A stretch of 63,898 nt of DNA, counting the filler, from Folioceros fuciformis (lineage: Eukaryota): NCBI GenBank assembly GCA_049999805.1. It is 6 parts of 5 records of this genome, joined end to end, with 100 filler letters (N's around TTAATTAATTAA, not from the genome) between each part and the next. Parts side by side here need not be neighbours in the genome. Positions count along the whole stretch, not along the records: positions 1 to 29,729 come from JBNGIO010005757.1; 5 more parts are not named here. One strand, given 5' to 3'. The translations under genes were made by a program, and so were the position numbers. Below, one piece after another: positions 1-63,898 of the stretch. How positions within the stretch are numbered: position 1 is the first letter of the stretch; each line of letters opens with the position of its first letter. The notes under the pieces were generated by a model, which was not told the origin of the DNA, made no database searches, and saw only the letters and a program-made list of their open reading frames with translations.

Positions 1-578
1 ATGGGCGGACTGCTTGATGTTCGTGAGTGAGCACAGCTAGGTGAGGTTTCCTTCCAAAGGCAGCAATCTGAGAATTGGCAAAGGTATGAGGGAGACATTT
101 ACCAATTGAGATCGGAACTTTTTTCACATCGAGCAGTCCGCCCCGAAATTTGATGGACGACGACTAAGTGGAGTGTCAGTTACGCGTGGAAAGCGAAAGG
201 GGCACAAGCACTTAGGGAGTTGAGCATGCCTGAAGAAAAGTGAGAATGAACTTCTCACAGGTGTTTGTCGGAGGACGTCCCATCAGTGAACTAGCCGAGT
301 TACTATACATCACAGCTGAGGAATTGTGGCAATGATTGTGGATAGAGGCAGTTGATTTGCTAATGTGGTTGGCCGATTGGACTCGGGAAGGTACTAACGT
401 AGATTTTTATAAGATGCCATACATAGTGTCTCGTAGGGTTGTGCTGAAGATGGTGGTGTTGCGTTTAAGTTTGACAAACGAAGCTACCCCGGTGCAACAG
501 ATTAAGACACAGGTGAATTCGTATCCATCCATTCATAAGAACAATGGGCGATTTTAGTGGAGTCATAGTCCGATAAGC

Positions 579-1649
579 ATGCTGGACTTTGGGGAGTCAA
601 GCCGGGTGGCAGGAAGAACGGACCAAGAACCAGTCCTTAGCAAGAATGATGTGTTTACAAGCAGGCATGGCAGCATGTCGCTGGCAGATTTTGAGGAAAA
701 GTTCAAATGGTCGCTAGACGAAATGGTGCTGAAATGCAAATCAGAACTCACACCGGGAATGGCGTTGAGAAAGATGAGCACATTTCTAGCTGGAGAGGCA
801 CTCACTTGCTATTGAGATTCCAAGGAGAAGATCATGGAGAATGCACGAGAGCTTATCAAGACCAGAAGAATGGGCAAGTCACTCAAAGAAGATGATGATG
901 AAGCAAGAATTGCAGGACCTTCAAAGATGGTAACGTGCTTGGTGGATGAGATGTTTCACTCGTTCTCTAAAATGTTTCCGTTCTCGTCCATTGAAAAAAT
1001 CCAAGAGTTGTCCAAGTTTGTTATCAAGCCAAATGAACCTCGTTGGTCAGTGTATATGAGGCTCCGACAGCTGGTTAAGCACACGAAGGTGAAAAAAATG
1101 AGTGAGGCAGCACAAATATACATCGCAGCCTTTCCCGATCGATAGTAAAGAGTGATTGCCAACTTTATGCACATGCTACATGGAGCAGATTATGAGCTGG
1201 AGTAGACTTATGAGATGGCTGAATGGGTGATGAAGGGTGATGCAATCACCAGTGCCTACTGGGAGGAGCACCACCTAGGTAGAGGGCATTCTAGAACAAC
1301 CAGCACCTCGAAGATCAACGGTAGGAATACATACCGTGAGCGAAGACAGTCATCTAGTCTGAGAAGATCTTCACCCCTAAAGGAGAGATCAGTCAATAGT
1401 GTTGTTGTAAGCAAAAATGCCAGCAAGTGCCCGAAGTGCAAAGGAGCACACCGAGTCAGTGAGTGTGATTATCGGTCAAGAGGGGTAAAGGAGAAGGAGG
1501 TATGTCGAGCTTGCGGTGAGCCAAGACATATTGAGGCTACATGCTGGCAAGCGCACCCCAAACTCAAGCAAAAGATAGTGAACGAGTGGAGCGGGAAAGC
1601 AGATCATGGGGCCAATTACACACACAAAGCTCTTTTGAGTGAAGTATAG
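579..1649 (+). pseudogene. Gag-like protein with two CCHC-type zinc knuckles (fragmented)
   Basis: ORFs 579-815, 834-1145 and 1215-1649; aligns by eye to the gag-like ORFs at 18541-19668 (FPFSSIEKIQELSKF vs FPLKTLEKIAELASF; FLAGEALTCY vs HLEDEALDLY). Confidence 0.7.
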
Positions 1650-2097
1650 CGCTTACACAAACAATTGGCTCTAAGTGTGAGTGTCACCACTCCGCTCACG
1701 CCGGGATGGAATGAAGACAACTCAAACGATGAGGCGGAGGTAAGTGTGCTTATGGCAGGGAGAGCGAATAAGCCACAGACAGAAATCATGGAATTTGGAA
1801 AAGGGGTTTCACGTCGGTAGTTTGAGGACATGCAACAATCTAGGATGCCAAGCTCCTTCAGGCAAATGAAAGATGATGAGACAGTTGCGTTAGCTCAATA
1901 CAAGGAACCGAATGCTGATGTGCTGTTTGAAAAGGCCATGAATGCTCCTATGATCAGTCTGCGAGATCTGGGGATCTAGACTGGTTCATTCAAACGTGCT
2001 ATGCAATCATGGATGAAAAAGGAAGCCGGTGACTAGGCTGGCAAGCCTACATGGAGATCATCTGAAGCCTGAAGCCTGAGGAAGAGGTGGAATTGCA

Positions 2098-2565
2098 ATG
2101 GTGAAAAATCAGGACAAGCATGTCACGCTCGATGGATTTGCTCTCGAATGGGTACTGATAGACACTGGTGTAGGCCTAGTGATGCTTGGATTTCGGGTGC
2201 AACAAGCTTTGAAGCTGTATGGGGAAAGAATTAGGCCAAACAATGTAAGAATCGTGACTTCTGTAGGCACCAGGGAGCGGATGTTAGGGGTAACACGGGA
2301 GCCAACTCATATAGAATTCAAAACAGGTACACTGGATGCATGTATAAAACGAGTGCACTGATTTGTGTCTAAGGTAGAGAACTATGATGTCTGGCTTGGA
2401 GCTGATGCAACCCATGGTCCCGCAATGGGGGTGGACCCATTATACTTGGTGGTGTTCTATCGATCAGGATGGCAGACCAGGAATTTTACTCGGGTAGCCC
2501 GAATTCCTTTGGAAATGAGAAGACGCGGCACAAAGGCAGGGAATGTGTCAGCACTGGGCGGTTAG
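2098..2565 (+). pseudogene. Retropepsin-type aspartic protease (one in-frame stop)
   Basis: VLIDTG catalytic motif and downstream YDVWLG motif; clear paralog at 28122-29018. Confidence 0.75.
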
Positions 2566-2817
2566 GTAGCATAGAGTCTGGATCAAGATGAAATGTGGAC
2601 AAAAACTCAAGAGATGATGGGTGAAGAAATGCAAGAGTCACACAAGAGTAGAATTGGAATGTGCATCCGGACCACCTAGGAACTGGAGCAAGCATTGGTA
2701 AGAGAACACAATCAATAGGAGAAACAAAGGTCCTGGCATGCCTCTGATGTCTGTCTGGAGAGTTGACTGCCAAATGTAAAAAGGCTCAAGGAGGAAGAGC
2801 TTCGCATTGGTAACAGG

Positions 2818-3750
2818 GTGATTCACTGGAATCCAGCTAATCAAGGGATCCATCTAGTTGAGTTGTGTGCAGGGATCAGCACTGGGTTGGAGGTAGTGCT
2901 ATGGTGTAGAATAAGAATAAAAAAATACACTTGTCTAGAGCAAAATGATAAGACCCGTGCAGTCGCAAAAGCACGAATTAGGGGTCTGCAACAATTCTTC
3001 CCCACCCAATTCAGTGTAGCAACCATGAAGGGGTGTTAAAGTAAGCTCTTTGAAGACATTAAGCTGCTGGGAAGGCAATAGTTGGAGTCTATGGGCTGTC
3101 CCGTGGACCTGCTAATGGCAAGTTGGGAATGCAAGACATTTCCAAGGTAGGTAGGGGAAGGGGGAACAGTCTAAGGCAAGTTGAGGAAGTGATACGAGTG
3201 CTACAGTTGGTGCAAGAGTTGAACCCCAATTGTTAGTATTTATTAGAAGATGTGTGTGGCGCATTTGACAAGCGAGAGGCCATCAGGCACAATTATGGAC
3301 AACTTAGACAATGGCTGGGGAGTGAGTTTATTATTGATGTTGCTCAAGTAGGTTCATATGCACGCCCGGTGCGAAGTTTCTAGACCAACGTGGCTAATGT
3401 CAAGGTCTTTAGGTAGCATAGGGTGGGCACCAAGCCCCCGCAACAAGAGGTGGATGAGATATTTGAGGAGGATAGAGTGTCTCAAGAAGTAAGAAGGGCA
3501 AATTGGCTGCCCAACTTTCCTGAATGTTGTAGGGAGGCCAAGAAGGGCCTGGCCCACACTGGTCAGCAAATCACAGTCATATGCTTTCCATCGTGGAGGT
3601 GATGGGATGGTATTGAATAAGAAAGGTGAGGAGGTTGGTGAACCAATCATCACGGAAAGACATTGCGATGGGATTCCGGTTGAATAGCACAGCAACGCCG
3701 AGAGTGTCTGACTTGTACAGATGCAGGCTTATACGGCAGGCCTTTCCAAT
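2818..3750 (+). pseudogene. C5 cytosine DNA methyltransferase domain, DNMT3-like, retroelement-borne, inactivated by stops and frameshifts
   Basis: Manual translation: motif I LVELCAGI (~2854), II YTCLE, III FEDI, IV PVDLLMASWEC/QDIS (Cys codon 3130-3132), VI YLLEDV (3237-3254), VIII DVAQVGSYARPVRSF*TN (3336-3389), IX EPIITER/IAMGF (~3640-3676), X RCRLIRQAF (~3719-3745), all in canonical order and spacing. Confidence 0.88.
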
Positions 3751-4019
3751 TGTTATGCCTATAGTAGTTGATATGTGTGGGGTTGGTGGCCCAGATGTTC
3801 GCATGTGTGCTTGGAAGAAAGCGGCACTTACGAGTGTTGGAACATGGAGCCGACTTTTCAATGGATTCTTAGCAGAAGGCATTAAGTGCGCAATGGGAAG
3901 AAACTCCGTGCATAAGAGACACAGAAAGAGATATGGAACCACCGAGGTAGACATGGGATCCGACAACCTCCAACAGTTGGCCATTGTAGAATAGGTCGAG
4001 GTTGCGGTCCACTAAATCC

Positions 4020-4960
4020 CATTAATTGAAGAACATGACCTTGGTCTTCTCAACATTCACTTCCAAAACTCTAGCTTCATAGAAGACCAACATCATGTCC
4101 AATTGCTTTGGAGGCCTTGAGGGTAATGAGACAAAAGGGCAATGTCATTTGCATATAGGAGAACAACAATGTATATCAAGGAGAGGAGGCAACCATGATC
4201 CCCAGACTTTGCAATCCAAGACTCTATAGCTCATCAACGTCGAGTCCAAATAAGTAAGGAGAAGATGGATCCCTCTATCGCACTCTTATATTAAAATAGT
4301 GAATCCAAATGATCAAAGGCAGCACAGGCAATGCAAATCTGGCCTTAACCTTCTCATGTAGAATCTCTATAGTATGAAAAAGATGTACATGAATCCTCAA
4401 CTTTTGGATGCGAGCAAAGAGCTTCTACCAAAAGATAAAGTTAAAGGCGCACATAGGTCAACAAAAGAAAACATCAACATGTATTCTATCCTTTGGTCTG
4501 CTCTTGGCCAACAATGAGAGTAAATAAAGTATACCCTTAAATGAATCCCAACTTGGCCACTTGCTTTGATACCAACAATCTCAACCCAAGAGGTTGTGAG
4601 GATTTCCAAGCACAAGACAAAAATCTTGGCAAAAATGGATTCAACCATAATATACCTGTAGTTGAGTGGGAGCTGTGGGGTCACCACCTTGAAGATAAAT
4701 TAGATATCATTCCAACACCATGCTTCGGGAAATTTATGCACCAATGTCTTATTAAACAAAGTACCTAAGGGAGAAGCAATAATCGTAGGGCCTACTTACG
4801 TAAAGAGGTTTCTCTTGGGATATATGCAAGTTTAAAGGCTCTTCCAAATCTAAGGTTATTAATGTCGGCAAGAATGAGGTTAGTAGTGAAAAGTTGGACC
4901 CCAAGGTCTTGAAACCTGTTAAGAAGGCTTTGACTAAGTCATTTGGACACAAGTAAGAGC
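4020..4960 (-). mobile_element. Non-LTR retrotransposon (LINE, RTE/RTEX-like) reverse transcriptase remnant
   Basis: Minus-strand NYRYIMVESIFAKIF...GQVG...FVDL (ORF 4397-4687) and, further downstream, a YADD-like segment LLYANDIALLSHYPQGLQ...LEVNVEKTKVMFF (~4160-4030). Confidence 0.75.
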
Positions 4961-5763
4961 GATGTAGGCGATGGGCTTGTGTGAAAAAAATAAGGTTAGA
5001 TTATAATTTTTATTTTAATGGAATTTTTAAGATTTAAAAAATGATTATAATAATTTTCTCCAAGGATAGTTATTTTATAGTGACATTTTTAAAACACCCC
5101 TCGGATATGCCGGAGTCGATAAAAGACTTTAAACATCGGATATCACTGTGTACGAGGTGTGTGTTTACACGGAAATGCTCTGGGGTTAAGTGGAAACATT
5201 TGTCTGGTTGGTGTCAATGCCGCCAGTTTTCGAACCACCGGTTTCTTTGGAGGACAAGGACACCCAGTAATACCGTCTTCACACGGAAGCGTCGCGGCAA
5301 TGGAGCCATGGAACTCCTTGCGGCCTGGACTTCAACTGCATCGGAATTCTGCGGTAGAGTTTGACTGAACTAGAATTTGTGCGTTGCTCTTGCTATTGGT
5401 CTCAGTGGTACGCTCCATTTTCATCTGTGGCCTTTCTTTCTTGATCCCATCTCGCCATGTGGCTGATCCTGAAGGTCTATCATCTGTACAAAATTATCAC
5501 GGGAAGTTCCTCGCCGAACGTAGTGTTATTCAGCCGTGCCCGCTGGTTTTTTAGCCTTAACAGCATCTTAATAGATAAGATCTGGTTACAGGGGCCAGGC
5601 CAGCTTCGATGCCCTCCTGTTGTACAAATGCTTTTGACAGGATTGTCTTCCTGCCAGTATTTGCTTGTCCGTTCGGGAGTTGTTGTCCTTTTCCACAAAC
5701 AATGTGGGAGTTCGCTGTCTCTTTCCATGAAGCATGTATATTTTACTTTGATTTCTTTGAGGG

Positions 5764-8700
5764 ATGTCAGCCAGAATTGACTATGGTCTTCGGTTGATTG
5801 ACTTATATTGACAGGCCACGGCGCAGTCTTACTCCTCGAGTTCTTATTCAGTTCCGTTGTCACCTCCAGCTGCAGCCTCAACATACTGTCAACAGCTGTA
5901 TAATCAACATCCTTATGCGCTGCAAGGTTATCCCCCAATGGTGAGCTCCACCATGTCAATCTTATACATCCACATACGGCCAGCCGCCGCGTCACCCTCT
6001 TGCTTGACTTTACTATGGCTTGGAAAATGTATGTGCAAAACGGAATTGCAGAAGTGGTCCTTGGTAGGGCCCGCAATACAACAGGCTTCGAAAGAGCTAG
6101 TGGGCTTTCTTAGCTTGTAGTGGCTCCTGATCTGTTTTTTCGGTGGTGGTTACTTCAAGAATTAGGGACTGGGTCTGTTTCATCGTTGAAGAGACTTGCT
6201 GGGACGCGTGCAAAGCAAGTGTAGCATCCGTCACCTCAATTTTTGAAAACTGCTGACAAATACCTTTGATGCTAACTGCCCAGCAACAAATGCAACATCA
6301 TCCTTCCTCTGCGATCCAAGCAGGACATACCAGCAATGGTGTTGGTCTTCAGCAGCAAGGCTCTCTTCAAGCAGGCACCTGGACACATCAGTTGGCAGGA
6401 CAAGCTGCACAACAGGGTGACCTGCATTCAGTGGATCACTCAAATCATCCTCCTATTTCATCGGTCTCAGTTGGTGGTGGTGGTGGTGCTGGGTCGTGTG
6501 TTGCAGTTCAGTACGCACACCAGTTTGTCCCTGCTTATGGTTCTGTTGGAAAAGATCCTTCACCACAGGTACTCCTTTCAGGCCGCATCCTTGAGGCATA
6601 GGCTCTGAAAGAGAGTTGCAGTGTATCTGTGCTTGTAAGATGCCTTCGCAGTTTCCCGAAATACACGTCTCTCATAGCTCAGAGGTTTGTGTTAATTTAC
6701 AGTTTCCAGGAGCAGGAGCAAGAGGAGTAAGATCTCCAGACGTTCAGGCTGGAATTTTAACACTTAACAGGGGTTCCGCTGCCTTCACTGGACTTCAAGA
6801 TCGGGCTACAGTGTCCCCATTTGTTCTAAGCGGCTCTGCTCCCGTTAGTGGCCCTGGAGTTTACGGTCTGGAATCTGCTAATTTGCCCTCCAAGTCAAGT
6901 TTTGCTTGTCATGCCGGCCATGGTAATAACTATGTGGCTGCTTCCCCTTCAGCATATTTGGAGAATACTGCCGACTTGTCCACTTCCAAGTCTGGAGACT
7001 ATTGCTACGCAGAAAGGGGACAGATTTCTCCAAATCAGCCAGCATATGCGCAAGCTGATTCTCAAGGAGATTCTGCACGAAGATACCACGAACCACATGC
7101 AACTGCTGTGGTCATGCAGATACAAGTGAGTTTCCGGGTTGTAAGTTTTGAACACACACTTAAGAAATTCTTTTGGCAATTAAATTCCTGGAGATTCTAA
7201 GGTGTCTAATGCTCGAAGCATAAATGTACAGCAGCAGCAGCAACAACAACAACAACAACAAGGCGGACAAGGCCAGGTACATATTTTGTTCCGTTCTCTG
7301 TTCCTGCCATGTGCACTCCGTGGCACAGTCCCCTAAGATATTGTTGGATGCACAACATTAATCTTGTGGTCCTGAAAGAGTCAGTTATTCCAACAGAAAC
7401 ATCAAAACGTGCATCAAACTCTCATAGGTCGTGGCAACATTACACCTGCTGAAGGCAGCTCCACGTAAGTCTAAAAATATAGTCTGCTGTGTGTGCGGAT
7501 ACAGTGAAGGGGTTAGGGATTGTTGCTGTGGATGGATTTTGCACACTAGTGAATTCCATCGAGTAGTTGGATTTCATGTTGCATAGGAATTGCGCTGTTG
7601 TCTGCTCAAGCCCAGTTAACATGGCGGTGTGGTCTGGAGCCTTGCATGGATTCTTCTTTCCATCTTCAGCTGAATTTGAAACCCTTTCTGAGTGCATCCT
7701 ACTGAGGAGTCAGAAGTTCTTGAGTTTTGGATCTCACAGTAGCTAGTAGATGCAAGGTATGATGTTGCACCGACGAGAGTGGTAAGTGGTACCTATGTGG
7801 TCAACAGTGCAGAAGGAGACTCTGGTTCATTAGATGCGCAGTTAAGGGGAGCAAGGATTAATTGCTTCACACCGACTGCCCAGCAGCAGTTGTCTGCTTC
7901 TGAGGCAGTTTCTGGAAACCCTAATCCGTCTGGGCAGCTGTATGCTCACTTGGTTGGCGTCAGTTATGGGGGCATAAGCTTGCCTCGTGGACGGGACTAT
8001 AGTGCAGGCCGTGGAACAGGAGGTGGAGGTTTAGTCTCTCGTGATGGAAGATCAGAGCGAGGAGGCACAGGACATGACCGTCGTGATGACAAGCACCCGA
8101 TTCGGCGAGAACAAGATCGACGCAGAGATGATGACAGGAGGAATACGAGGGATCGTGACCGGGATAGGGAGAAAGGGCTAAGAGACCATGACAAGGAGAA
8201 AGAAAGAGATGCGGACAGGCCATCTCTAAGGTTCTCTAAAGATGGAAAGGACTGTCCGTTTTCTCAGCGTGAGGAACGAGGCCCCAAAAAAGCTTCCTCT
8301 CGTTATGAAGGCTGCAGGTTAGGTGCTATGACCTCTTCTGTCCAGTTCAGTACAATGATCAGAATTTGATATTTGTTACTGGCAACTGACACAGGCATTC
8401 ATCTCCCCTAAAAGAGAGGAGGAGAGACTATATGTTTAAGGTCAGGCGTTGAATCTGGAGTCTACATCCTGCTGGCGAATATGATGCTGGGACGTCCTTC
8501 ATGTGGGATGTTTCCTGCTCTGCAGGTTGATCTGAATAGTTTCACTGAGACTGAACGAGATCATCTTTCAGTGTGTAGACGTTATACACGGTTGTTTGTT
8601 GTGCCTGAATTTACCAAGGTACTGTTGTCAGCTTCACTGTCGAACTTCCTCAGTCAGTGTTCTCTTGTTGTTGCACTGTGCAGAATGTGGTCCTGATCGT

Positions 8701-11700
8701 TTGTCTGTTTCACGTGTAGCTTGTAGCATGTTGGGCTGGAAGGCCAATGGAGCTGTCACTTGATAAGCCTATCAGGTCTACTTCTACTGCACATTAGCAT
8801 CGTGTGCAGGAAAGTTTCTATTTTGTTTTTTGGGAGGAAATGTTTCCGTGGCACTGCAGCGTACTGCAGATTTTAAACAGCCTATCAGTGAGAGCACTGA
8901 GGCAATTACTTTCCCTTGTAAATGCTAGGTTTTTTTTTTTTCTGGGTTCTACTTCTATCCTGTTGAATGAACTTGAATGGGTCGGATTAGCGTTTATCAT
9001 GAACTTGAACAAACACTGGCTGTCAATTCTAGGTCAAAGTTCTCGCTCTTCACCAGAACTTCTTTGTCTGCCTTGGTCCTTCTTGCTTGATCACTTAAAT
9101 TGAGGTTGCTGATGGTGCCAAGAGGCTTCTTGTTCAGATTAGGCCAAAGTACCTGCTGATTTGTTTATTGTGCCACAGCTTTGAGCATGATGCAGTAGAC
9201 GTAGAGTATGATCTGGGATTCAGAGAGGCTCTCCCAAAGTCCTCTGACAGTGCACTTGCAACTGCAAGACCAGCAAAGGGCAGCGTCATCTGGAATGCTA
9301 AGGTGAGCCCCAACGGACTGAAATTTTCTTACGTTTTAAAATTTGAACTCCGCTGTTGTTTTACTTTTTGTCCAGTACCACAACTAGCAGCCCTTGCCCT
9401 TCGTGTTGCAACGCTATCAAGTTGCTGAACTAGCGGTTTTCCAATTAGCCGGTGGGTCTAACTTGGGCAAGTTATAGAGATGCTGTTGTCTAGAATTATG
9501 CTCTTTCCTGGAAATGAAGACCGCACTCATGACTCGTCTGACTTAGATGACCTCCATGGCCATGTAGTGCTCTGACCATTGGTCCCATCAATTAAAGCCT
9601 TGACTGGCTGGAGAGTCTGCTAATTGGAAGCAGGTTTTAGCTTTTGACATTTCTCCCTTTGTGCAGGTCATGCTCATGAGTGGGCCAAGTGAGGAGCTCT
9701 TGGATGAGTTTTTGCTGAATAAGGGCACAGAGGATAAGCCACCTCATTTACACAATCTTCTGAAATTTGTTGCATTAAGAAAAGATCGCAGTGCGATAAT
9801 GGCTGCAGGGGGAGTGTGGGATAAAGTCCTAGATGGAGGTGATCCCGCAACTGATGAGGCGGCTCTGATACGGACAATTGTGAGGTTAGATGTTTTAGAT
9901 GCGTTTTAGGTATGCATTCTTCGAGGTTTAATGTCGTGTTTTGAAGTCTGGATTCTATGCCTTCACATAGCCACACTCATGGCATGGCTGTTGCAGGTGT
10001 ACCAAAGAGAGTACTGAGCTTGATCTCAGCTCCTGCAAAAAGTGGAGCCGGATTGTTGAGGTAGTTTAAAGTTTACTTCAAAGAATTGATGGTCTCGTTG
10101 CTGTTATAGATGTCTGTGGACTAGGCATGATGTGCATGTAGCGGGTGGACTTCATCTGCTTGAGCTTTGTTAGAGTAGGGGTTCCTTTCCTGAACCAGAA
10201 CTTGGATCGTGAACTGTGTTGTGATCCAAACAACTAGGTACATTATGAAAGACATGGTGAAGATGGTCTTCCAAGTTACTATGAGGTTACAGTGATGTTT
10301 CTTCCTGACATCTCTGGTTGTGTACCCTGTCGGGAGGAATGGCGGAGGGAGTGGCTTTGTAGAAAGCGATCAGGAGCTGAGCACGAAGAACCTCAGACAA
10401 AGCTTAATCTCATTGCAGTAGGTGTTCTGAGCTTCTTGAGTTCTGGGCAAGAGAGAAGGTTTCCCTTAGAGAGGATCTCCCAATTCATGTCGAACAAGAT
10501 CTCTGCGAGACATTTATGCATTCCCTGATGTATTCTCAAATCATTGAGTTTGTTTGTTCGAATATTCAGGCGCCTGAAGAGAAAGCTGGTAGGCCACTTG
10601 TGAAGCTTTCACAACTTTGAAATCAACAGTGGTGTTCTCATCTCATTCAAGATTGTATGCTGTGTCTCTGATAATGGAATAGATCCAAATTGTCCAGACA
10701 GCATAAAAAAAGTTATAGTTGAGCAGGAAGAAGCGAAAGAAATTGAAGGCACGAGAAGTATGGATGAGAAGAGGGATCGATTGAAAGGGAAGGAAAAAAT
10801 TTCAAATGGTTGCAAGGAGGAAGTAAAAGGCGTTGAAGAATGTCCACCATACCCTGGCTTTTTTCTGAGAACAAAACGGAGCAAGACCACCCGGGTATGT
10901 GGTTGGGAAATTGTCTCAGCTACTCCTGATTAATGCCACCCCCTCGTTTTCACGGAAGAAGGCACGTAATGGTGTCAGTTCGATGCATATATTCCTACTC
11001 ATCCTCGTGACTGCCGTGGTATTAACACAGATCCGATCCATGACAATTTCTCTTGATGGCCTGCTTGACTACGATGAAGGTGACAGGGAAGAATGTACTT
11101 TTGAGGTTGGTGGAGTGCAATTTGGTTAACGTTGATAATGCTTTGAATCAAATTCCCTTAGTAATACTGCTTGCATTTGACCTGCAAGTCAGCTCTCTCT
11201 ATTTGCCGAGGTGTTCCAAGAGATGCTACAGTGGAAGATGGGTGTGGAGATTTTGTCAGCATTGAAGGTACCCTTGTGCCTGCATGTCTTTTGAACTGAC
11301 GGACATTATATTCGCGTTGATCCATTGTGCTCGGTACCCATAGTTTTACGTGGGCGTTGAGATATTGTCGTTTCTCCATTCCAGGTGTTACGAGACACAC
11401 TATATGGACAGCGAAGTATCGAGAGAAAGCGGAGCTGGACAGAATGTCAGTTGATCTGTGATATTCGTGAGGATATGGACGGGTCATTGAGAAAAAGGGG
11501 CACAAGTTATGGAGTCTATTCCAGGGACGATATTATTCCTTTTAGTCGTGAGGAGAGGCAAAAAGAATATTTTCTAATGAAGGAAGGAAAACAAGGCCCC
11601 AGAGCTGAGATCCATGCACCTTCAGCGTCTAAGGGCACCATCGGCACCTGGGAACGTGATCCAAGGAACACAACTCAACTCGCAAAGCAGCCTTGCGAGG

Positions 11701-12473
11701 ATTGGAAGATGCAGGAGGACCTCGCGGCTATATTTCCACAAATCGATGAACAAAATCATACTGGGCATGAAGTAAAGCTCCATAGCTGTCTTGAAGTTAT
11801 TTGCAGGTTCTTGTGTACAATCTCGAGTCCCTGACTTGACTCTTCAGCAGGAAGGAGGACAGGATTTTAAACCTAGGAAAAAAATGGTGTCAAATAAGAA
11901 GTTGATGCAGGTGATTTCTCGTCCAGGTCAAGGGACCTTTTGTCTTTCTCAATTGGTGTTACAGAAATGGTGACTGACCAGTCGAGTTCTGTGTCTTCTA
12001 GGCATTTCAATACTTTGATCGCAATCATGTCGGATATATCAAGGTAGATATTCTTTCCTCTGGATTCCAGACCTGGGCATGGCCTTGCACTCTATATTAA
12101 ACACATGCACTCAGTGCTACACCTCAAACAAAGTTTTTTTTTCAGCTTGCCCATTCCCATGCTTCCACTTCATCCCTTTCATTGACCCTTACGTTCAGGC
12201 AGATGATTTGCGTCGGCTTCTACACTGCCTTGGGAAATTCATGTCTCGCCGAACTGTTCAGGTAACCTTCTTATTCCGGAGATCTGGTTGGTGTGGGCAA
12301 GTTGAAGATTCGTCTTTGCTGCTCCACTGCGAGCAGCTGATGAATTGCGTCACCTTTGACAACAGGAGCTTGTTCGCCGCGCTCTTGAAGAAAGCAAGTC
12401 ACGGGATGAACGGATCCTCTACAGGAACTTGGTGGAAAGGGAATCAGAGTCAACATTTCAGGCTGAGATATAA
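5764..12473 (+). CDS. CCAR1/DBC1-family nuclear protein (plant RSA1/EMB1579-like), multi-exon
   Basis: Q/G/S-rich N-terminal exons and an RD/RE-rich region (~8040-8300). DBC1-domain exons: 9667-9884 (VMLMSG...LKFVALRKDRSAIMAAGGVWDKVLDGGDP), ~9997-10060 and ~10239-10418 (VHYERHGEDG...VMFLPDIS). Then ISLDGLLDYDEGDREECTFE/LSLFAEVFQEML and an EF-hand (AFQYFDRNHVGYIK/ADDLRRLLHCLG). Last exon 12366-12473 ends in TAA. GT-AG introns. Start codon uncertain. Confidence 0.88.
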
Positions 12474-13202
12474 GAGGAGGTAGTCGGTTGGATTCTCCTC
12501 TGCTGCCGAAAATTTTCAATGCGAGTTGGTGAGACAAAATACTAAACATTATCCTGGTTAAAACCTTGCACTTTCTTGCCTGCATCCTGTAGTGTACCCT
12601 ACCCTCAGAGGATGGATTTTTTTGTGTTATTGAACGCGAAGTGGAGTCCCCGTAGGAAAACTTGTGCAGGAGTTTCCTAAATGAAACTGAACTCCATTCC
12701 GAAAAGGGCTATTATCATGTGCAGGCCACATCAAACAATGGCTATGCATCTATCAGCTCCACTTAAAACGAACCCAGAGCTCGTGGTCCCAACGCAATTC
12801 CCAAGTTGCAAGGATCCAATGGATATTGGATTGTCTTGTAAAACCGGGAGTAAAACGGGTGCCGCCCCTCCAAAAAATGTAAAATCATGTTGTGAAAACA
12901 TATAGCACTTTTTCCTTATGGTGGCATTCTTAGTTGTTATATTCTTTGCTGCATAGTAGGATTCAGGTTATCTTAGTATCTTAATCATGATTTATCTTCC
13001 TTTCAGTAGTAGATAATTTTTTATCTTATTTAAAAAAAAATATTCCATTGTAGAAGCCATCATCTCATTTCAATGCTGTTTGCTTTTGCTTTTTTTATAA
13101 TACATAGTGTATATTATTTTAGTTTTTGTACATAAGATTAATTTTATTTTTATTTTTTACATAAACCAATATTTGGTTCCTTAAACTATTATCGGGTTTG
13201 GT

Positions 13203-13293
13203 CCCCTTTAGGCATCACTAGAGAGTCTTGACCAAATCCCTTTAGGCATCACTAGAGAGTCTTGACCAAACCCCTTTAGGCATCACTAGAGAG
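13203..13293 (+). repeat. ~34-bp tandem repeat, about 2.6 copies
   Basis: ccctttaggcatcactagagagtcttgaccaaa repeated at ~13204, ~13238 and ~13272. Confidence 0.9.
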
Positions 13294-14410
13294 ACTTAGG
13301 CGTTCCTGTAGGACCTCCTGATTTTGTTCATAAGATAATGGATGCAGCGTTGGATGAAGATTTGGCTCATATCATGGACCTCTCACAAATCGGTGACCAT
13401 CAAATTATGTTCGATATCCTTTCTTCCTTTTTTGTGTGGCGACAAGTTACCTTACAAGAACTGTTGTGCCTTCTCCAGTTTTCTTATCAAGTCTTAGGAA
13501 GTTCAACAATTAAGTTATGTAGGCTTTTGGGGAAATCATAGATCTCGATACCTTTGATTGTATAGTCGGTGATTTAGCTCAGAAATAGGCTTCCTTGCCA
13601 GTGGTCTTTGGAAGGGTTGGCATTTTGGCCATGAAGGCCTCTGCCCTAACTACCTTTTTCAATAGTTGGGCCCTCTCAACTCCAATTTCGGCCTCATTTT
13701 TTGTTGCAAGATTCTCTTCTTCTTGAAGATTTTATCTTAGGCGTTGAGGAGGGCATTTTCCCTTTATAGGTTTTCTCTTCAGCAAGCGAGGGATTCTTTA
13801 CCTTTGGAGGCTCGTGAGGCTCTACCTTCTTTCACCTCCCTTTCTAGGGGAGGGTTGAGGGATCTCCCTCCTACAAGAGCAAAACGACCAAGCACTATGA
13901 ACCCTTCTTTCGAATTCATCCATCCCTAGGTCTTCTTGGGCTCGTATTCACTCTTGTTCAAGTAAAGAAGCGGGATCTTGACTTTTGGCTCGACCTTGCA
14001 TCCGCGCGTTTCAAATCGCACTAGCAACTTTCGCTAGCGCGATGAGATTTCGCTTAGGTTTGGCCCACCCCTTGGCTTTTTTTATCTCTCTACATGGAGT
14101 TGTGGGGTTGCCATTGTTGATATAGGGTCCTTATATGGCACGTTGTCCCGTTGGCATTGCCACCCATGATGTAGTTTGAGATGTCATGTTCTCAATGGCG
14201 AGGGAGTGTGGGTTTCTTCCGTATAGGGAGCGTCCATATACTTTGCGCAACGGGGTTTCACTTAGAGTTCACCTTTTTTTCACTAGGGGAGAACTGGTTT
14301 GTATCGCTGATGTAGATGTTATGGATCCCACTCGGGATTCGATCTACGAGCACGTCATCATCAACCCTCCTAGATGGGCGGTGGAAGGTGCTTTCTACCG
14401 TCAATGAGGC
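13290..14410 (+). mobile_element. Non-LTR retrotransposon fragment, CRE-like with restriction-like endonuclease (degenerate)
   Basis: LGVPVG...; ASLPVVFGRVGI; ARIHSCSSKEAGS*LLARP; AMRFRLGLAHP; a CCHC remnant; THDVV*DVMFSMARECGF...RVHL...CIADVDVMDP. This is the post-RT/RLE layout typical of CRE-clade elements. Confidence 0.7.
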
Positions 14411-14816
14411 TCGATGTGATGATTTCCAAAGTAGTTATGAGGTCCCAAACTATAACAGAGGCCAGGTGTGGTAACCGCGAGTGAAGCTACAAGTTGTTAA
14501 TATTTTTCTTCTACATCCTTGTACTCCGCTAAATAATTCACTAACTACTTTCATACGTACTAGATGCATCAAAGTACTATAAGCATCTAGTACCTTCTGG
14601 TAGAGCAAAGCCATATGAGGTGCTTGCGAGGGGGAAAAAACAAGGAAAGAAAAAGGCAAATAACATCGCAGATCGCACAGTCTTCCTGCATCCACAAGGG
14701 AGGCACTCAGCACAGGAGGAAAGAAGCGACCAGTGCACGTTAAATTTCAACCCGGAGGGAATTGGAAGCACAAGTTTTCTATCAGACCTCTTGGAGGAGC
14801 AACTTGCCCTCTGCAT

Positions 14817-17015
14817 TCACGCATAAGGGACCAGCGTAGTTTGAGGCCGGATATCCACGAAGCCACATGATAGGGCCATTAGTAAGAAAGCTCCCTCCTC
14901 GTCATCGGTTAGTGCTTCATGTACCTGACCCATGCCACTGACATCCTGCAGACTCTTCTCATGGCCACAATCTTGAATTTTCCAGTCGGTACCTGCTGTG
15001 ACAAACTCAACAAGGGATCTCACACATTCAGATCCTTGCACTGAACACGTGGGCAGAGTAAAAATCGGGGACCCTTCCTCTACATGCTTATCTGACATAC
15101 AGTTGCCACGATCGCCAGCTGAATAATTTAGTTCATTGCAGCTACAGCGACCATGACCTCCTGCCTCTGCACTCCTTACTCGCTTTTGAGAAAAAGCTCC
15201 AAGACTCTGCATATTCTTCTCAACTGTTGAACAACTAGGCCAAGCTTGTTCAGGTCCAACGACAGACTTCCGTTTTGGCAACTTCCCAGAGATGCAAACC
15301 ACTTCGACTGACAAGGAAGGCGAAGATAGCACGTCAGAATTCTTGGATGAGCTCAGGCGCCTTCCAGTTTTTTTAAACCGTATTCCACAGGCATTGCACA
15401 GCGACTGCAACAGGAGCCAACGTGTCAGAGTCTACCAAACGAAGGGGAGTGCAAAGCAGGCAATTCAACATAAAATGATGCGCCAGAAGGCTGCTCAGAA
15501 GAATAACGCCACCTTGGGACCTTGCGGGCCATTTCTCCAGAGAGGAGTTCTAGATGTCCCACAGCGCATACAAGACCTTAACGCCTGAATCTCATGTCCG
15601 TCCTGGTTTCTACTGGCTCCACGGGAGGGAACGATATCTGTGTCAGGTAAAGGACTCTGTTTGGTCAGCAACCATCTGCCCTCCGACTTCCTCTCATTGA
15701 GCTCCTGGAGAAGGGGACGAGCTGCCCAGGATTTCTTCGGCTTATTGCTCGAAACAGGATGTGGTGAAAGCACTGGAAAATCTTCCGAGCAGCTCTGGCC
15801 GCTGGACTTACGAGACAAGTTCGGACAATCACTCACACCCCTTTCGCTGGGCAAGCTTTTACTACGTTTCAAAGTTACCTTTGCCCTAGATGCCTTGGAA
15901 TCAACAATGCGTGGAAGCGATTGTCTAGACTGCAAGAGATGCAACAGAGTCCTGTATCAATACGTCGTGCATGCTTTCATCTGCCAAGCCAAAGGACATC
16001 AATTTGTGAACCAAGAACCTGGGTTCTAGAATCAATCCAGAAAGTACTATGACTGGGTGAGAGAACATAGTCTTATACCCTGGACGCCAGGAACCTCACA
16101 AACCTGATGACGAAAATTAATGCTGTAGTCTGAAGTTGCCCAGGCAATGGGGCAGGAAAGCAGTTCCGGCCTTACGTATCGGGCATGATCTCCTGGAATG
16201 TCAACCAGATCCCGCTTGATGCTCGACCTAGTACTCCCCTTCCCTTCATCCAGTGTATTGAAAGAAAACCCAGCAATCTTGTGGATGATCCCGTCATCGA
16301 TGGAAGTCTGCTGGAGGTCATCGAGCTCTCCAGACCCAAGCTTCTCCAGATCAGAGTCTTCCACAACATGCACGCACTTGAAACTTGTTGAGTGACGCTC
16401 AGGCTTACCATGTTTAGGAGTCGAGAGAGACAGGGTACAGTCCACGTGTGACTCGACGGACAAACTTTCCGAGGCCTCTCTCTGCTCCGAAGTCTGTTGA
16501 GCAGATTGCACGTGCAAAATATCCGATAACACGCTGGATGAGGACGAATAATTTGCACACACTGCAAGACTTGTATTCTCCAGGCTTCCTGCATTCGTCT
16601 CTTGAAACTGACCATACACCCCCGCAAAGTCCCGTCTCTCAAGACCCTCGGGCCGTTTTATGGTAGTGCCTCCACCGGCGATAGCCAGCTTCGCTTCACT
16701 TTTACATGGTGGAGACTTGAAATAACTCCAAGGGCTACTGTTTTGCGCTGATCTCGCATGATACATTGGTGATACTAGACCGCTGTTACCTTCGCACCAC
16801 TGCTGGTAATGGTCGTCAGTCTGGGTTTGCCTTAGCCAACACTGCTTGTAGTGAGTGTGCCCAGAAGGGGTGGGGAAGAAACTGAGTTTGCAACATAGCC
16901 TCCTTACCTCCAAAGTGGATTCGTGACCGGACGCGTGGACCCGTGCGGAAACAACTAGCAACGACCGCCAAGACAAAGCTCGTCTGCAACACAATGTAAA
17001 GCTGCCAGATCGCAT
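14817..17015 (-). CDS. B-class GATA zinc-finger transcription factor with HAN and LLM domains (3 exons: 17015-16104, 15929-15513, 15404-14817)
   Basis: C-x2-C-x18-C-x2-C finger CMRCGTSRTPLWRNGPQGPK|SLCNACGIRFKK, split by a phase-0 GT-AG intron 15512-15405; a second phase-0 intron spans 16103-15930. N-terminal VDCTLSLSTP (HAN) and C-terminal EEGAFLLMALSCG (LLM). True ATG may be downstream of 17015. Confidence 0.93.
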
Positions 17016-18540
17016 CCTAGCCAGTGCGAGGAGATAGGCGAAAGCTGAGGACTTCAGCAGGGACTTTCACCACTAAGGCTGGATTCGCATGAACCGAAGG
17101 TCATGGAGACTTTATTATTAAAGAATACATGGAACCCATGTACCCCTCTACAAAGGGGACAACCCTGTGAAGGCAAAGGCAATTATACGAGGGGAGTCCT
17201 CCCGAGAATTTCAGTGAGGATATGAAAGCTTTGAGGATACGAAAGCACCTCACTAGAAATGGAATCAAGTGAAATAAGGTGAAAGATAAAAGTAGAAAAA
17301 GATAAAAGAGCTACTTGGAGCCTAGTGTTCAGTCATGAGAGAGTTGAGTGATTTGTAAGTGGAGCGCTGCAGAGTGAATAGACAAGATTAGAGGCCATTG
17401 CTTCTTTTTATGCCATGTAAGGAAGGGGGTGTTACTTAACTACCATGGAATATGAAAGTGCTTAATAAGCACAAACTATGAAAGCACTAATTACCACTGG
17501 AGCCAAGAAGCTGCTTCATATGTGTTCTACGCGGTAAGTGGCAAAAGCTCTTCGGTCTTCCTTTGCCTCAAAAAAGCACCTATATAAAAAAGTTAAGGAG
17601 TAGTTTCAATCTTGCCATTGTAATAAAACCCAAACCTGGAAAGGGCCTAGTTTGGGCTAGAGTTGGGCTGGACTATTCACATGTTCATGCACTTTAATTT
17701 GGACTTAATGATTGTCACCTAACACTATCATTTCATATTTTGATTTATCCGTTAAAGCTCCACGAATTGTACCCTCATATGAGAAACTTCACAAACACCA
17801 CTTTCTTAAGTGCTTTTCACAAACTCCACATACCATATCCTAGCTTAACACATTTGAGTCAATATACTTCACAATGCCGTGATTCAAGTGTGTGGATGGT
17901 GCAAGGACTTGAGTTGAGTTTTCAATTACGAACTCTCCTAAGAGGGAAAAAGGGAAGGAAGGGTTGGATTCAAATGCAAGGATAGACCCACCCCTAGAAG
18001 ATGCTTAGGTGGTCTCACCCCCTCAACCAACTACCTTAGGGGACTCACCCCTAACCCCACCTCTGCCAAGGGAAATTGTGCAAGATGCAAATCGTGGTCT
18101 TGTTTTCTAGTCAACAAGTTCCCTGCGAGTGAGGGAGCTTATTAACACTTGCAAACTGCCATGCAGGCTATCCACTGAGCAAGCAAAATAGGAAGTCGAA
18201 GCTATGGAGCTTGCGGTGGAGTTGTAGAGGGGGGACGCGGCAACTCCCGCCATGCTCGGGTAAGAGGAAAGGGAGCAAGCCAGAGGGCGAGTGAGGGAGC
18301 TCGATCTTGCTTTGGAATTTAATTTGGAGGAGTAACAACAAATGAAGCAAGAACTTCACTCATGCCCCTATGAGGTTGATGAATTGACTAAGTAACTTGT
18401 GTTGTCCAAGAAAGAGCGGACCAAGCCCTCCAAGCCTTTCAGATCCTCAAAGAGCAAACCAAGCACATGCGTGTGACATACAGCCAAAAAAGTCACAAAC
18501 TTGTTTCGGCCGATCCTAGTCCATGTCTTAATAACCTAGG

Positions 18541-20100
18541 GTGGACAGCCTTCAGTTCACTCAGGCCTTAGATTCCCCTCATCCAGGACAACCATACTTC
18601 AGTCAGTCACGTGCTGAGTATTATGAAGACTTAGACGACATGGAGGGAGGAGCACCTTACAGGCATGAGAGATTTTTAGGGAGGCCAGGTACACAGCCCC
18701 CACGGGACTTCAGGTTATTTGTCAATGGCATGATCAGTCAGGTCAAGTTTAAACATGGTGCTGCGTACAACCACCTCTACTTGTTTGAACAATTGGCTGG
18801 GCATCTAGAAGACGAGGCCCTAGACTTGTATGAGGTGCACCAAGCTGAACTCACAACAACGGTGGCTACACCTAACCCCCTGTTCCAGAATGCCTTGTAG
18901 CTAGCTTACAATGCTAAGCTAGCTAATGCAATTAATTCTCACCAGGCTGGTATTGCTATTGGGAGCATTGCAGCCACTGTGCAACCACCAACGGTGGTCA
19001 CCCTAACAACAGCAGAGATGGCTACAACTACTGTAGGTGTGGATGCTGACATCCTCACACCCAAGCATGCCAACCCAGTTGAAGACTTTTTGGGGATTTT
19101 GGAAAAGGCTTTTCCCCTCAAGACACTTGAGAAGATTGCAGAGTTGGCAAGTTTTGCGCGCAAGAAAGGTGAAACTATTCAAATGACCTTTCGTCGACTA
19201 CAGAAATTGCGAGAGGGTACAGGAATGCTGACAGACCAGGAGGCAGCACATAAATTCCTCACAGCACTAGGAGGTGATCCACTTTTCCACTTTCAGCTCG
19301 TCACATCCCTTGTGGATAAGTATGGAGATAGTTATACTTTGGAGCAGGTGCACGAGGAGGCTGAGAAGAAGGAGATTGCATTCTCAGCATATGCCTCAAA
19401 GCATTCCAAGGCCTTGACGCATTATCAAAGCATGTTCTCTAGTAAGAACATAGTTGCTGGGAGTGTAGGTGTTGGGGCATCCACGTCTACTCAAGCCAAG
19501 CTAGCCAAAGCAGGAGCTACAACAACCTTGGAGGCTTTGTGCAATCACTGTGGCAGTCTAGAGCACATGGCTCCGGCCTGCAAGTGCCCTCCTAAAGGAC
19601 TGCTTTGTTCTCATTGCCACAACCCTGGACATCTTGTGACTATATGCTTCCAAAAGCATTTGAAGTGAAGGCAACAGCGAGGGGGCACCACAAATGTTGC
19701 ATGGACAGCTCCCACTTCCACTAATTCAAGCTCCTCAGCTACAGTAATTTAGGAGTCTCACGCAGCAAACAGTAGTGAGAGAAGGCCAAGGCCAAGGTGG
19801 CTACTAATGCGGACAAGCTCACTTCACTAGAAGTAATCGTGGCTGCTCTTGCCACACAGGTGGGGGCACTTTCAGCTAGCATCTCTAGCAGCATAGCTGC
19901 TTCCAAGCCAGCTGGGACCACAACTTGCGATGACGACAAATTGAGGATAATTTAAGGGAAGCCACTATCCAAATTCAAGGACTCCAAGATGTTTTGTTTG
20001 ATCTCATTTCAGGAGTTCAGCAGCTTTTTTTTGTTGGCTTCCCCGTTGGAAGAGGAAAAGCGCATGCATATGGCTAAGCTATTTTCACTGAGACGCTCAT
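18541..20100 (+). mobile_element. Gag-like region of the same family as the DNMT-bearing element (two zinc knuckles)
   Basis: ORFs 18541-18900 and 18979-19668 in one frame separated by a stop; CNHCGSLEHMAPAC and CSHCHNPGHLVTIC; similarity to 579-1649. Confidence 0.7.
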
Positions 20101-20127
20101 GCGTACTCCGCCCTTAACATTTGAAGT

Positions 20128-23100
20128 TTGGACATGCAGCCAGGTTCGCCCTCATCAAGGTCCGGCGAATCAAATGAAGGCAAAGATTTGGACCTTAGAA
20201 GATTGGATTTGCAGGAGGAAGCCGCTTCACCTATTGTCGATTCCACAACTGGCATCGATGAACAACAAGTAGCATCTCCTTCTTTTGAATTTTTGAGAAG
20301 TTATTGGGGCAACGTCCCTCAACCCAAGCCAGGCACTGAGAGTAATTTAAGCCCATCTGGTGTTCCTTCTCCTATAGCAGGCAACCTTGCTGGTTTTGCA
20401 AGCACCCTTGCAGGATGGCAGGCTACCCTACTCATGGAGTTGGACATTTTATTGGACAAGCTGTAAATTCAGGAACCAGCACATCTCAACAACCTGTGCC
20501 TCCTGTCAACACCCTTGCGCAAGCTATGGCGATCACTCAAGGTTCCTTGAAGATATATTTCAAGGACAAGAATTGCTTTAATGGTAATGATTACCACATC
20601 TAGGCGATGAGGCTGACCCGGATTTTGGAGGAGCATGAGCTCATGTTCGTCGTGGACGGGACAGAACCAAAACCAGCAACACAGCTCAACAATGCAAATG
20701 CTACTAATATACTTGCATGGCAAAGGAAGGACAGGAGAGCCCGGTCGATCCTTTAGGCATCCCTTGATAGGAACATGATGCCACATACCATCAATGCTGA
20801 CACTTCAGCAGAATTTGGAACAACTTCAAACTCATTTATAGAGATAAGAGTTCTATTTCCCTTGTGTTAGCGCATCGGGATTTTTTCAATATTCAAATAA
20901 AGGATAATGAGACTGTTGAGTCTTACATCAATAAATTTCGCACAGCTTGTGCGACCCTTGCATATTGTGGGGCTATCTTCACTGATTTTCAAGCTGCTAT
21001 TTCATTTTTAGCATCTCTACCTAATAGTTATTCTCAGTTTATCAGTTCTCAAAATGCTACTCTTCAAGCCACTGGACTCGATGCCAATGTAACGTTGGAG
21101 CAGGTATTTGGAGCTTTGATTGCTGAAGAATGCTAGAGGAGCCTTCACAAGTCTAAGCCCAACATGCAGCAAGGCCCCAAGTTTTATTCGCCTCAAGAGG
21201 ACGTGGAGGCAATCGAGGCAGAGGACCTGGGGGCTCAGCACGAGGAGGAGCTTCAACCTCTAGACAACCCTACCTTCAAAGGCATACCTTCACTTGCAAC
21301 TAGTGTAAAATACCCAGTCATTTTGAGAAGGACTGCAGGAAGAAAAGGGCTGGTGAGCCCAAGAAGGAAAGTTCAAGTTCCATTCCAGAATCCAATGTAG
21401 CCACGTCTGAAGGTCTACCCAAAACACCCTCCATCTTAGCAGTTTGCTTATCTTCTGTCCTAATCCAGAATGGCATGTGGTTCCTTGATTTAGGGGCAAC
21501 CAGTCACATCTATTTTGATAGAAATGCTTTCATGTTTTTTGACCCTACTCTAGATCATCACCAATTTGTTCTTTTGGGTGATGATAGTGGTTTATCCATT
21601 ATGGGTACAAGATCAGTCAAGATATAGCTTCCTGATACTTTCTCACGTACAATCACAAGTGTGTTGTTTGTCCCATCTATGACCAAGAATCTCATGTCAG
21701 TTATGAAGCTCACAGAGGAACATTCTTGTAGAGTTTGTTTTGACCATATAGGCTGTTTTGTCATTTGGCAATAGTATTGCACCTAACTTATTCACAGGGA
21801 CACCTTTTCATGATTTGTACCTTCTAAATGTTAGAACTTTGTATAGTCTATTGGCAACTGCTTATGTTACTCAAGCTTCTGGTCTCTCTCCAACTCATCT
21901 TTGGCATTGTCGATTAGGACATGTAAATTTTAATAGGCTTTCTACTTTAGTCAATAATTCAATTATTAGAGACCCCTTGTCTTTGTCTTTTGATAATCAA
22001 GCTTTTTGTGACTCCTATCAATTGAGCAAGGCAATTTCACAACCGTTTAGAGACCAAAACTTTTCAAGAGCTACCGGCCTCCTCCACACTGTCCATAGTG
22101 ATATATGTGGTCCCATGTCAACCATGTCCTTTGGTGGAGCATCATATTGCATCACTTCTATTGATGAGTGGAGCCACTATTGTACAACTTTTGTTCTTGC
22201 ACACAAGAGTGCAGCCTTGTCATATTTTCAAGCATATTTAGCTTCTGCTCAGCGTCAAACAGGTCATCAGCTGAAAATTCTCAGGTCTGATAATGGAGGT
22301 GAGTATACAAGCAATGCCTTCACCGAATTTTGTGTTGGAGAGGGAGTTCTTCATCAGTTTACAGTTCCTTATACTCCAGCTCAAAATGCTTTCGTTGAAC
22401 GCAAGAATAGGACACTTCAAGAGGCTACACTTTCCAGTTTAGCATTTGCAGGCCTCACTAGGGGATCCTGGGCAAAAGCCCGTATGGCAGCTAATTATGT
22501 GCAGAACAGGTCGCCTACGAAGGAGCTTGGTTTGGTTACCCCCTATGAGTGCTGGACTGGGAAGAAGCCCTGGATCACCTATCTACGTATCCTTGGAGCA
22601 CCAGCATATGCTTTGATCCCTTCTGCCCTTCAGAGTAAGCTTGATCCTAAAGCTATCCGCCGCATTTTTATTGGTTATTCGGACGAGGTAAAGGGATATA
22701 AGCGTTTTGATCCAAGTACTCAGCAAGTTTCCATTTCTCGGAGTGTTGTTTTTCATGAAAATGCTCTTCTCAAACGTCATGACGCTGCTTTGGATCCTAG
22801 TTCTTTTGACTCTAGTGTTTCTATTCATGGAGTGGATGATCTGGCTTATTACAATATTGATATTGATGTTGATGCTAATGTGTCTATTTTTTATACTGAT
22901 GATGTTTCCAGTTCACCTTCCTCGGCTTCAGGGGGGGCTACAACATCTGGTTCACATGCACAAGCTTCCCCAGCACCTGAATCTTCTCCACCAGATGAGT
23001 ATTCTATAGTTCCCTCTTTTGATGAACCCTTGGAAGTTGATCCTGTTGTTGTTCTTGATTCTGACCCTTCGTCTAAACCTGAGCCCACACCTGATCCAGT

Positions 23101-25180
23101 TGAGCCTACACCTGAGCCAATTTTGCATAGATCTACATGCCATAGACCACCTTGTAGCAAATGGTCTGAGCCACATGGTCTAGTTTCAGATAAGAATTTT
23201 GATACTTCTGAACCTGCCACTTATAAGGAAGCCATTTCTAGTCCTTAGGCTGAACATTGGCAAAAGGCTATCAAGTCTTAGTATGATTCCCTTATAACCA
23301 ACAAAACCTAGAAATTAGTTGATTTACCCAAGGGCCGCAAGCCTATTGCTTGCAAGTGGGTCTTCAAGAAAAAGTTGAACACTGACGGTAGTGTAGGACG
23401 TTATAAGGCCAGGTTAGTTGCTAAAGGCTATAGTCAGGTAGCAGGCCTAGATTATAATGAAACTTTTTCCCCAGTTGTTAAATCTACCTCCATTAGAATA
23501 TTGCTTTCCTTGGCTGCCCATTATGGTCTTTATGTACATCAGCTGGATGTGAAGACTGCTTTCTTTAATGGGTCCTTAGAGGAGGAAATATACATGTCCC
23601 AGTCGGAAGGTTTTGTAGAAGATGTTAACAAAGTTTGTCACTTGCTAAAGACTTTATATGGCTTGAAACAATCAAGCAGAGCTTGGAATGAAACTTTCCA
23701 TGCCTTACTTATTCAGCTTGGATTTACATGTCTTGATGCCGACAACAGTGTTTATGTCTTATGGGACGGCGCAGATTTTCTTATTTTGATAGTGTATGTT
23801 GATGACAACTTTTTATGTTGTACCTCTATTGCACTGATGGCCCGAATCAAGAGTGTTTTGCTTTCTCGCTTTGACATGTTCAACTTGGGCCAACTTAGCT
23901 TTTCACTTGGCGTATAATTTCACTTGGCGTATAATTTCACTTCTATGAAGATAGGCATACTATCGAGATACACCAGGAACATTTTGTGAATCAGCTTTTG
24001 TAGCATTTCAATATGGCACATGCACGTCCTGTTGCTACTCCTATGTCAATAGGAGATAAATTATCCAAGGAGCAGTGCTCCTCAACACAAGCTGAAAAAG
24101 ATATTATGGCAACTCGCCCTTATAGGCAAGCTGTAGGTAGCCTCATTTATCTTGTAGCATGGACGTGTTTAGATATAGCCAAGGCTGTTAGTAGTGTTTC
24201 TCAATTTTTAGAAACTTTGGGGGAAGCTCATTGGACAGCCGTGAAGAGGATTTTTAGGTATCTCAAGAGCACCCCTAGATTTGGACTTACATACTCCAAG
24301 GAGACAATTAGTTTAATGCTTACTTCATACTATGATGCTGATTGGGCCGAAGACTCGAATAGTAGGAAGAGTGTTGCAGCCTATTGCAATTTACTTGGTG
24401 GATCTGTGGTTTCTTGGTCAAGCAAGAAGTTGACTACCATTTGCTTATCATCTACGGAGGCCGAATATTGAGCTTTGTCACAAGCAACAAGAGAAGTAAT
24501 TTAGATACGTTCTTTCTTGAGAAGTATACAACAACTACCATCAGGTGCTATAGTTTTATGGTGTGATAACCAATCTGCTATTGCACTCTCGAAGAACCCG
24601 GTTTCTCATGCGAGGTCGAAGCATATTGAGATTACTTATTATTTTATGAGACAAGCTCTTGATACTAGCAAGGTGGAAGTTTGTTATATTCCAACAAGTG
24701 ACAATATTGCTGATTTGCTTACCAAGGCTCTAGCTCAAAATCTGCATACCAAGCATACTTCAGCAGCTGGTCTCAAACTTATTGCAGCAGTGGCCAAGAT
24801 TGGCACTGCACATCAATTTGGTATGTTGGTCAGCTCAGTGGATGAAGCCATAATGTTTGTGCTAGTCGTGGGCTACTCAATAACAACACTAAGGCTAGAA
24901 CCCTCCTTTGCAGCTTAAGAAGGAGCTAGTTGTATGTTTTGGGTTTTAAAGTTATGGTTTACATTAGCCTACTTCTCATATTTTCCTTACCCTGATTATT
25001 TCAACTAAGAGGGAGGAAAGGAAATTATGTTAGTTTGGGTTAATTTCATAATCAGCTTACTAGTTAATTAAATACCCTAAAATACATATATACACTTTTT
25101 TCTTTACTTTTGAACACAACGATAACCGCTTTTGCTTTTGTGCACCTCTCCTGCTCTCGTGCCCGTGCACTGCCATACTC
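20128..25180 (+). mobile_element. Ty1/copia LTR retrotransposon, near-complete internal region, degenerate
   Basis: gag (FKDKNCFNG, 20560), protease WFLDLGATSH (~21478), LWHCRLGH, integrase (HSDICGP, RSDNGGEY, ERKNR), RT (RYKARLVAKG, LYGLKQ, YVDD), RNase H (DADWA, STEAEY, CDNQSA, ADLLTKAL), purine tract ~25008-25024. No 5' LTR/PBS recognised. Confidence 0.95.
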
Positions 25181-25182
25181 AC

Positions 25183-27135
25183 TCAATCCATAGCTCGAAA
25201 GTAACGAGATCCTCCAAGTGAAGCCTCATGTATCTTCCCAGATTTATCTACATGGACCAACTCCAACACTTGAGATGCCCTATGTGCAGGTGCAATAGGA
25301 AAAGGAGCCTCCTTTTTCTTGGCAAGGACACATGCTTCGCAAACTGTAAGGTCCTTGAAGCACTTGGGCAAGGGTTCTCGAAAACAATCCTTGTTGGACA
25401 TGTCCACCAGCTTTGCTCGGTTGACATGCCGAGGCGAGCATGCCATAATGCAACCAAATTCTTTTGGTCCATGTGAGTACTCCCTATAGAACATACGGTA
25501 TAAACAGGCTTGCAGTTGATGTTCAGCTTGTACAGCTCGTTGACTAACACCCCCTCGAAGGCACAAATGCTAGGTGAATCTGCCTTGCTAAAGGAACAAG
25601 ACACCTAGTCAGCTTGCATAAGAAGAGCATGCAACTTCAACAGTCTGCTAAGTGACATCAAATTCTTTGCCATCCCCGGGACGTAAAGTACCTTGTAAGG
25701 GGTAAGCTTTGTGTTGTCTGGTAAGATAAAGGTACACCTCCCGTGCCCTCTGATCTGCAATTCGGTCTCAGCCCTCTCATCTCCCAAGAGCACTTTCTCA
25801 GATACTTTGAGCAGATGCAGATGTAAAATTGGTACTTGTCCATACAAATGTGTAGTTGCTCGTGAGTCCAAATACCAACTGGTACTATCCCTCGTGGAGC
25901 TAGATAGGCAAACAATATAAATCTTCACTCTAGATTTATCATGGTCACCTCTAGACTTGTCTTTCACTGCCATGCTGGAAGTAGGTTTGTGTTGGCGCTG
26001 TGGCTTGCTTGCCTTCTACTTGTGGCAGTCACGGGCCCAGTGCCCAGCTATCCCACACCAATTACAGATCCCTGTCCTTTTAGTGGAAGAAGATCTAGAG
26101 TCATTATCACACTGACTTGATCCTTGAGTCTTCTCTTTATTTTTGTGTGGCTTGAACTTTGCAGACATCACCTTTTCAATCTTGTGTTTATGTCCACCTG
26201 ACATAAGCTGCCGACTTTGCTCCTCCTGATACAATGCGCCANNNNNNNNNNGCCGACTTTGCTCCTCCTGATACAATGCGCCAATGACATCTTCCAACAT
26301 CCTGGTGCTAGGTCCAGTTGCAGTGCTGGCAAGATGAATTGGCCCATTTTGTATACTCACAAAATTTTGATAGGATGGTGGAAGGCTGATCAGCACTTGG
26401 GCAATGGCATCCTCTTCATCCATAGTAGAACCAAAAGATACCAGGTCTGCTCGTAAATGTCTGAACTTGCTCGTAAAAACTACAACCTTATGAGACTCCT
26501 TCATCTTAAGTGTAAATACCTCCTACCTAGCAATACAAAGAGCCATTTGATTACATACCCGATATGTTTTCTCAAGCTGCGCCCATATCTCGTAAGCCTT
26601 GAGCAAATATTCTACATCTGGAATTAAGACAACATCCAAGCCACTCATGATTAGCGCTGCAGCAAGTTCATTGGCCGAAGTCCATTCGTCTAGGAGGGTC
26701 TGTTGAGCAGCTAAAAGTGTGGCTCCTAGAGCTGCTGGAGCTGGCTCCTTGCAAGTGCCATCCACCTCAGTCCATACTTTCCTGGCTACAAGTATCGCCC
26801 TCATGCGAACACGCCAAATGTGATATAGGTTACCATTAAATCTATTCTTTTCTTTTAATTCACATATTGAAGAGGGGGTAGATGAGGTAGACATGTTTAC
26901 GTGAGTGTTGGTGTTTGTGCTACGTGATGATGGTTGTGCTTGTTGTTGTGTTTTTTCCTTTCTGTGTCTTAGGTGTGCTTATGTGTACTCCCAGAAGAGG
27001 ATCGTCGTCTCTTAGGTGTGCTTATGTGTACTCCCAGAAGAGGATCGTCGTCTAACCAACCTGAATCCTCTTTGTGCTTAGCAACAGAGTCCCTACCAAC
27101 CTGAATCCTCTTTGTGCTTAGCAACAGAGTCCCTG
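25183..27135 (-). mobile_element. Ty1/copia fragment (gag - protease - start of integrase)
   Basis: LKEKNRFNG gag start, CNWCGIAGHWARDC knuckle, WYLDSRATTH, LWHARLG, LELVHVD; truncated at 25183; 10-N gap at ~26242. Confidence 0.92.
26968..27134. repeat. Two adjacent exact tandem duplications (~42 bp x2 and ~39 bp x2)
   Basis: cttaggtgtgcttatgtgtactcccagaagaggatcgtcgtc twice, then ccaacctgaatcctctttgtgcttagcaacagagtccct twice. Confidence 0.85.
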
Positions 27136-28121
27136 CCTCCAAAAAGTGACATACGATGGCTCTCCCACTAGGCTATGGCTAGGTGAAGAAACAACAAAAA
27201 ATATGAACCGTTTTTTTGAAGAAAAACATGATAAATTCAAAAATAAATATTTTTCAGAAATAAATATGGTAAAATGGGTTACATAAAATTTCTATTTATG
27301 CATCAAAAGAATGCTAGCTACGCTTACTTGCTGTGCAAGGAGGCTGTGATGGGGCCATCAGTTTGGGGGAGGGTAGAATACTATCTGCTCAACCTCGGAC
27401 TGATGGCTACGTCAATGCTTCCTAGCGCACACAAGGTTAGAAAGCAACAGGATACGTAACAAAAAAACCAAGACAGCGAGCAACCAGGGCAGTACGTGAA
27501 AAAACAAGAGAAAACACCTCCTCACAAGCCATAGTGCTCACTTGTGCAGCAACTCGGCCAGGTTTGTGTCGGGGTGGACCAGAAGCAGCGCATTGCACAT
27601 GTGATCAGTCGGAAACGTGCCCTTCTAGAAAAAATGTGCCGGAAAAAACACCAGACTGGCAAATTCGAGCGCACCACCACACCAAATCCCAGCAGCCTAA
27701 CTGTCACAGCCGAATCCAAACGCACCGGCCTGAGAACGATGTCTTGGCCAGATCGACCGCATCGGTTTGATTCTTGGCCTCCCACCCTACAGCGGAAGCG
27801 GAAGGGCTAAGGGGATGGGGCACCGCCATCTCTGGTGGTGCCCTGCATCGGGTCTCCAAGCAAATCGTAGTGCATTTGGCTGATTCGGTAGGTTAGATGA
27901 TCAAGCTCTTCCTGTGTCGTGTGCGCTAAAGCAGCAACAATGGCCTCCATGCGCCTTGAATTCCCACCTGCCCGGCAAATACGAAGGCACCACAATTCCA
28001 AGACTGTGAGCCCAAACCTAACCGTCACGGGGTCTGCCTCTGTCGATCTCCTGCATGGCCTAGGCTGAAGGAGGCGTGCTTTTGAGGGTGGAGGCACTCG
28101 GCACGGGCTTGTTATCTTAAC

Positions 28122-28985
28122 ATGGGATCCATGCTAGGGGTACACACCTCTCAACGTGCCATGTCCATGCCAGGTTACCCTCACGTGCAGCCCACCAACC
28201 GCATGAAGGTGCGCGTCAGCAATACCATGGTAGATAACCGGGAGGGGCATGTCACTATCAACGAATATACACCAAAGATGGTCCTCTTGGACACTAGAGC
28301 GCAGCCCGTCATCATCGGCAAGACCCTTGCTACAAGGCTGCGATTGGGTGGAGATGCTCTCAAAGCATCATCGTGGAACATCTGGATAGCATATGGGTCA
28401 ATTGAGCTTGTTTGCGGAGAGACTGTACAACCAGTTACCATTACATTGAAGCCCGACACAGCCTCCTCCATGACGCTTGCCTTGCATTGTCTAGTGACCA
28501 CGGCCACAAATTATGATGTGCTTCTTGGGCAAGAGTTACTCTTCCCTCCAGGCATAGGCGCAGACAATTGGTCCGAGCTCGGCTACTATAGGCCTGATTG
28601 GAGGAACGGAGGTCAGCAGGTGGCCTACTTGCCTCTTGATCTCCATGGAGCTATTGAGGTGGACATTGCCACCTTGATTGCCCCCCTGGTGCTTACATGC
28701 ACCTTGATTCTTAACACCAGGCTGGTGGACACTTGGCTGGATACCAATCTGGATGACGAGGATGGAATGATGGACCAACTAGGACAGTCATTAGCAGCAA
28801 CCTCGTGCTTGAGGGATGTGTTGTTGGAAAATGGCAGGGGTAATCCATGTGCAGACATCTTGCATGTAGCCACCCCACAAGTGCAATTGGCCCTTCAAAG
28901 GATGCAGCCACCTCCCGCACCAGATGACCAAGCAACGCTCGGCGATGTCAATCAGTCCATCATAGCATGGACACCCTGTGAAAAT
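28122..28985 (+). mobile_element. Retropepsin region of the DNMT-element family, truncated just before the methyltransferase
   Basis: MVDNREGHVTINEYTPKMVLLDTR..YDVLLG..GYYRPDWR..VAYLPL..IIAWTP aligns with MVKNQDKHVTLDGFALEWVLIDTG..YDVWLG..VFYRSGWQ..VARIPL..VIHWNP at 2098-2835. Confidence 0.75.
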
Positions 28986-29399
28986 CCTAGCAGTAGGATT
29001 GCATCTAGTCTAGCATGATCAAGATGCAATGCTCAGAAAGATATTTTGTGTTTTAATTTGGAGAAGGTGTATACAAAGTGTGTCTTAAATAGTGTCACTG
29101 GGTGTCTCTTCCGAAGTGGCACACCCGTTTGTAATTATTAAACACTATTAATTACGATCTACGGTAACTAGCTGGTTGGCAGGGTTACGGGCAGGTTATC
29201 CATTCCGTAACACCCCCTCTTAAAGCTGAACGTAACCTGACCAGTGGTGGAGGCTATCTCCCATGGAGCGCGATGCTCCTCTTTGATGTGCTCCCTCTGA
29301 AGGCTAATGAGAGCTTGTACATGCCATTTGGAGGCACGGCACTGAAGAGGCACAAGTCAGGATTTATGATCCTGAAAAAGCAGCATGACCCCCTTGAAG

Positions 29400-29729
29400 C
29401 AAGCATCTAAAGATTGCCTTGCTTCAGCAGCCGAGTCATGGAGACTAGGTTCTTACCCATCTGTGGGACTAGGAGCACAGGCTCCAAGGTAAGCACCGAA
29501 CCGTCCTCGAGGGAAAATTTGCAAGTGCCTTGTCCCATGATTGGCAAGCTGGATCTACTATGTTTGCCATCGAGTAACACCCTTTCCTTGAGAGGACGAG
29601 TATTCAGCTTGGTGAATAGAGTACGATCGTTGCATGTGGGCGGTGGCTCCACTATCTAGATACCACCCCGCATCTTGATGCAACTGGGTGTTGAGGCAGA
29701 CTGTAAGTATCTTTATGGTTTTTGTCTCT
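29400..29729 (-). mobile_element. Ty1/copia protease fragment
   Basis: WYLDSGATAHM (~29665-29635) followed by VLLVPQMGKNLVSMTRL; cut by the linker gap. Confidence 0.8.
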
Positions 29730-29829
29730 NNNNNNNNNNNNNNNNNNNNNNNNNNNNNNNNNNNNNNNNNNNNTTAATTAATTAANNNNNNNNNNNNNNN
29801 NNNNNNNNNNNNNNNNNNNNNNNNNNNNN
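29730..29829. other. Artificial contig linker (N44-TTAATTAATTAA-N44); same linker at 43570-43669, 54014-54113, 58544-58643 and 61871-61970
   Basis: Identical 100-nt block with a six-frame stop palindrome in the middle. Confidence 0.97.
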
Positions 29830-30062
29830 ACCGGTAGTCGAGCGACAACAGAGGTAGCCGAAGGGGCTACCGGTAGTCGAGCGACAACAGAGGTAGCCGA
29901 AGGGGCTACTGGTAGTCGAGTGACAACAGAGGTAGCCAAAGGGGCTACCAATAGTCGAGCGACAACGGAGGTAGCCTTAGGTAGTCGAACTACAACGGAG
30001 GTAGTCGAAGGGGCCGCCGGTAGTTGAGCGACAACGGAGGTAGCCGAAGCAGCTACCAGTAG
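29830..30062 (+). repeat. 33-bp tandem minisatellite within LTR
   Basis: accggtagtcgagcgacaacggaggtagccgaaggggct-type units; related units at ~31820-31930, ~44870-45035 and ~46730-46830. Confidence 0.85.
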
Positions 30063-32190
30063 AGGAAGGACAATGACGGTAGTCGAAGCGCAACGACTGT
30101 TGCCGAATCAGCAACCCAAGGTTGCTGAAACCCCTACCTACACCAGGAATAGCAATAATTGCAGTCAGAGTGTTAGGAGGCAACCAGCATCCTTGGAGGG
30201 CGAAGAGTAGACAGCCAAGATAGGTCAGCCAGCAAGGGGAGTGAGGTGGATTTGCCCAATCAGCAGCATGGAAGGAGAGCCTGAAGATTTTGTGTGGCAG
30301 GGGAAGGTAGGCCAGAAGAATAAAAAGGAGAAGAGAGAGTGGCGCCAAGGTAAGCCAAAAGTGGTTGCATTTGAAAATAGTATTTAGATAAGATCTGGTA
30401 AGATGCTATTCTGACCTGGTGCCGCCTGCCATTAAGAGCACCTTTTTTAAAGTTGATTATTTTAGAACTAGACTTTATGATGGGCTGTGACTCCCACTCT
30501 TGGGAACTCTATACAAAGGGGGCTTGTTGATGCCTCTCTGATTAGCAAATGTTTGAGACTCCTCCCGGTTGAGATCCCCTGCGCTGTCCATGGTGGGACT
30601 AGAGAGGTCTAGGTGAGGCAGCCAGTACGAGACGCTCCTAGGGGTGGTTGAGAATTTTTGCTCCATAGCTGAAAGTGAGGGGGACGAATCCACCGTTGCT
30701 GGAGTGGAAGGAGCACCTCCTTCTCTTATTCCCTGAACGGCCAATTGTGTTTTGTAGTGGAAAGTGAGGGGGACGAATCCACCGCTATTGGAGTGGAGGG
30801 AGAGCTTCTCCTTCCCTTATTCCCTGCATGATTTGCTGCATTTTTAATCTAGAGTGTGTGAGAGAAGAGAGTGTGTTGAGAAGAAGAAGTGTTGGAGAAT
30901 GTGTGAGAAGAGTGAGTGAGAAGAGAAGAAGCAGAAGGCTGAAGGAGTGAGTGAGAAGAGAAGGAGAGGAGGCTGAGAGTGAGTGAGAGGAGGAGGAGAA
31001 GGAGACTGAGGAGCTGGCGTGAGTTAAGAAGAAGAGAGTGAGGACTGATTTTGGTCCGTAGCTGAGGAGAGGGGAACGAATCCACCGCTGCTGGAGTGGA
31101 GGGAGATTTCCTCCTTCCCTTATTCCCTGAATCATCAGCTGCATGCTGAATCTGGTGAGGAGAGAGAGCTGGAAGACTGAAGAGAACCGTGGAAGATTGC
31201 TGGAAGAAATTCGTTGAGAAATCGTTGAGAGACTGCTGAGAAAGTTTGCTTAAGTTGGACGAGATTGCTGGGAATTTCCGAGGGATCCCTGGACGTTTGT
31301 GGAGGACTGTGAGAGGTTGCTAAGGTGGCTGTAAGGTTTTTGGAGAGCTGGCAACATTGCTAGAGAACTGAAGAGAAAACGGCTGTGAAGTTGCTTGAGG
31401 AAGAGTGCTGAAGATTTGATTCAAAACTTGGAGAATTTTTGCGAGGTTTTGAAGCATTTGTGAGCGGCTATTGGAGATTGTTGAAGCCTGTGAGGAGTTG
31501 TGGGAGATTGCTGAAGAATCGATGGAGATTTGGGAACATTTCTGGAGATTGAGACCCTTAGGGACAGGCTTGTGGAAATAATTGTGAACCAGAGCTCTTG
31601 TGTGTGTTTTGTGTGTGAGGAGAGTGTTGCATGAGTGTGTGGGGAGGTGTGGTTGATCCGCAAGGCTTTGTTCCCCAAGGATAAGCCCTTGCATGTGTGA
31701 GGAGCATCGAATAACCCAGCCCTGTGAGTCTGGGATGTCCTGGGCAAAAACCTGTGGGTGGAAACCCGCGGCAACGCCTGCGCCGAAAATAATTAGTTAG
31801 GGTTTAGGGTGGGACCCACCATGGTAGTGGAAAGATGACAGAGGTAGCCGAAGCGGCTACTGGTAGTTGAAAGACAACGAAGGTAGTGGAATCCACTACC
31901 AGTAGTTGAGACCTTACCTCGGCAGTTGAAGGGTCGGTAGTTGTAGAGACCCCCACCCCGGTAGCTGCGTAGGTCTGTCAGGTAGTCCAGGGATTGAGGT
32001 AGGGGTAGTTGAACCAGCAGGTTGTGGAGCTGGGGTAGTTAAAGCCCGTCTTAGGTAGTAACTGACTTTTATAAGAAACCTATGTTATTTGACACAAATC
32101 ATTCCCTTGGGATCAAATCCCAGTGCTATAACGACAAAGAGGGTTTGTGTGGACCTCGCAGCACCCCCGGGTGCAATATTTCCCCCCACA
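29830..32190 (+). repeat. Long terminal repeat (5' LTR, left end in gap) of an Athila-like Ty3/gypsy element
   Basis: Long co-linear similarity to 44860-47082; ends ...tccccccaCA at 32190; followed by a PBS-like sequence and a gag-like ORF. Confidence 0.8.
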
Positions 32191-32193
32191 AAA

Positions 32194-32210
32194 TGCATCG
32201 TTGCCGGGGA
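32194..32210 (+). promoter_or_regulatory. Primer binding site, Athila-type (tRNA-Asp-like), degenerate
   Basis: tgcatcgttgccgggga 3 nt after the LTR CA; resembles the Athila consensus TGGCGCCGTTGCCGGGGA. Confidence 0.65.
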
Positions 32211-32310
32211 ATGAATAGATGTTAGAAACATAGGTAGGAGGGACTAACAGCTGAGTAGAAAAGCTTAGAGCGGATTGGAGAGAGAAAGCCCGAGTAGTTG
32301 TGGTTGATGG

Positions 32311-32853
32311 ATGCCTCGTGAAAGGATCAGCGATTCAGAGTCTGACCTAGGGGAACCACCCTCAGAGAGGCGACAGCGCCAGGCAATGGAGCGTCTGCAG
32401 CGAGTTGCGTGGAGGACGCAGTGGGAGCGTGTGTCTGCTGTGCAGCGGAGGGAGCCAAGGAGTCCAGCCGTTGTGGAAAGGCAACCTTCGCCTGGTCCGA
32501 TTGAGGAGGAGGAAGAGGTATTTGGGGTTGGGTGCTCTCACCTACGACCTGTAGTGGTGATTACGGCTCAACCCAGTCAACCTAGTTCTGTTTTAGCTCA
32601 GACAAACTTTGTGGGTATAGAAGCTGGTGTCGGATCGGTAGCCGTAGCGACTACCTCAGTAGCCTTCACCGCAACGGTAGCCATGAGCACTACCCCAATT
32701 GCCGTGACCACTAAACAGTCATACCCGCTGTATAGAGAAAAGAAGGGGTATGAGGATCCTGACAATTTCGTAGAGCGTTTTGAACAGTTGACCATCTCAA
32801 ACCAGGAGGTGGATGACGCGCAGCACGTGCAGTTGTTCTATGGAGTCCTGTGA
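32311..32853 (+). pseudogene. Gypsy gag N-terminal fragment
   Basis: ORF directly after the PBS ending in YPLYREKKGYEDPDNFVERFEQL (retrotransposon gag start motif); truncated. Confidence 0.6.
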
Positions 32854-32929
32854 GGAGCCGCTACCTACTCCTCCAAAATGTCATGATGTGGAATAACAAA
32901 ATGCCTACCTACCACCGGTGTCGGAGAAG

Positions 32930-33165
32930 CTGCTTAACTTGCACTTATTGTTGTTCTAAAAACCGTGTTGGCCAATGTTCTTTGCAAAGCAATGAATTCG
33001 TGTTATGGAAAAAAGGCCACCACAGAAGGAGGGAGAACATCATTCCCGTGAGTCTGATAAACCTTGGCGCACTCCTTGATGAACCTTGAAAAGTCCTTGC
33101 CCATAGCCCCATGAGTCTCAAGAGCAAGGGGAATGAAAGTATGGCCGTAACAGGTGAAATTTGGA
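32930..33165 (-). mobile_element. 3' end of CRE-like non-LTR element (restriction-like endonuclease tail)
   Basis: HTFIPLALETHGAMGKDFSRFIKECAK matches the F-x-P-L-A-x-E-T-x-G motif that ends RLE domains. Confidence 0.55.
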
Positions 33166-34439
33166 AGGGTGTAATGAAACGAGATGAGGGGGCTAGGCCG
33201 TTGAAATCTCAAAGGGGGGCCACATGGGAGCAATATTGTTATATACGAGGCTAGGCGAGATTAGCTGTAAACAAAGGGGTGCATTTATTGTTAATGGGAT
33301 TGTTTGCAATACAATGTTAGCGCAGAATGGTGTCTTCTATTCCATAGAGAACCCAGGGGAGGAAATTAGGCTGGTCTACCCCACCTGTTGGGATGGTGTC
33401 TCCGGCTGTGAGGGCTTCATTTTGATCCTCATGCAGTGGACCATACAACCCGCTTAGCACACAACCTGTTGCCTGAACTGGGCTACACATTCATCTTAAT
33501 ACATAGAATGGCCCATACAATGAGGGCGTCCTCCGTAACACAAGATTATGGATAACAATGGGCTAGAGTTCAAGCATGCAAGCGAGGTCGGCCGGCGCCT
33601 GCATGTCTAAAAACCTATACATACTAGTTTAGCTATTTTATAGCACATGGAAATGGGCCCAGCCAGACGACAACCATGCATAGTGTCGCATGCCATGACC
33701 TTCGGACAAGAAATTCACATAATTAGGATAGCGTATGGGTTTTGCATTCAAAGGCCTGTGATACAAACTACAGTAAATATTGCTAAGGGTTCTCATTGAT
33801 GTTTAAAAGACAAGATGTACCTTGCAATGGCTGCAAACCCCGTCCTAGCTAAAATTGAGACAAACCCGGCTGAGTGTCCCTTAGCGCGTGCTATTTGTGG
33901 TGAGCTAACTATGCTCATGATAGTGCTTTCCATGGATAAAATCGAATGATTTAAAAATTGCCCAGGCATTCCCCAAAAAGATCTTGCCCTCCACTCTACA
34001 ATTGGCTTTTACCATCAATGGTCTTGTAAATGAATCGTAGTCATTCATCGTCACTCCCATCCGTTTCCACATCAGTGGGTGCCTCGATCAAACCTCCAAG
34101 CTCATTCAACTTTTCTCTTATCCCCTTCTTGTCTAGTGCATACAAATCTTTTCTCAGTAGTGAGGTGGAAGCTATAGTATAAGATGACAATGTCACTTGA
34201 GAGCAACTGTTGAATGTTTTTTGGGTAAACATTATTCTTACCATGGCACCCTCCCCTTCCCCTTCCTTGCATGCCTCCTCCCCTAACAATGAACTCCTCT
34301 ACATATCTTCCCTTATATGCCTCCGTATGCTCTGTTCTATACCAATGCACAAGAATACTTGGTCGTAGTCATGTTTAAGTTTAGAATATCATCTTAGGCG
34401 GAAATATAAGAACCTAAACTTAAACTTGAAAGAAAATAA

Positions 34440-35480
34440 TAATAAAATGTTGAGTACAAAATTGTTTTTATGTTGTTGTTTGTTAAACGTCGTACCCCTA
34501 GATATCTTACCTATTAGGGTAACTATTAATTAAGCTGTTAATTAACTTAATGGTGTAGAAACTAATATTATGTAATGAGGGTTTATTAAGATAACCCTAT
34601 TTTAACACTCCCACTTACGTAGCCATTAGGTAATTAATTGGCTTCATTGAGCTACTAATAGCTAGCATTAAGCAATTAGGATAAATAAATAAATAGTAAA
34701 TGGATAAACCATGAAAAGACGAAACCTGTTACGAGAAACGAATCTGAACTCCAGGGAACGGGTTTCACAGGCAGCCACATCTCGCATGGTCAGCCTTATC
34801 TCGCGCACCTCAGCTGGAGCACCCACATCCTTCATTTCGCGCGCCTCAACTGTGAAGCCTGATCTTGCCCTTGATGGCGAGCATGTCCTGATGGCTCCCA
34901 CTGCTGCGAACGCGGGCTGATGGTGGTGGAGTGCTAGCTGAGAGAGCCGTGATCAGCTCTTAATCCTGACAAATCTGGATGGATTGTGGAGTGAGAAGGC
35001 TGCTACTTGTGAGTCTATCCAAGGCGCTATAGAATCGCCCATCTCTATCCAAGCTCAGCTACTGCAGATTCGCACACGTTTGTACTTGGCTACTACAAGT
35101 GGATTGGGAAAAATGGATACCAAGCGCCTACAGATTCTTACTTGTTCCCTGCTGGCTACGAGCTGTGAGTTCCTTCTATCGTGAGTTCCTACTGATTAGA
35201 TTGCACACTATTGTTGTGTCATGTATAGGAACTATCAAGAGTCTTAACTAAAATACTGACATGTGTGTGTTGACTTGCAGGAACTGTGAAGTGTTACAGA
35301 CCTGCATGCAAACACACTGAACAAAGAAGTGACTTGATTTTTTGAACAGTCTACTACACTCAGGTTTTCCTTATGTGTGTGGTGTTTCTCCTTTGAGAGA
35401 GGCTTTGTCAGCAAGTCAGCTGAGTTCTCATATGTTTTACAGTATTCCAGCTTGATTTCCTTGTTTCTGATACATTTCAT
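34440..35480 (-). mobile_element. Ty1/copia 3' end (RNase H tail, 3' region, PPT, LTR)
   Basis: IKLEYCKTYENSADLLTKPL (35244-35480); minus-strand aagtgggag PPT followed by TGTTAAA at ~34616-34601. LTR far end approximate. Confidence 0.75.
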
Positions 35481-35511
35481 GGAGATTGACCAAGGGATCA
35501 GACATGCGTGC

Positions 35512-35828
35512 TGTAGGGTTATTAAAGCCTAATGTGCTTAGGCTAATGTGTTTAGTCTAAGATTAGTGTCTAGTTAATGTGTTTAGTCTAAGATTAGTGT
35601 CTAGTTAAGTATCATTAGTTTAGATTAGCTTAAGCTAATCTGTAGGAAGCTTCTTGCGCAGCTTCCTGTGAGCTTCTTGTGAAGCTTCCTAGGGAGCCCT
35701 TCTAGAGGGTATAAATACCCCCTTGAGCTCCCTTGCCAACTACACTCTCTCAATGTGACCTCTTTTTCTCCTCTCCTCTCTGCCTCCTCTTCTCCTCTCC
35801 TCCACCATGCTCCTCGAGTGATCCTACA
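35512..35828 (+). repeat. LTR (317 bp) of a tRNA-Met-primed element
   Basis: TGTAGG...CCTACA terminal inverted repeat, TATAAATA at ~35710, followed by a PBS. Confidence 0.85.
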
Positions 35829-35830
35829 AG

Positions 35831-35842
35831 TGGTATCAGAGC
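35831..35842 (+). promoter_or_regulatory. Primer binding site (tRNA-iMet)
   Basis: TGGTATCAGAGC 2 nt after the LTR CA. Confidence 0.92.
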
Positions 35843-35899
35843 AGGTTGTGGAGCAGGTTGTGGAGCAAGACCATGAAGATGGCCATCTAGGAGGAGGAG

Positions 35900-36151
35900 G
35901 GGTGCCACGCAGGCGCCACCTCAACGCCATGCGAGCGCCACCTAGGCACCATGTGAGAGCCACTTGGGTGCCATACGGGCGCCACCTAGGCACCATGTGA
36001 GCGCCAGCGGGCGCCACATCAGCGCCGCTAAGGCACTATGCGGGCGCCACGCAGGCGCGACTTGGGCACCACGCGGGCGCCACCCAAGCGCCACTAGAGC
36101 TCCACTTGGGCACCACTTGGACGCCACCTAGGCGCCACCGGGCACCACGTG
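35900..36151 (+). repeat. GC-rich ~11-bp degenerate repeat array in the element 5' region
   Basis: Repeated ggcgccacc/gggcaccac/gcgccacctagg units running into the N gap. Confidence 0.75.
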
Positions 36152-36251
36152 NNNNNNNNNNNNNNNNNNNNNNNNNNNNNNNNNNNNNNNNNNNNNNNNN
36201 NNNNNNNNNNNNNNNNNNNNNNNNNNNNNNNNNNNNNNNNNNNNNNNNNNN

Positions 36252-37250
36252 ACTCGATCCATGTCCCATGAACGGTTTCAATCGTCACTTAACTATCGTT
36301 TAGGGTTTCTTATAAACAACTAACCCTAGGCATATAACAATGACTAACTAAATAACGATTATTTCTCAACACCCCCTCTCATTGTATATACAGTCTATTA
36401 ACTGAACGGACAAAACAGCAAATGCTAAAAAAAACAAAACCGATTAGGGTATGATGGCTTCAGCTTCGGCGCTTAGCCTCTAGTCAGTCTCTCTGCTTCT
36501 AGCTCAGTCGCCGCCAGCTCCTTGGATTGATCACAGTACGCCTTCAGGCTACTCGATGGCTGGCTCCAGGTAGACTCCCATAGATCTAACAGCTTCTGAA
36601 GACAAGGCGCAGGCACAAGAAACCACAAACTCTCTTGATGTGGCTGTCCCTTAGTCTGGTGGTAAGGAATCTCTAGGTACGGCGCATGTTCTGCAAGTGT
36701 TCTAAGAATGCTCCTTCTTGCCCTGTTCATCCTAAGGAGAATATTCGCAAGATGTCTAATCGGGGAGCTGCGAGACACTGGCAAAAATGTCTTCAGGAGG
36801 CGAACGAGAGGGAGGCAAAGCTGATGCAGGAAACTGCTTCGCTCAAGTTGTCTCCTGCAGCAACCTCTAGACAGCCTACTTCCTTCAAGTCCTGCAACGT
36901 TAAAACACGAATAGTGGAGCTAACTGACGGACTGGAGAGGATAGTGCTTCCGGAAAACTATTAGCCCAGAGCATTCAACTTGCCCTTAGGCCACCTGTCT
37001 AAGATGAGACGACTGGTGACAGACGGGGAAGGTGCCAACGATCCTATGACACCTAAAATCTTCATTTGTCCTGTGTCAAACATAACCATGTACAGGCTGA
37101 ATTGGTGTAGGTGGGGAGGACTGGACGGGAACTTTGTGTCATACTATGGTAAGTCTACAGCATATCTGATATTTATACCCACTGTTGTTGTGGCTCGACC
37201 TACTGCTGACACACATCTCGGCTAACTTGCAGTGTCCAGGGAGAGAATGG
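36252..37250 (-). mobile_element. 3' region, PPT and partial LTR of a further LTR element (probable host of the 37251-43569 insertion)
   Basis: Minus-strand gagagggg PPT then TGTTGAGAA at ~36380-36362. Confidence 0.55.
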
Positions 37251-40200
37251 TGTTAAACTAGCGGAAGCTTGTTGTACAAACAATACAATGAATTGATAAA
37301 ACAAAAGAGAGTATATGAACAAAATTTGTGTCTCTTGAGTTAAGGTTGATAAACCTAAGTAACTTAAACTAGGTTGGGTTTAACTATAAAACCCTCAACA
37401 CCCCCACTTAAACCTAACTTGGTTAAAAGGACCTTCCTATAGAGTACAATTATGTAGGGGCATTATGCTCCACCCACTCTACTCACTACTTCATCGCACA
37501 TGGAACTCCTGATAGTGGCCTTCTTATGCTACGCCTGCTTTCTCTGCGGTAAAGCCACACAGCACAGAAAGATGAAGACACGCTCAAGAGCAGCGCCAAG
37601 CGAAGAGAGAGGTCGCGCCAACAGCTCGAGGTCATACCAGATGAAGAGAGCTAGCGGAGCTGGAGACCGCCCAGCGCGAGGAAGATCGACAACCAGGCGA
37701 GCCATCCAAGCTCCTGCCCCTGAAGCGATTCCTGTCGAGGATGCGCCGCCACCTGCTCTGCGCCCTGCTCATCTGAATTGGGACCCTATTCTGGAGCTCG
37801 AGTCCTCTGTATCCTTGTCTCCCTCAGTTGCCAGTATCACCATGATAGACACAAACACTAATAGCACTGACGAGGACGAGGCAAATAGTGAGCCTCGTCG
37901 TAGGAGCTGGTCATGGGATGCAACCCCCCACTGTCCAGAGTTTGTCCAACCATATGAAAACCACGATGGCAACCTTGGGAGAAGTGGAGAAGCTCTTGGA
38001 CCTGAAATAGGAGGAAGTATCTCGGCAGCAGGCTGCCTTGATAGCTAAGCTAGCTGCCCCGACAGATTCTGGTGACCAGAAGAAGATTGAACGTGAGAAG
38101 AATAGGGACTGCAGCGTATGTGCCTACAAAAGAAAACTATGCCCTCTCTGTGGGAAGAAGCTTTATCAGGTAAATCCCCTACTTGTTTTCGGTTGTCACC
38201 TGTCCATGATTTAATGCACTTGCCGCTTCATCCACTGAACAGGAAGACTGGACTGACCTAACAACACTCATCTGTGTATCTGGACAGGATGGATATGAGC
38301 CCAAAAATAATGAAGACTAAAGAGAAGAGTACACTGCACACAAGGTTCCACCTAAGTGTGTGCACAGAGTGTAATCAGCTAATAGGCTAGAGCTAGGTCC
38401 TTTCTGCTCAGACAATGCCCTTCATGCTACTGTTAATACACAAACTCACGCAGACCTAAGGCTGCAAGGTGCTGAAAGTGCTTAGACTTGGACAGTCCCT
38501 TTGTGAATATGTCTACTATGTTATCATGCGTGCAGACATACTCAACTTTTACTACACCCCTCTCGGCTACGTCCCTAATGTAGTGATGATATAGCTCAAT
38601 GTGTTTAGCACGAGCGTGAAACCTAGGGTTAGCCACGAGAGCAATTGCACTCATATTATCACAGTATAACCTTGTTGGGCCTTGTTGGTTTTGCTGTATA
38701 GACTCCAAGAACTGCCTCCTTACAGGCATCGGTTAAGGCCTTGTATTCCGCTTCAGTGTAGGAGAGAGCCAAGGAAGCTTGCTTTTTGCAACTCTAGCTA
38801 ACTATTCCAGATGACAGAAGAAAACAGTAAGCCGACAGGCTCTTCCTAGTGTCTGCATCAGAGGCCTAGTTAGCATCTGCGTAAGAGGTGAGTTCCAAGC
38901 ATCTGTTGCCACTCACTGAGTACTGTAAGCCATAAGTAAATGTGCCCTTTAGATAGCGGTAGATTCTCTTGACGACTGCCCAGAGAGCACGTCCAGGCTG
39001 TTTAAGAAACTGGGAGACCATACTAACTGAGTAGCTTATATCGGGGCACGTCCAATTGGCTAAGAAGATAAGACAACCCACTGCCTCGGCATATGGGATA
39101 GCACACATGTCCGCAAAATCCAGCTTGGTATGAGGAGACTGTTCTGCTGTCAGCTTTTCCCCCACTACTGAGGGAGTGGCCACTGGACGAGCATCCTGTA
39201 AGTTGAATCTCTTAAGGATCTCCTTCAGGTATTTAGTCTAGTGGAGAGTGATAGTCCCAACTGCCCTACTGCGAAGGATTTGAATGCCGAGACAAAACTG
39301 TAAGTCGCCTTGATCTATCATTTCGAACTCTTGACGAAGCATGTCCTTAACTTTTTCCAGCTGCACTGTGCTGTTACTTAACATAACACAGTCATCCACG
39401 TACAAAGCTAGAATTACAAAGAGGGCACCAGCAACTAGAAGGAAAACATTATTGTCAGCAGGAGATTGTAGAAACCCTAACTTCTTCAGGTACTTCATAA
39501 TCCTCCTGTACCAAGCCCTAGGTGACTGCTTTAGACCATAGATCGTCTTGAGGAGTTTACAGACCCTTTTAACCCATTTTTTGTGAATGAACCCTTCAGG
39601 CTGCTCCATATATAAAATCTCTCCGAGCTCACCATGAAGAAACGTTGTACAAACATCCATTTGCTGAACTTCCAGGTCGAACTCGGCTACAAGAGCAAGA
39701 AGGATTGGAATAGATGGAGGCTTCACTACTGGAGAAAAGGTATCACCATAGTCTAACCCTGGAATCTGACTGAAACCTCGTGCAACTAAGCGTGATTTGT
39801 ACCTAGCTGCAGTACCATCTGCTTTTAACTTAGTCTTGAATACCCATTTGCAACTAATAGGCTTTCTGCCAGGAGGAAGATCAACCAATTCCCAGGTGCC
39901 ATTTTTTATCAAAGACTGGTACTCATCATCAATGGAAGCTTTCCATTTATCACCATCAGGCCCATTGATAGCCTCTTCGTAAGTTTGAGGGTCAGGTCTT
40001 ATTGGTAGGATAAAATAGGTTTATTCATATTATATATCCAGCATTTNNNNNNNNNNCGCCTTGCCAGATCTCGATCTCCTTGCCTCCTCGATCCTAATCT
40101 TTAGGTCTGACGTCTGGCACATGTAGATTAGAGACCTGTACAAACTGTCTACGAAAATCCACTGCCTGGTAAGGAGGTTCTTCCCAATTCTCACGAGTGC

Positions 40201-43200
40201 GTCTTTCCCTGAATGAGTACCTTGGCTGATGATCAGCAACAGGTGCAACTGGTGCAGGTTTAGGCTCAAGTTCTTCAGAATGAATTGAAGGGACAGATTA
40301 TTCATCATCCGCAGTGCTGGAAAGAGATTCCACATCGTTTGCATCTTCATGTATGGAGGCCTGATCATCTGCAAATTCCCCCACGTCATATGCAGGAGGT
40401 ATGTCATCACCTATTGTTGGCGGTGGTTCAACTTCCAGATGTTGATCAGCTGCAAACAAGTCTTCATGGGTTGGGCCCTCTCCATCTGATTGAGGATACT
40501 GGTGAGGAGCAGCATCAAGGACTGCTTGTTCTGACATTTCTTCTTCAGACAGAGAAGAGCCTGCAAAGTCAGAACTCTGGCCAACAGAAAGATCATGATC
40601 AAGAGGTCCACGGGACTGAGTAAGCTCACTAACAATAACGCTCCTAGCAAGTACAATCTTAAAAGTATTCTTGTCATACAGTTTGTATGCCTTTGATTCC
40701 TCAGAGTAGCCCAAGAAGATAAGGTGAAGCGACCTGTTGTCTAACTTACTGCGCTTGGCTTCTGGAATATAGGCAAAAGCTGGTGATCCAAAGACACGCA
40801 AGTGAAGCAGACTAGGTTTTCTGCCCCAAAGGGCTTCATAGGGAGTGCGACCAGGCAATGCAGAGGTAACAACTCTATTCAGGATATACGTAGCTGTCAT
40901 AATTGCCTCTGCCTAGAACTGTTTAGGTAAACCAGCCCAAGACAACATGCTCTTGGTCATCCCCTTAAGCATTTGATTTTTCCTCTCAACCACTCCGTTT
41001 TGTTGTTGCGTGTAGGGCACCGACAGTTGCCTCACAATGCCAAACTGCTGAAATAGGTCATCATACTTGTGCCCTGTGAATTCTCCTCCATTATCTGTTC
41101 TGAAGCATTTGACTAAGTAGCTAGTTTGGCGTTGCACCATAGGGATCCAAGCTGCAATTGTATCAAACACTTCACTTTTCAGCTTCAGAGGAAAAGTCCA
41201 CGTAAACCTTGAGTAGTCATCCGTGAGAGTAAGATAATACTCAGCACCGCCGAGTGACTTAACAGGTAACTTCCCTACAATGTCTACATGGATTAACTCC
41301 AGAACTGCCTTGGCCCGATTAAGAGTTTTGTTCTTAAACAGAAGCTCCTTCTATTTTGACAGAATGCAAGAACTGCAGGGAGCAAGATGTTTAAAACAAG
41401 ACCGGAGTCTTTCCCTATAACAATCACAGGTAGACATAAAATCCACCTTAGCTTTGTTCACATGACCAAGTCTAGCATGCCACAGGTGAGCTTGAGCGTG
41501 ATAAGAAGATGTAAGTGCTCTAGCATGCACCTTAGATGTTGTGACTAGTTGGTAAAGGTCATTAACAAGAACTGCCTTCGCTACATGTGATTCAGGATCA
41601 GAAGGATGATATAAATAGCAGTCCCTGTCCTCAAAGCGAAAGCCTAACCGCTGATTCTGAGCTATAGCCCTAATTGACAACAAATTCTTGGACATAGTGG
41701 GCACCTACAAGACATCATGCAGACGCAAGGACTTGCCAGCTGCAAGAGGTATTTTGACTGTCCCACTGCCTTTTACCTCCACTCCACGAGAATCTCCTAC
41801 ATATACTAACTCTGGTGTTTTCCCCCGCTTCACGTGGAAGGTGGAGAAGAGCTCTCTGTTGTTGCACACATGAGCAGTAGCACCAGAATCAATAAACCAC
41901 GTTGAGGAGGTCTCCTTGGACGAAGTGAGACACATAGTCAGGACTGTGCTGCTACTCTTAGGCTGATGTTGTCCAGATCCTTTGCTATCCTTGGAAGTCA
42001 CATGGGCCTCAGATCTAGGATCCTTCTTGGGTTCCCCTGCTTTCTTCTTCCAACAGTCACGTTCCCAGTGACCTGGGATTTGGCACCAATTTCAGTTTCC
42101 ATGCCGTTTGATGTTGGACGAGGTACTTGATGGAGGTGAGTTCGAACTCTTCTTGCCATTCGCTTTCCCTCGACCATAGGTTTTGGCTTGTGCAGCATAG
42201 AGCACCTTCTCTCCTCGGACGCGAGAGGAGGTCCTTGATTTGTGTCTGCTTTGCTCCTCTTGCAGGAGGGCACCAACAACACTATTGAAAGTGACAAGGG
42301 GTGGTTTCTTAGCAGCAATAGCAACGAATGATTCTTGCAGGGCTGCGTTCTGACTAGAGATGAAATTCTGGAAGCTTGGAGGCAGGCTGGATAGAAGTTG
42401 AGCAACAGCATCCACCTTCGACATAGTACTTCCCAGATTCGCCAGCTGCGACCTCAGGTATCGAAACTTGACGACATGAGGTCCAACTGCTTCTCCATCA
42501 CGTAGTTTTAGTTGAAAGAAATCATTTCTCGCTGCTACCAAGGTTAGGATATTTTGTACTTGATAGGTATCCTTCAGCTGGGACCAAACTTCTGCAGCAG
42601 TTGGTAAGGACTCCACCTCTGTCACTGTGGTTTCGTCTAGTCCAAAAAGAAGGACAGCAAAAGCGACTTTATTTCCTTTCACCCACTTATCAACATCACC
42701 TTGTGTAACACCTGGTTGTGTTATGTCAGGTTTGGGAAGTGATCCATCTATGTATTCCCACATATCTCGAGCATCAACGAAGGCTTTCATTCGAGCACAC
42801 CAGCTTTCAAACCTACTAGACTTCCCAGCAAATCTGTCCTTCTCCTTGAAGTCACCAGAGTACGTGACTCCAACAGAGGTAGACACATGTGCAACACCAG
42901 TTGACATGTTGACAGAGGTCTGTTGATTAGTTTGGTTGGTAGGAGTATAGCCAAATGACCCAGAGATCAGACTATCTAGATATCGTCTAAGGAAGTTTGA
43001 AATTTCTGCTTGCTCCTCCTGTGCAGAGTCAACACTACTTATAGATGCTGATCGAGCGTGGGGGAAAGCAAGATCAGAGTCAATGTCCTCAGCAGACATG
43101 CTCTAACAGGAAACGATGTCTATAACCATGGCTAGTAGACCTGAAACCCTAAAAACGAAACGTCAATTGGGTTTTCATGACGGTTGGGATTCACCTGACC

Positions 43201-43569
43201 CTAAAATGGAGTGGGAAAGGGTGCAACTAACTCTAAACCGACATGTAGGCTGAAGCAGACGCGTTGAGTTGCAAGAACAGCGAGGAGGCAATGCCTATGA
43301 TCACAACTCTCTGTATCCTTTGCCACGCTGTCGCCACAAAGAGGCGGAAACACTCCCTCGCGCGCCTGTTCAGATCTGTGACCGGAATTCAGAGAGGAAT
43401 AATGCAGTCTTGAACTCGACCAGGAATCTGCACTGCCAGATTAGTTCCAGCTCCCAATTCTCCTGAATTTTCACTTCGATTGCTTGCAGTCGAGCCGCTC
43501 ACAGAAATTACATTGATGACAGAGTCTTGAAGCTCCGAGATCTGCTTAAAGAGAAGCCTTAAATAGTGC
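37251..43569 (-). mobile_element. Ty1/copia retrotransposon, nearly full internal region plus ~150-bp 3' LTR (37251-37400), degenerate
   Basis: gag 43099-42092 (FKEKDRFAG), WFIDSGATAH, LWHARLGH, RTDNGGEF, RT 39912-39238 (YGLKQSPRAW, YVDD), RNase H 38729-38433, PPT aagtggggg at 37409-37401 then TGTTGA...TTAACA. Confidence 0.95.
37500..38048 (+). CDS. Hypothetical antisense ORF in the copia 3' region
   Basis: 182-codon ATG-initiated ORF between RNase H and PPT on the opposite strand; no recognised domain. Confidence 0.3.
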   Translation: MELLIVAFLCYACFLCGKATQHRKMKTRSRAAPSEERGRANSSRSYQMKRASGAGDRPARGRSTTRRAIQAPAPEAIPVEDAPPPALRPAHLNWDPILELESSVSLSPSVASITMIDTNTNSTDEDEANSEPRRRSWSWDATPHCPEFVQPYENHDGNLGRSGEALGPEIGGSISAAGCLDS

Positions 43570-43669
43570 NNNNNNNNNNNNNNNNNNNNNNNNNNNNNNN
43601 NNNNNNNNNNNNNTTAATTAATTAANNNNNNNNNNNNNNNNNNNNNNNNNNNNNNNNNNNNNNNNNNNN

Positions 43670-44499
43670 TCTTTCGCCCAAGGCGCATCCAAGGACCACC
43701 TCCACTCTGGGTTAAGCGGTAAATTGCGACCAATGTCTTGCTTTAGCCGGATATCAGCAAAGAGATGACCCTCCTTCTGATAGATACCACTGAAAAATTC
43801 CACCTCCTTACCCTCCTTGCCTACAAGGACCCCTCCGATATACAAGAAGTCAAGAATCTTGTCATGCCCTTCATGCAACTGATGTAGTGTAACGACAAGA
43901 GGGAGTTGTTCCCCCTCACCTCCTATCACGACCAGAAAGGAAAGATGGTCTTGAACCTTTCTCATAACCGTTAGGTTGATCACAAAATGTCGGCCTTTTC
44001 TCCTTGATGTGCCTTCCGCCTTCCTAAGTTCGTGACCTCTTAACAAGTGATACACCTCCTGCCCTATAGGAGGGTACCCATCCTGCACCCTCTTAGCATG
44101 CACCAAGTCCTTGTCCAAGGAGTTAGACGAAGAAGTGCTTCCTTCATCCCCGGAGAAAACAGCCTGCACTTCATGCCAGATTGTATCAGCATCCTCATCT
44201 ACCTCAGCACAAGGAGTGGAGAAAAGATCTTCCTCGGAGGCGAACACCGCGTTGTCTCTCATGATGGGACTGGCACATTTTGTGGGGCTGTTACCTACCA
44301 CGGCGAGTTTACCGAGACACGCAAAGTCATTTCCATCCATTCCAGATCCTTGTCCTGCTCCATAATTGTGGTGACTGCGGATTACCAAAGGGGCGTTCCC
44401 CCCGCCAACAGAAATCTTCCCAAGAAACTTGTGACCACCCCTTATTCCTTCCAGCACCTTAAGCTTTTTCCCTTTCGGGGAGGTGATGTCCAAAGCCAT
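43670..44499 (-). CDS. Uncharacterised ORF (>=276 codons, runs into gap), probably repeat-derived
   Basis: Long stop-free frame from ATG 44499; no motif recognised. Confidence 0.3.
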
Positions 44500-44542
44500 G
44501 TGTTACACGGCTTTGTTCAACGCCTTCCTTGCCTTGGCCAAG

Positions 44543-47082
44543 TGTAGAGGGAAAAACTATTCGCAAACCCCTTTTTGAGTGATAGATTTGGTGGATTTTG
44601 GTTTTTTGTGTGAAGTGAAGGAAAAAGCGGCTTGGGTTGAGAATAAAACCGAGGTATTTATACCCAAAGTCTCCTTGGGCCATGGTACTTTGGGCGAATC
44701 GGTGGCCAGACCAAGTGTCTAGGGGTGGTTGGTTGTCCTTGGCCTTTGGCGGAGGGGGGGGGGTACAAGGAGGTCTATATATGCACCCCCCCCTTAAAAA
44801 TAAGAAATAAGAAAGGGGCCTGGGAGAAGGTAGTTGTGGACTTAGGCTGGAAAATAGGGATGCTGTGACTCGGCGACAACAGGTAGCCGAAGTTCGACGA
44901 CGATCACCGAAGGACAACGCCGGTAGCCGAAGGGGCTACCGGTAGTCGAGTGACAACGGAGGTAGCCGAAGGGACAACGCCAGTAGCTGAAGGAGCTAGC
45001 GGTAATCGAGCGACAACGGAGGTAGCCGAAGGGAGACGACGGTTGCTGAAACCCTACCTGCACCAGGAGGCCTGGAATAGCAATAATTGTAGCCAGAGTA
45101 ACAAGAGGCAACCAGCATCCTTGGAGGGCAGAGAGTGGACAGCCAGGATGGGTCAGCCAGCAGCAGGAGTGAGGAAGGATTTGCCCAATCAGCAGCAAGG
45201 AGGGAGAGCCTGAAGATTTTGTGTGGCAGGGGAAGATAGGCCAGAAGAATAAATAGGAGGAGAGAGAGTGGCGTTGAGGTAAGCCAAGAGTGGTTGCATC
45301 TGAAAATAGTATTTAGATAAGATTTGGTAAGATGCTATTCTGACCTGGTGCCGCCTGCCATTAAGAGCACTTTTTTTTAAAAGTTGACTATTTTAGAGCT
45401 AGACTTTATGACGGGCTATGGCTCCCGCTCTTGGAAACTCTGTACAAAAGGGGCCTATTGGTGCCTCACTGATTAGCAAATGTTTGAGACTCCTCCCGGT
45501 TGAGATCCCCTGAGCTGTCCATGGCGAGACTAGAGAGGTCTGGGTGAGGCAGTGAGTGCGAGACGCTCCTAGGGGTAGTTGAGGATTTTTGCTCCACAGC
45601 TGAAAGTGAGGAGGACGAATCCATCGTTGCTGGATTGGAAGGAGCACCTTCTTCCCTTATTCCCTGAACGGCCAGTTGTGTTTGCAGTGGAAAGTGAGGG
45701 GGACGAATCCACCGCTGCTGGAGTGGAGGGAGAGCTTCTCCTTCCCTTATTCCCTGAGTTGGTTGACTGCATTTTTAATCTGGAGCTGAAGAGAGTGTGA
45801 GTTGAGAAGGAGAAGGAGTGTGTGAGAGAAGAGAGTGTGTGGAGAAGAAGAAGTGTTGGAGAATGCATGAGAAGAGTGAGTAAGAAGAGGAGGAGAAGGA
45901 GGCTGAGGAGCTGGAATGAGTTGAGAAGAAGAGAGTAAGGACTGATTTTTGTCTGTACCTGAGAAGAGGGGGACGAATCCACCGCTGCTGGAGTGGAGGG
46001 AGATTTCCTCCTTCCCTTATTCCCTGAACCATCAGCTGCGTGCTAAATCTAGTGAGGAGAGAGAGCTGGAAGACTGAAGAGAGCCGTGGAAGATTGCTGG
46101 AGAAGATTTGTTGAGAAATCATTGAGAAATTGCTGGGTGATTGTTTGCTGAGGTTTGGACGAGATTGCTGGGGAATTTCTTAGGAATCTCTGGATGTTTG
46201 TGGAGGACTGTGGAAGGCTACTGATGTTGCTGTAAGATTGCTGGAGACATTGTTGAAGAGCTGGAGAAAACGGGTGAGAAGATTGCAAGAAAATGGAGGA
46301 AGAATGCTGAAGATTGGATGCGAAATCTGGAGAGTTGCTACGAGATTTTGAGGTGTTTGTGAGCGGCTATGGAAGCCTATGGAAACCCATGAGAGATTGT
46401 AAGGGATTGTAAGGAGTTGTGAAGGATTTGTTGTAGATTGGTGGGCATTGTTGAAGATTGAAGCCCTTGGGGGCAGGCCTGTGAGAATAATTGTGATCCA
46501 GAGCTCTTATGTGTGTTTTGTATGTGTGTGGAGTGTTGCATGAGTGAGTGGGGAGGAGTGGCTGATCCGCAAGGCTTTATTCCCCAAGGATCAGCCCTTG
46601 CATGTGTGGGGAGCATGGAATAACCTAGCTCTGTGAGTCTGGAAGGTTTAGGGCAGAAACCCGTGGCTGGAAACCCGTGGCGGCGCCTGCGCTGGAAATA
46701 ATTAGGTAGGGTTTGGGGTGGGACCCACCACGGAGGTAACCGAAGCGGCTACCGGTAGTTGAAAGACGACGGAGGTAGCCGAAGCGCCTACCGGTAGTTG
46801 AGACCCTACCTCGGTAGTTGAAGGGTCGGTAGTTGTAGAGACCCCCACCCCAATAGCCGAGTAGGTTTGTTAGGTAGTCCAAGGACGGAGGTAGGGGTAG
46901 TTGAACCTATAGGTAGTGGAGCTGGGGTAGTTGAAGTCCAACCTAGGTAGTAACTGACTTTTAGAAGAAACCTGTATTATTTGACACAAATCATTCCCTT
47001 GGGATCGAATCCTAGTGCTATAACGACAAAGAGGGTTTGTGTGGACCTCGCAGCACCCTTGGGTGCAATATTTTCCCCCACA
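44543..47082 (+). repeat. Complete ~2.5-kb LTR (probable solo LTR) of the Athila-like family
   Basis: Starts TGTAGAGGGAAAA and ends TTTTCCCCCACA (imperfect terminal inverted repeat); homologous to 29830-32190; no PBS after it and no matching target-site duplication (ccaag vs catgg). Confidence 0.78.
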
Positions 47083-47130
47083 CATGGTGACAATGATCTC
47101 ACTACCAACGTAGTGATCGTTCATGTGCAG

Positions 47131-48038
47131 ATGCATATTCTCCTAGAGAGATGTTTGGAATTTCCACTTTTGTGGTAGGTGTAACATTGCTAAGAAACCT
47201 TAGGTCTTACCACTATACCGACATGTTGGTGCTTTTGTATGTAAACCTAGAGATGGGGGACACAACTAAGTGGGCCATCCCAAGGCCCTCACTAGGGCCA
47301 TTTCAGCGAAAAGATAAGGATGAAATCACTCCAATTCTTAATGTTTGTACAAATTGAATCTGATTTGAAATGGGTTTGTGAAGATAACTTGTTGTCGATG
47401 CATGGCATTGCTCCTATGAATACCCACCTATTGATGTGACCTTCTGCTCTTATACTTGCCTAATTGTTGATTCTCTTTGTACATTGATTCTCTTTGTACA
47501 TTATTGCATGTGCATTCTAAGTTACAAATCAATGTGTAATGCTATCTCAAGATACTTGCATTGACACTTGATGTTGTTAGCTTTTATATTAACTCTCATT
47601 TCCTTCACCAAGGTTGCGAAGGGCGTGACTAAAATCCCGCCCACTGGAGCTATTTTCAGCGATGGTACTACCGACAACTTTGATGGCATCATCTTAGCTA
47701 ATGGGTTTAGAAGCCATGGGGCCAAGTGGTTGCAGGTAGTCATGAGCTACCTAATTTGTGTTTGCTAAAACTAGTTATGCTTTGCATTTGTTGATTATTA
47801 GTAACCCTTTTTATGAATGGATGATAGAGCAACTCTACATTTCGGCCTGATGGAATTCCCATACTTCCTTTCCCTCATGGATGGAAGGGTGACAACAAAT
47901 TGTTCACAGTTGGGTTCACAAAGAGAGGCTTGAAGGGAGCATTAGCGGATGCACAATTTATCACAATGTATCTAAGCAATTTGCAATCCTCCATGATGTC
48001 AAAACATCTCACGAGGCTCCAATCTTCAATTGCCTAAT
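47131..48038 (+). pseudogene. YUC: YUCCA-like flavin monooxygenase, C-terminal exons only
   Basis: MHIL/REMFGISTF...GDTTKWAIPRPSLGP...TPIL; exon ~47612-47735 FSDGTTDNFDGIILANGFRS..KWLQ; last exon DGIPILPFPHGWKGDNKLFTVGFTKRGLKGA. Frameshift near 47145 and stop at 47355; 5' half absent. Confidence 0.85.
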
Positions 48039-48092
48039 GAGGAATTTTATGGAGCTCGTTGCTAAGATTGTTATAATGTTATAGTACCTATC

Positions 48093-48330
48093 TATGATCC
48101 TTCATGTATGTGCTCTTAAGTTTACAAATAGGATGCTCCATGTATGTGCTTGGAAACATACAACTTGGTAGCATCCTCTATGTATGTGCTCTTAGTAGGA
48201 TCCTCCATGTGTGTGCCCTACAAGTATGATCCTTCATGTATATACCTTATAAGTAGAATCCTACATGTATGTGGCTTTAAGTTTACAAGTAGGGTGCTCC
48301 ATATATGTGCTCTAAAGTTTACAAGCAGGA
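48093..48330 (+). repeat. Degenerate ~35-38-bp tandem repeat
   Basis: Repeated atcct(t/c)catgtatgtgctcttaagtttacaagtagg units. Confidence 0.75.
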
Positions 48331-48732
48331 CAATAAATTTGGCGTGATAGAGAATGGAGACATTAGACCCACATGGTAGCCTTTAATAAACATGTTGTAA
48401 GAGTTTTGCCCAAGTGTATTGTTAATGCACTTGACCTTCCCTTACAAGGCAGTGACGAGCTATGGAAAATCTTTCATGCTTTATTCCCATACAGCGAAAT
48501 ATGTTTAGCAAAGTCACAATGCATAGGCTTAGACTAGCACTATGTTAACTTGGCTATTTATGTTGCATCGAGAAAATGAAAGAAAAGATGTTGATTTGAT
48601 TATTAACAAGGTTGCTATCTCTGTAAGATATATTAAATTCAATATATTTTTGTTGATAAAAGAAGATATGTGGAGGGTCTTTCGTTGACACTTGAGGATT
48701 CACCAACACTCAGCGATGTACCAACCTGTCAC

Positions 48733-48956
48733 CACCAACTTTAATATTGCACTGCTGAGACCACTTCATAACATACCAACTTTAATATTGCACTACTGAG
48801 ACCACTTCATAACATACCAACTTCAATATTGCACTGCTGAGACCACTTCATAACATACCAANNNNNNNNNNTACCAACTTCAATATTGCACTGCTGAGAC
48901 CACTTCATAACATACCAACTTCAATATTGCACTGCTGAGACCATTCATAACATACC
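48733..48956 (+). repeat. 41-bp tandem repeat (>=5 copies, spans a small N gap)
   Basis: accaact(t)(t/c)aatattgcactgctgagaccacttcataacat units head-to-tail with no spacers. Confidence 0.92.
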
Positions 48957-49094
48957 TATAAGAACTGCCAAAGGACGTACCTAAGCCTTTGCAGCTATAG
49001 AGCCCACATCAACCTCTACAACTATGAAGCCCACATTTGACAACTTGTAGCACAACCATGCCACCACCATCATGATTGCAAGAGCCTCTAACAT

Positions 49095-52000
49095 CATGTG
49101 CCTCTAATGTATGGTGGATCCAATCAATTTGTAGATCAAGGCATCCTTGGAGGGTAGGTTTGTATAAGGAAAACGTTGGAAGCAAGGCGTCTCTATAAGT
49201 CTGGTTCTATAAACCCCGTGCACGCTTCGAACAGAACTTGCCATGTTGCAAAAGGTACGCTTGCTTGGACAGAGTGGAGATCGGGCACTTGCTCTGTACG
49301 AAACCTTTAGAGAAGTATTGACGGTTCCGTGGTTTTGTACATGGTTTCATTTAGTTCTATTGGCTCGCCGCTTGGAACCCTGCGCTGTCGAGCGTCTCAC
49401 TCTAAGTGGAGACCAGTCGTGGTAGGCTAGCTTCCCCTCTACGGCGGAAGGGAAGTCTCGTACAGATATGTATGTTTCTAGGACGACTGACTGTGTCTCT
49501 TACAAGTGTCCAACCCTTAGAGATGAAGGCAGAGGCCGCGTAAGCATCTACGAGTTCGTCGAGCTTCATTGGAAGCAACTTAGAGACGAAGGCAGGTGTC
49601 TTAGCCAAGTAAGAATCTACCTACATTGTCCAGCGTAATGGGAACCATGATGTGACTTGGTCAACAGGCGTCGTCCGCACAATCCCGTAGGTTGTCTCGA
49701 CTTGCCGAACCGTGTTGTGCACGGGAGGGTGTGTGAGGGCATAAATGGTGCTGATTGCTGCCGTGGAGTCTCCAAATGTGTTGCAACTTTCCACTCGTTG
49801 TTGCTGCCGACTGTAGAACATCAAAAAAAACTATCTGCATAGATTTGCGTGGACGGACAGTTCAAGAAATGGCGACCAGCTGTAGGAAAACATTGGGGAA
49901 TGGATGGCCTGGCGCAATTCGGCTAGGGCACTGGTTGCTCCTCATCATGGTGGCATCCAATCTTGCTTGTGCCAAAGCTTCTTTTGCGGCTATGTCGAGG
50001 GGAATAAGGTCGCAGGCACCAGGTGAGAGCCAATCGCTCTTGAGTTGTCGCTGTCCATTCGATTGGTTTCAAGACAGAAAATTTGACGATTGTCAACTGG
50101 GGCACCAGGCACCAGGAACTTGAAGCTTCATCATCTGGGAATGAGCACACTCGGTAGGCAAATCCACCCGGCTGCGCTCCGCCAGCATTTTCTAGAAACG
50201 GAGAGAAGACATTTTCAGACTCACCAGGTTGGAATCGACAACCTTGAATGCTAACAATTGTGTCATGCTGCAGTCCTGAACGGTTGTGCTCCGGGACCGT
50301 TGGCAGGTGTTCCAATCGCGTCGACTTCTAACGAGAAAGTCACCACCGATTGTCCAAACCCCACCGATTGGTAGCACCATTCCAGGCGCTGGGAGTAGGA
50401 ACCCGATCCCTCCCGCTAGGAGATAATGGCTGTTTACACTCTCAGGTCTGATCAAAGAATATGACCATGGTCTAGTTACATGTGGGACCATTCTGTTTTA
50501 GGGGCCAGCTCGTTCCAGGGCTGACCTGCACAGGCGAATTAGTACAGACATGCCTTGACGGTGCTGTACGCCAGTTTGCTATGCAACAATGAAACATCAC
50601 CACACATTTCTTCACTCCAGCCCACTCAAGTGCGCAACAAAGACGTGAGCACTGGAGATAGGGAGTCTCCTTCTGCTTGAACATCACTCTACAGCCTCAC
50701 ACATTTTCTTGTTCTTGTGGCTCCGTCATGCTTCTTATGGCGTCGATGCCTCGTAATTGGATGAGGGCCAAGCACGGAGTCTTCACACAATTCCCAATCT
50801 CTCCTATTATCTCTTATTTTCACAGGCAGTGACTATAATCAGGATGCAGATTGAGCTTGGGTGAGCGGGCAGCCTCCTGGTCTTTTGCGGCTCGCGTTCA
50901 CAAACCGTCCTTCCTACACTTGCATGGAGCCACAGTGGATAGGGAGGCAGAAACGGCGGATGGAACGGACAATCCGCGGAGTGGGGAAACCTGCAGGAAG
51001 GATAAAAATCAGTATTTGGTGATTACAAATCATCATGTATTGCATCCCTAGTTTTTAATCTTCAGGCATCATATGCCTCTAACATATCTTTTGCGAATTT
51101 GAACGATGCATTCAGTTTACACATCAAGGCATCGTTGAAGGGTAGGTTTTTATCAAGGCATCGATGGAAAGAAGGCGTTTCTATAAGTCCGTTGTAATAA
51201 ATCCTGTGCGCACTTTTTCTCAACACTAGCCGTGTTGCAAAACTGCTCGTGCTTGGACAAAGTGGATGACTGTCACTTGCTTTGCACGAAACATTTCGAA
51301 AGTACTGAAGTTCCTGCGGTTTTCTTTTGCAAATGGAAAGCTACCAGCGCTTCTTCGTACAACAAAGAAACTTCTTTATTCATTTTAAAATATCATACAC
51401 TCACCGCTTCGGCGTCTATGCGGACAAGGTTCTCACTCCAACTGGAGGCCGGCAGTGGCAGGTAGCCTAAGCTGGTTGCCACCAGTGGAAGTCTCTCAGA
51501 TGTTTCTACAGCCACTCACTGTGTCTCCTCCAGGTGTCCTACCCTTAGAGATCAACGCAGAGCCGACCGAGTAAGCATCTACAAGTTTGTCCAGCTTCAT
51601 TGGAAGCAACATCGAGACGAAGTCAGCGAGTCTTAACCAAGTCAGTAGCTACCTACTGTCCAGCTTCATTGAAATTACGATGTGACTTGGTCAACATGCG
51701 TCGTCCGCACAGTCACAAAGCTTGCTTCGACAGGTCGACGCGTGTTGTGCACGGGAGGGTGGTAAGAACATAAATGGTGCTGATCGCTGAAGTGGAGTGA
51801 GTCTCCATTGTGTCTCAAGTTTCCAGTCGTTGTTGCTGCAGGCTGTAGAAAATCAGAAAGAGCAATCTGCATAGAATTGCTTGGACTGACAGTTCAAGAA
51901 ATGGCGACCAGCTGTAGGAAAACAATGAGAAATGGATGGCCTGGCGCAATTCGGCTAGGGCACTGGTTTCTTCTCATCATGGTGGCATCCAATCCTGCCT

Positions 52001-53490
52001 GTGCCAAAGCTTCTTTTGTAGCTATGTCGAGTGGAATAAGGTCGCAGGCACCAGGTGAGATCCAATTGCTTTTGAGTTGCCGCTGTCCGTTCGATTTGTT
52101 TCAAGACAGCAAATTTGACGATTGTCAACTGGGGCACCAGGCATCAGGAACGTGGAGCTTCATCATCCGGGAATGAGCACATTCGGTAGGGAAACCCACC
52201 TGGCTGCGCTCCGTCAGCATTATGTAGAGGCTGGGAGAAAACAAGTTCACACTCCTCAGGTTGGAATCGACAACCTTCAATGCTAACAATTGTGTCATGC
52301 TTCAATCCTGAACTTCTGTGCCTCCGGGAACGTTGGCAGGTGTTCCAATCGCGTCGACTTCTGACGAGAACGTCTGACTCACCACCGACTGTGCAAACCC
52401 CACCGATTGCTAGCACCATTCCAGGCGCTGGGACTACGTACTGGAGTCCTCCACCTAGGAGATAATGGCTGTGTATAATCCCAGGTCTGATCAAAGAAAA
52501 TGACCATGGTCTAGTTCGATGTGGGAACGTTCTGCTGCTCAGGGGCTTACCTGCACAGGCGAATTAGTACAGATGCCTTGATGGTCCTGTACGCCAATTG
52601 CTATGCAACCATGAAACATCACCACACATTTCTTCATTCCAGGCTTGGTGACTTATGACAGTGTGTCAAGAGATCGCTTGGAGATTAAGGCACTTTGCCT
52701 AGAGATTAAGCCAGAGCCGACCGAGTGAACCTCTACCAGTTTGTCCAGGTTCATTGGAAGCAACTTAGAGACGAAGGCAGAGAGCCTTAACCGAGTGAGC
52801 ATCTACCTACATTGTCCAGCTTCATGGAAACCATGAGGTGACTTGGTCAACATACGACGAGGGAACGTTCAGCTTGCTCCGGGGCTGACCTGCACAGGGG
52901 AATTAGTACAGACATGCCTTGATGGTGCTGTAGGCCAACTTCTATGCAACAATGAACCGTCGCCACACATCTCTTCAATCCAGGCTCGGTGACTTGACAC
53001 AGCCTTGTGTAACTTATCTGACACTCCTTTTTAAATGACGGTAGCCATACGCTGGCCTGGTAAAACGGGCTTTCGACCTCATGCCCAGCCTTCAAGCAAA
53101 GAGCCCTGTGCGCAATACTGATAAACGAACGTGCCTAGTAGATGCAACGCAGACACAGGAAGTGATTGTCAGAAACACTGCAACCCTCAGAAATGATGAG
53201 ACAATAGTTGATGTTAGACTATACGGCAAGAGGAGGGCTCACCAGCCCACTCAAATGCACGACAAAGACGCAGAGCACTGGAGACAGGGACTCTCCTTCT
53301 GCTTAAATAAGGCTCTACAGCCTCACACATTTCCTTCTTCTTGTAGCTCCATCATGCCTCTCAGGGCAGCGATCCCTCGTAATTGGATGAGGGCAAAGCA
53401 CTGAGTCTCCACACAATTCCCAATCGCTCCTATTATCCCTTATTTTTGGAGGCATTGCCTACAATCAGGATGCATGTTCAGCTTGGGAGT
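49095..53490. repeat. Diverged ~2-kb tandem segmental duplication (2 copies plus a partial third internal block)
   Basis: 49100-50870 matches 51070-53490 (e.g. ORFs 49755-50123 and 51808-52176, offset 2053); blocks recur again at ~52700-53000. Confidence 0.85.
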
Positions 53491-53761
53491 ATGGCATGCC
53501 AAAGGGACACGCCCTTCTCTCTAGGCTTTTTTACAAACCCCAAGTCTTAAACCCTAATGTATATGAAAAAACTTGTGTGGAGGCCACTTAAAAGACGTTT
53601 CCTTGACAATAACCCTAAGCCCTAAATCCTATACCAAAACCATAAGCCATAAACCCTAAACCCCATGTATGGCATACCAAAAGGGGACACTCTCTCCAAA
53701 AAAATGCTTTCCCATGGGGTATCTACTCGAATATTCTCTTCTGATGTCTATCCGTTTTGGT

Positions 53762-53865
53762 AACCAACCAAATCGAACTGCGCACCAACTGCGCACCAAC
53801 CAAATCGAACTACGCACCAACTGCGCACCAACCAAATTGAACTGCGCACCAACTGCGCACCAAAG
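53762..53865 (+). repeat. 11-bp aactgcgcacc tandem array flanked by telomere-like aaccctaa motifs
   Basis: aactgcgcacc x~6 interspersed with aaccaaatcg; aaaccctaa-like motifs at 53549-53660; ccaaa(a)ggg(g)acac repeated at ~53499, ~53677 and ~53860. Confidence 0.7.
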
Positions 53866-54113
53866 GGGACACAGAAAAAAAAAAAAAAGCACAATTCTTC
53901 GTTTTCATTAAATACCACAACTCTTCATTTTCATGTTCACACTCTGTAAATTTATCATAGGTTTCCGTTCCCTAGGGTTGGATCTTCACAGAATATTCTC
54001 TTTTTAGGGTTGGNNNNNNNNNNNNNNNNNNNNNNNNNNNNNNNNNNNNNNNNNNNNTTAATTAATTAANNNNNNNNNNNNNNNNNNNNNNNNNNNNNNN
54101 NNNNNNNNNNNNN

Positions 54114-54372
54114 CTCCAAGTGAGCGGGGAAAATCCTTCTCTTTTCCCCTGGAGATGTTCTAGTAGTGTGCCATTGGGGACAAACTCGAAGACGAGGAGA
54201 GCGATTTTGTTCTCCATGGAACAGCCCAACAGCTTCACCAAGTGCCTGTGATTCACTCCGTACAGAATCTTGACCTCGTTGAGAAACTACTGCTTGTACT
54301 CGAGGGAGCCCTCCCAATTGCCCTTCTTGATGGCTACTCGTGTGCCGTCAGCGAGCTTGCCAGTGTAGACTG
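54114..54372 (-). pseudogene. Receptor-like kinase domain fragment (subdomains II-V)
   Basis: VYTGKLADGTRVAIKK...*FLNEVKIL..VNHRHLVKLLGCSME...LLVFEFVPNGTLLEHL...LTW; internal stop; glycine loop missing. Confidence 0.9.
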
Positions 54373-55745
54373 AGGTTGCCATGTACTCTGCTGCAATGAC
54401 AGTAGGAGTGTCTCTCTTTCCCCCCTCTATGTCAGAAAGTTGAGAAGGCGCAACAGGCAATGGGGTAAATTGTCCAAGACTATCATGAGCTGTAGAATCC
54501 CCGGTGTGGTCTGTGACAGGGAATCTTGAGAGATGAAGGGTGAGGAAGTGGTGTCTCCCATTCTACTAGTAGGTTTGGTGACCTCATGAAAGACAACAAC
54601 CCAGTTAAAAACAATCTTCTTCATAGTAAGATTGTACAACCTATAGCCTTTCACTGCATCTGATTAACCAAGCAGGAGACACTTCGTTCCATTAGCATCC
54701 CATTTGGTCCAGCTCTCCTTCGGGATACAAGCATAGACCACAGAACCGAAAACCCTCAAATGTCAGATATCAGGTTTTATACCAGACCAAGCTTCCTCTA
54801 GTGTCATACTAGGTACAACCTTTGTCGAAACTCTATTCAACACATAGGTTGCTGTCATGACAGCCTCGCCCCAAAAGTTGACTTGGAAGTCGATGTGAAA
54901 CAACATACACTTGGCTGCTTCCACAAGGCTCCGTCTCTTCTGCTTCACAACTCCATTTTGCTGCGGGGTGTGCGGAATCGTGAGTTGCCGTTTGATGCCG
55001 TTGTCCTTACAAGAACTTTGGAACTGAGAAGAAACATATTCTCCTCCATTGTCGCTCCGAAGCATCTTAAGGTGTTCACCACGTTCGGTCTCCACCAGAG
55101 TCTTCCACTCCTTAAAAGTCTGGAACACCTGAGATTTTTCTTTCAAAAGGTAAGTCCACGTCTTCCTTGTAAAATCATCAACAAAGATGAGCATGTAGCG
55201 ATTCCCACCCTGTGTAGGGTTCCGCATGGGACCGCTCATGTCAGTGTGGACTAATTCCAACCCCTTCTGTGCACGATGTGTCCCATCTAACATCCTGGAC
55301 ACAACTGTGTTGCAGTAATGTCCTTTAAATCTAATCCTGTCACCATGTCATGAGTCATCATCTGCTTGAGTCTGTCCACTCCGATGTGGCCCAAACGCTG
55401 CTGCCATAAATCGACAGACTCTATGTGGTTGTGTGAACTAGCCAGGAACGTACAAGCTTGCTTTCTCATTGAACCACAAAGGTTGTACAGATTTCCCACA
55501 CGAACACCACGAGCAACCACGTGTGATGGCTCAGGTTGTACAAGTTGAATGCGACAGCCTGTGGAGTTGAAGACTATTTCATGACCTGCATCTGCAATCC
55601 GCGCAACAGAAAGAAGATTCCTCGCGAGATTAGGTACATGATGCGCATTCTCAATACGTGCAGGGTTACCGCCCTGCAACTGAATGTGTAAGACTCCTTT
55701 CCCCTCGATATCATGTAACGTATTGTCACCAAGTGCCACTGTATG
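54373..55745 (-). mobile_element. Ty1/copia internal fragment (late protease, GAG-pre-integrase, integrase), no LTRs
   Basis: VPNLARNLLSV, LWQQRLGH, LELVHTDMSGP, FVDDFTR, RSDNGGEY, TPQQNGV, KGYRLYN. Confidence 0.93.
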
Positions 55746-56345
55746 GCCCTATTTCCAGACAAATCCACCGATCCGTGCAGATTGGAGAAGATGTAAGTAC
55801 GAATATCTGGAGGAATGGGGCCAGACAAGTTGTTGTGAGAAAGGTCCAGGTGCGCCACACTCCCCAATCCGGGCGGGATGGGACCCTGTAGACCATTCCA
55901 TGATAGATCCAACAAATCAAGAAAGTAGAGCTTGAGAATCATGTCCGGTAGTTGTCCCACTATTTGATTCCGGGAAAGATTCACCTGCTTCAGAGCGGAC
56001 ATTTGGAAGAAGGAATGCATCAAGGCCGTGAGATTGTTTTTGACTCTGTCCAGGTGTTGCAGATTGGGTGCAGTGGGCACATCCCCACTAAGCCGGTTCC
56101 TGCCGATCGAGAGTTAAGTGAGGCGTGCAAGTCCCTCCAAACTGGGGATCCCTCCAACGAAGTAATTACCAGACAGGTCCAGGTTCTTGAGTTGGTTCAG
56201 ATTCCCCACTACCTGAGGGATGGTGCCTCCTCCGAAATTGTTTGCAAGAGAGACTACCCGCAACTCTGGCATCCAGCCGAGGCTTTGGATGAAAACCTCA
56301 CCCCATCCGTGTAAATGGAGCAAGAGGCGAGAGCGATGGATGTTC
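55746..56345 (-). pseudogene. Plant extracellular leucine-rich-repeat fragment (LRR-RLK/RLP ectodomain)
   Basis: LxxLxLxxNxL/FxGxIP repeats: LANNFGGGTIP, LDLSGNYFVGGIP, LDLSWNGLQGPIP, LDLSHNNLSGPIP; contains a stop at ~56114. Confidence 0.9.
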
Positions 56346-56439
56346 AGGCGGTGGATTTAGCATTACATTGAAGCGTAGAAGGTTTGCATCTTTGTGCAGA
56401 GTCAAGCATCACGAGCGAGCTGTGTGGTTGTAACCGTTC

Positions 56440-57122
56440 CACTTATGCTCGTTGGTATCCTAACCTAGGATGAACCGTGCCCTGGTAGGCCTAAATACTA
56501 TTATTATTAATACTCCCACTTAGTGTTTAGGCCTTAGGCTTGGATCCTTTGTCCTACATGTACTTCATTAACTCGGATAGCCTCTTCAGCCCCATGTTGG
56601 CTGAATGTTCTTGATGCTTCACGCTGCTAAGTGCCTTTGTCAGCACGTCTGCTGTCCGTTGAGCAGTAGAGTACCATGAATTTGTTGTCGTTTACAACCT
56701 GTCTTATGAAATGAAATTATACCTCTACGTGTTTGGTACGAGCATGGAACTTCGAGTTGTAAGTTAGTGAGATAGCACCTTGATTTTCGCAGTACAAGGG
56801 TCTTGGTATCCGTTGAGTTTCTGCTAACTCCGTGAGCTCATAGAGCTGCCAAAGTCCATCCTTGCATGCGTGGGATAAGGAGTAGTACTCGGCCTTTATT
56901 GAGTTGAGTGCGACTGTTTGCTGTTGTTTGCTGCTCCAACTTGTTACTATCCCACCAAGTAGGTAAACGTAGCTACTTATGCTCTTTCTGTTGTTTGCTG
57001 CTCTAACTTGTTATTGTCCCACCAAGTAGGTAAATGTAGCTACTTATGCTCTTTCTGTCGTTTGCTGCTCCAACTTGTTACTGTCCCACCAAGTAGGTAA
57101 ACGTAGCTACTTATGCTCTTTC
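56440..57122 (-). mobile_element. Ty1/copia 3' end (RNase H, PPT, partial LTR)
   Basis: SWSSKQQQTVALNS..AEYY, YCENQGAISL...FHARTKHVEV, ADVLTKAL; PPT aagtgggag at ~56521-56513. Includes a 67-bp x3 tandem duplication at 56926-57122. Confidence 0.85.
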
Positions 57123-57124
57123 TT

Positions 57125-58480
57125 AAAAGAATGCATTACTGTTTATTTTCTAAGTAGCCAGCAATGAGTTAATTAAATAAATATTAAAACTGAACCGACA
57201 TGTATGGAACGTCATACATGCCATAGATTCATACGGGCGCATAGAAATGACATGCCCTAACTATTGAACTGTCATCACGGTCAAGGGACGCGCTCAACTG
57301 TCACCGTCACTCACAAAAGGGAGTGCAATGACGCATAACTAATTCTACTCTCTCATGTTTTTCTTCATCCAATTCTACCTAGTACGTCCTGAAAATACCT
57401 GTATGGTATTAGAGCAGCAGCATTGAATGGATCCCGCTGCCCCTCCAATCTTCTACACAACATGCAGAAGTGATAAATGCATCAAGCATTTGCCACATGA
57501 AAATTTTAGGCTGCTGTTAGATGCACTCATAAAATCTCTTGCAAAGATTTTTGGGGAAATGCGTGATACCTTTCTTGCATCCGGTGGTGTTTTTCACTTC
57601 TCTGATTAGTGAACGCTGCCATGCCTAGGAGAAATGGAAGGAGACAGTTCCACAATGCTGTATATGCTCAAACCAAAAATGTCGAGCATTTTTCTGCCTT
57701 CAACTGTCAAACCTCTAACAGCTTGCAATAGGCCATTTAGGCACGGTAAGCAACCTAGTGTTGCCAAACCTGATCCTCTTAGACATATTCCAGCCCAAGC
57801 ACGTGAGATATTGTCGAATGCACAACAAATTTCACAAGAAACATTAAGAGCTTTGACTAAACCTAGGCTTACCTTGTGTAATCGATGTACAAACATTTTA
57901 ACACGTATCCATCACCATCTGACTTGCTGCTAATAGAAATCTATGACCTCATTAAAACGGTGTCTGTAGGCACTCGCACTAGGGTCTTAGATCTTGCTGA
58001 ACAGACATCCACAGGAGCCAAAATCAGCCCACATTCGAAGAATGCAGCAAGTCCTTAATGATGCTGATGACATAATTGCCTTAGAGGTTAGGGAAGACGG
58101 CCGAATTCACCACAGAAGGTTAACGACGTCTCTTGGTCATGTTTAACTAAGAACATTACCCTTTAAATGTCAGACAACAATAGAGGACAACAACCTAGAC
58201 CAAACCCACCTAGAAAGGATGGAGGCAGATCAACTGGACGAGGTCACAACCCTGTGAATGCGTCAGATAGTGTTTTAGAAGAACTGAACATTTCAGCATC
58301 CTTTGATCCTCTTGCCTCCTCACAGTCAAATTCGTCCACCTCTGCGTCAGCACTTGCTGCACGTCGAGCAAGATTAGCTCAAGCTCATGCAGCTGAACAA
58401 GCTAGTTTAGTAGCACAACTTGCACTAGCAACTCACGCAATAAGAAACACTCTTGCCACTCACATAGTGTGTCAATAGGA
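57125..58480 (+). mobile_element. Ty1/copia 5' end: LTR remnant, PBS, extra upstream ORF, gag N-terminus
   Basis: PBS-like TGGTATTAGAGC at 57404-57415; frameshifted upstream ORF ~57620-58130 homologous to 63070-63543; ORF 58167-58478 homologous to the gag N-terminus at 62960. Confidence 0.75.
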
Positions 58481-61197
58481 TCAACTCCAATCTACTTGCA
58501 AGTGTAGGAGAGGAGAGGAGAGAAGAGAGGGTGGTATTGGTGANNNNNNNNNNNNNNNNNNNNNNNNNNNNNNNNNNNNNNNNNNNNTTAATTAATTAAN
58601 NNNNNNNNNNNNNNNNNNNNNNNNNNNNNNNNNNNNNNNNNNNGCATTCATGTCATTGTCGTTGTCACCCTCAAGGTTAATGTCAAACTCTCCATCAGCG
58701 CTTGTCTCTTGATGAGTAAAATTAGCAGGTGGAGACGGGGGCGCATCCTCATCCCCGTCATGGCTGTGAGTGTCACTGTCACTGTCAGATGAGAAGTAAG
58801 TATCTGACATACTACTCTGATCACTACTCTCTATGGACGTCTTTGAGCTTGAGTCCAGGACATGATGCTCGTCAAAAATGGCATGCCGAGAGTAGCTCAT
58901 CTTCCGAGTTGCTGGATCAAAGACTTTGTAACCCTTGATCCCCTCCTGTATCCTACAAACAGCTGCTTGCTTGCTTTGTAATCCATCTTCCGTCTAGTCT
59001 GAGTAGGGACATGGATGTACACAGGTGAGCCGAAAACACGGAGGTGAGTTATGCGTGGTTTGTGACATGTCCAGCGCTGATATGGAGTCTCTCCTGTGAA
59101 TGCTGATGTGGGCCAGCCTGTTCTGGATGTAGGTAACAGCAGCTACTGCCTCAGCCCAGTACCCTCGAGACAGCTGAGCCTGATGAAGCATTGTCTTCGC
59201 ACATTCTTGAATGTAACGATTCTTCCTTTCTGAAAGAGGGTTTTGATCAGCAGAATAGGCCACGGTAAATTGTCTTGCTATGCCTTCCTTTTCACAGTAT
59301 GCTTTGAAGTCTCCAAGGGCCAGTTCACCCGCATTGTCACTTCTAAGAGTCTTCAATTTGTGGCCTGTGAAGCGCTCAGCATACTGTATGTATTTCACAA
59401 ACATGTCTAATGCCTGACTTTTATATGACAGATAGTATGTCAGGGTAAAGCAACTCCAATCATCAACAAAGACCATGAAGTACTTGGCCCCACCAAAGGA
59501 TGTGGTTGACATCGGGCCACACAGGTCAGTATGCACTACTTCTAAGAGCTATGTAGCTCGTGTGGCATCCTTATTGTCATGTGGCAGCTTATGATGCTTG
59601 CCATACATGCAAGATTCACAAAACACATCATCTGGGATTGACAAGTCTAGTTTATCTTTGTACAGTTCCGAGTTGGCCAAGCTTTTGAGTTGCTGAAAGT
59701 TTGTATGCCCAAGTCGGCAATGCCACAGGAAAGCTTCAGCTGATGCTGAGATTCTTCTCGAGACAAATGCTCGTGCACTTGATTTCCCTTCATTTACTCT
59801 CCGAAGAGCGATGTCCAGCTTGTACAGGTCGTGAACAGGTGAGCCTCGAGCAATTGGGCTGCCATCTCCCCCTTCATCACTTACAATGCAAGTCTCAGCC
59901 TGAAAACATACTCTGAACTTGTGCACCTTGCAGAGTTGTCGAACTGACACAAGGTTCTTCGCCATCTGTGGGACGTACAGCATGTCATCTAGAGTTAGAA
60001 TAGCGCCACTATGTAGTGTGACCTCGACAGCACCTGAACCTTCGATCTTCAGGCCGCTGTCGTCTCCCAACAGCACGTACTGCCGTGCAGGGCCTTGCTT
60101 GTAAGAAACAAATGCAGACTTGATGTTGCAGATGTGAGCAGAAGCCCCGGAGTCCAGATACATCGCGCACTTGTCGCCGGCCGAATGCACCAGGTATACA
60201 GCAAGGATGGATGGGCCCCGAGCCTTAGTAGCCGCATGTGCTTCTGGAGGTGCTGTACGGCGAGGTTCGCCCGCCTTCTTCTTGCGACACTCATGTTCGT
60301 GGTGTCCAGGGAAAAGACACCAGTTGCAACTTCCTTTCTTCGTTGAAGGTGAGCTCCCCCAGCCTCTGTTGTCTGCTGGCTTCTTGGATTGCCAAGGTGG
60401 TCGGCTGCCTTGAAAACGGCCTCGCCCTCTCCCTCTTGCGGCAAAGAGGACTTGATTGTTGCTGTTGCCCGATGAGGTAGCTCCTCGAGTAGACTTGTGG
60501 GAGGACTCCTCCTCCAGCAATGCGCCAATAATCTCTGACATTGTGATTGCAGGCGCTGTACCTGCAAGCGCTGCTGCTGCTGCTCGCAAGGTGGCGTTTT
60601 GCGTACTTACAAAAGTTCTGGAGCGTTCTGGGAGGGACATGAGGAGGGCAACAGCAGCTTGGAGCTCCGAGACCTTTGTGCCGGCCGACGCCAGCCGTTG
60701 CCTCAAGTGGCGAAACTGCTGGATTTGTTGTTCAACCGACTGCGACTCCTTCATGTGCAGGTTCCAGAAAAGATGGCTGGCTGAAACAAGCGATGTTGAG
60801 TTTGTTGTTGCGAAAACTTGATGGAGGGACGCCCAAGCCTGTGCTGTGGTCTCAGCGTCGTCGACATGGTGCATCATCGAGCTGTCCAGCGCTGACTGGA
60901 GTAGAGCTCGTGCACGCAGGTCGGTTTTCTCCCATCTTGCGATGGCGTCAGGGGAAGCCGTTGCGGCAGCAGGCTTGGCTGTTGCGCCAGAAGCCACATC
61001 CCACAAGTCCTCTAGTTGGAGAAGAGTCTTCACTCTCTGCATCCAGACATCATATCTGAAGCCGTCGAACCAATCTCGATCCTTGAAGTCAAACCTTATG
61101 TTTGGTACCGGCGTCGCCATAACTTTGACTTGCTTCTGCAACTTTTGCTTCCGCTCTGGTGAAGCAGACCAGGCCTTCCTCCTTGCACGAGGATCTT

Positions 61198-61611
61198 TTA
61201 CAGGTTCGCTCCCTGTTGGCTCTTGTGACTTCCCTCTACGCCCTCTAGAAAACATTCGCCTGTGGCCTCCACATACTGCTCCAGCAAAATCTCTTTGGAT
61301 GCGTTTACTGACTGCTGGTCTTTGCGCAACTGTGAGGCTTGGTGAGACAAGTTAGCAAGAGCTTGATGCGCTCTTGAGACGGAGATCTTGAGATCGTTGA
61401 CAGAATCCAGGAGATCTGGCAGCCGAGTTCTACAGTAGGAGGACAGGGAATCGATGAGAGATAGACCATCCGACTCGTAATGTGAGGGATAATGGAAAGA
61501 GGTTGGTCTTGTGTGTGCACAGTTATCGCAGCAGAGTGGAGGTGTTGAGTTTCTAACAAATCTGTGCTGTGGTGCATGCCAGTGAGAACCTTGGCACCTT
61601 CTCTGAGGCAT
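61198..61611 (-). CDS. Extra upstream ORF of copia element (CxxC plus coiled-coil-like tail), unknown function
   Basis: ATG-initiated 137 aa between PBS and gag, overlapping the gag start by 58 nt; MPQRR start, CDNCAHT. Confidence 0.5.
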   Translation of the reverse strand: MPQRRCQGSHWHAPQHRFVRNSTPPLCCDNCAHTRPTSFHYPSHYESDGLSLIDSLSSYCRTRLPDLLDSVNDLKISVSRAHQALANLSHQASQLRKDQQSVNASKEILLEQYVEATGECFLEGVEGSHKSQQGANL

Positions 61612-61731
61612 TGGCGCCCTTCAGAGATCAAGACCTGGTGCTTCGATTTCCCAAAACTCGCGCTATCATCCTCATGGGGACTATGAGCGTAGGGCGATCG
61701 CCTGGTGTGTGCACAGTGCTAGAAAAACATG

Positions 61732-61743
61732 GCTCTGATACCA
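61732..61743 (-). promoter_or_regulatory. Primer binding site (tRNA-iMet)
   Basis: gctctgatacca on + strand, directly abutting the LTR end (tgttg...). Confidence 0.92.
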
Positions 61744-63069
61744 TGTTGCGGCATAGACTAGGATCGACTAGCGCTAGAGACGAGGCGCGTGAGAGGAAAG
61801 AAAAGGTATCTAATGCGTTGTGTACCTTTTGTGGTCGCGTGAACAAGAGTTCGTTATGGCAGTTGGCCATNNNNNNNNNNNNNNNNNNNNNNNNNNNNNN
61901 NNNNNNNNNNNNNNTTAATTAATTAANNNNNNNNNNNNNNNNNNNNNNNNNNNNNNNNNNNNNNNNNNNNTCGTGGTGGCTGCCTTTTTGAGCCTCTATT
62001 CGAAAAGAGAACTCGATTTGAGGACTCTCCTCTGGAGGAGGTACCACCCTTGCTTGCTATCCTCGTGGATTCTTCCTCCAGGAGGGCTCCAATCAGGTCT
62101 GAGAGGGAAACTGCAGGTGTCTGGCCTGCTGGTGTGGCCTGGGCCACATTCCGCATATGTGTGCAGTGATTGCTCACAAAGACTCGATAGCTATCAGGCA
62201 GGGATAGGAGAAGGGCCACAGCAGCCTGCATCTCAGTGGTTGCAGTCCCACTTGAGGTAAGCTTAGACCTCAACATTCTGAACTTGATGACGTGCTGCTC
62301 CACTGACTCGTGCTCTTTCATCTTGCAGTTGTAGAAGGCACGAGTTGCACTCACCATTGATGATCCATTCGACACTCTGTAAATTTGGTTCAGGGAGTCC
62401 CAAACATCCTTTGTTGTGTCAGCATCTTGAGTATGGTGCATCATTGACCCGTCGAGAGCTGACTGAATGATGCCCAAGGCTCGAAGATCTGATTTTGCCC
62501 AAGCGGCTATATCAGCCTGGGCTGCTCCTTGCGGAGGCTTGGGCACTGTGCCAGTCACGATGCCCCATAGGTCGTGCTCTCTCAAGATGGTCTGTACTCT
62601 GAGAGCCCAGATGTCAAACTGGGTGCCATTGAACCTATCTCTCTCCTTAAAGTCTATTTTCACATTTGTGACTGTGGTTGTATTGTTTGTGACAGTCTGC
62701 GGTGGCAGATTTGCCATGTTTCCAATAGCTTGATGTGAAAGGGCTGATCCTGCTTGTGCTACAGCATACGCCTGAGCTAGCTGCGCAACGGATACAGCAT
62801 GCAAGCTTGTGCTTGACTGTGAGGAGGCAGTCTCCTGATTTAGGCCAAGTGGGTCAACTAGGTAAGGATCTGGATTTGTATTTTCACCCCTTCCTGTATC
62901 ACGACCTCTACGCCTGCCTCTTGGGTTTCTGATACCCCTACCATGGTTGCTATTGGACATGAGCTAGCTTTAGGAAGATGCCTGATCATGGGTGAGCGAG
63001 GAGTAGATTCTCGTTCCCATGATTAAAGGTTACAGACTGAGGCTGATTTATCTCCACGTTTCCCACAGG

Positions 63070-63543
63070 TTAGGCCTGGTTGTTATGCAGATTTGTGAAA
63101 ATAGGTAGCCTGGTTAGCAATTCGATCTGCTGTGTGAGGGTCACTATCTGTCTATGGGAGTTTATGACCCTGTCTGTCAAGTCACACACCTGTTGCCTAT
63201 GCCTCTCTGATTCTGACCTGAAACTTGTGTATAACTGCTGAAGGGAAAGGTCAGGCTTGGGAGGATATGTGTTTGCACAAATTTTGCAGGTGGGGATCTC
63301 GTTTGCTTTCTGTGCACTAATTGCAAGTGCTCGATTTATCTCCTTGCGAATTTGATTCCTAAGACTCGCTAAGGGATCTGGCTGTACAGGTTTCTGAAAA
63401 AGACTGCTCTGCCTTTGTGATGCAGACCTGGGAGACAAATTAAAAAGGTGTTGAAGATTTTTATGTTGCTCTTCTACACTATGTCCAGGACTGCATGCAA
63501 ACGAATCTAGGGGTATTTTACCCTTCCCACGTGCTCTCGGCAT
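63070..63543 (-). CDS. Extra upstream ORF of copia element (CxxC plus coiled-coil-like tail), unknown function
   Basis: Intact 157-aa ATG ORF between PBS and gag; homologous to ~57620-58130. Confidence 0.65.
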   Translation of the reverse strand: MPRARGKGKIPLDSFACSPGHSVEEQHKNLQHLFNLSPRSASQRQSSLFQKPVQPDPLASLRNQIRKEINRALAISAQKANEIPTCKICANTYPPKPDLSLQQLYTSFRSESERHRQQVCDLTDRVINSHRQIVTLTQQIELLTRLPIFTNLHNNQA

Positions 63544-63839
63544 CCCTACTGTCTACAAATAGCAATGAAAGACTGTTTCTGCTAGAACCATGTGCCCCAT
63601 GTCCTCTGTACTAACCAGCGCTGCTCTAATTGCAGAGATTACACAACGGAATTGCTCGTACGACAATCTCATGATGTAAGTTTTGCACTGCTTAGATAAC
63701 GACAATGGGAAATCCATGTTCTAATTAGAAAATTTTGTGTGCAAGGTATTAAATTTGTCCATTTGATTCCTGTTCAGGAACCAGGAAGTGCTACGCCTCA
63801 ACAGAGGGCGTATTGGCAATTTTTAACACCCAAAACATG

Positions 63840-63851
63840 GCTCTGATACCA
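63840..63851 (-). promoter_or_regulatory. Primer binding site (tRNA-iMet)
   Basis: gctctgatacca on + strand, directly abutting the LTR end (tgtaa...). Confidence 0.92.
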
Positions 63852-63898
63852 TGTAAAAATTCTAGATTGAGATCGATAGATGCACACAAAATTGCAGA

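Follow-up and report, generated by a model that had tools for sequence, protein, structure and literature searches.

We identified a decayed gag with two CCHC knuckles, an aspartic protease and a C5 cytosine methyltransferase frame at positions 558-3994 (plus strand) of the 63.9 kb of Folioceros fuciformis DNA analysed here (the whole stretch is called the window). The best explanation, to which we give a probability of about 0.92, is that this region is a dead, 3′-truncated copy of a Ty3/Gypsy-type LTR retrotransposon whose ORF1 fuses Gag, a retropepsin and a DNMT3-like methyltransferase (DNMT). The initial annotation had read a gag-protease-DNMT element here, with the two-knuckle gag and the retropepsin directly upstream of the enzyme on the same strand, and these parts are borne out (Table 1); however, whole relatives continue into RT-RNaseH-integrase, which is missing here.

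Table 1. Features of the methyltransferase-bearing remnant and of related or adjoining repeats, in window positions.
Feature	Position	Strand	Details
Gag remnant	558..1979	+	Frame 0; CCHC zinc knuckles 1428-1466 and 1503-1544; 7 in-frame stops
Aspartic protease remnant	2080..2565	+	Frame 1; DTG at 2161-2169
Protease-methyltransferase linker	2566..2817	+	Frame 1; stops 2572, 2677, 2716, 2764; placed by A1 and A2 profile alignments
DNMT part 1	2818..3135	+	Frame 1; motif I through the motif IV Cys; stops 3037 (TAA), 3079 (TAG)
DNMT part 2	3132..3518	+	Frame 0; end of motif IV, motifs VI (EDV) and VIII; stops 3234, 3381, 3414 (all TAG); colinear tblastn HSPs, e.g. P0032, P0069, P0074, P0076, P0090
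DNMT part 3	3520..3660	+	Frame 1; target-recognition stretch (NVVGRPRRAWPTLVS..) to start of motif IX
DNMT part 4	3656..3750	+	Frame 2; motifs IX-X; short colinear tblastn HSPs
C-terminal tail of ORF1-type protein	3751..3994	+	Open frame 2; stop at 3992; element end
Fragment of another repeat	4000..4760	-	Abuts element 3′ end; RT-like motifs by eye only (..YANDIALL.., ..KTKVMFF..)
Gag of second related element	18616..19758	+	A2 profile 62-468, E 3.5e-34; tblastx similarity to first element
Protease of second related element	28086..29018	+	Intact 310-aa ORF; A2 profile 636-805 at 28152-28655, E 4.9e-46

The gag remnant is matched by a family profile, A2, over 642-1970 (profile 78-590, E 3e-22), and the relative P0002 is 41% identical to it over 558-1568. 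A further protein, P0264, is a gag fragment of the element family, but the window does not encode it. The protease is 54% identical to P0002 and 44% identical to P0001, and the protease domains of the relatives are PF13975/PF13650 in Pfam. The methyltransferase is broken by three frameshifts (about 3135, 3519 and 3658, placed by profile) and carries five in-frame stops, with 13 more stops upstream of it (7 in gag and 6 in the protease and linker). About four stops and three frameshifts had been proposed; the frameshift count stands, and the stop count, taken within the methyltransferase, was one too low. The methyltransferase gene lies in four frame pieces, and this copy can encode no enzyme.

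Using three-frame translation, the profile alignment and a motif table, we found motifs I, IV, VI, VIII, IX and X in that order, colinear with the family profile and with DNMT3A, and all six at the places originally claimed for them. Motif I reads ..ELCAGISTGL, motif IV reads DLLMASWEC followed by QDIS in the next frame, motif VI reads YLLEDV, motif VIII reads DVAQVGSYARPVRSF-stop-TN, motif IX reads EPIITE.. / ..IAMGF, and motif X reads RCRLIRQAF. Of the catalytic residues, neither the Pro-Cys of motif IV nor the Glu-Asn-Val of motif VI is intact in this copy: motif IV is W-E-C with the frameshift directly after the Cys, and motif VI is E-D-V with a stop before it. The W-E-C form also occurs in intact relatives (Closterium, P0034, P0090); E-D-V occurs in none of them.

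A HMMER search of 1.84 billion proteins with the frame-1 read-through of 2080-3687 (stops as X) returned 168 matches at E<=1e-3, 21 at <=1e-10 and 2 at <=1e-30. Named relatives come from Closterium (many proteins), Marchantia polymorpha and Calypogeia fissa; a single dinoflagellate protein is among the relatives, and it is distant (P0217, E 6.6e-13). A profile HMM built from 20 of the database relatives (A1) matched the window four times, strictly colinearly and in three different frames: 2602-3138 (profile 22-195, E 1.2e-29), 3132-3518 (profile 194-328, E 1.5e-21), 3520-3660 (profile 330-376, E 1.3e-14) and 3656-3748 (profile 376-406, E 1.2e-3). Only the frame-1 translation had been used to find the relatives, so that the matches in frames 0 and 2 check the result independently. 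No further match to A1 was found elsewhere in the window on either strand (127,792 translated residues). Additionally, 27 of 30 protein-atlas matches of sub-piece 2767-3036 belong to the PF00145 set (score 0.94).

Could the motif series be a chance resemblance in junk DNA? Such a reading would fit the direct searches, in which Pfam on 16 window pieces (10 stop-free and 6 read-throughs with stops as X) gave no PF00145 (E<=1), protease or gag, phmmer of two window pieces against the PDB gave no methyltransferase, and a word-based search of piece 3123-3401 against longer proteins found nothing. It would also fit one off-family atlas look-up, that of the 48-aa piece 3237-3380, which pointed to an SMODS nucleotidyltransferase through few shared features and which we treated as chance. 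Against this, the four colinear matches in three frames, the silence of the rest of the window and the number of database relatives leave chance resemblance a practically negligible probability. The PF00145 check suggested in the initial annotation thus failed for the window pieces themselves (0 of 16) but succeeded through intermediates: relatives found with the window pass the curated cut-off (7 of 9, 3 of 6 and, for L001 ORF1, P0209 and P0211, 3 of 5), and their profile matches the window. P0090 and P0074, which have RT-RH-DNMT-INT order, gave no PF00145 match at E<=0.01 in Pfam. No full-domain relative is more than 35% identical to the window domain.

The enzyme had been called DNMT3-like from its motifs, and this description is upheld at the family level by both profile and predicted fold. 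Against the PDB, A1 matched DNMT3A (3.4e-25), DNMT3C (7e-24) and DNMT3B (2.5e-23) best, followed by DRM (1e-14 to 4e-12) and HhaI (3e-10); neither DNMT1 nor CMT matched at E<=0.01. All Foldseek matches listed for the AF2 model of relative P0069 (pLDDT 93) are DNMT3A/B/C (best E 5.5e-21, TM 0.80). The methyltransferase family is therefore DNMT3-like as judged from profile and modelled fold, with 22-24% identity to solved DNMT3 chains. Host DNMT3 enzymes carry regulatory N-terminal domains such as PWWP/ADD. The upstream Pfam domains of the relatives are zf-CCHC, Retrotrans_gag and aspartic protease, so that the element family has Gag and protease as neighbours and no host-type N-terminal domains. 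Many element members, including the window copy, have W-E-C in motif IV, in contrast to the usual P-C. The motif order I-IV-VI-VIII-IX-X is common to the element family and host DNMT3 enzymes, namely animal DNMT3A/B/C and the plant DNMT3 investigated in Physcomitrium (PMC6453930).

We considered whether a processed host DNMT3 pseudogene had inserted by coincidence next to a gag-protease fragment to which it is unrelated. A pseudogene of this kind would share the lack of introns, the decay and the DNMT3 likeness of the methyltransferase, and the window copy has neither pol nor LTR to connect its parts. However, a single unbroken alignment of the A2 profile spans the protease and the linker and reaches the DNMT (2080-3159, E 2.6e-68), and Closterium, Marchantia and metagenomes have single ORFs that combine protease and DNMT. 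Linkage in other copies had been set beforehand as the observation that separates an element from a processed host gene inserted by chance, and we found that 15 of 152 relatives match the protease and the DNMT of the window in order. We built a DNMT tree from 102 domains, the rows being chosen by likeness to the window and comprising neither host DNMT3 or DRM nor the K. nitens enzyme, with one long dinoflagellate branch as the root. In this tree the window domain groups with all 26 protease-linked rows in a clade of 36 rows (SH-aLRT 99). With the lack of host-type N-terminal domains in the relatives, this makes a processed pseudogene extremely improbable.

The element reading is further supported by the architecture of the relatives. 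In a domain tally of 228 proteins, 58 have PR-DNMT and/or DNMT-RT order and 68 have RT-RH-DNMT-INT order. P0034 carries zf-CCHC, PR, DNMT, RVT_1, RT_RNaseH, Integrase_H2C2 and rve, and L001 has gag-PR-DNMT in ORF1 and RT-RH-INT-PHD in ORF2. Whole relatives with the order gag-PR-DNMT-RT-RNaseH-integrase are of Ty3/Gypsy type by their predicted domains, and they uphold the membership of a DNMT-carrying retrotransposon class that had been claimed for the window. Their pol lies either in the same ORF as gag-PR-DNMT or beyond a single in-frame UAG, often with a PHD finger. Tobamoviruses follow a CAR-YYA read-through context rule. Pol in this lineage may be expressed by tobamovirus-like UAG read-through in such a CAR-YYA context. 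A second arrangement is seen in RT-RH-DNMT-INT-PHD elements (P0018, P0074 and P0090; Chlamydomonas eustigma and Cymbomonas), which have the same DNMT family (profile E to 1e-148) and, like the window's relatives, a Gypsy-type pol with a PHD finger after the integrase. These elements have the enzyme between RNase H and integrase, in contrast to its place after the protease in the window's family. The clade with all 26 protease-linked domains holds no row classified as RH-DNMT-INT, and the latter rows form no clade.

A gag-PR-DNMT unit, non-autonomous or domesticated, that has always lacked a pol of its own in this genome would be consistent with the absence of pol from both family members in the window and with the named Marchantia proteins, most of which are gag-PR-DNMT only (about 1150-1330 aa). 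However, in L001 and L003 the pol ORF directly follows the DNMT ORF in the same frame with one stop between them, and gene callers would split such elements; additionally, Marchantia P0230 carries PF00145 and PF17917 in one protein. With its many stops, the window copy is not a gene that the host has maintained. We regard a pol-less unit as improbable and favor the truncated copy of an autonomous element.

This copy is an inert fossil, as had been claimed; besides its mapped stops and frameshifts, it has neither pol nor LTRs. A profile search found no RT-RNaseH-integrase of the element family in the whole window, and no direct repeats of at least 40 nt were found in 1-20000. At the element itself we found no terminal repeats to set against the DIRS-like repeat layout expected of KnitGypsy-Dnmt3, and a motif search gave no tRNA-Met-type primer-binding site near it. 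Because neither pol nor LTRs are present, the Ty3/Gypsy class of this copy is taken from its relatives. The copy is 3′-truncated, and its start may extend beyond the first position of the window. CpG observed/expected is 0.49 in the element as compared with 0.51 in the window, giving no signal. None of the RNA contigs in the runs searched cover 1-5200, which says nothing on expression. The repeat fragment that follows the element gave nothing with Pfam on its three frames, and within it, at 4125-4756, the summed contig depth is raised with many loose contig ends. The protease of the second related element is 30% identical to that of the first; no methyltransferase follows it by A1 profile, and runs of N follow at 29730-29829. 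Further diverged gag and protease copies were observed in contigs of the same sample (three records).

A land-plant host is likely, as judged from liverwort relatives of the element and from a B-GATA gene on the same contig, in which we read HAN and LLM motifs that we take to be a sign of a land-plant host. Algal contamination or an assembly chimera (e.g. from a Closterium-like alga), with the element separate from the genome that holds the GATA gene, would account for the many Closterium proteins among the named relatives, and the matching DNA contigs come from one sample's runs only, possibly the assembly's own source. However, identical contigs cover 3209-4946 and 4975-6000 and are bridged by others (3859-4972 and 4626-5094) at similar depth, and spliced exons at 5226-5940 are matched exactly by RNA contigs from a different study with the same species label. 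The second family element at 18.6-29 kb lies beyond the GATA gene, and the same element family occurs in liverwort genomes. Contamination is thus very improbable, and we retain the reading of a decayed element resident in a probable land-plant genome.

DNMT-carrying retrotransposons are known from dinoflagellates and from a single charophyte alga (de Mendoza et al. 2018, PMC5890265). The window element adds a member to the kind described there. The closest counterpart is KnitGypsy-Dnmt3 of Klebsormidium nitens (PMC5890265), likewise an intronless DNMT3-type domain with unrearranged motifs in an LTR Gypsy polyprotein of a streptophyte; the comparison here draws on the description in the paper, whose text leaves the order of the domains unstated. 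The host of KnitGypsy-Dnmt3 is an alga, whereas the window element neighbors a GATA gene of bryophyte type and has relatives in liverworts. Purifying selection is reported for the K. nitens domain (Ka/Ks < 0.2, PMC5890265) and is shown between L001 and L003 by estimated dN/dS of 0.12 for the DNMT and 0.09 for the protease, with dS near saturation (1.4-2.0). The K. nitens enzyme had no activity in yeast, a result that its authors call inconclusive (PMC5890265). SymbioDIRS-Dnmt3 of Symbiodinium, in which a DNMT3-type enzyme is also part of a retrotransposon polyprotein as in the window's family, gave de novo CG methylation in yeast (PMC5890265); it is a DIRS element with a tyrosine recombinase, in contrast to the DDE integrase (rve, Integrase_H2C2) and Gypsy order of the window's relatives. 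In live elements of the family, the enzyme would be cut out of the Gag-Pro-DNMT polyprotein by the protease and would then methylate DNA, possibly newly made cDNA or a new insertion of the element itself, following the self-methylation hypothesis of de Mendoza et al. 2018 (PMC5890265).

The literature search returned no paper on an element-borne DNMT in land plants, liverworts or Marchantia, and supplements may list bryophyte cases. Marchantia apparently holds intact copies: the predicted protein Mp_4g09160 (1278 aa) keeps GWPCQG, ENV, AHRxR..WTN, ERERAMGF and LGQAMD. Together with the window, unnamed annotated proteins in Marchantia, Calypogeia and Closterium suggest that this kind of element lives or lived in land plants, with gag-protease-DNMT order. 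We tentatively propose, at somewhat below even odds, that bryophytes and their algal sister group Zygnematophyceae host a distinct Gypsy lineage whose Gag-Pro carries a fused DNMT3-like enzyme, positioned upstream of RT. If this is true and some copies are still expressed, land plants would have element-encoded de novo methyltransferases beside DNMT3, DRM and CMT. Element copies can inflate counts of bryophyte "DNMT3" genes, and Marchantia offers a tractable model for what an element gains by carrying its host's silencing enzyme.

Read in three frames, window 558-3994 (+), here called element 1, carries in order a gag-like region, a retropepsin, a linker and C5 methyltransferase motifs. The initial annotation had described a gag-protease-DNMT retrotransposon here from sequence alone, and each motif that it quoted was found where it had been placed. 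The methyltransferase is interrupted by frameshifts at ~3135, ~3519 and ~3658 and by in-frame stops at 3037, 3079, 3234, 3381 and 3414, with 7 stops in gag and 6 in the protease/linker. Motif I is GISTGL, the same as in Marchantia proteins, motif VI reads E-D-V versus E-N-V in the family, and motif VIII has a stop at the family's Trp position; the target-recognition stretch can still be made out, as can motifs IX and X.

Features of element 1, its matches to the A1 profile HMM (20 relatives), and the ORFs of metagenome contig L001
Sequence	Feature	Position	Strand	Content	Basis
Element 1	Gag-like region	1428-1466 and 1503-1544	+	two CCHC knuckles	three-frame reading
Element 1	Retropepsin	2161-2169	+	DTG	three-frame reading
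Element 1	Linker	between retropepsin and methyltransferase motifs	+		three-frame reading
Element 1	C5 methyltransferase motif series	distributed across three frames	+		three-frame reading
Element 1	A1 match	2602-3138		profile 22-195	E 1.2e-29
Element 1	A1 match	3132-3518		profile 194-328	E 1.5e-21
Element 1	A1 match	3520-3660		profile 330-376	E 1.3e-14
Element 1	A1 match	3656-3748		profile 376-406	E 1.2e-3
L001	ORF1	1006-5085		gag-PR-DNMT	PF00145 at 51 bits
L001	ORF2	5098-8229		RT, RNase H, integrase, PHD	

Using Pfam, 10 stop-free pieces and 6 stop-as-X read-throughs of element 1 gave no PF00145, protease or gag match; phmmer against the PDB found no methyltransferase for two pieces, and a word-based protein search found no match for one. 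In a language-model look-up, 27 of 30 matches to the intact piece 2767-3036 fell in the PF00145 set (score 0.94). The same look-up assigned the 48-aa piece 3237-3380 to SMODS nucleotidyltransferases, not DNMT, and this candidate was rejected.

Relatives were collected with a full HMMER search (1.84 billion proteins) that used 2080-3687 in frame 1, stops as X; this frame was chosen because it encodes not only the protease but also motifs I-IV and some of the C-terminal half. The search found 168 relatives at E<=1e-3, of which 21 reached <=1e-10 and 2 reached <=1e-30. PF00145 scored over its cut-off in 7 of 9 relatives in one Pfam batch and 3 of 6 in another, and zf-CCHC, aspartic protease and DNA_methylase occur within single proteins in P0005, P0007, P0010, P0015 and P0034. 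When 152 relatives were compared with window 1-6000 by tblastn, the HSPs were colinear, running from 2839-3141 (frame 1) through 3132-3521 (frame 0) and 3523-3660 (frame 1) to 3647-3751 (frame 2); 15 of the 152 match the protease followed by the methyltransferase. A search of the A1 profile against six frames of the whole window gave four colinear matches in three frames, and there was no further match at E<1. Those in frames 0 and 2 are independent because the relatives were collected with frame 1 only.

The A1 profile matches DNMT3A (3.4e-25), DNMT3C (7e-24) and DNMT3B (2.5e-23), with lower matches to DRM (1e-14 to 4e-12) and HhaI (3e-10) and none to DNMT1 or chromomethylase at E<=0.01. P0069, a database relative, matches DNMT3A directly (E 1.5e-8). 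Its AlphaFold2 model, built with A1, has pLDDT 93 and pTM 0.91, and every match listed by Foldseek is DNMT3A/B/C, the best with E 5.5e-21, a target-normalised TM of 0.80 and 24% sequence identity. From the profile and fold matches, the methyltransferase family is therefore DNMT3-like, with ordinary, unrearranged motif order.

Whole relatives show where the enzyme sits. P0034 (2188 aa) has zf-CCHC, protease, DNA_methylase, RVT_1, RT_RNaseH, Integrase_H2C2 and rve. In the metagenomic relatives L001 and L003, an in-frame UAG is all that separates the gag-PR-DNMT ORF from the pol ORF (junctions at L001 5083-5097 and L003 4661-4675); the next two codons are CAG-UUA or CAA-UCA. CAR-YYA is the leaky-stop context of tobamoviruses, and because the UAG context fits it, pol may be made by read-through. 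Comparing L001 with L003 gives dN/dS of 0.12 for the DNMT and 0.09 for the protease; dS is close to saturation. Another common architecture is RT-RH-DNMT-INT-PHD (P0018, P0074, P0090). Chromoviruses have a chromodomain after the integrase, whereas a PHD finger (PF00628) stands there in this family (L001 ORF2 residues 986-1030; also P0018, P0074, P0090).

We tallied domains in 228 proteins by blastp with L001 domains and the A1 HMM. PR-DNMT and/or DNMT-RT order was seen in 58 and RH-DNMT and/or DNMT-INT order in 68; others had DNMT alone (80) or protease alone (16), the remainder being 6. In the same tally, 37 of the 228 show the full RT-RH-DNMT-INT-PHD order. For a DNMT tree (311 columns, IQ-TREE quick, LG+G4, rooted on one long dinoflagellate row) we used 102 of 123 near-complete domains, dropping those <75% filled or >=85% identical. 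The 36-row clade into which element 1 falls (SH-aLRT 99) contains, besides element 1, every one of the 26 protease-linked rows and 9 that are unclassified. Motif IV of element 1 is S-W-E-C, with a frameshift immediately after; in the family alignment W-E-C (window 3112-3135) is shared by intact members from Closterium and from metagenomes, across both architectures, and W-P-C, with the canonical Pro-Cys, is kept by Marchantia and L001.

The protease-linked type occurs in Closterium spp. (GJP34393.1 and many CAI... records), in the liverwort Calypogeia fissa (CAM6085511.1, matching the protease and DNMT start of element 1) and in Marchantia polymorpha (MARPO_0204s0011, MARPO_0020s0163, Mp_4g09160, Mp_8g17980 and others, many with PF00145). 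The matches of Sphagnum proteins are confined to gag-protease. Named members of the RT-RH-DNMT-INT-PHD architecture come from Chlamydomonas eustigma and Cymbomonas, and no Klebsormidium protein was among relatives with visible names. Because its identity to any relative, Closterium and liverwort included, is only 24-37%, element 1 is a divergent family member.

A spliced host gene begins ~1.2 kb beyond element 1: RNA contigs with the same species label match 5226-5940 (+) exactly, with GT..AG joints at 5352-5814 and 5378-5475. At 14817-17066 (-) lies a B-GATA gene whose GATA finger is split (PF00320, E 4e-5) and which has both LLM (AFLLMALS) and HAN-like (VDCTLSLS) motifs, a combination in one protein that would point to a bryophyte. 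One DNA sample, which may be the source of the assembly itself, has contigs covering element 1 and running across the junction into the host region; it also contains gag/protease copies 80-90% alike. Against window 1-5100, the differences in contigs of sequencing run X3 are nearly all C>T (488 places, vs 89 G>A), the pattern expected of bisulfite- or enzyme-converted DNA, so a methylation read-out of element 1 may be available for the source organism.

The family's pol is absent from the whole window, and window 1-20000 has no repeats of at least 40 nt. RT-like motifs at ~4000-4760 (-), recognised by eye only, had no Pfam match; this region is repeated, judged by contig depth and loose ends. 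Another family member, element 2, has gag (18616-19758, +) and, as an intact ORF of 310 aa, the protease (28086-29018, +); a Copia element (ORFs 21752-24918) interrupts it. No methyltransferase was detected after its protease, where runs of N lie at 29730-29829. Just past these, a single frame at 29830-30100 (+) repeats TGSRATTEVAEGA several times in tandem, in the manner of a peptide repeat. Paired 44-N runs 12 bases apart, at the filler joints 29730-29829, 43570-43669, 54014-54113, 58544-58643 and 61871-61970, lie mostly within Copia-like ORFs and have the appearance of masking rather than assembly gaps.

According to De Mendoza et al. (2018, PMC5890265), a K. nitens Gypsy element has Dnmt3-type domains in its Pol polyprotein, and such domains also occur in Symbiodinium DIRS elements; in yeast, the DIRS enzymes proved capable of de novo CG methylation, which was not shown for the K. 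nitens enzyme. A 2025 survey (PMC12344493) restates that retrotransposons of streptophytes and dinoflagellates have DNMT3 members. In our literature search no paper was found naming DNMT-bearing elements in any land plant, liverworts included, which supplementary material might do. What the initial annotation observed holds, and its interpretation, a dead copy of a retrotransposon carrying a DNMT3-like enzyme, was essentially right. Element 1 is a dead, newly found member of the already known class of DNMT3-bearing retrotransposons, and its value is that it points to a protease-linked, DNMT3-bearing Gypsy lineage having land-plant members.

Follow-up and report, generated by a model that had tools for sequence, protein, structure and literature searches.

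Plant pararetroviruses such as CaMV and RTBV carry small upstream proteins on a polycistronic pregenomic RNA with a structured leader, along which translation proceeds by reinitiation, leaky scanning or shunting. The first cistron of LINE-1 elements encodes ORF1p, a cis-acting RNA-binding helper in which a disordered basic N-terminus is followed by a long helix. Among plant LTR retrotransposons, the text of Neumann et al. (2019) describes 5' ORFs as typical of the Ogre, Tat and Athila gypsy elements, and copia elements as structurally uniform with one gag-pol frame, the 3' forward ORF of SIRE being the only extra ORF that characterises a copia lineage. The extra ORFs given there for 582 copia elements are those of at least 250 codons, and in the text of Vicient and Casacuberta (2020) it is mainly 3' ORFs that are discussed. 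The background given in the first-pass annotation of the DNA studied here, namely that additional ORFs of copia elements usually lie 3' as in SIRE, agrees with what Neumann et al. (2019) state in their text.

We describe a pair of small ORFs located in the 5' leader of Ty1/copia elements from Folioceros fuciformis, which represents a new variation on the known theme of extra ORFs in plant LTR retrotransposons. A search of full-text articles, supplements aside, did not bring up a pair of conserved 5' ORFs in copia elements; the per-element eORF lists in the supplements of Neumann et al. (2019) could contain 5' eORFs of such elements. One member of the pair, ORF A, probably is, or until recently was, a genuine coding gene with an accessory role in a single Ty1/copia lineage, as judged from sequence comparison of two elements with demonstrable homologs and of read contigs.

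Three copia fragments and their leaders

The window, which is the whole stretch of 63,898 nt that was analysed, contains N44-TTAATTAATTAA-N44 blocks at 29730-29829, 43570-43669, 54014-54113, 58544-58643 and 61871-61970, each with a six-frame stop linker. Because of these linkers its final 10 kb must be read as chained short contigs and not as one locus, and since unplaced pieces were joined artificially to make up the window, adjacency across the blocks is meaningless. The 5' portions of Ty1/copia elements are found on three contigs of the final 10 kb:

61971-63898, minus strand: element A, a 5' fragment truncated at 61971 and where the window ends
within 54114-58543, plus strand: element B, a 5' fragment cut at 58543
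58644-61870, minus strand: element C, the third copia element

Copia-type gag (Pfam PF14223) was recognised in A with an E-value of 1.2e-30 and in C with one of 1.3e-27, and the gag cores of C and A are 50% identical over 227 amino acids (E 1e-66); the pol of element C is represented in its contig by the protease barrel and GAG-pre-integrase only. Elements A and C have the same primer binding site (PBS), TGGTATCAGAGC, which we take to be of the full tRNA-iMet 3'-end type. In element A it immediately follows the terminal CA of the LTR, as is characteristic of Ty1/copia. A tRNA-iMet-type PBS in copia elements is in line with the text of Neumann et al. (2019). The following features were identified in element A:

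63852..63898, minus strand: end of the 5' LTR, final 47 nt, ending in ...TTTTTACA, with the remainder beyond the window
63840..63851, minus strand: PBS, TGGTATCAGAGC, located by pattern scan and directly following the LTR ...ACA at 63852
between PBS and ORF1, minus strand: two mini-ORFs of 15 and 13 codons, from the listing of ATGs
63553..63717, minus strand: ORF1, 54 aa, with ATG context aacATGg and a TAG stop followed 9 nt later by the ATG of ORF A
63070..63543, minus strand: ORF A, 157 aa, an ATG-to-stop frame starting MPRARGKGK
62970..63020, minus strand: mini-ORF of 16 codons within the 109-nt stretch that separates ORF A from gag, ending in a stop 9 nt short of the gag ATG
61971..62960, minus strand: gag, 330 codons from the ATG at 62960, open to the contig end, with Pfam matches PF14223 and PF13961

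ORF A is thus situated between the PBS and the copia gag of element A. The intact ORF of 157 amino acids that the first-pass annotation had placed there is confirmed by the ORF listing, the PBS scan and the Pfam match of gag, all of which agree, with the correction that its strand is minus. When the 879-nt leader of A was shuffled with its dinucleotides preserved, 7 of 5000 shuffles contained a sense ATG-initiated ORF of at least 157 amino acids (p ~0.0014). A single ATG occurs in the 520 nt that follow the ORF A start (63021-63540, minus strand) against 6.8 +/- 2.0 expected, with 3 of 2000 shuffles as low; this depletion is not significant when the codon content is kept (429 of 5000), and it is absent in elements B and C.

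Element B has the same order of PBS, ORF1, ORF A homolog and gag as element A, and its features are as follows:

57404..57415, plus strand: PBS, TGGTATTAGAGC, located by pattern scan and by sequence
57427..57609, plus strand: ORF1, 60 aa, homolog of the ORF1 of A, ending ...VFHFSD-TAG
57621..58055, plus strand: broken ORF A homolog, opening with MPRRNG 11 nt past the ORF1 stop and spread over three frames with stops
58167..58478, plus strand: gag N-terminus, 103 codons followed by a stop, with the contig ending at 58543

All the motif pairs quoted by the first-pass annotation, which had proposed a frameshifted homolog in a second element, were retrieved in collinear order over at least three frames of 57621-58055 (plus strand). 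Gag is broken in element B, as is the ORF A homolog. The contig that carries element B further contains a unit of approximately 60 nt repeated three times in tandem at 56900-57130 (plus strand), just upstream of the PBS and presumably within the 5' LTR, as well as copia integrase fragments at 54763-55748 (minus strand) and, at 55574-56323 (minus strand), a frame that on visual inspection encodes leucine-rich repeats of the kind found in plant receptors.

Elsewhere in the window, a perfect copia PBS at 35831-35842 (plus strand) is followed by a long leader interrupted by an N100 gap; the region 35831-38048 (plus strand) includes a 92-aa ORF at 36686-36964 and a basic, Ser-rich frame of 182 aa at 37500-38048. 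No relation of this region to ORF A or to the gag of A could be demonstrated, the score of ORF A against the leader at 36252-37650 being reached by 4 of 60 shuffles, and no relative of ORF A was demonstrable at the PBS-like sites at 35831 (plus strand) and 4563 (minus strand). A search of 54114-63898 against Rfam gave zero matches at E <= 0.1.

Amino-acid conservation of the leader ORFs

The similarity between ORF A and the leader of B amounts to 12/34, 16/56 and 13/35 identical amino acids in three collinear pieces, or 41/125 overall. A tblastn search with ORF A recovered a single piece of B (57900-58004, E 0.007), and a frameshift-tolerant alignment of the protein to the DNA of B scored 95 against 40.0 +/- 6.7 for shuffled queries, none of 200 reaching the observed value. 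The three sense frames of the ORF region of A were then translated and each was aligned to the B leader, with 60 shuffles per frame. The ORF A frame gave a z-score of 10.0, compared with -2.1 and 0.1 for the two other frames; the N-terminus of gag, which served as positive control, gave 11.7 in frame and 1.6 and 4.8 out of frame.

At the nucleotide level, the local similarity between A and B over ORF A was reached by 78 of 300 dinucleotide shuffles, and the corresponding counts were 115/300 for ORF1, 129/300 for the spacer between ORF A and gag and 133/300 for the leader preceding ORF1. The permissive scoring of this test yields high shuffle scores and hence a low sensitivity, but gag was nonetheless detected as significant (0/300). 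Identity at the three codon positions was 0.44/0.58/0.31 for ORF A against B, with third positions near random, and 0.48/0.65/0.41 for the gag N-terminus. Over 144 aligned codons, a total that takes in a 19-codon fourth piece overlapping the third on ORF A and not collinear with the others, pS was 0.87, that is saturated, and pN was 0.47; the three collinear pieces gave pS of 0.75-1.02 and pN of 0.44-0.51. These values are descriptive only, because an alignment guided by amino acids biases pN downward and dS is saturated, and it is therefore the frame test rather than pN/pS that constitutes the coding evidence from the A-B comparison. A global nucleotide alignment of A and B gave 0.65/0.54/0.63 by codon position, without a third-position effect, and this weighs little since the alignment is gap-rich and has no random baseline.

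The protein-level conservation between diverged copies that had been claimed from a few motifs is thereby upheld, by a frame-specific z-score, by the absence of a nucleotide signal and by third positions near random, all in a pattern like that of the gag N-terminus. These comparisons show ORF A, together with ORF1, to have been under apparent constraint at the amino-acid level during the time in which the lineages of A and B diverged to saturation of silent sites.

ORF1, with 54 amino acids in A and 60 in B, is a second conserved small ORF of the leader, new here and absent from the first-pass annotation. Its A-B protein alignment score was reached by 1 of 1000 shuffles, and the frame test gave a z-score of 5.9 in frame as opposed to -1.3 and 0.9. 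The TAG that terminates it occupies a homologous place in the two elements (...VFHCYL-TAG in A and ...VFHFSD-TAG in B, or ...VFH-x3-TAG), and in B a TAG-TGA double stop closes the frame. In element A, ORF1 and ORF A share one reading frame and are separated by a TAG and three further codons, and the close spacing of 9 nt in A and 11 nt in B from the ORF1 stop to the ORF A start is kept in both. The homologous TAG and the double stop of B suggest that the two-cistron layout is ancestral and not the product of a recent nonsense mutation, and read-through of the ORF1 stop is, on present sequences, not supported by element B.

Relatives were retrieved among contigs assembled from two DNA runs of one sample, possibly the source of the assembly, in which 160 (run X1) and 141 (run X2) contigs matched at 80% identity or more. 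The variants listed from them comprise 12 of 22 indels and 40 of 654 substitutions. One relative of 1836 nt (X1 record 3; X2 record 7 seems to represent this element too) differs from the gag of A at 68 positions over 62203-62703 and at 25 over 62808-62964. It then has 152 unlike letters in place of 151 over 62964-63116, and matches 63116-63543 with 89 differences, or 79% identity over 428 nt, with no net indel among the 12 of 22 indels listed. Within this ORF A block the listed indels are a 1-base loss and a 1-base gain located 2 bases apart, and the match to the window ends exactly upstream of the ORF A ATG at 63543. A further pair of indels in ORF A, at 63329/63334 in one X2 contig, is compensated too among those listed. 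The read relative fits a constrained coding block with a boundary at the start codon, which would lie amid leader sequence that evolves more freely. A run that we guessed to be RNA (X4) provided three contigs, at less than 90% identity and covering gag only. In a further run (X3), the differences over 61971-63898 are nearly all of the kinds C>T (180) and G>A (94) that a bisulfite-converted library would show, so that the cytosine methylation of element A could be read from that run.

The leader of element C, too, contains an ORF, located where ORF A lies in element A:

61198..61611, minus strand: leader ORF of C, 137 aa, at the position of ORF A and overlapping the gag-pol start in another frame
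59549..61255, minus strand: gag-pol start of C, with gag, protease barrel and GAG-pre-integrase according to Pfam

A length of 137 codons was matched by 31 of 5000 shuffles. The C leader ORF starts with MPQRRC and contains CDNC followed by a DGLSL-type motif, and its AlphaFold2 model consists of 48 disordered residues and a single long helix (49-133), so that it resembles ORF A in predicted architecture as well as in position. BLASTP gave no match between the C leader ORF and ORF A, and the score of their pairwise alignment was reached by 109 of 1000 shuffles. Frameshift-tolerant alignments gave z-scores of -0.8 and 0.3 against A and of 2.6 against the B leader (2 of 100 shuffles), and when a profile built from A and the B pieces was used, 22 of 2000 shuffles reached the score. 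The similarity to ORF A is not significant, and this same-position ORF is possibly a fast-evolved ortholog of ORF A. It overlaps the open gag-pol frame by approximately 150 nt (61201-61351, minus strand) with a -1 offset, a layout that would permit fusion by frameshifting; a recoding link to gag is thus conceivable, in element C only.

The predicted ORF A product and competing readings

The ORF A protein has a pI of 9.9, with 21 K+R and 12 D+E, and no internal Met. Its cysteines are found at positions 17, 86, 89 and 120, those at 86-89 forming the CxxC. Of a retroviral-type CCHC zinc knuckle (C-x2-C-x4-H-x4-C), ORF A contains only the C-x2-C at 86-89, and no zf-CCHC family of Pfam was matched. 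A His...His...CxxC metal site was also considered, and was rejected because the His positions are misaligned across A, B and C. AlphaFold2 predicted a disordered basic start, helices at 23-34, 59-82 and 99-145, and a loop bearing the CxxC. The model has a mean pLDDT of 69 and a pTM of 0.32 from an alignment of four rows, and the helices alone are trustworthy, those at 59-82 and 99-145 having block-mean pLDDT values of 87-94. The conserved motifs PDPL and CxxC-NTYP fall in predicted loops. From this we infer a small, basic and mostly helical product, with a predicted disordered Arg/Lys-rich start, a conserved CxxC-NTYP loop and a helix of about 47 residues. The basic N-terminus, now predicted to be disordered, and the CxxC, now placed in a loop, had both figured in the first-pass annotation; for the coiled coil proposed along with them, the model predicts long helices only.

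Searches with ORF A did not bring out any homolog. The best Pfam match had an E-value of 0.088, below every curated cut-off, and ORF A did not match PF10536, PF03078 or PF04195 (Ogre ORF1/plant mobile domain, Athila ORF-1 and Transposase_28). A word-indexed search of 5.8 billion proteins provided 20 candidates, none of which scored, and phmmer against 1.84 billion representatives gave 0 matches at E <= 0.001. The best E-value in a sequence search of the PDB was 0.96, Foldseek against the PDB found generic long-helix proteins only and none at E <= 0.001, and the best score in the ESM Atlas was 0.89, under the 0.9 level used for leads. Viral contigs contained nothing resembling ORF A and nothing resembling gag. 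A metagenome locus (L001) with 27% identity and an E-value of 5e-6 among candidates only was discarded because its resemblance was attributed to chance, a single exact octapeptide having seeded the match; its frame encodes a 555-aa bacterial-looking protein of sensor-kinase type, in which we recognised by eye what we take to be H-box and G2-box-like motifs. Given that the gag of A itself has a single relative in the same database (P0001, 51% identity) and none among longer proteins, the empty searches say little about the distribution of ORF A.

Structured leaders are expected in retroelements. The leader of A (62950-63860, minus strand; 911 nt) has a predicted folding energy of -264 kcal/mol, where shuffles give -229 +/- 6 (z-score of -5.6, with 0 of 20 as good), compared with z-scores of -1.3 for a gag segment of equal length (2 of 20) and of -2.1 for the B leader. 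In the minimum-energy fold, the stretch right after the PBS pairs with the stretch right before the gag ATG. At least five ATG-ORFs lie ahead of gag in element A, which makes a simple scanning model awkward. Start codon contexts in A are strong for ORF1 (aacATGg), intermediate for ORF A (gggATGc) and weak for gag (ctcATGt), and in both A and B the starts of ORF A and gag are located 9-16 nt past the preceding stop.

Several readings of the leader can be weighed against a protein-coding ORF A. In one of them, the structured leader would carry long upstream ORFs of a regulatory kind, with selection acting on the control of gag translation or on RNA structure for packaging and priming, and with functionless peptides. 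This would account for the folding of the A leader relative to the gag segment and the B leader, for the mini-ORFs and short stop-to-ATG spacings that flank the ORFs, and for the weak context of the gag ATG. We nevertheless regard this explanation as improbable. Under a constraint on RNA structure or on position only, amino-acid similarity would not be retained in a single frame when nucleotide similarity is lost, and PDPL and CxxC-NTYP are conserved in predicted loops. Regulatory upstream ORFs are also typically far shorter than 157 codons. The folding of the A leader points to a function at the RNA level as well, but cannot alone explain a conservation of amino acids that is specific to the frame. 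A chance open frame in a neutral leader, its resemblance to B being a residue of common descent, is the least probable of the readings considered: element B is broken, database searches returned no homologs and the gap-rich global alignment, for which there is no baseline, lacks a third-position effect, but the similarity is limited to the ORF frame with a z-score of 10 and has no nucleotide-level counterpart, the length of the ORF is rarely reached in shuffles (p ~0.0014), and the frame is preserved in a relative with 21% divergence, as far as the listed indels go.

ORF A, perhaps with ORF1, might also serve as an upstream exon or as an alternative N-terminal extension of Gag produced by splicing or recoding, comparable to the glyco-Gag of gammaretroviruses. 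Such an arrangement would be helped by the shared frame of ORF1 and ORF A in element A, where a single TAG separates them, by the overlap of the C leader ORF with the open gag-pol frame at a -1 offset, and by candidate GT and AG sites seen in the leader by eye. It has to contend with the fact that 109 nt lie between the end of ORF A and the gag ATG, with the two in different frames, and that gag starts at a homologous Met in A (MSNSN) and B (MSDNN). In-frame stops close the gag frame two codons upstream of this Met in A and one codon upstream in B, where the codon immediately before the gag ATG is a TAA and ORF1 already terminates in TAG-TGA. An in-frame extension of gag, which the first-pass annotation had named as a finding that would overturn its proposal, is thus not what the two elements contain, since the stop directly before the gag ATG in both of them argues against ORF A being part of gag; we consider the spliced or recoded version of this explanation to be quite improbable.

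If ORF A is indeed coding, the genomic RNA would be ordered as LTR, PBS, ORF1 (~55-60 aa), ORF A (~157 aa) and gag-pol, and the ORF A protein would be made as an upstream cistron of the full-length element RNA. Ribosomes could get to ORF A and then to gag by reinitiation or leaky scanning, which is suggested by starts only 9-16 nt past the preceding stops. The protein might bind the RNA of its own element, or Gag, and assist as an oligomer in packaging, in chaperoning or in the handling of RNA; this cis-acting function is proposed only from its charge, from the layout of a disordered segment plus a long helix and from the position of the gene. For an ORF A that is coding, this combination of upstream cistron, RNA- or Gag-binding helper and reinitiation is a tentative proposal with clearly less than even chances. 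A role as silencing suppressor is conceivable instead, as is a purely regulatory one, and element A may itself be a degenerate copy. The broader view in which a polycistronic copia RNA has both ORF1 and ORF A translated ahead of gag, with ORF A as an accessory factor (an RNA-binding helper or a silencing suppressor) and element C carrying its fast-evolved ortholog, we consider unlikely in its entirety.

Comparison with described retroelements

In the classification given in the text of Neumann et al. (2019), ORF A has the features of an eORF-5'F, as it is forward, separate and upstream of the polyprotein; its length of 157 codons, or 215 if ORF1 is added by reading through the TAG, lies below the 250 codons used in that definition. 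With such a threshold ORF A would be missed. If ORF A is a genuine gene, copia lineages would also acquire accessory genes, here as a pair of small genes in the 5' leader, and ORF surveys with a threshold of 250 codons would overlook such small genes. ORF A would then offer a concrete candidate for a helper or counter-defence protein encoded by a transposon, and one would have to ask how gag comes to be translated from a position downstream of two cistrons and of a highly structured leader.

The 5' forward ORF of Ogre elements (Ty3/gypsy) is, as far as the text of Neumann et al. (2019) describes it, similarly a lineage-specific sense ORF without similarity to host genes, located between the LTR/PBS and gag. 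ORF A differs from it in belonging to Ty1/copia, in being far shorter and devoid of a plant mobile domain or other Pfam family, and in being preceded by the conserved ORF1. With the env-like ORF of SIRE, ORF A has in common that it is a fast-evolving accessory ORF of copia elements without conserved domains, in the terms of the same text (Neumann et al. 2019), but the SIRE ORF is long and lies 3' of pol whereas ORF A is short and lies 5' of gag.

Plant pararetroviruses have small basic or coiled-coil-type proteins ahead of their capsid gene, and the cistrons spaced 9-16 nt apart in a structured leader, as well as the few internal ATGs in the ORF A of copy A (1 against 6.8 +/- 2.0), recall their organisation. 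ORF A differs in having no sequence or fold similarity to caulimovirid proteins, and the depletion of ATGs is absent in B and C. Finally, LINE-1 ORF1p belongs to another class of elements, and ORF A has neither homology to it nor an RRM/CTD domain; what both would have in common is a disordered basic start followed by a long helix, and the model of a cis-acting RNA-binding helper proposed above for ORF A is borrowed by analogy from ORF1p.
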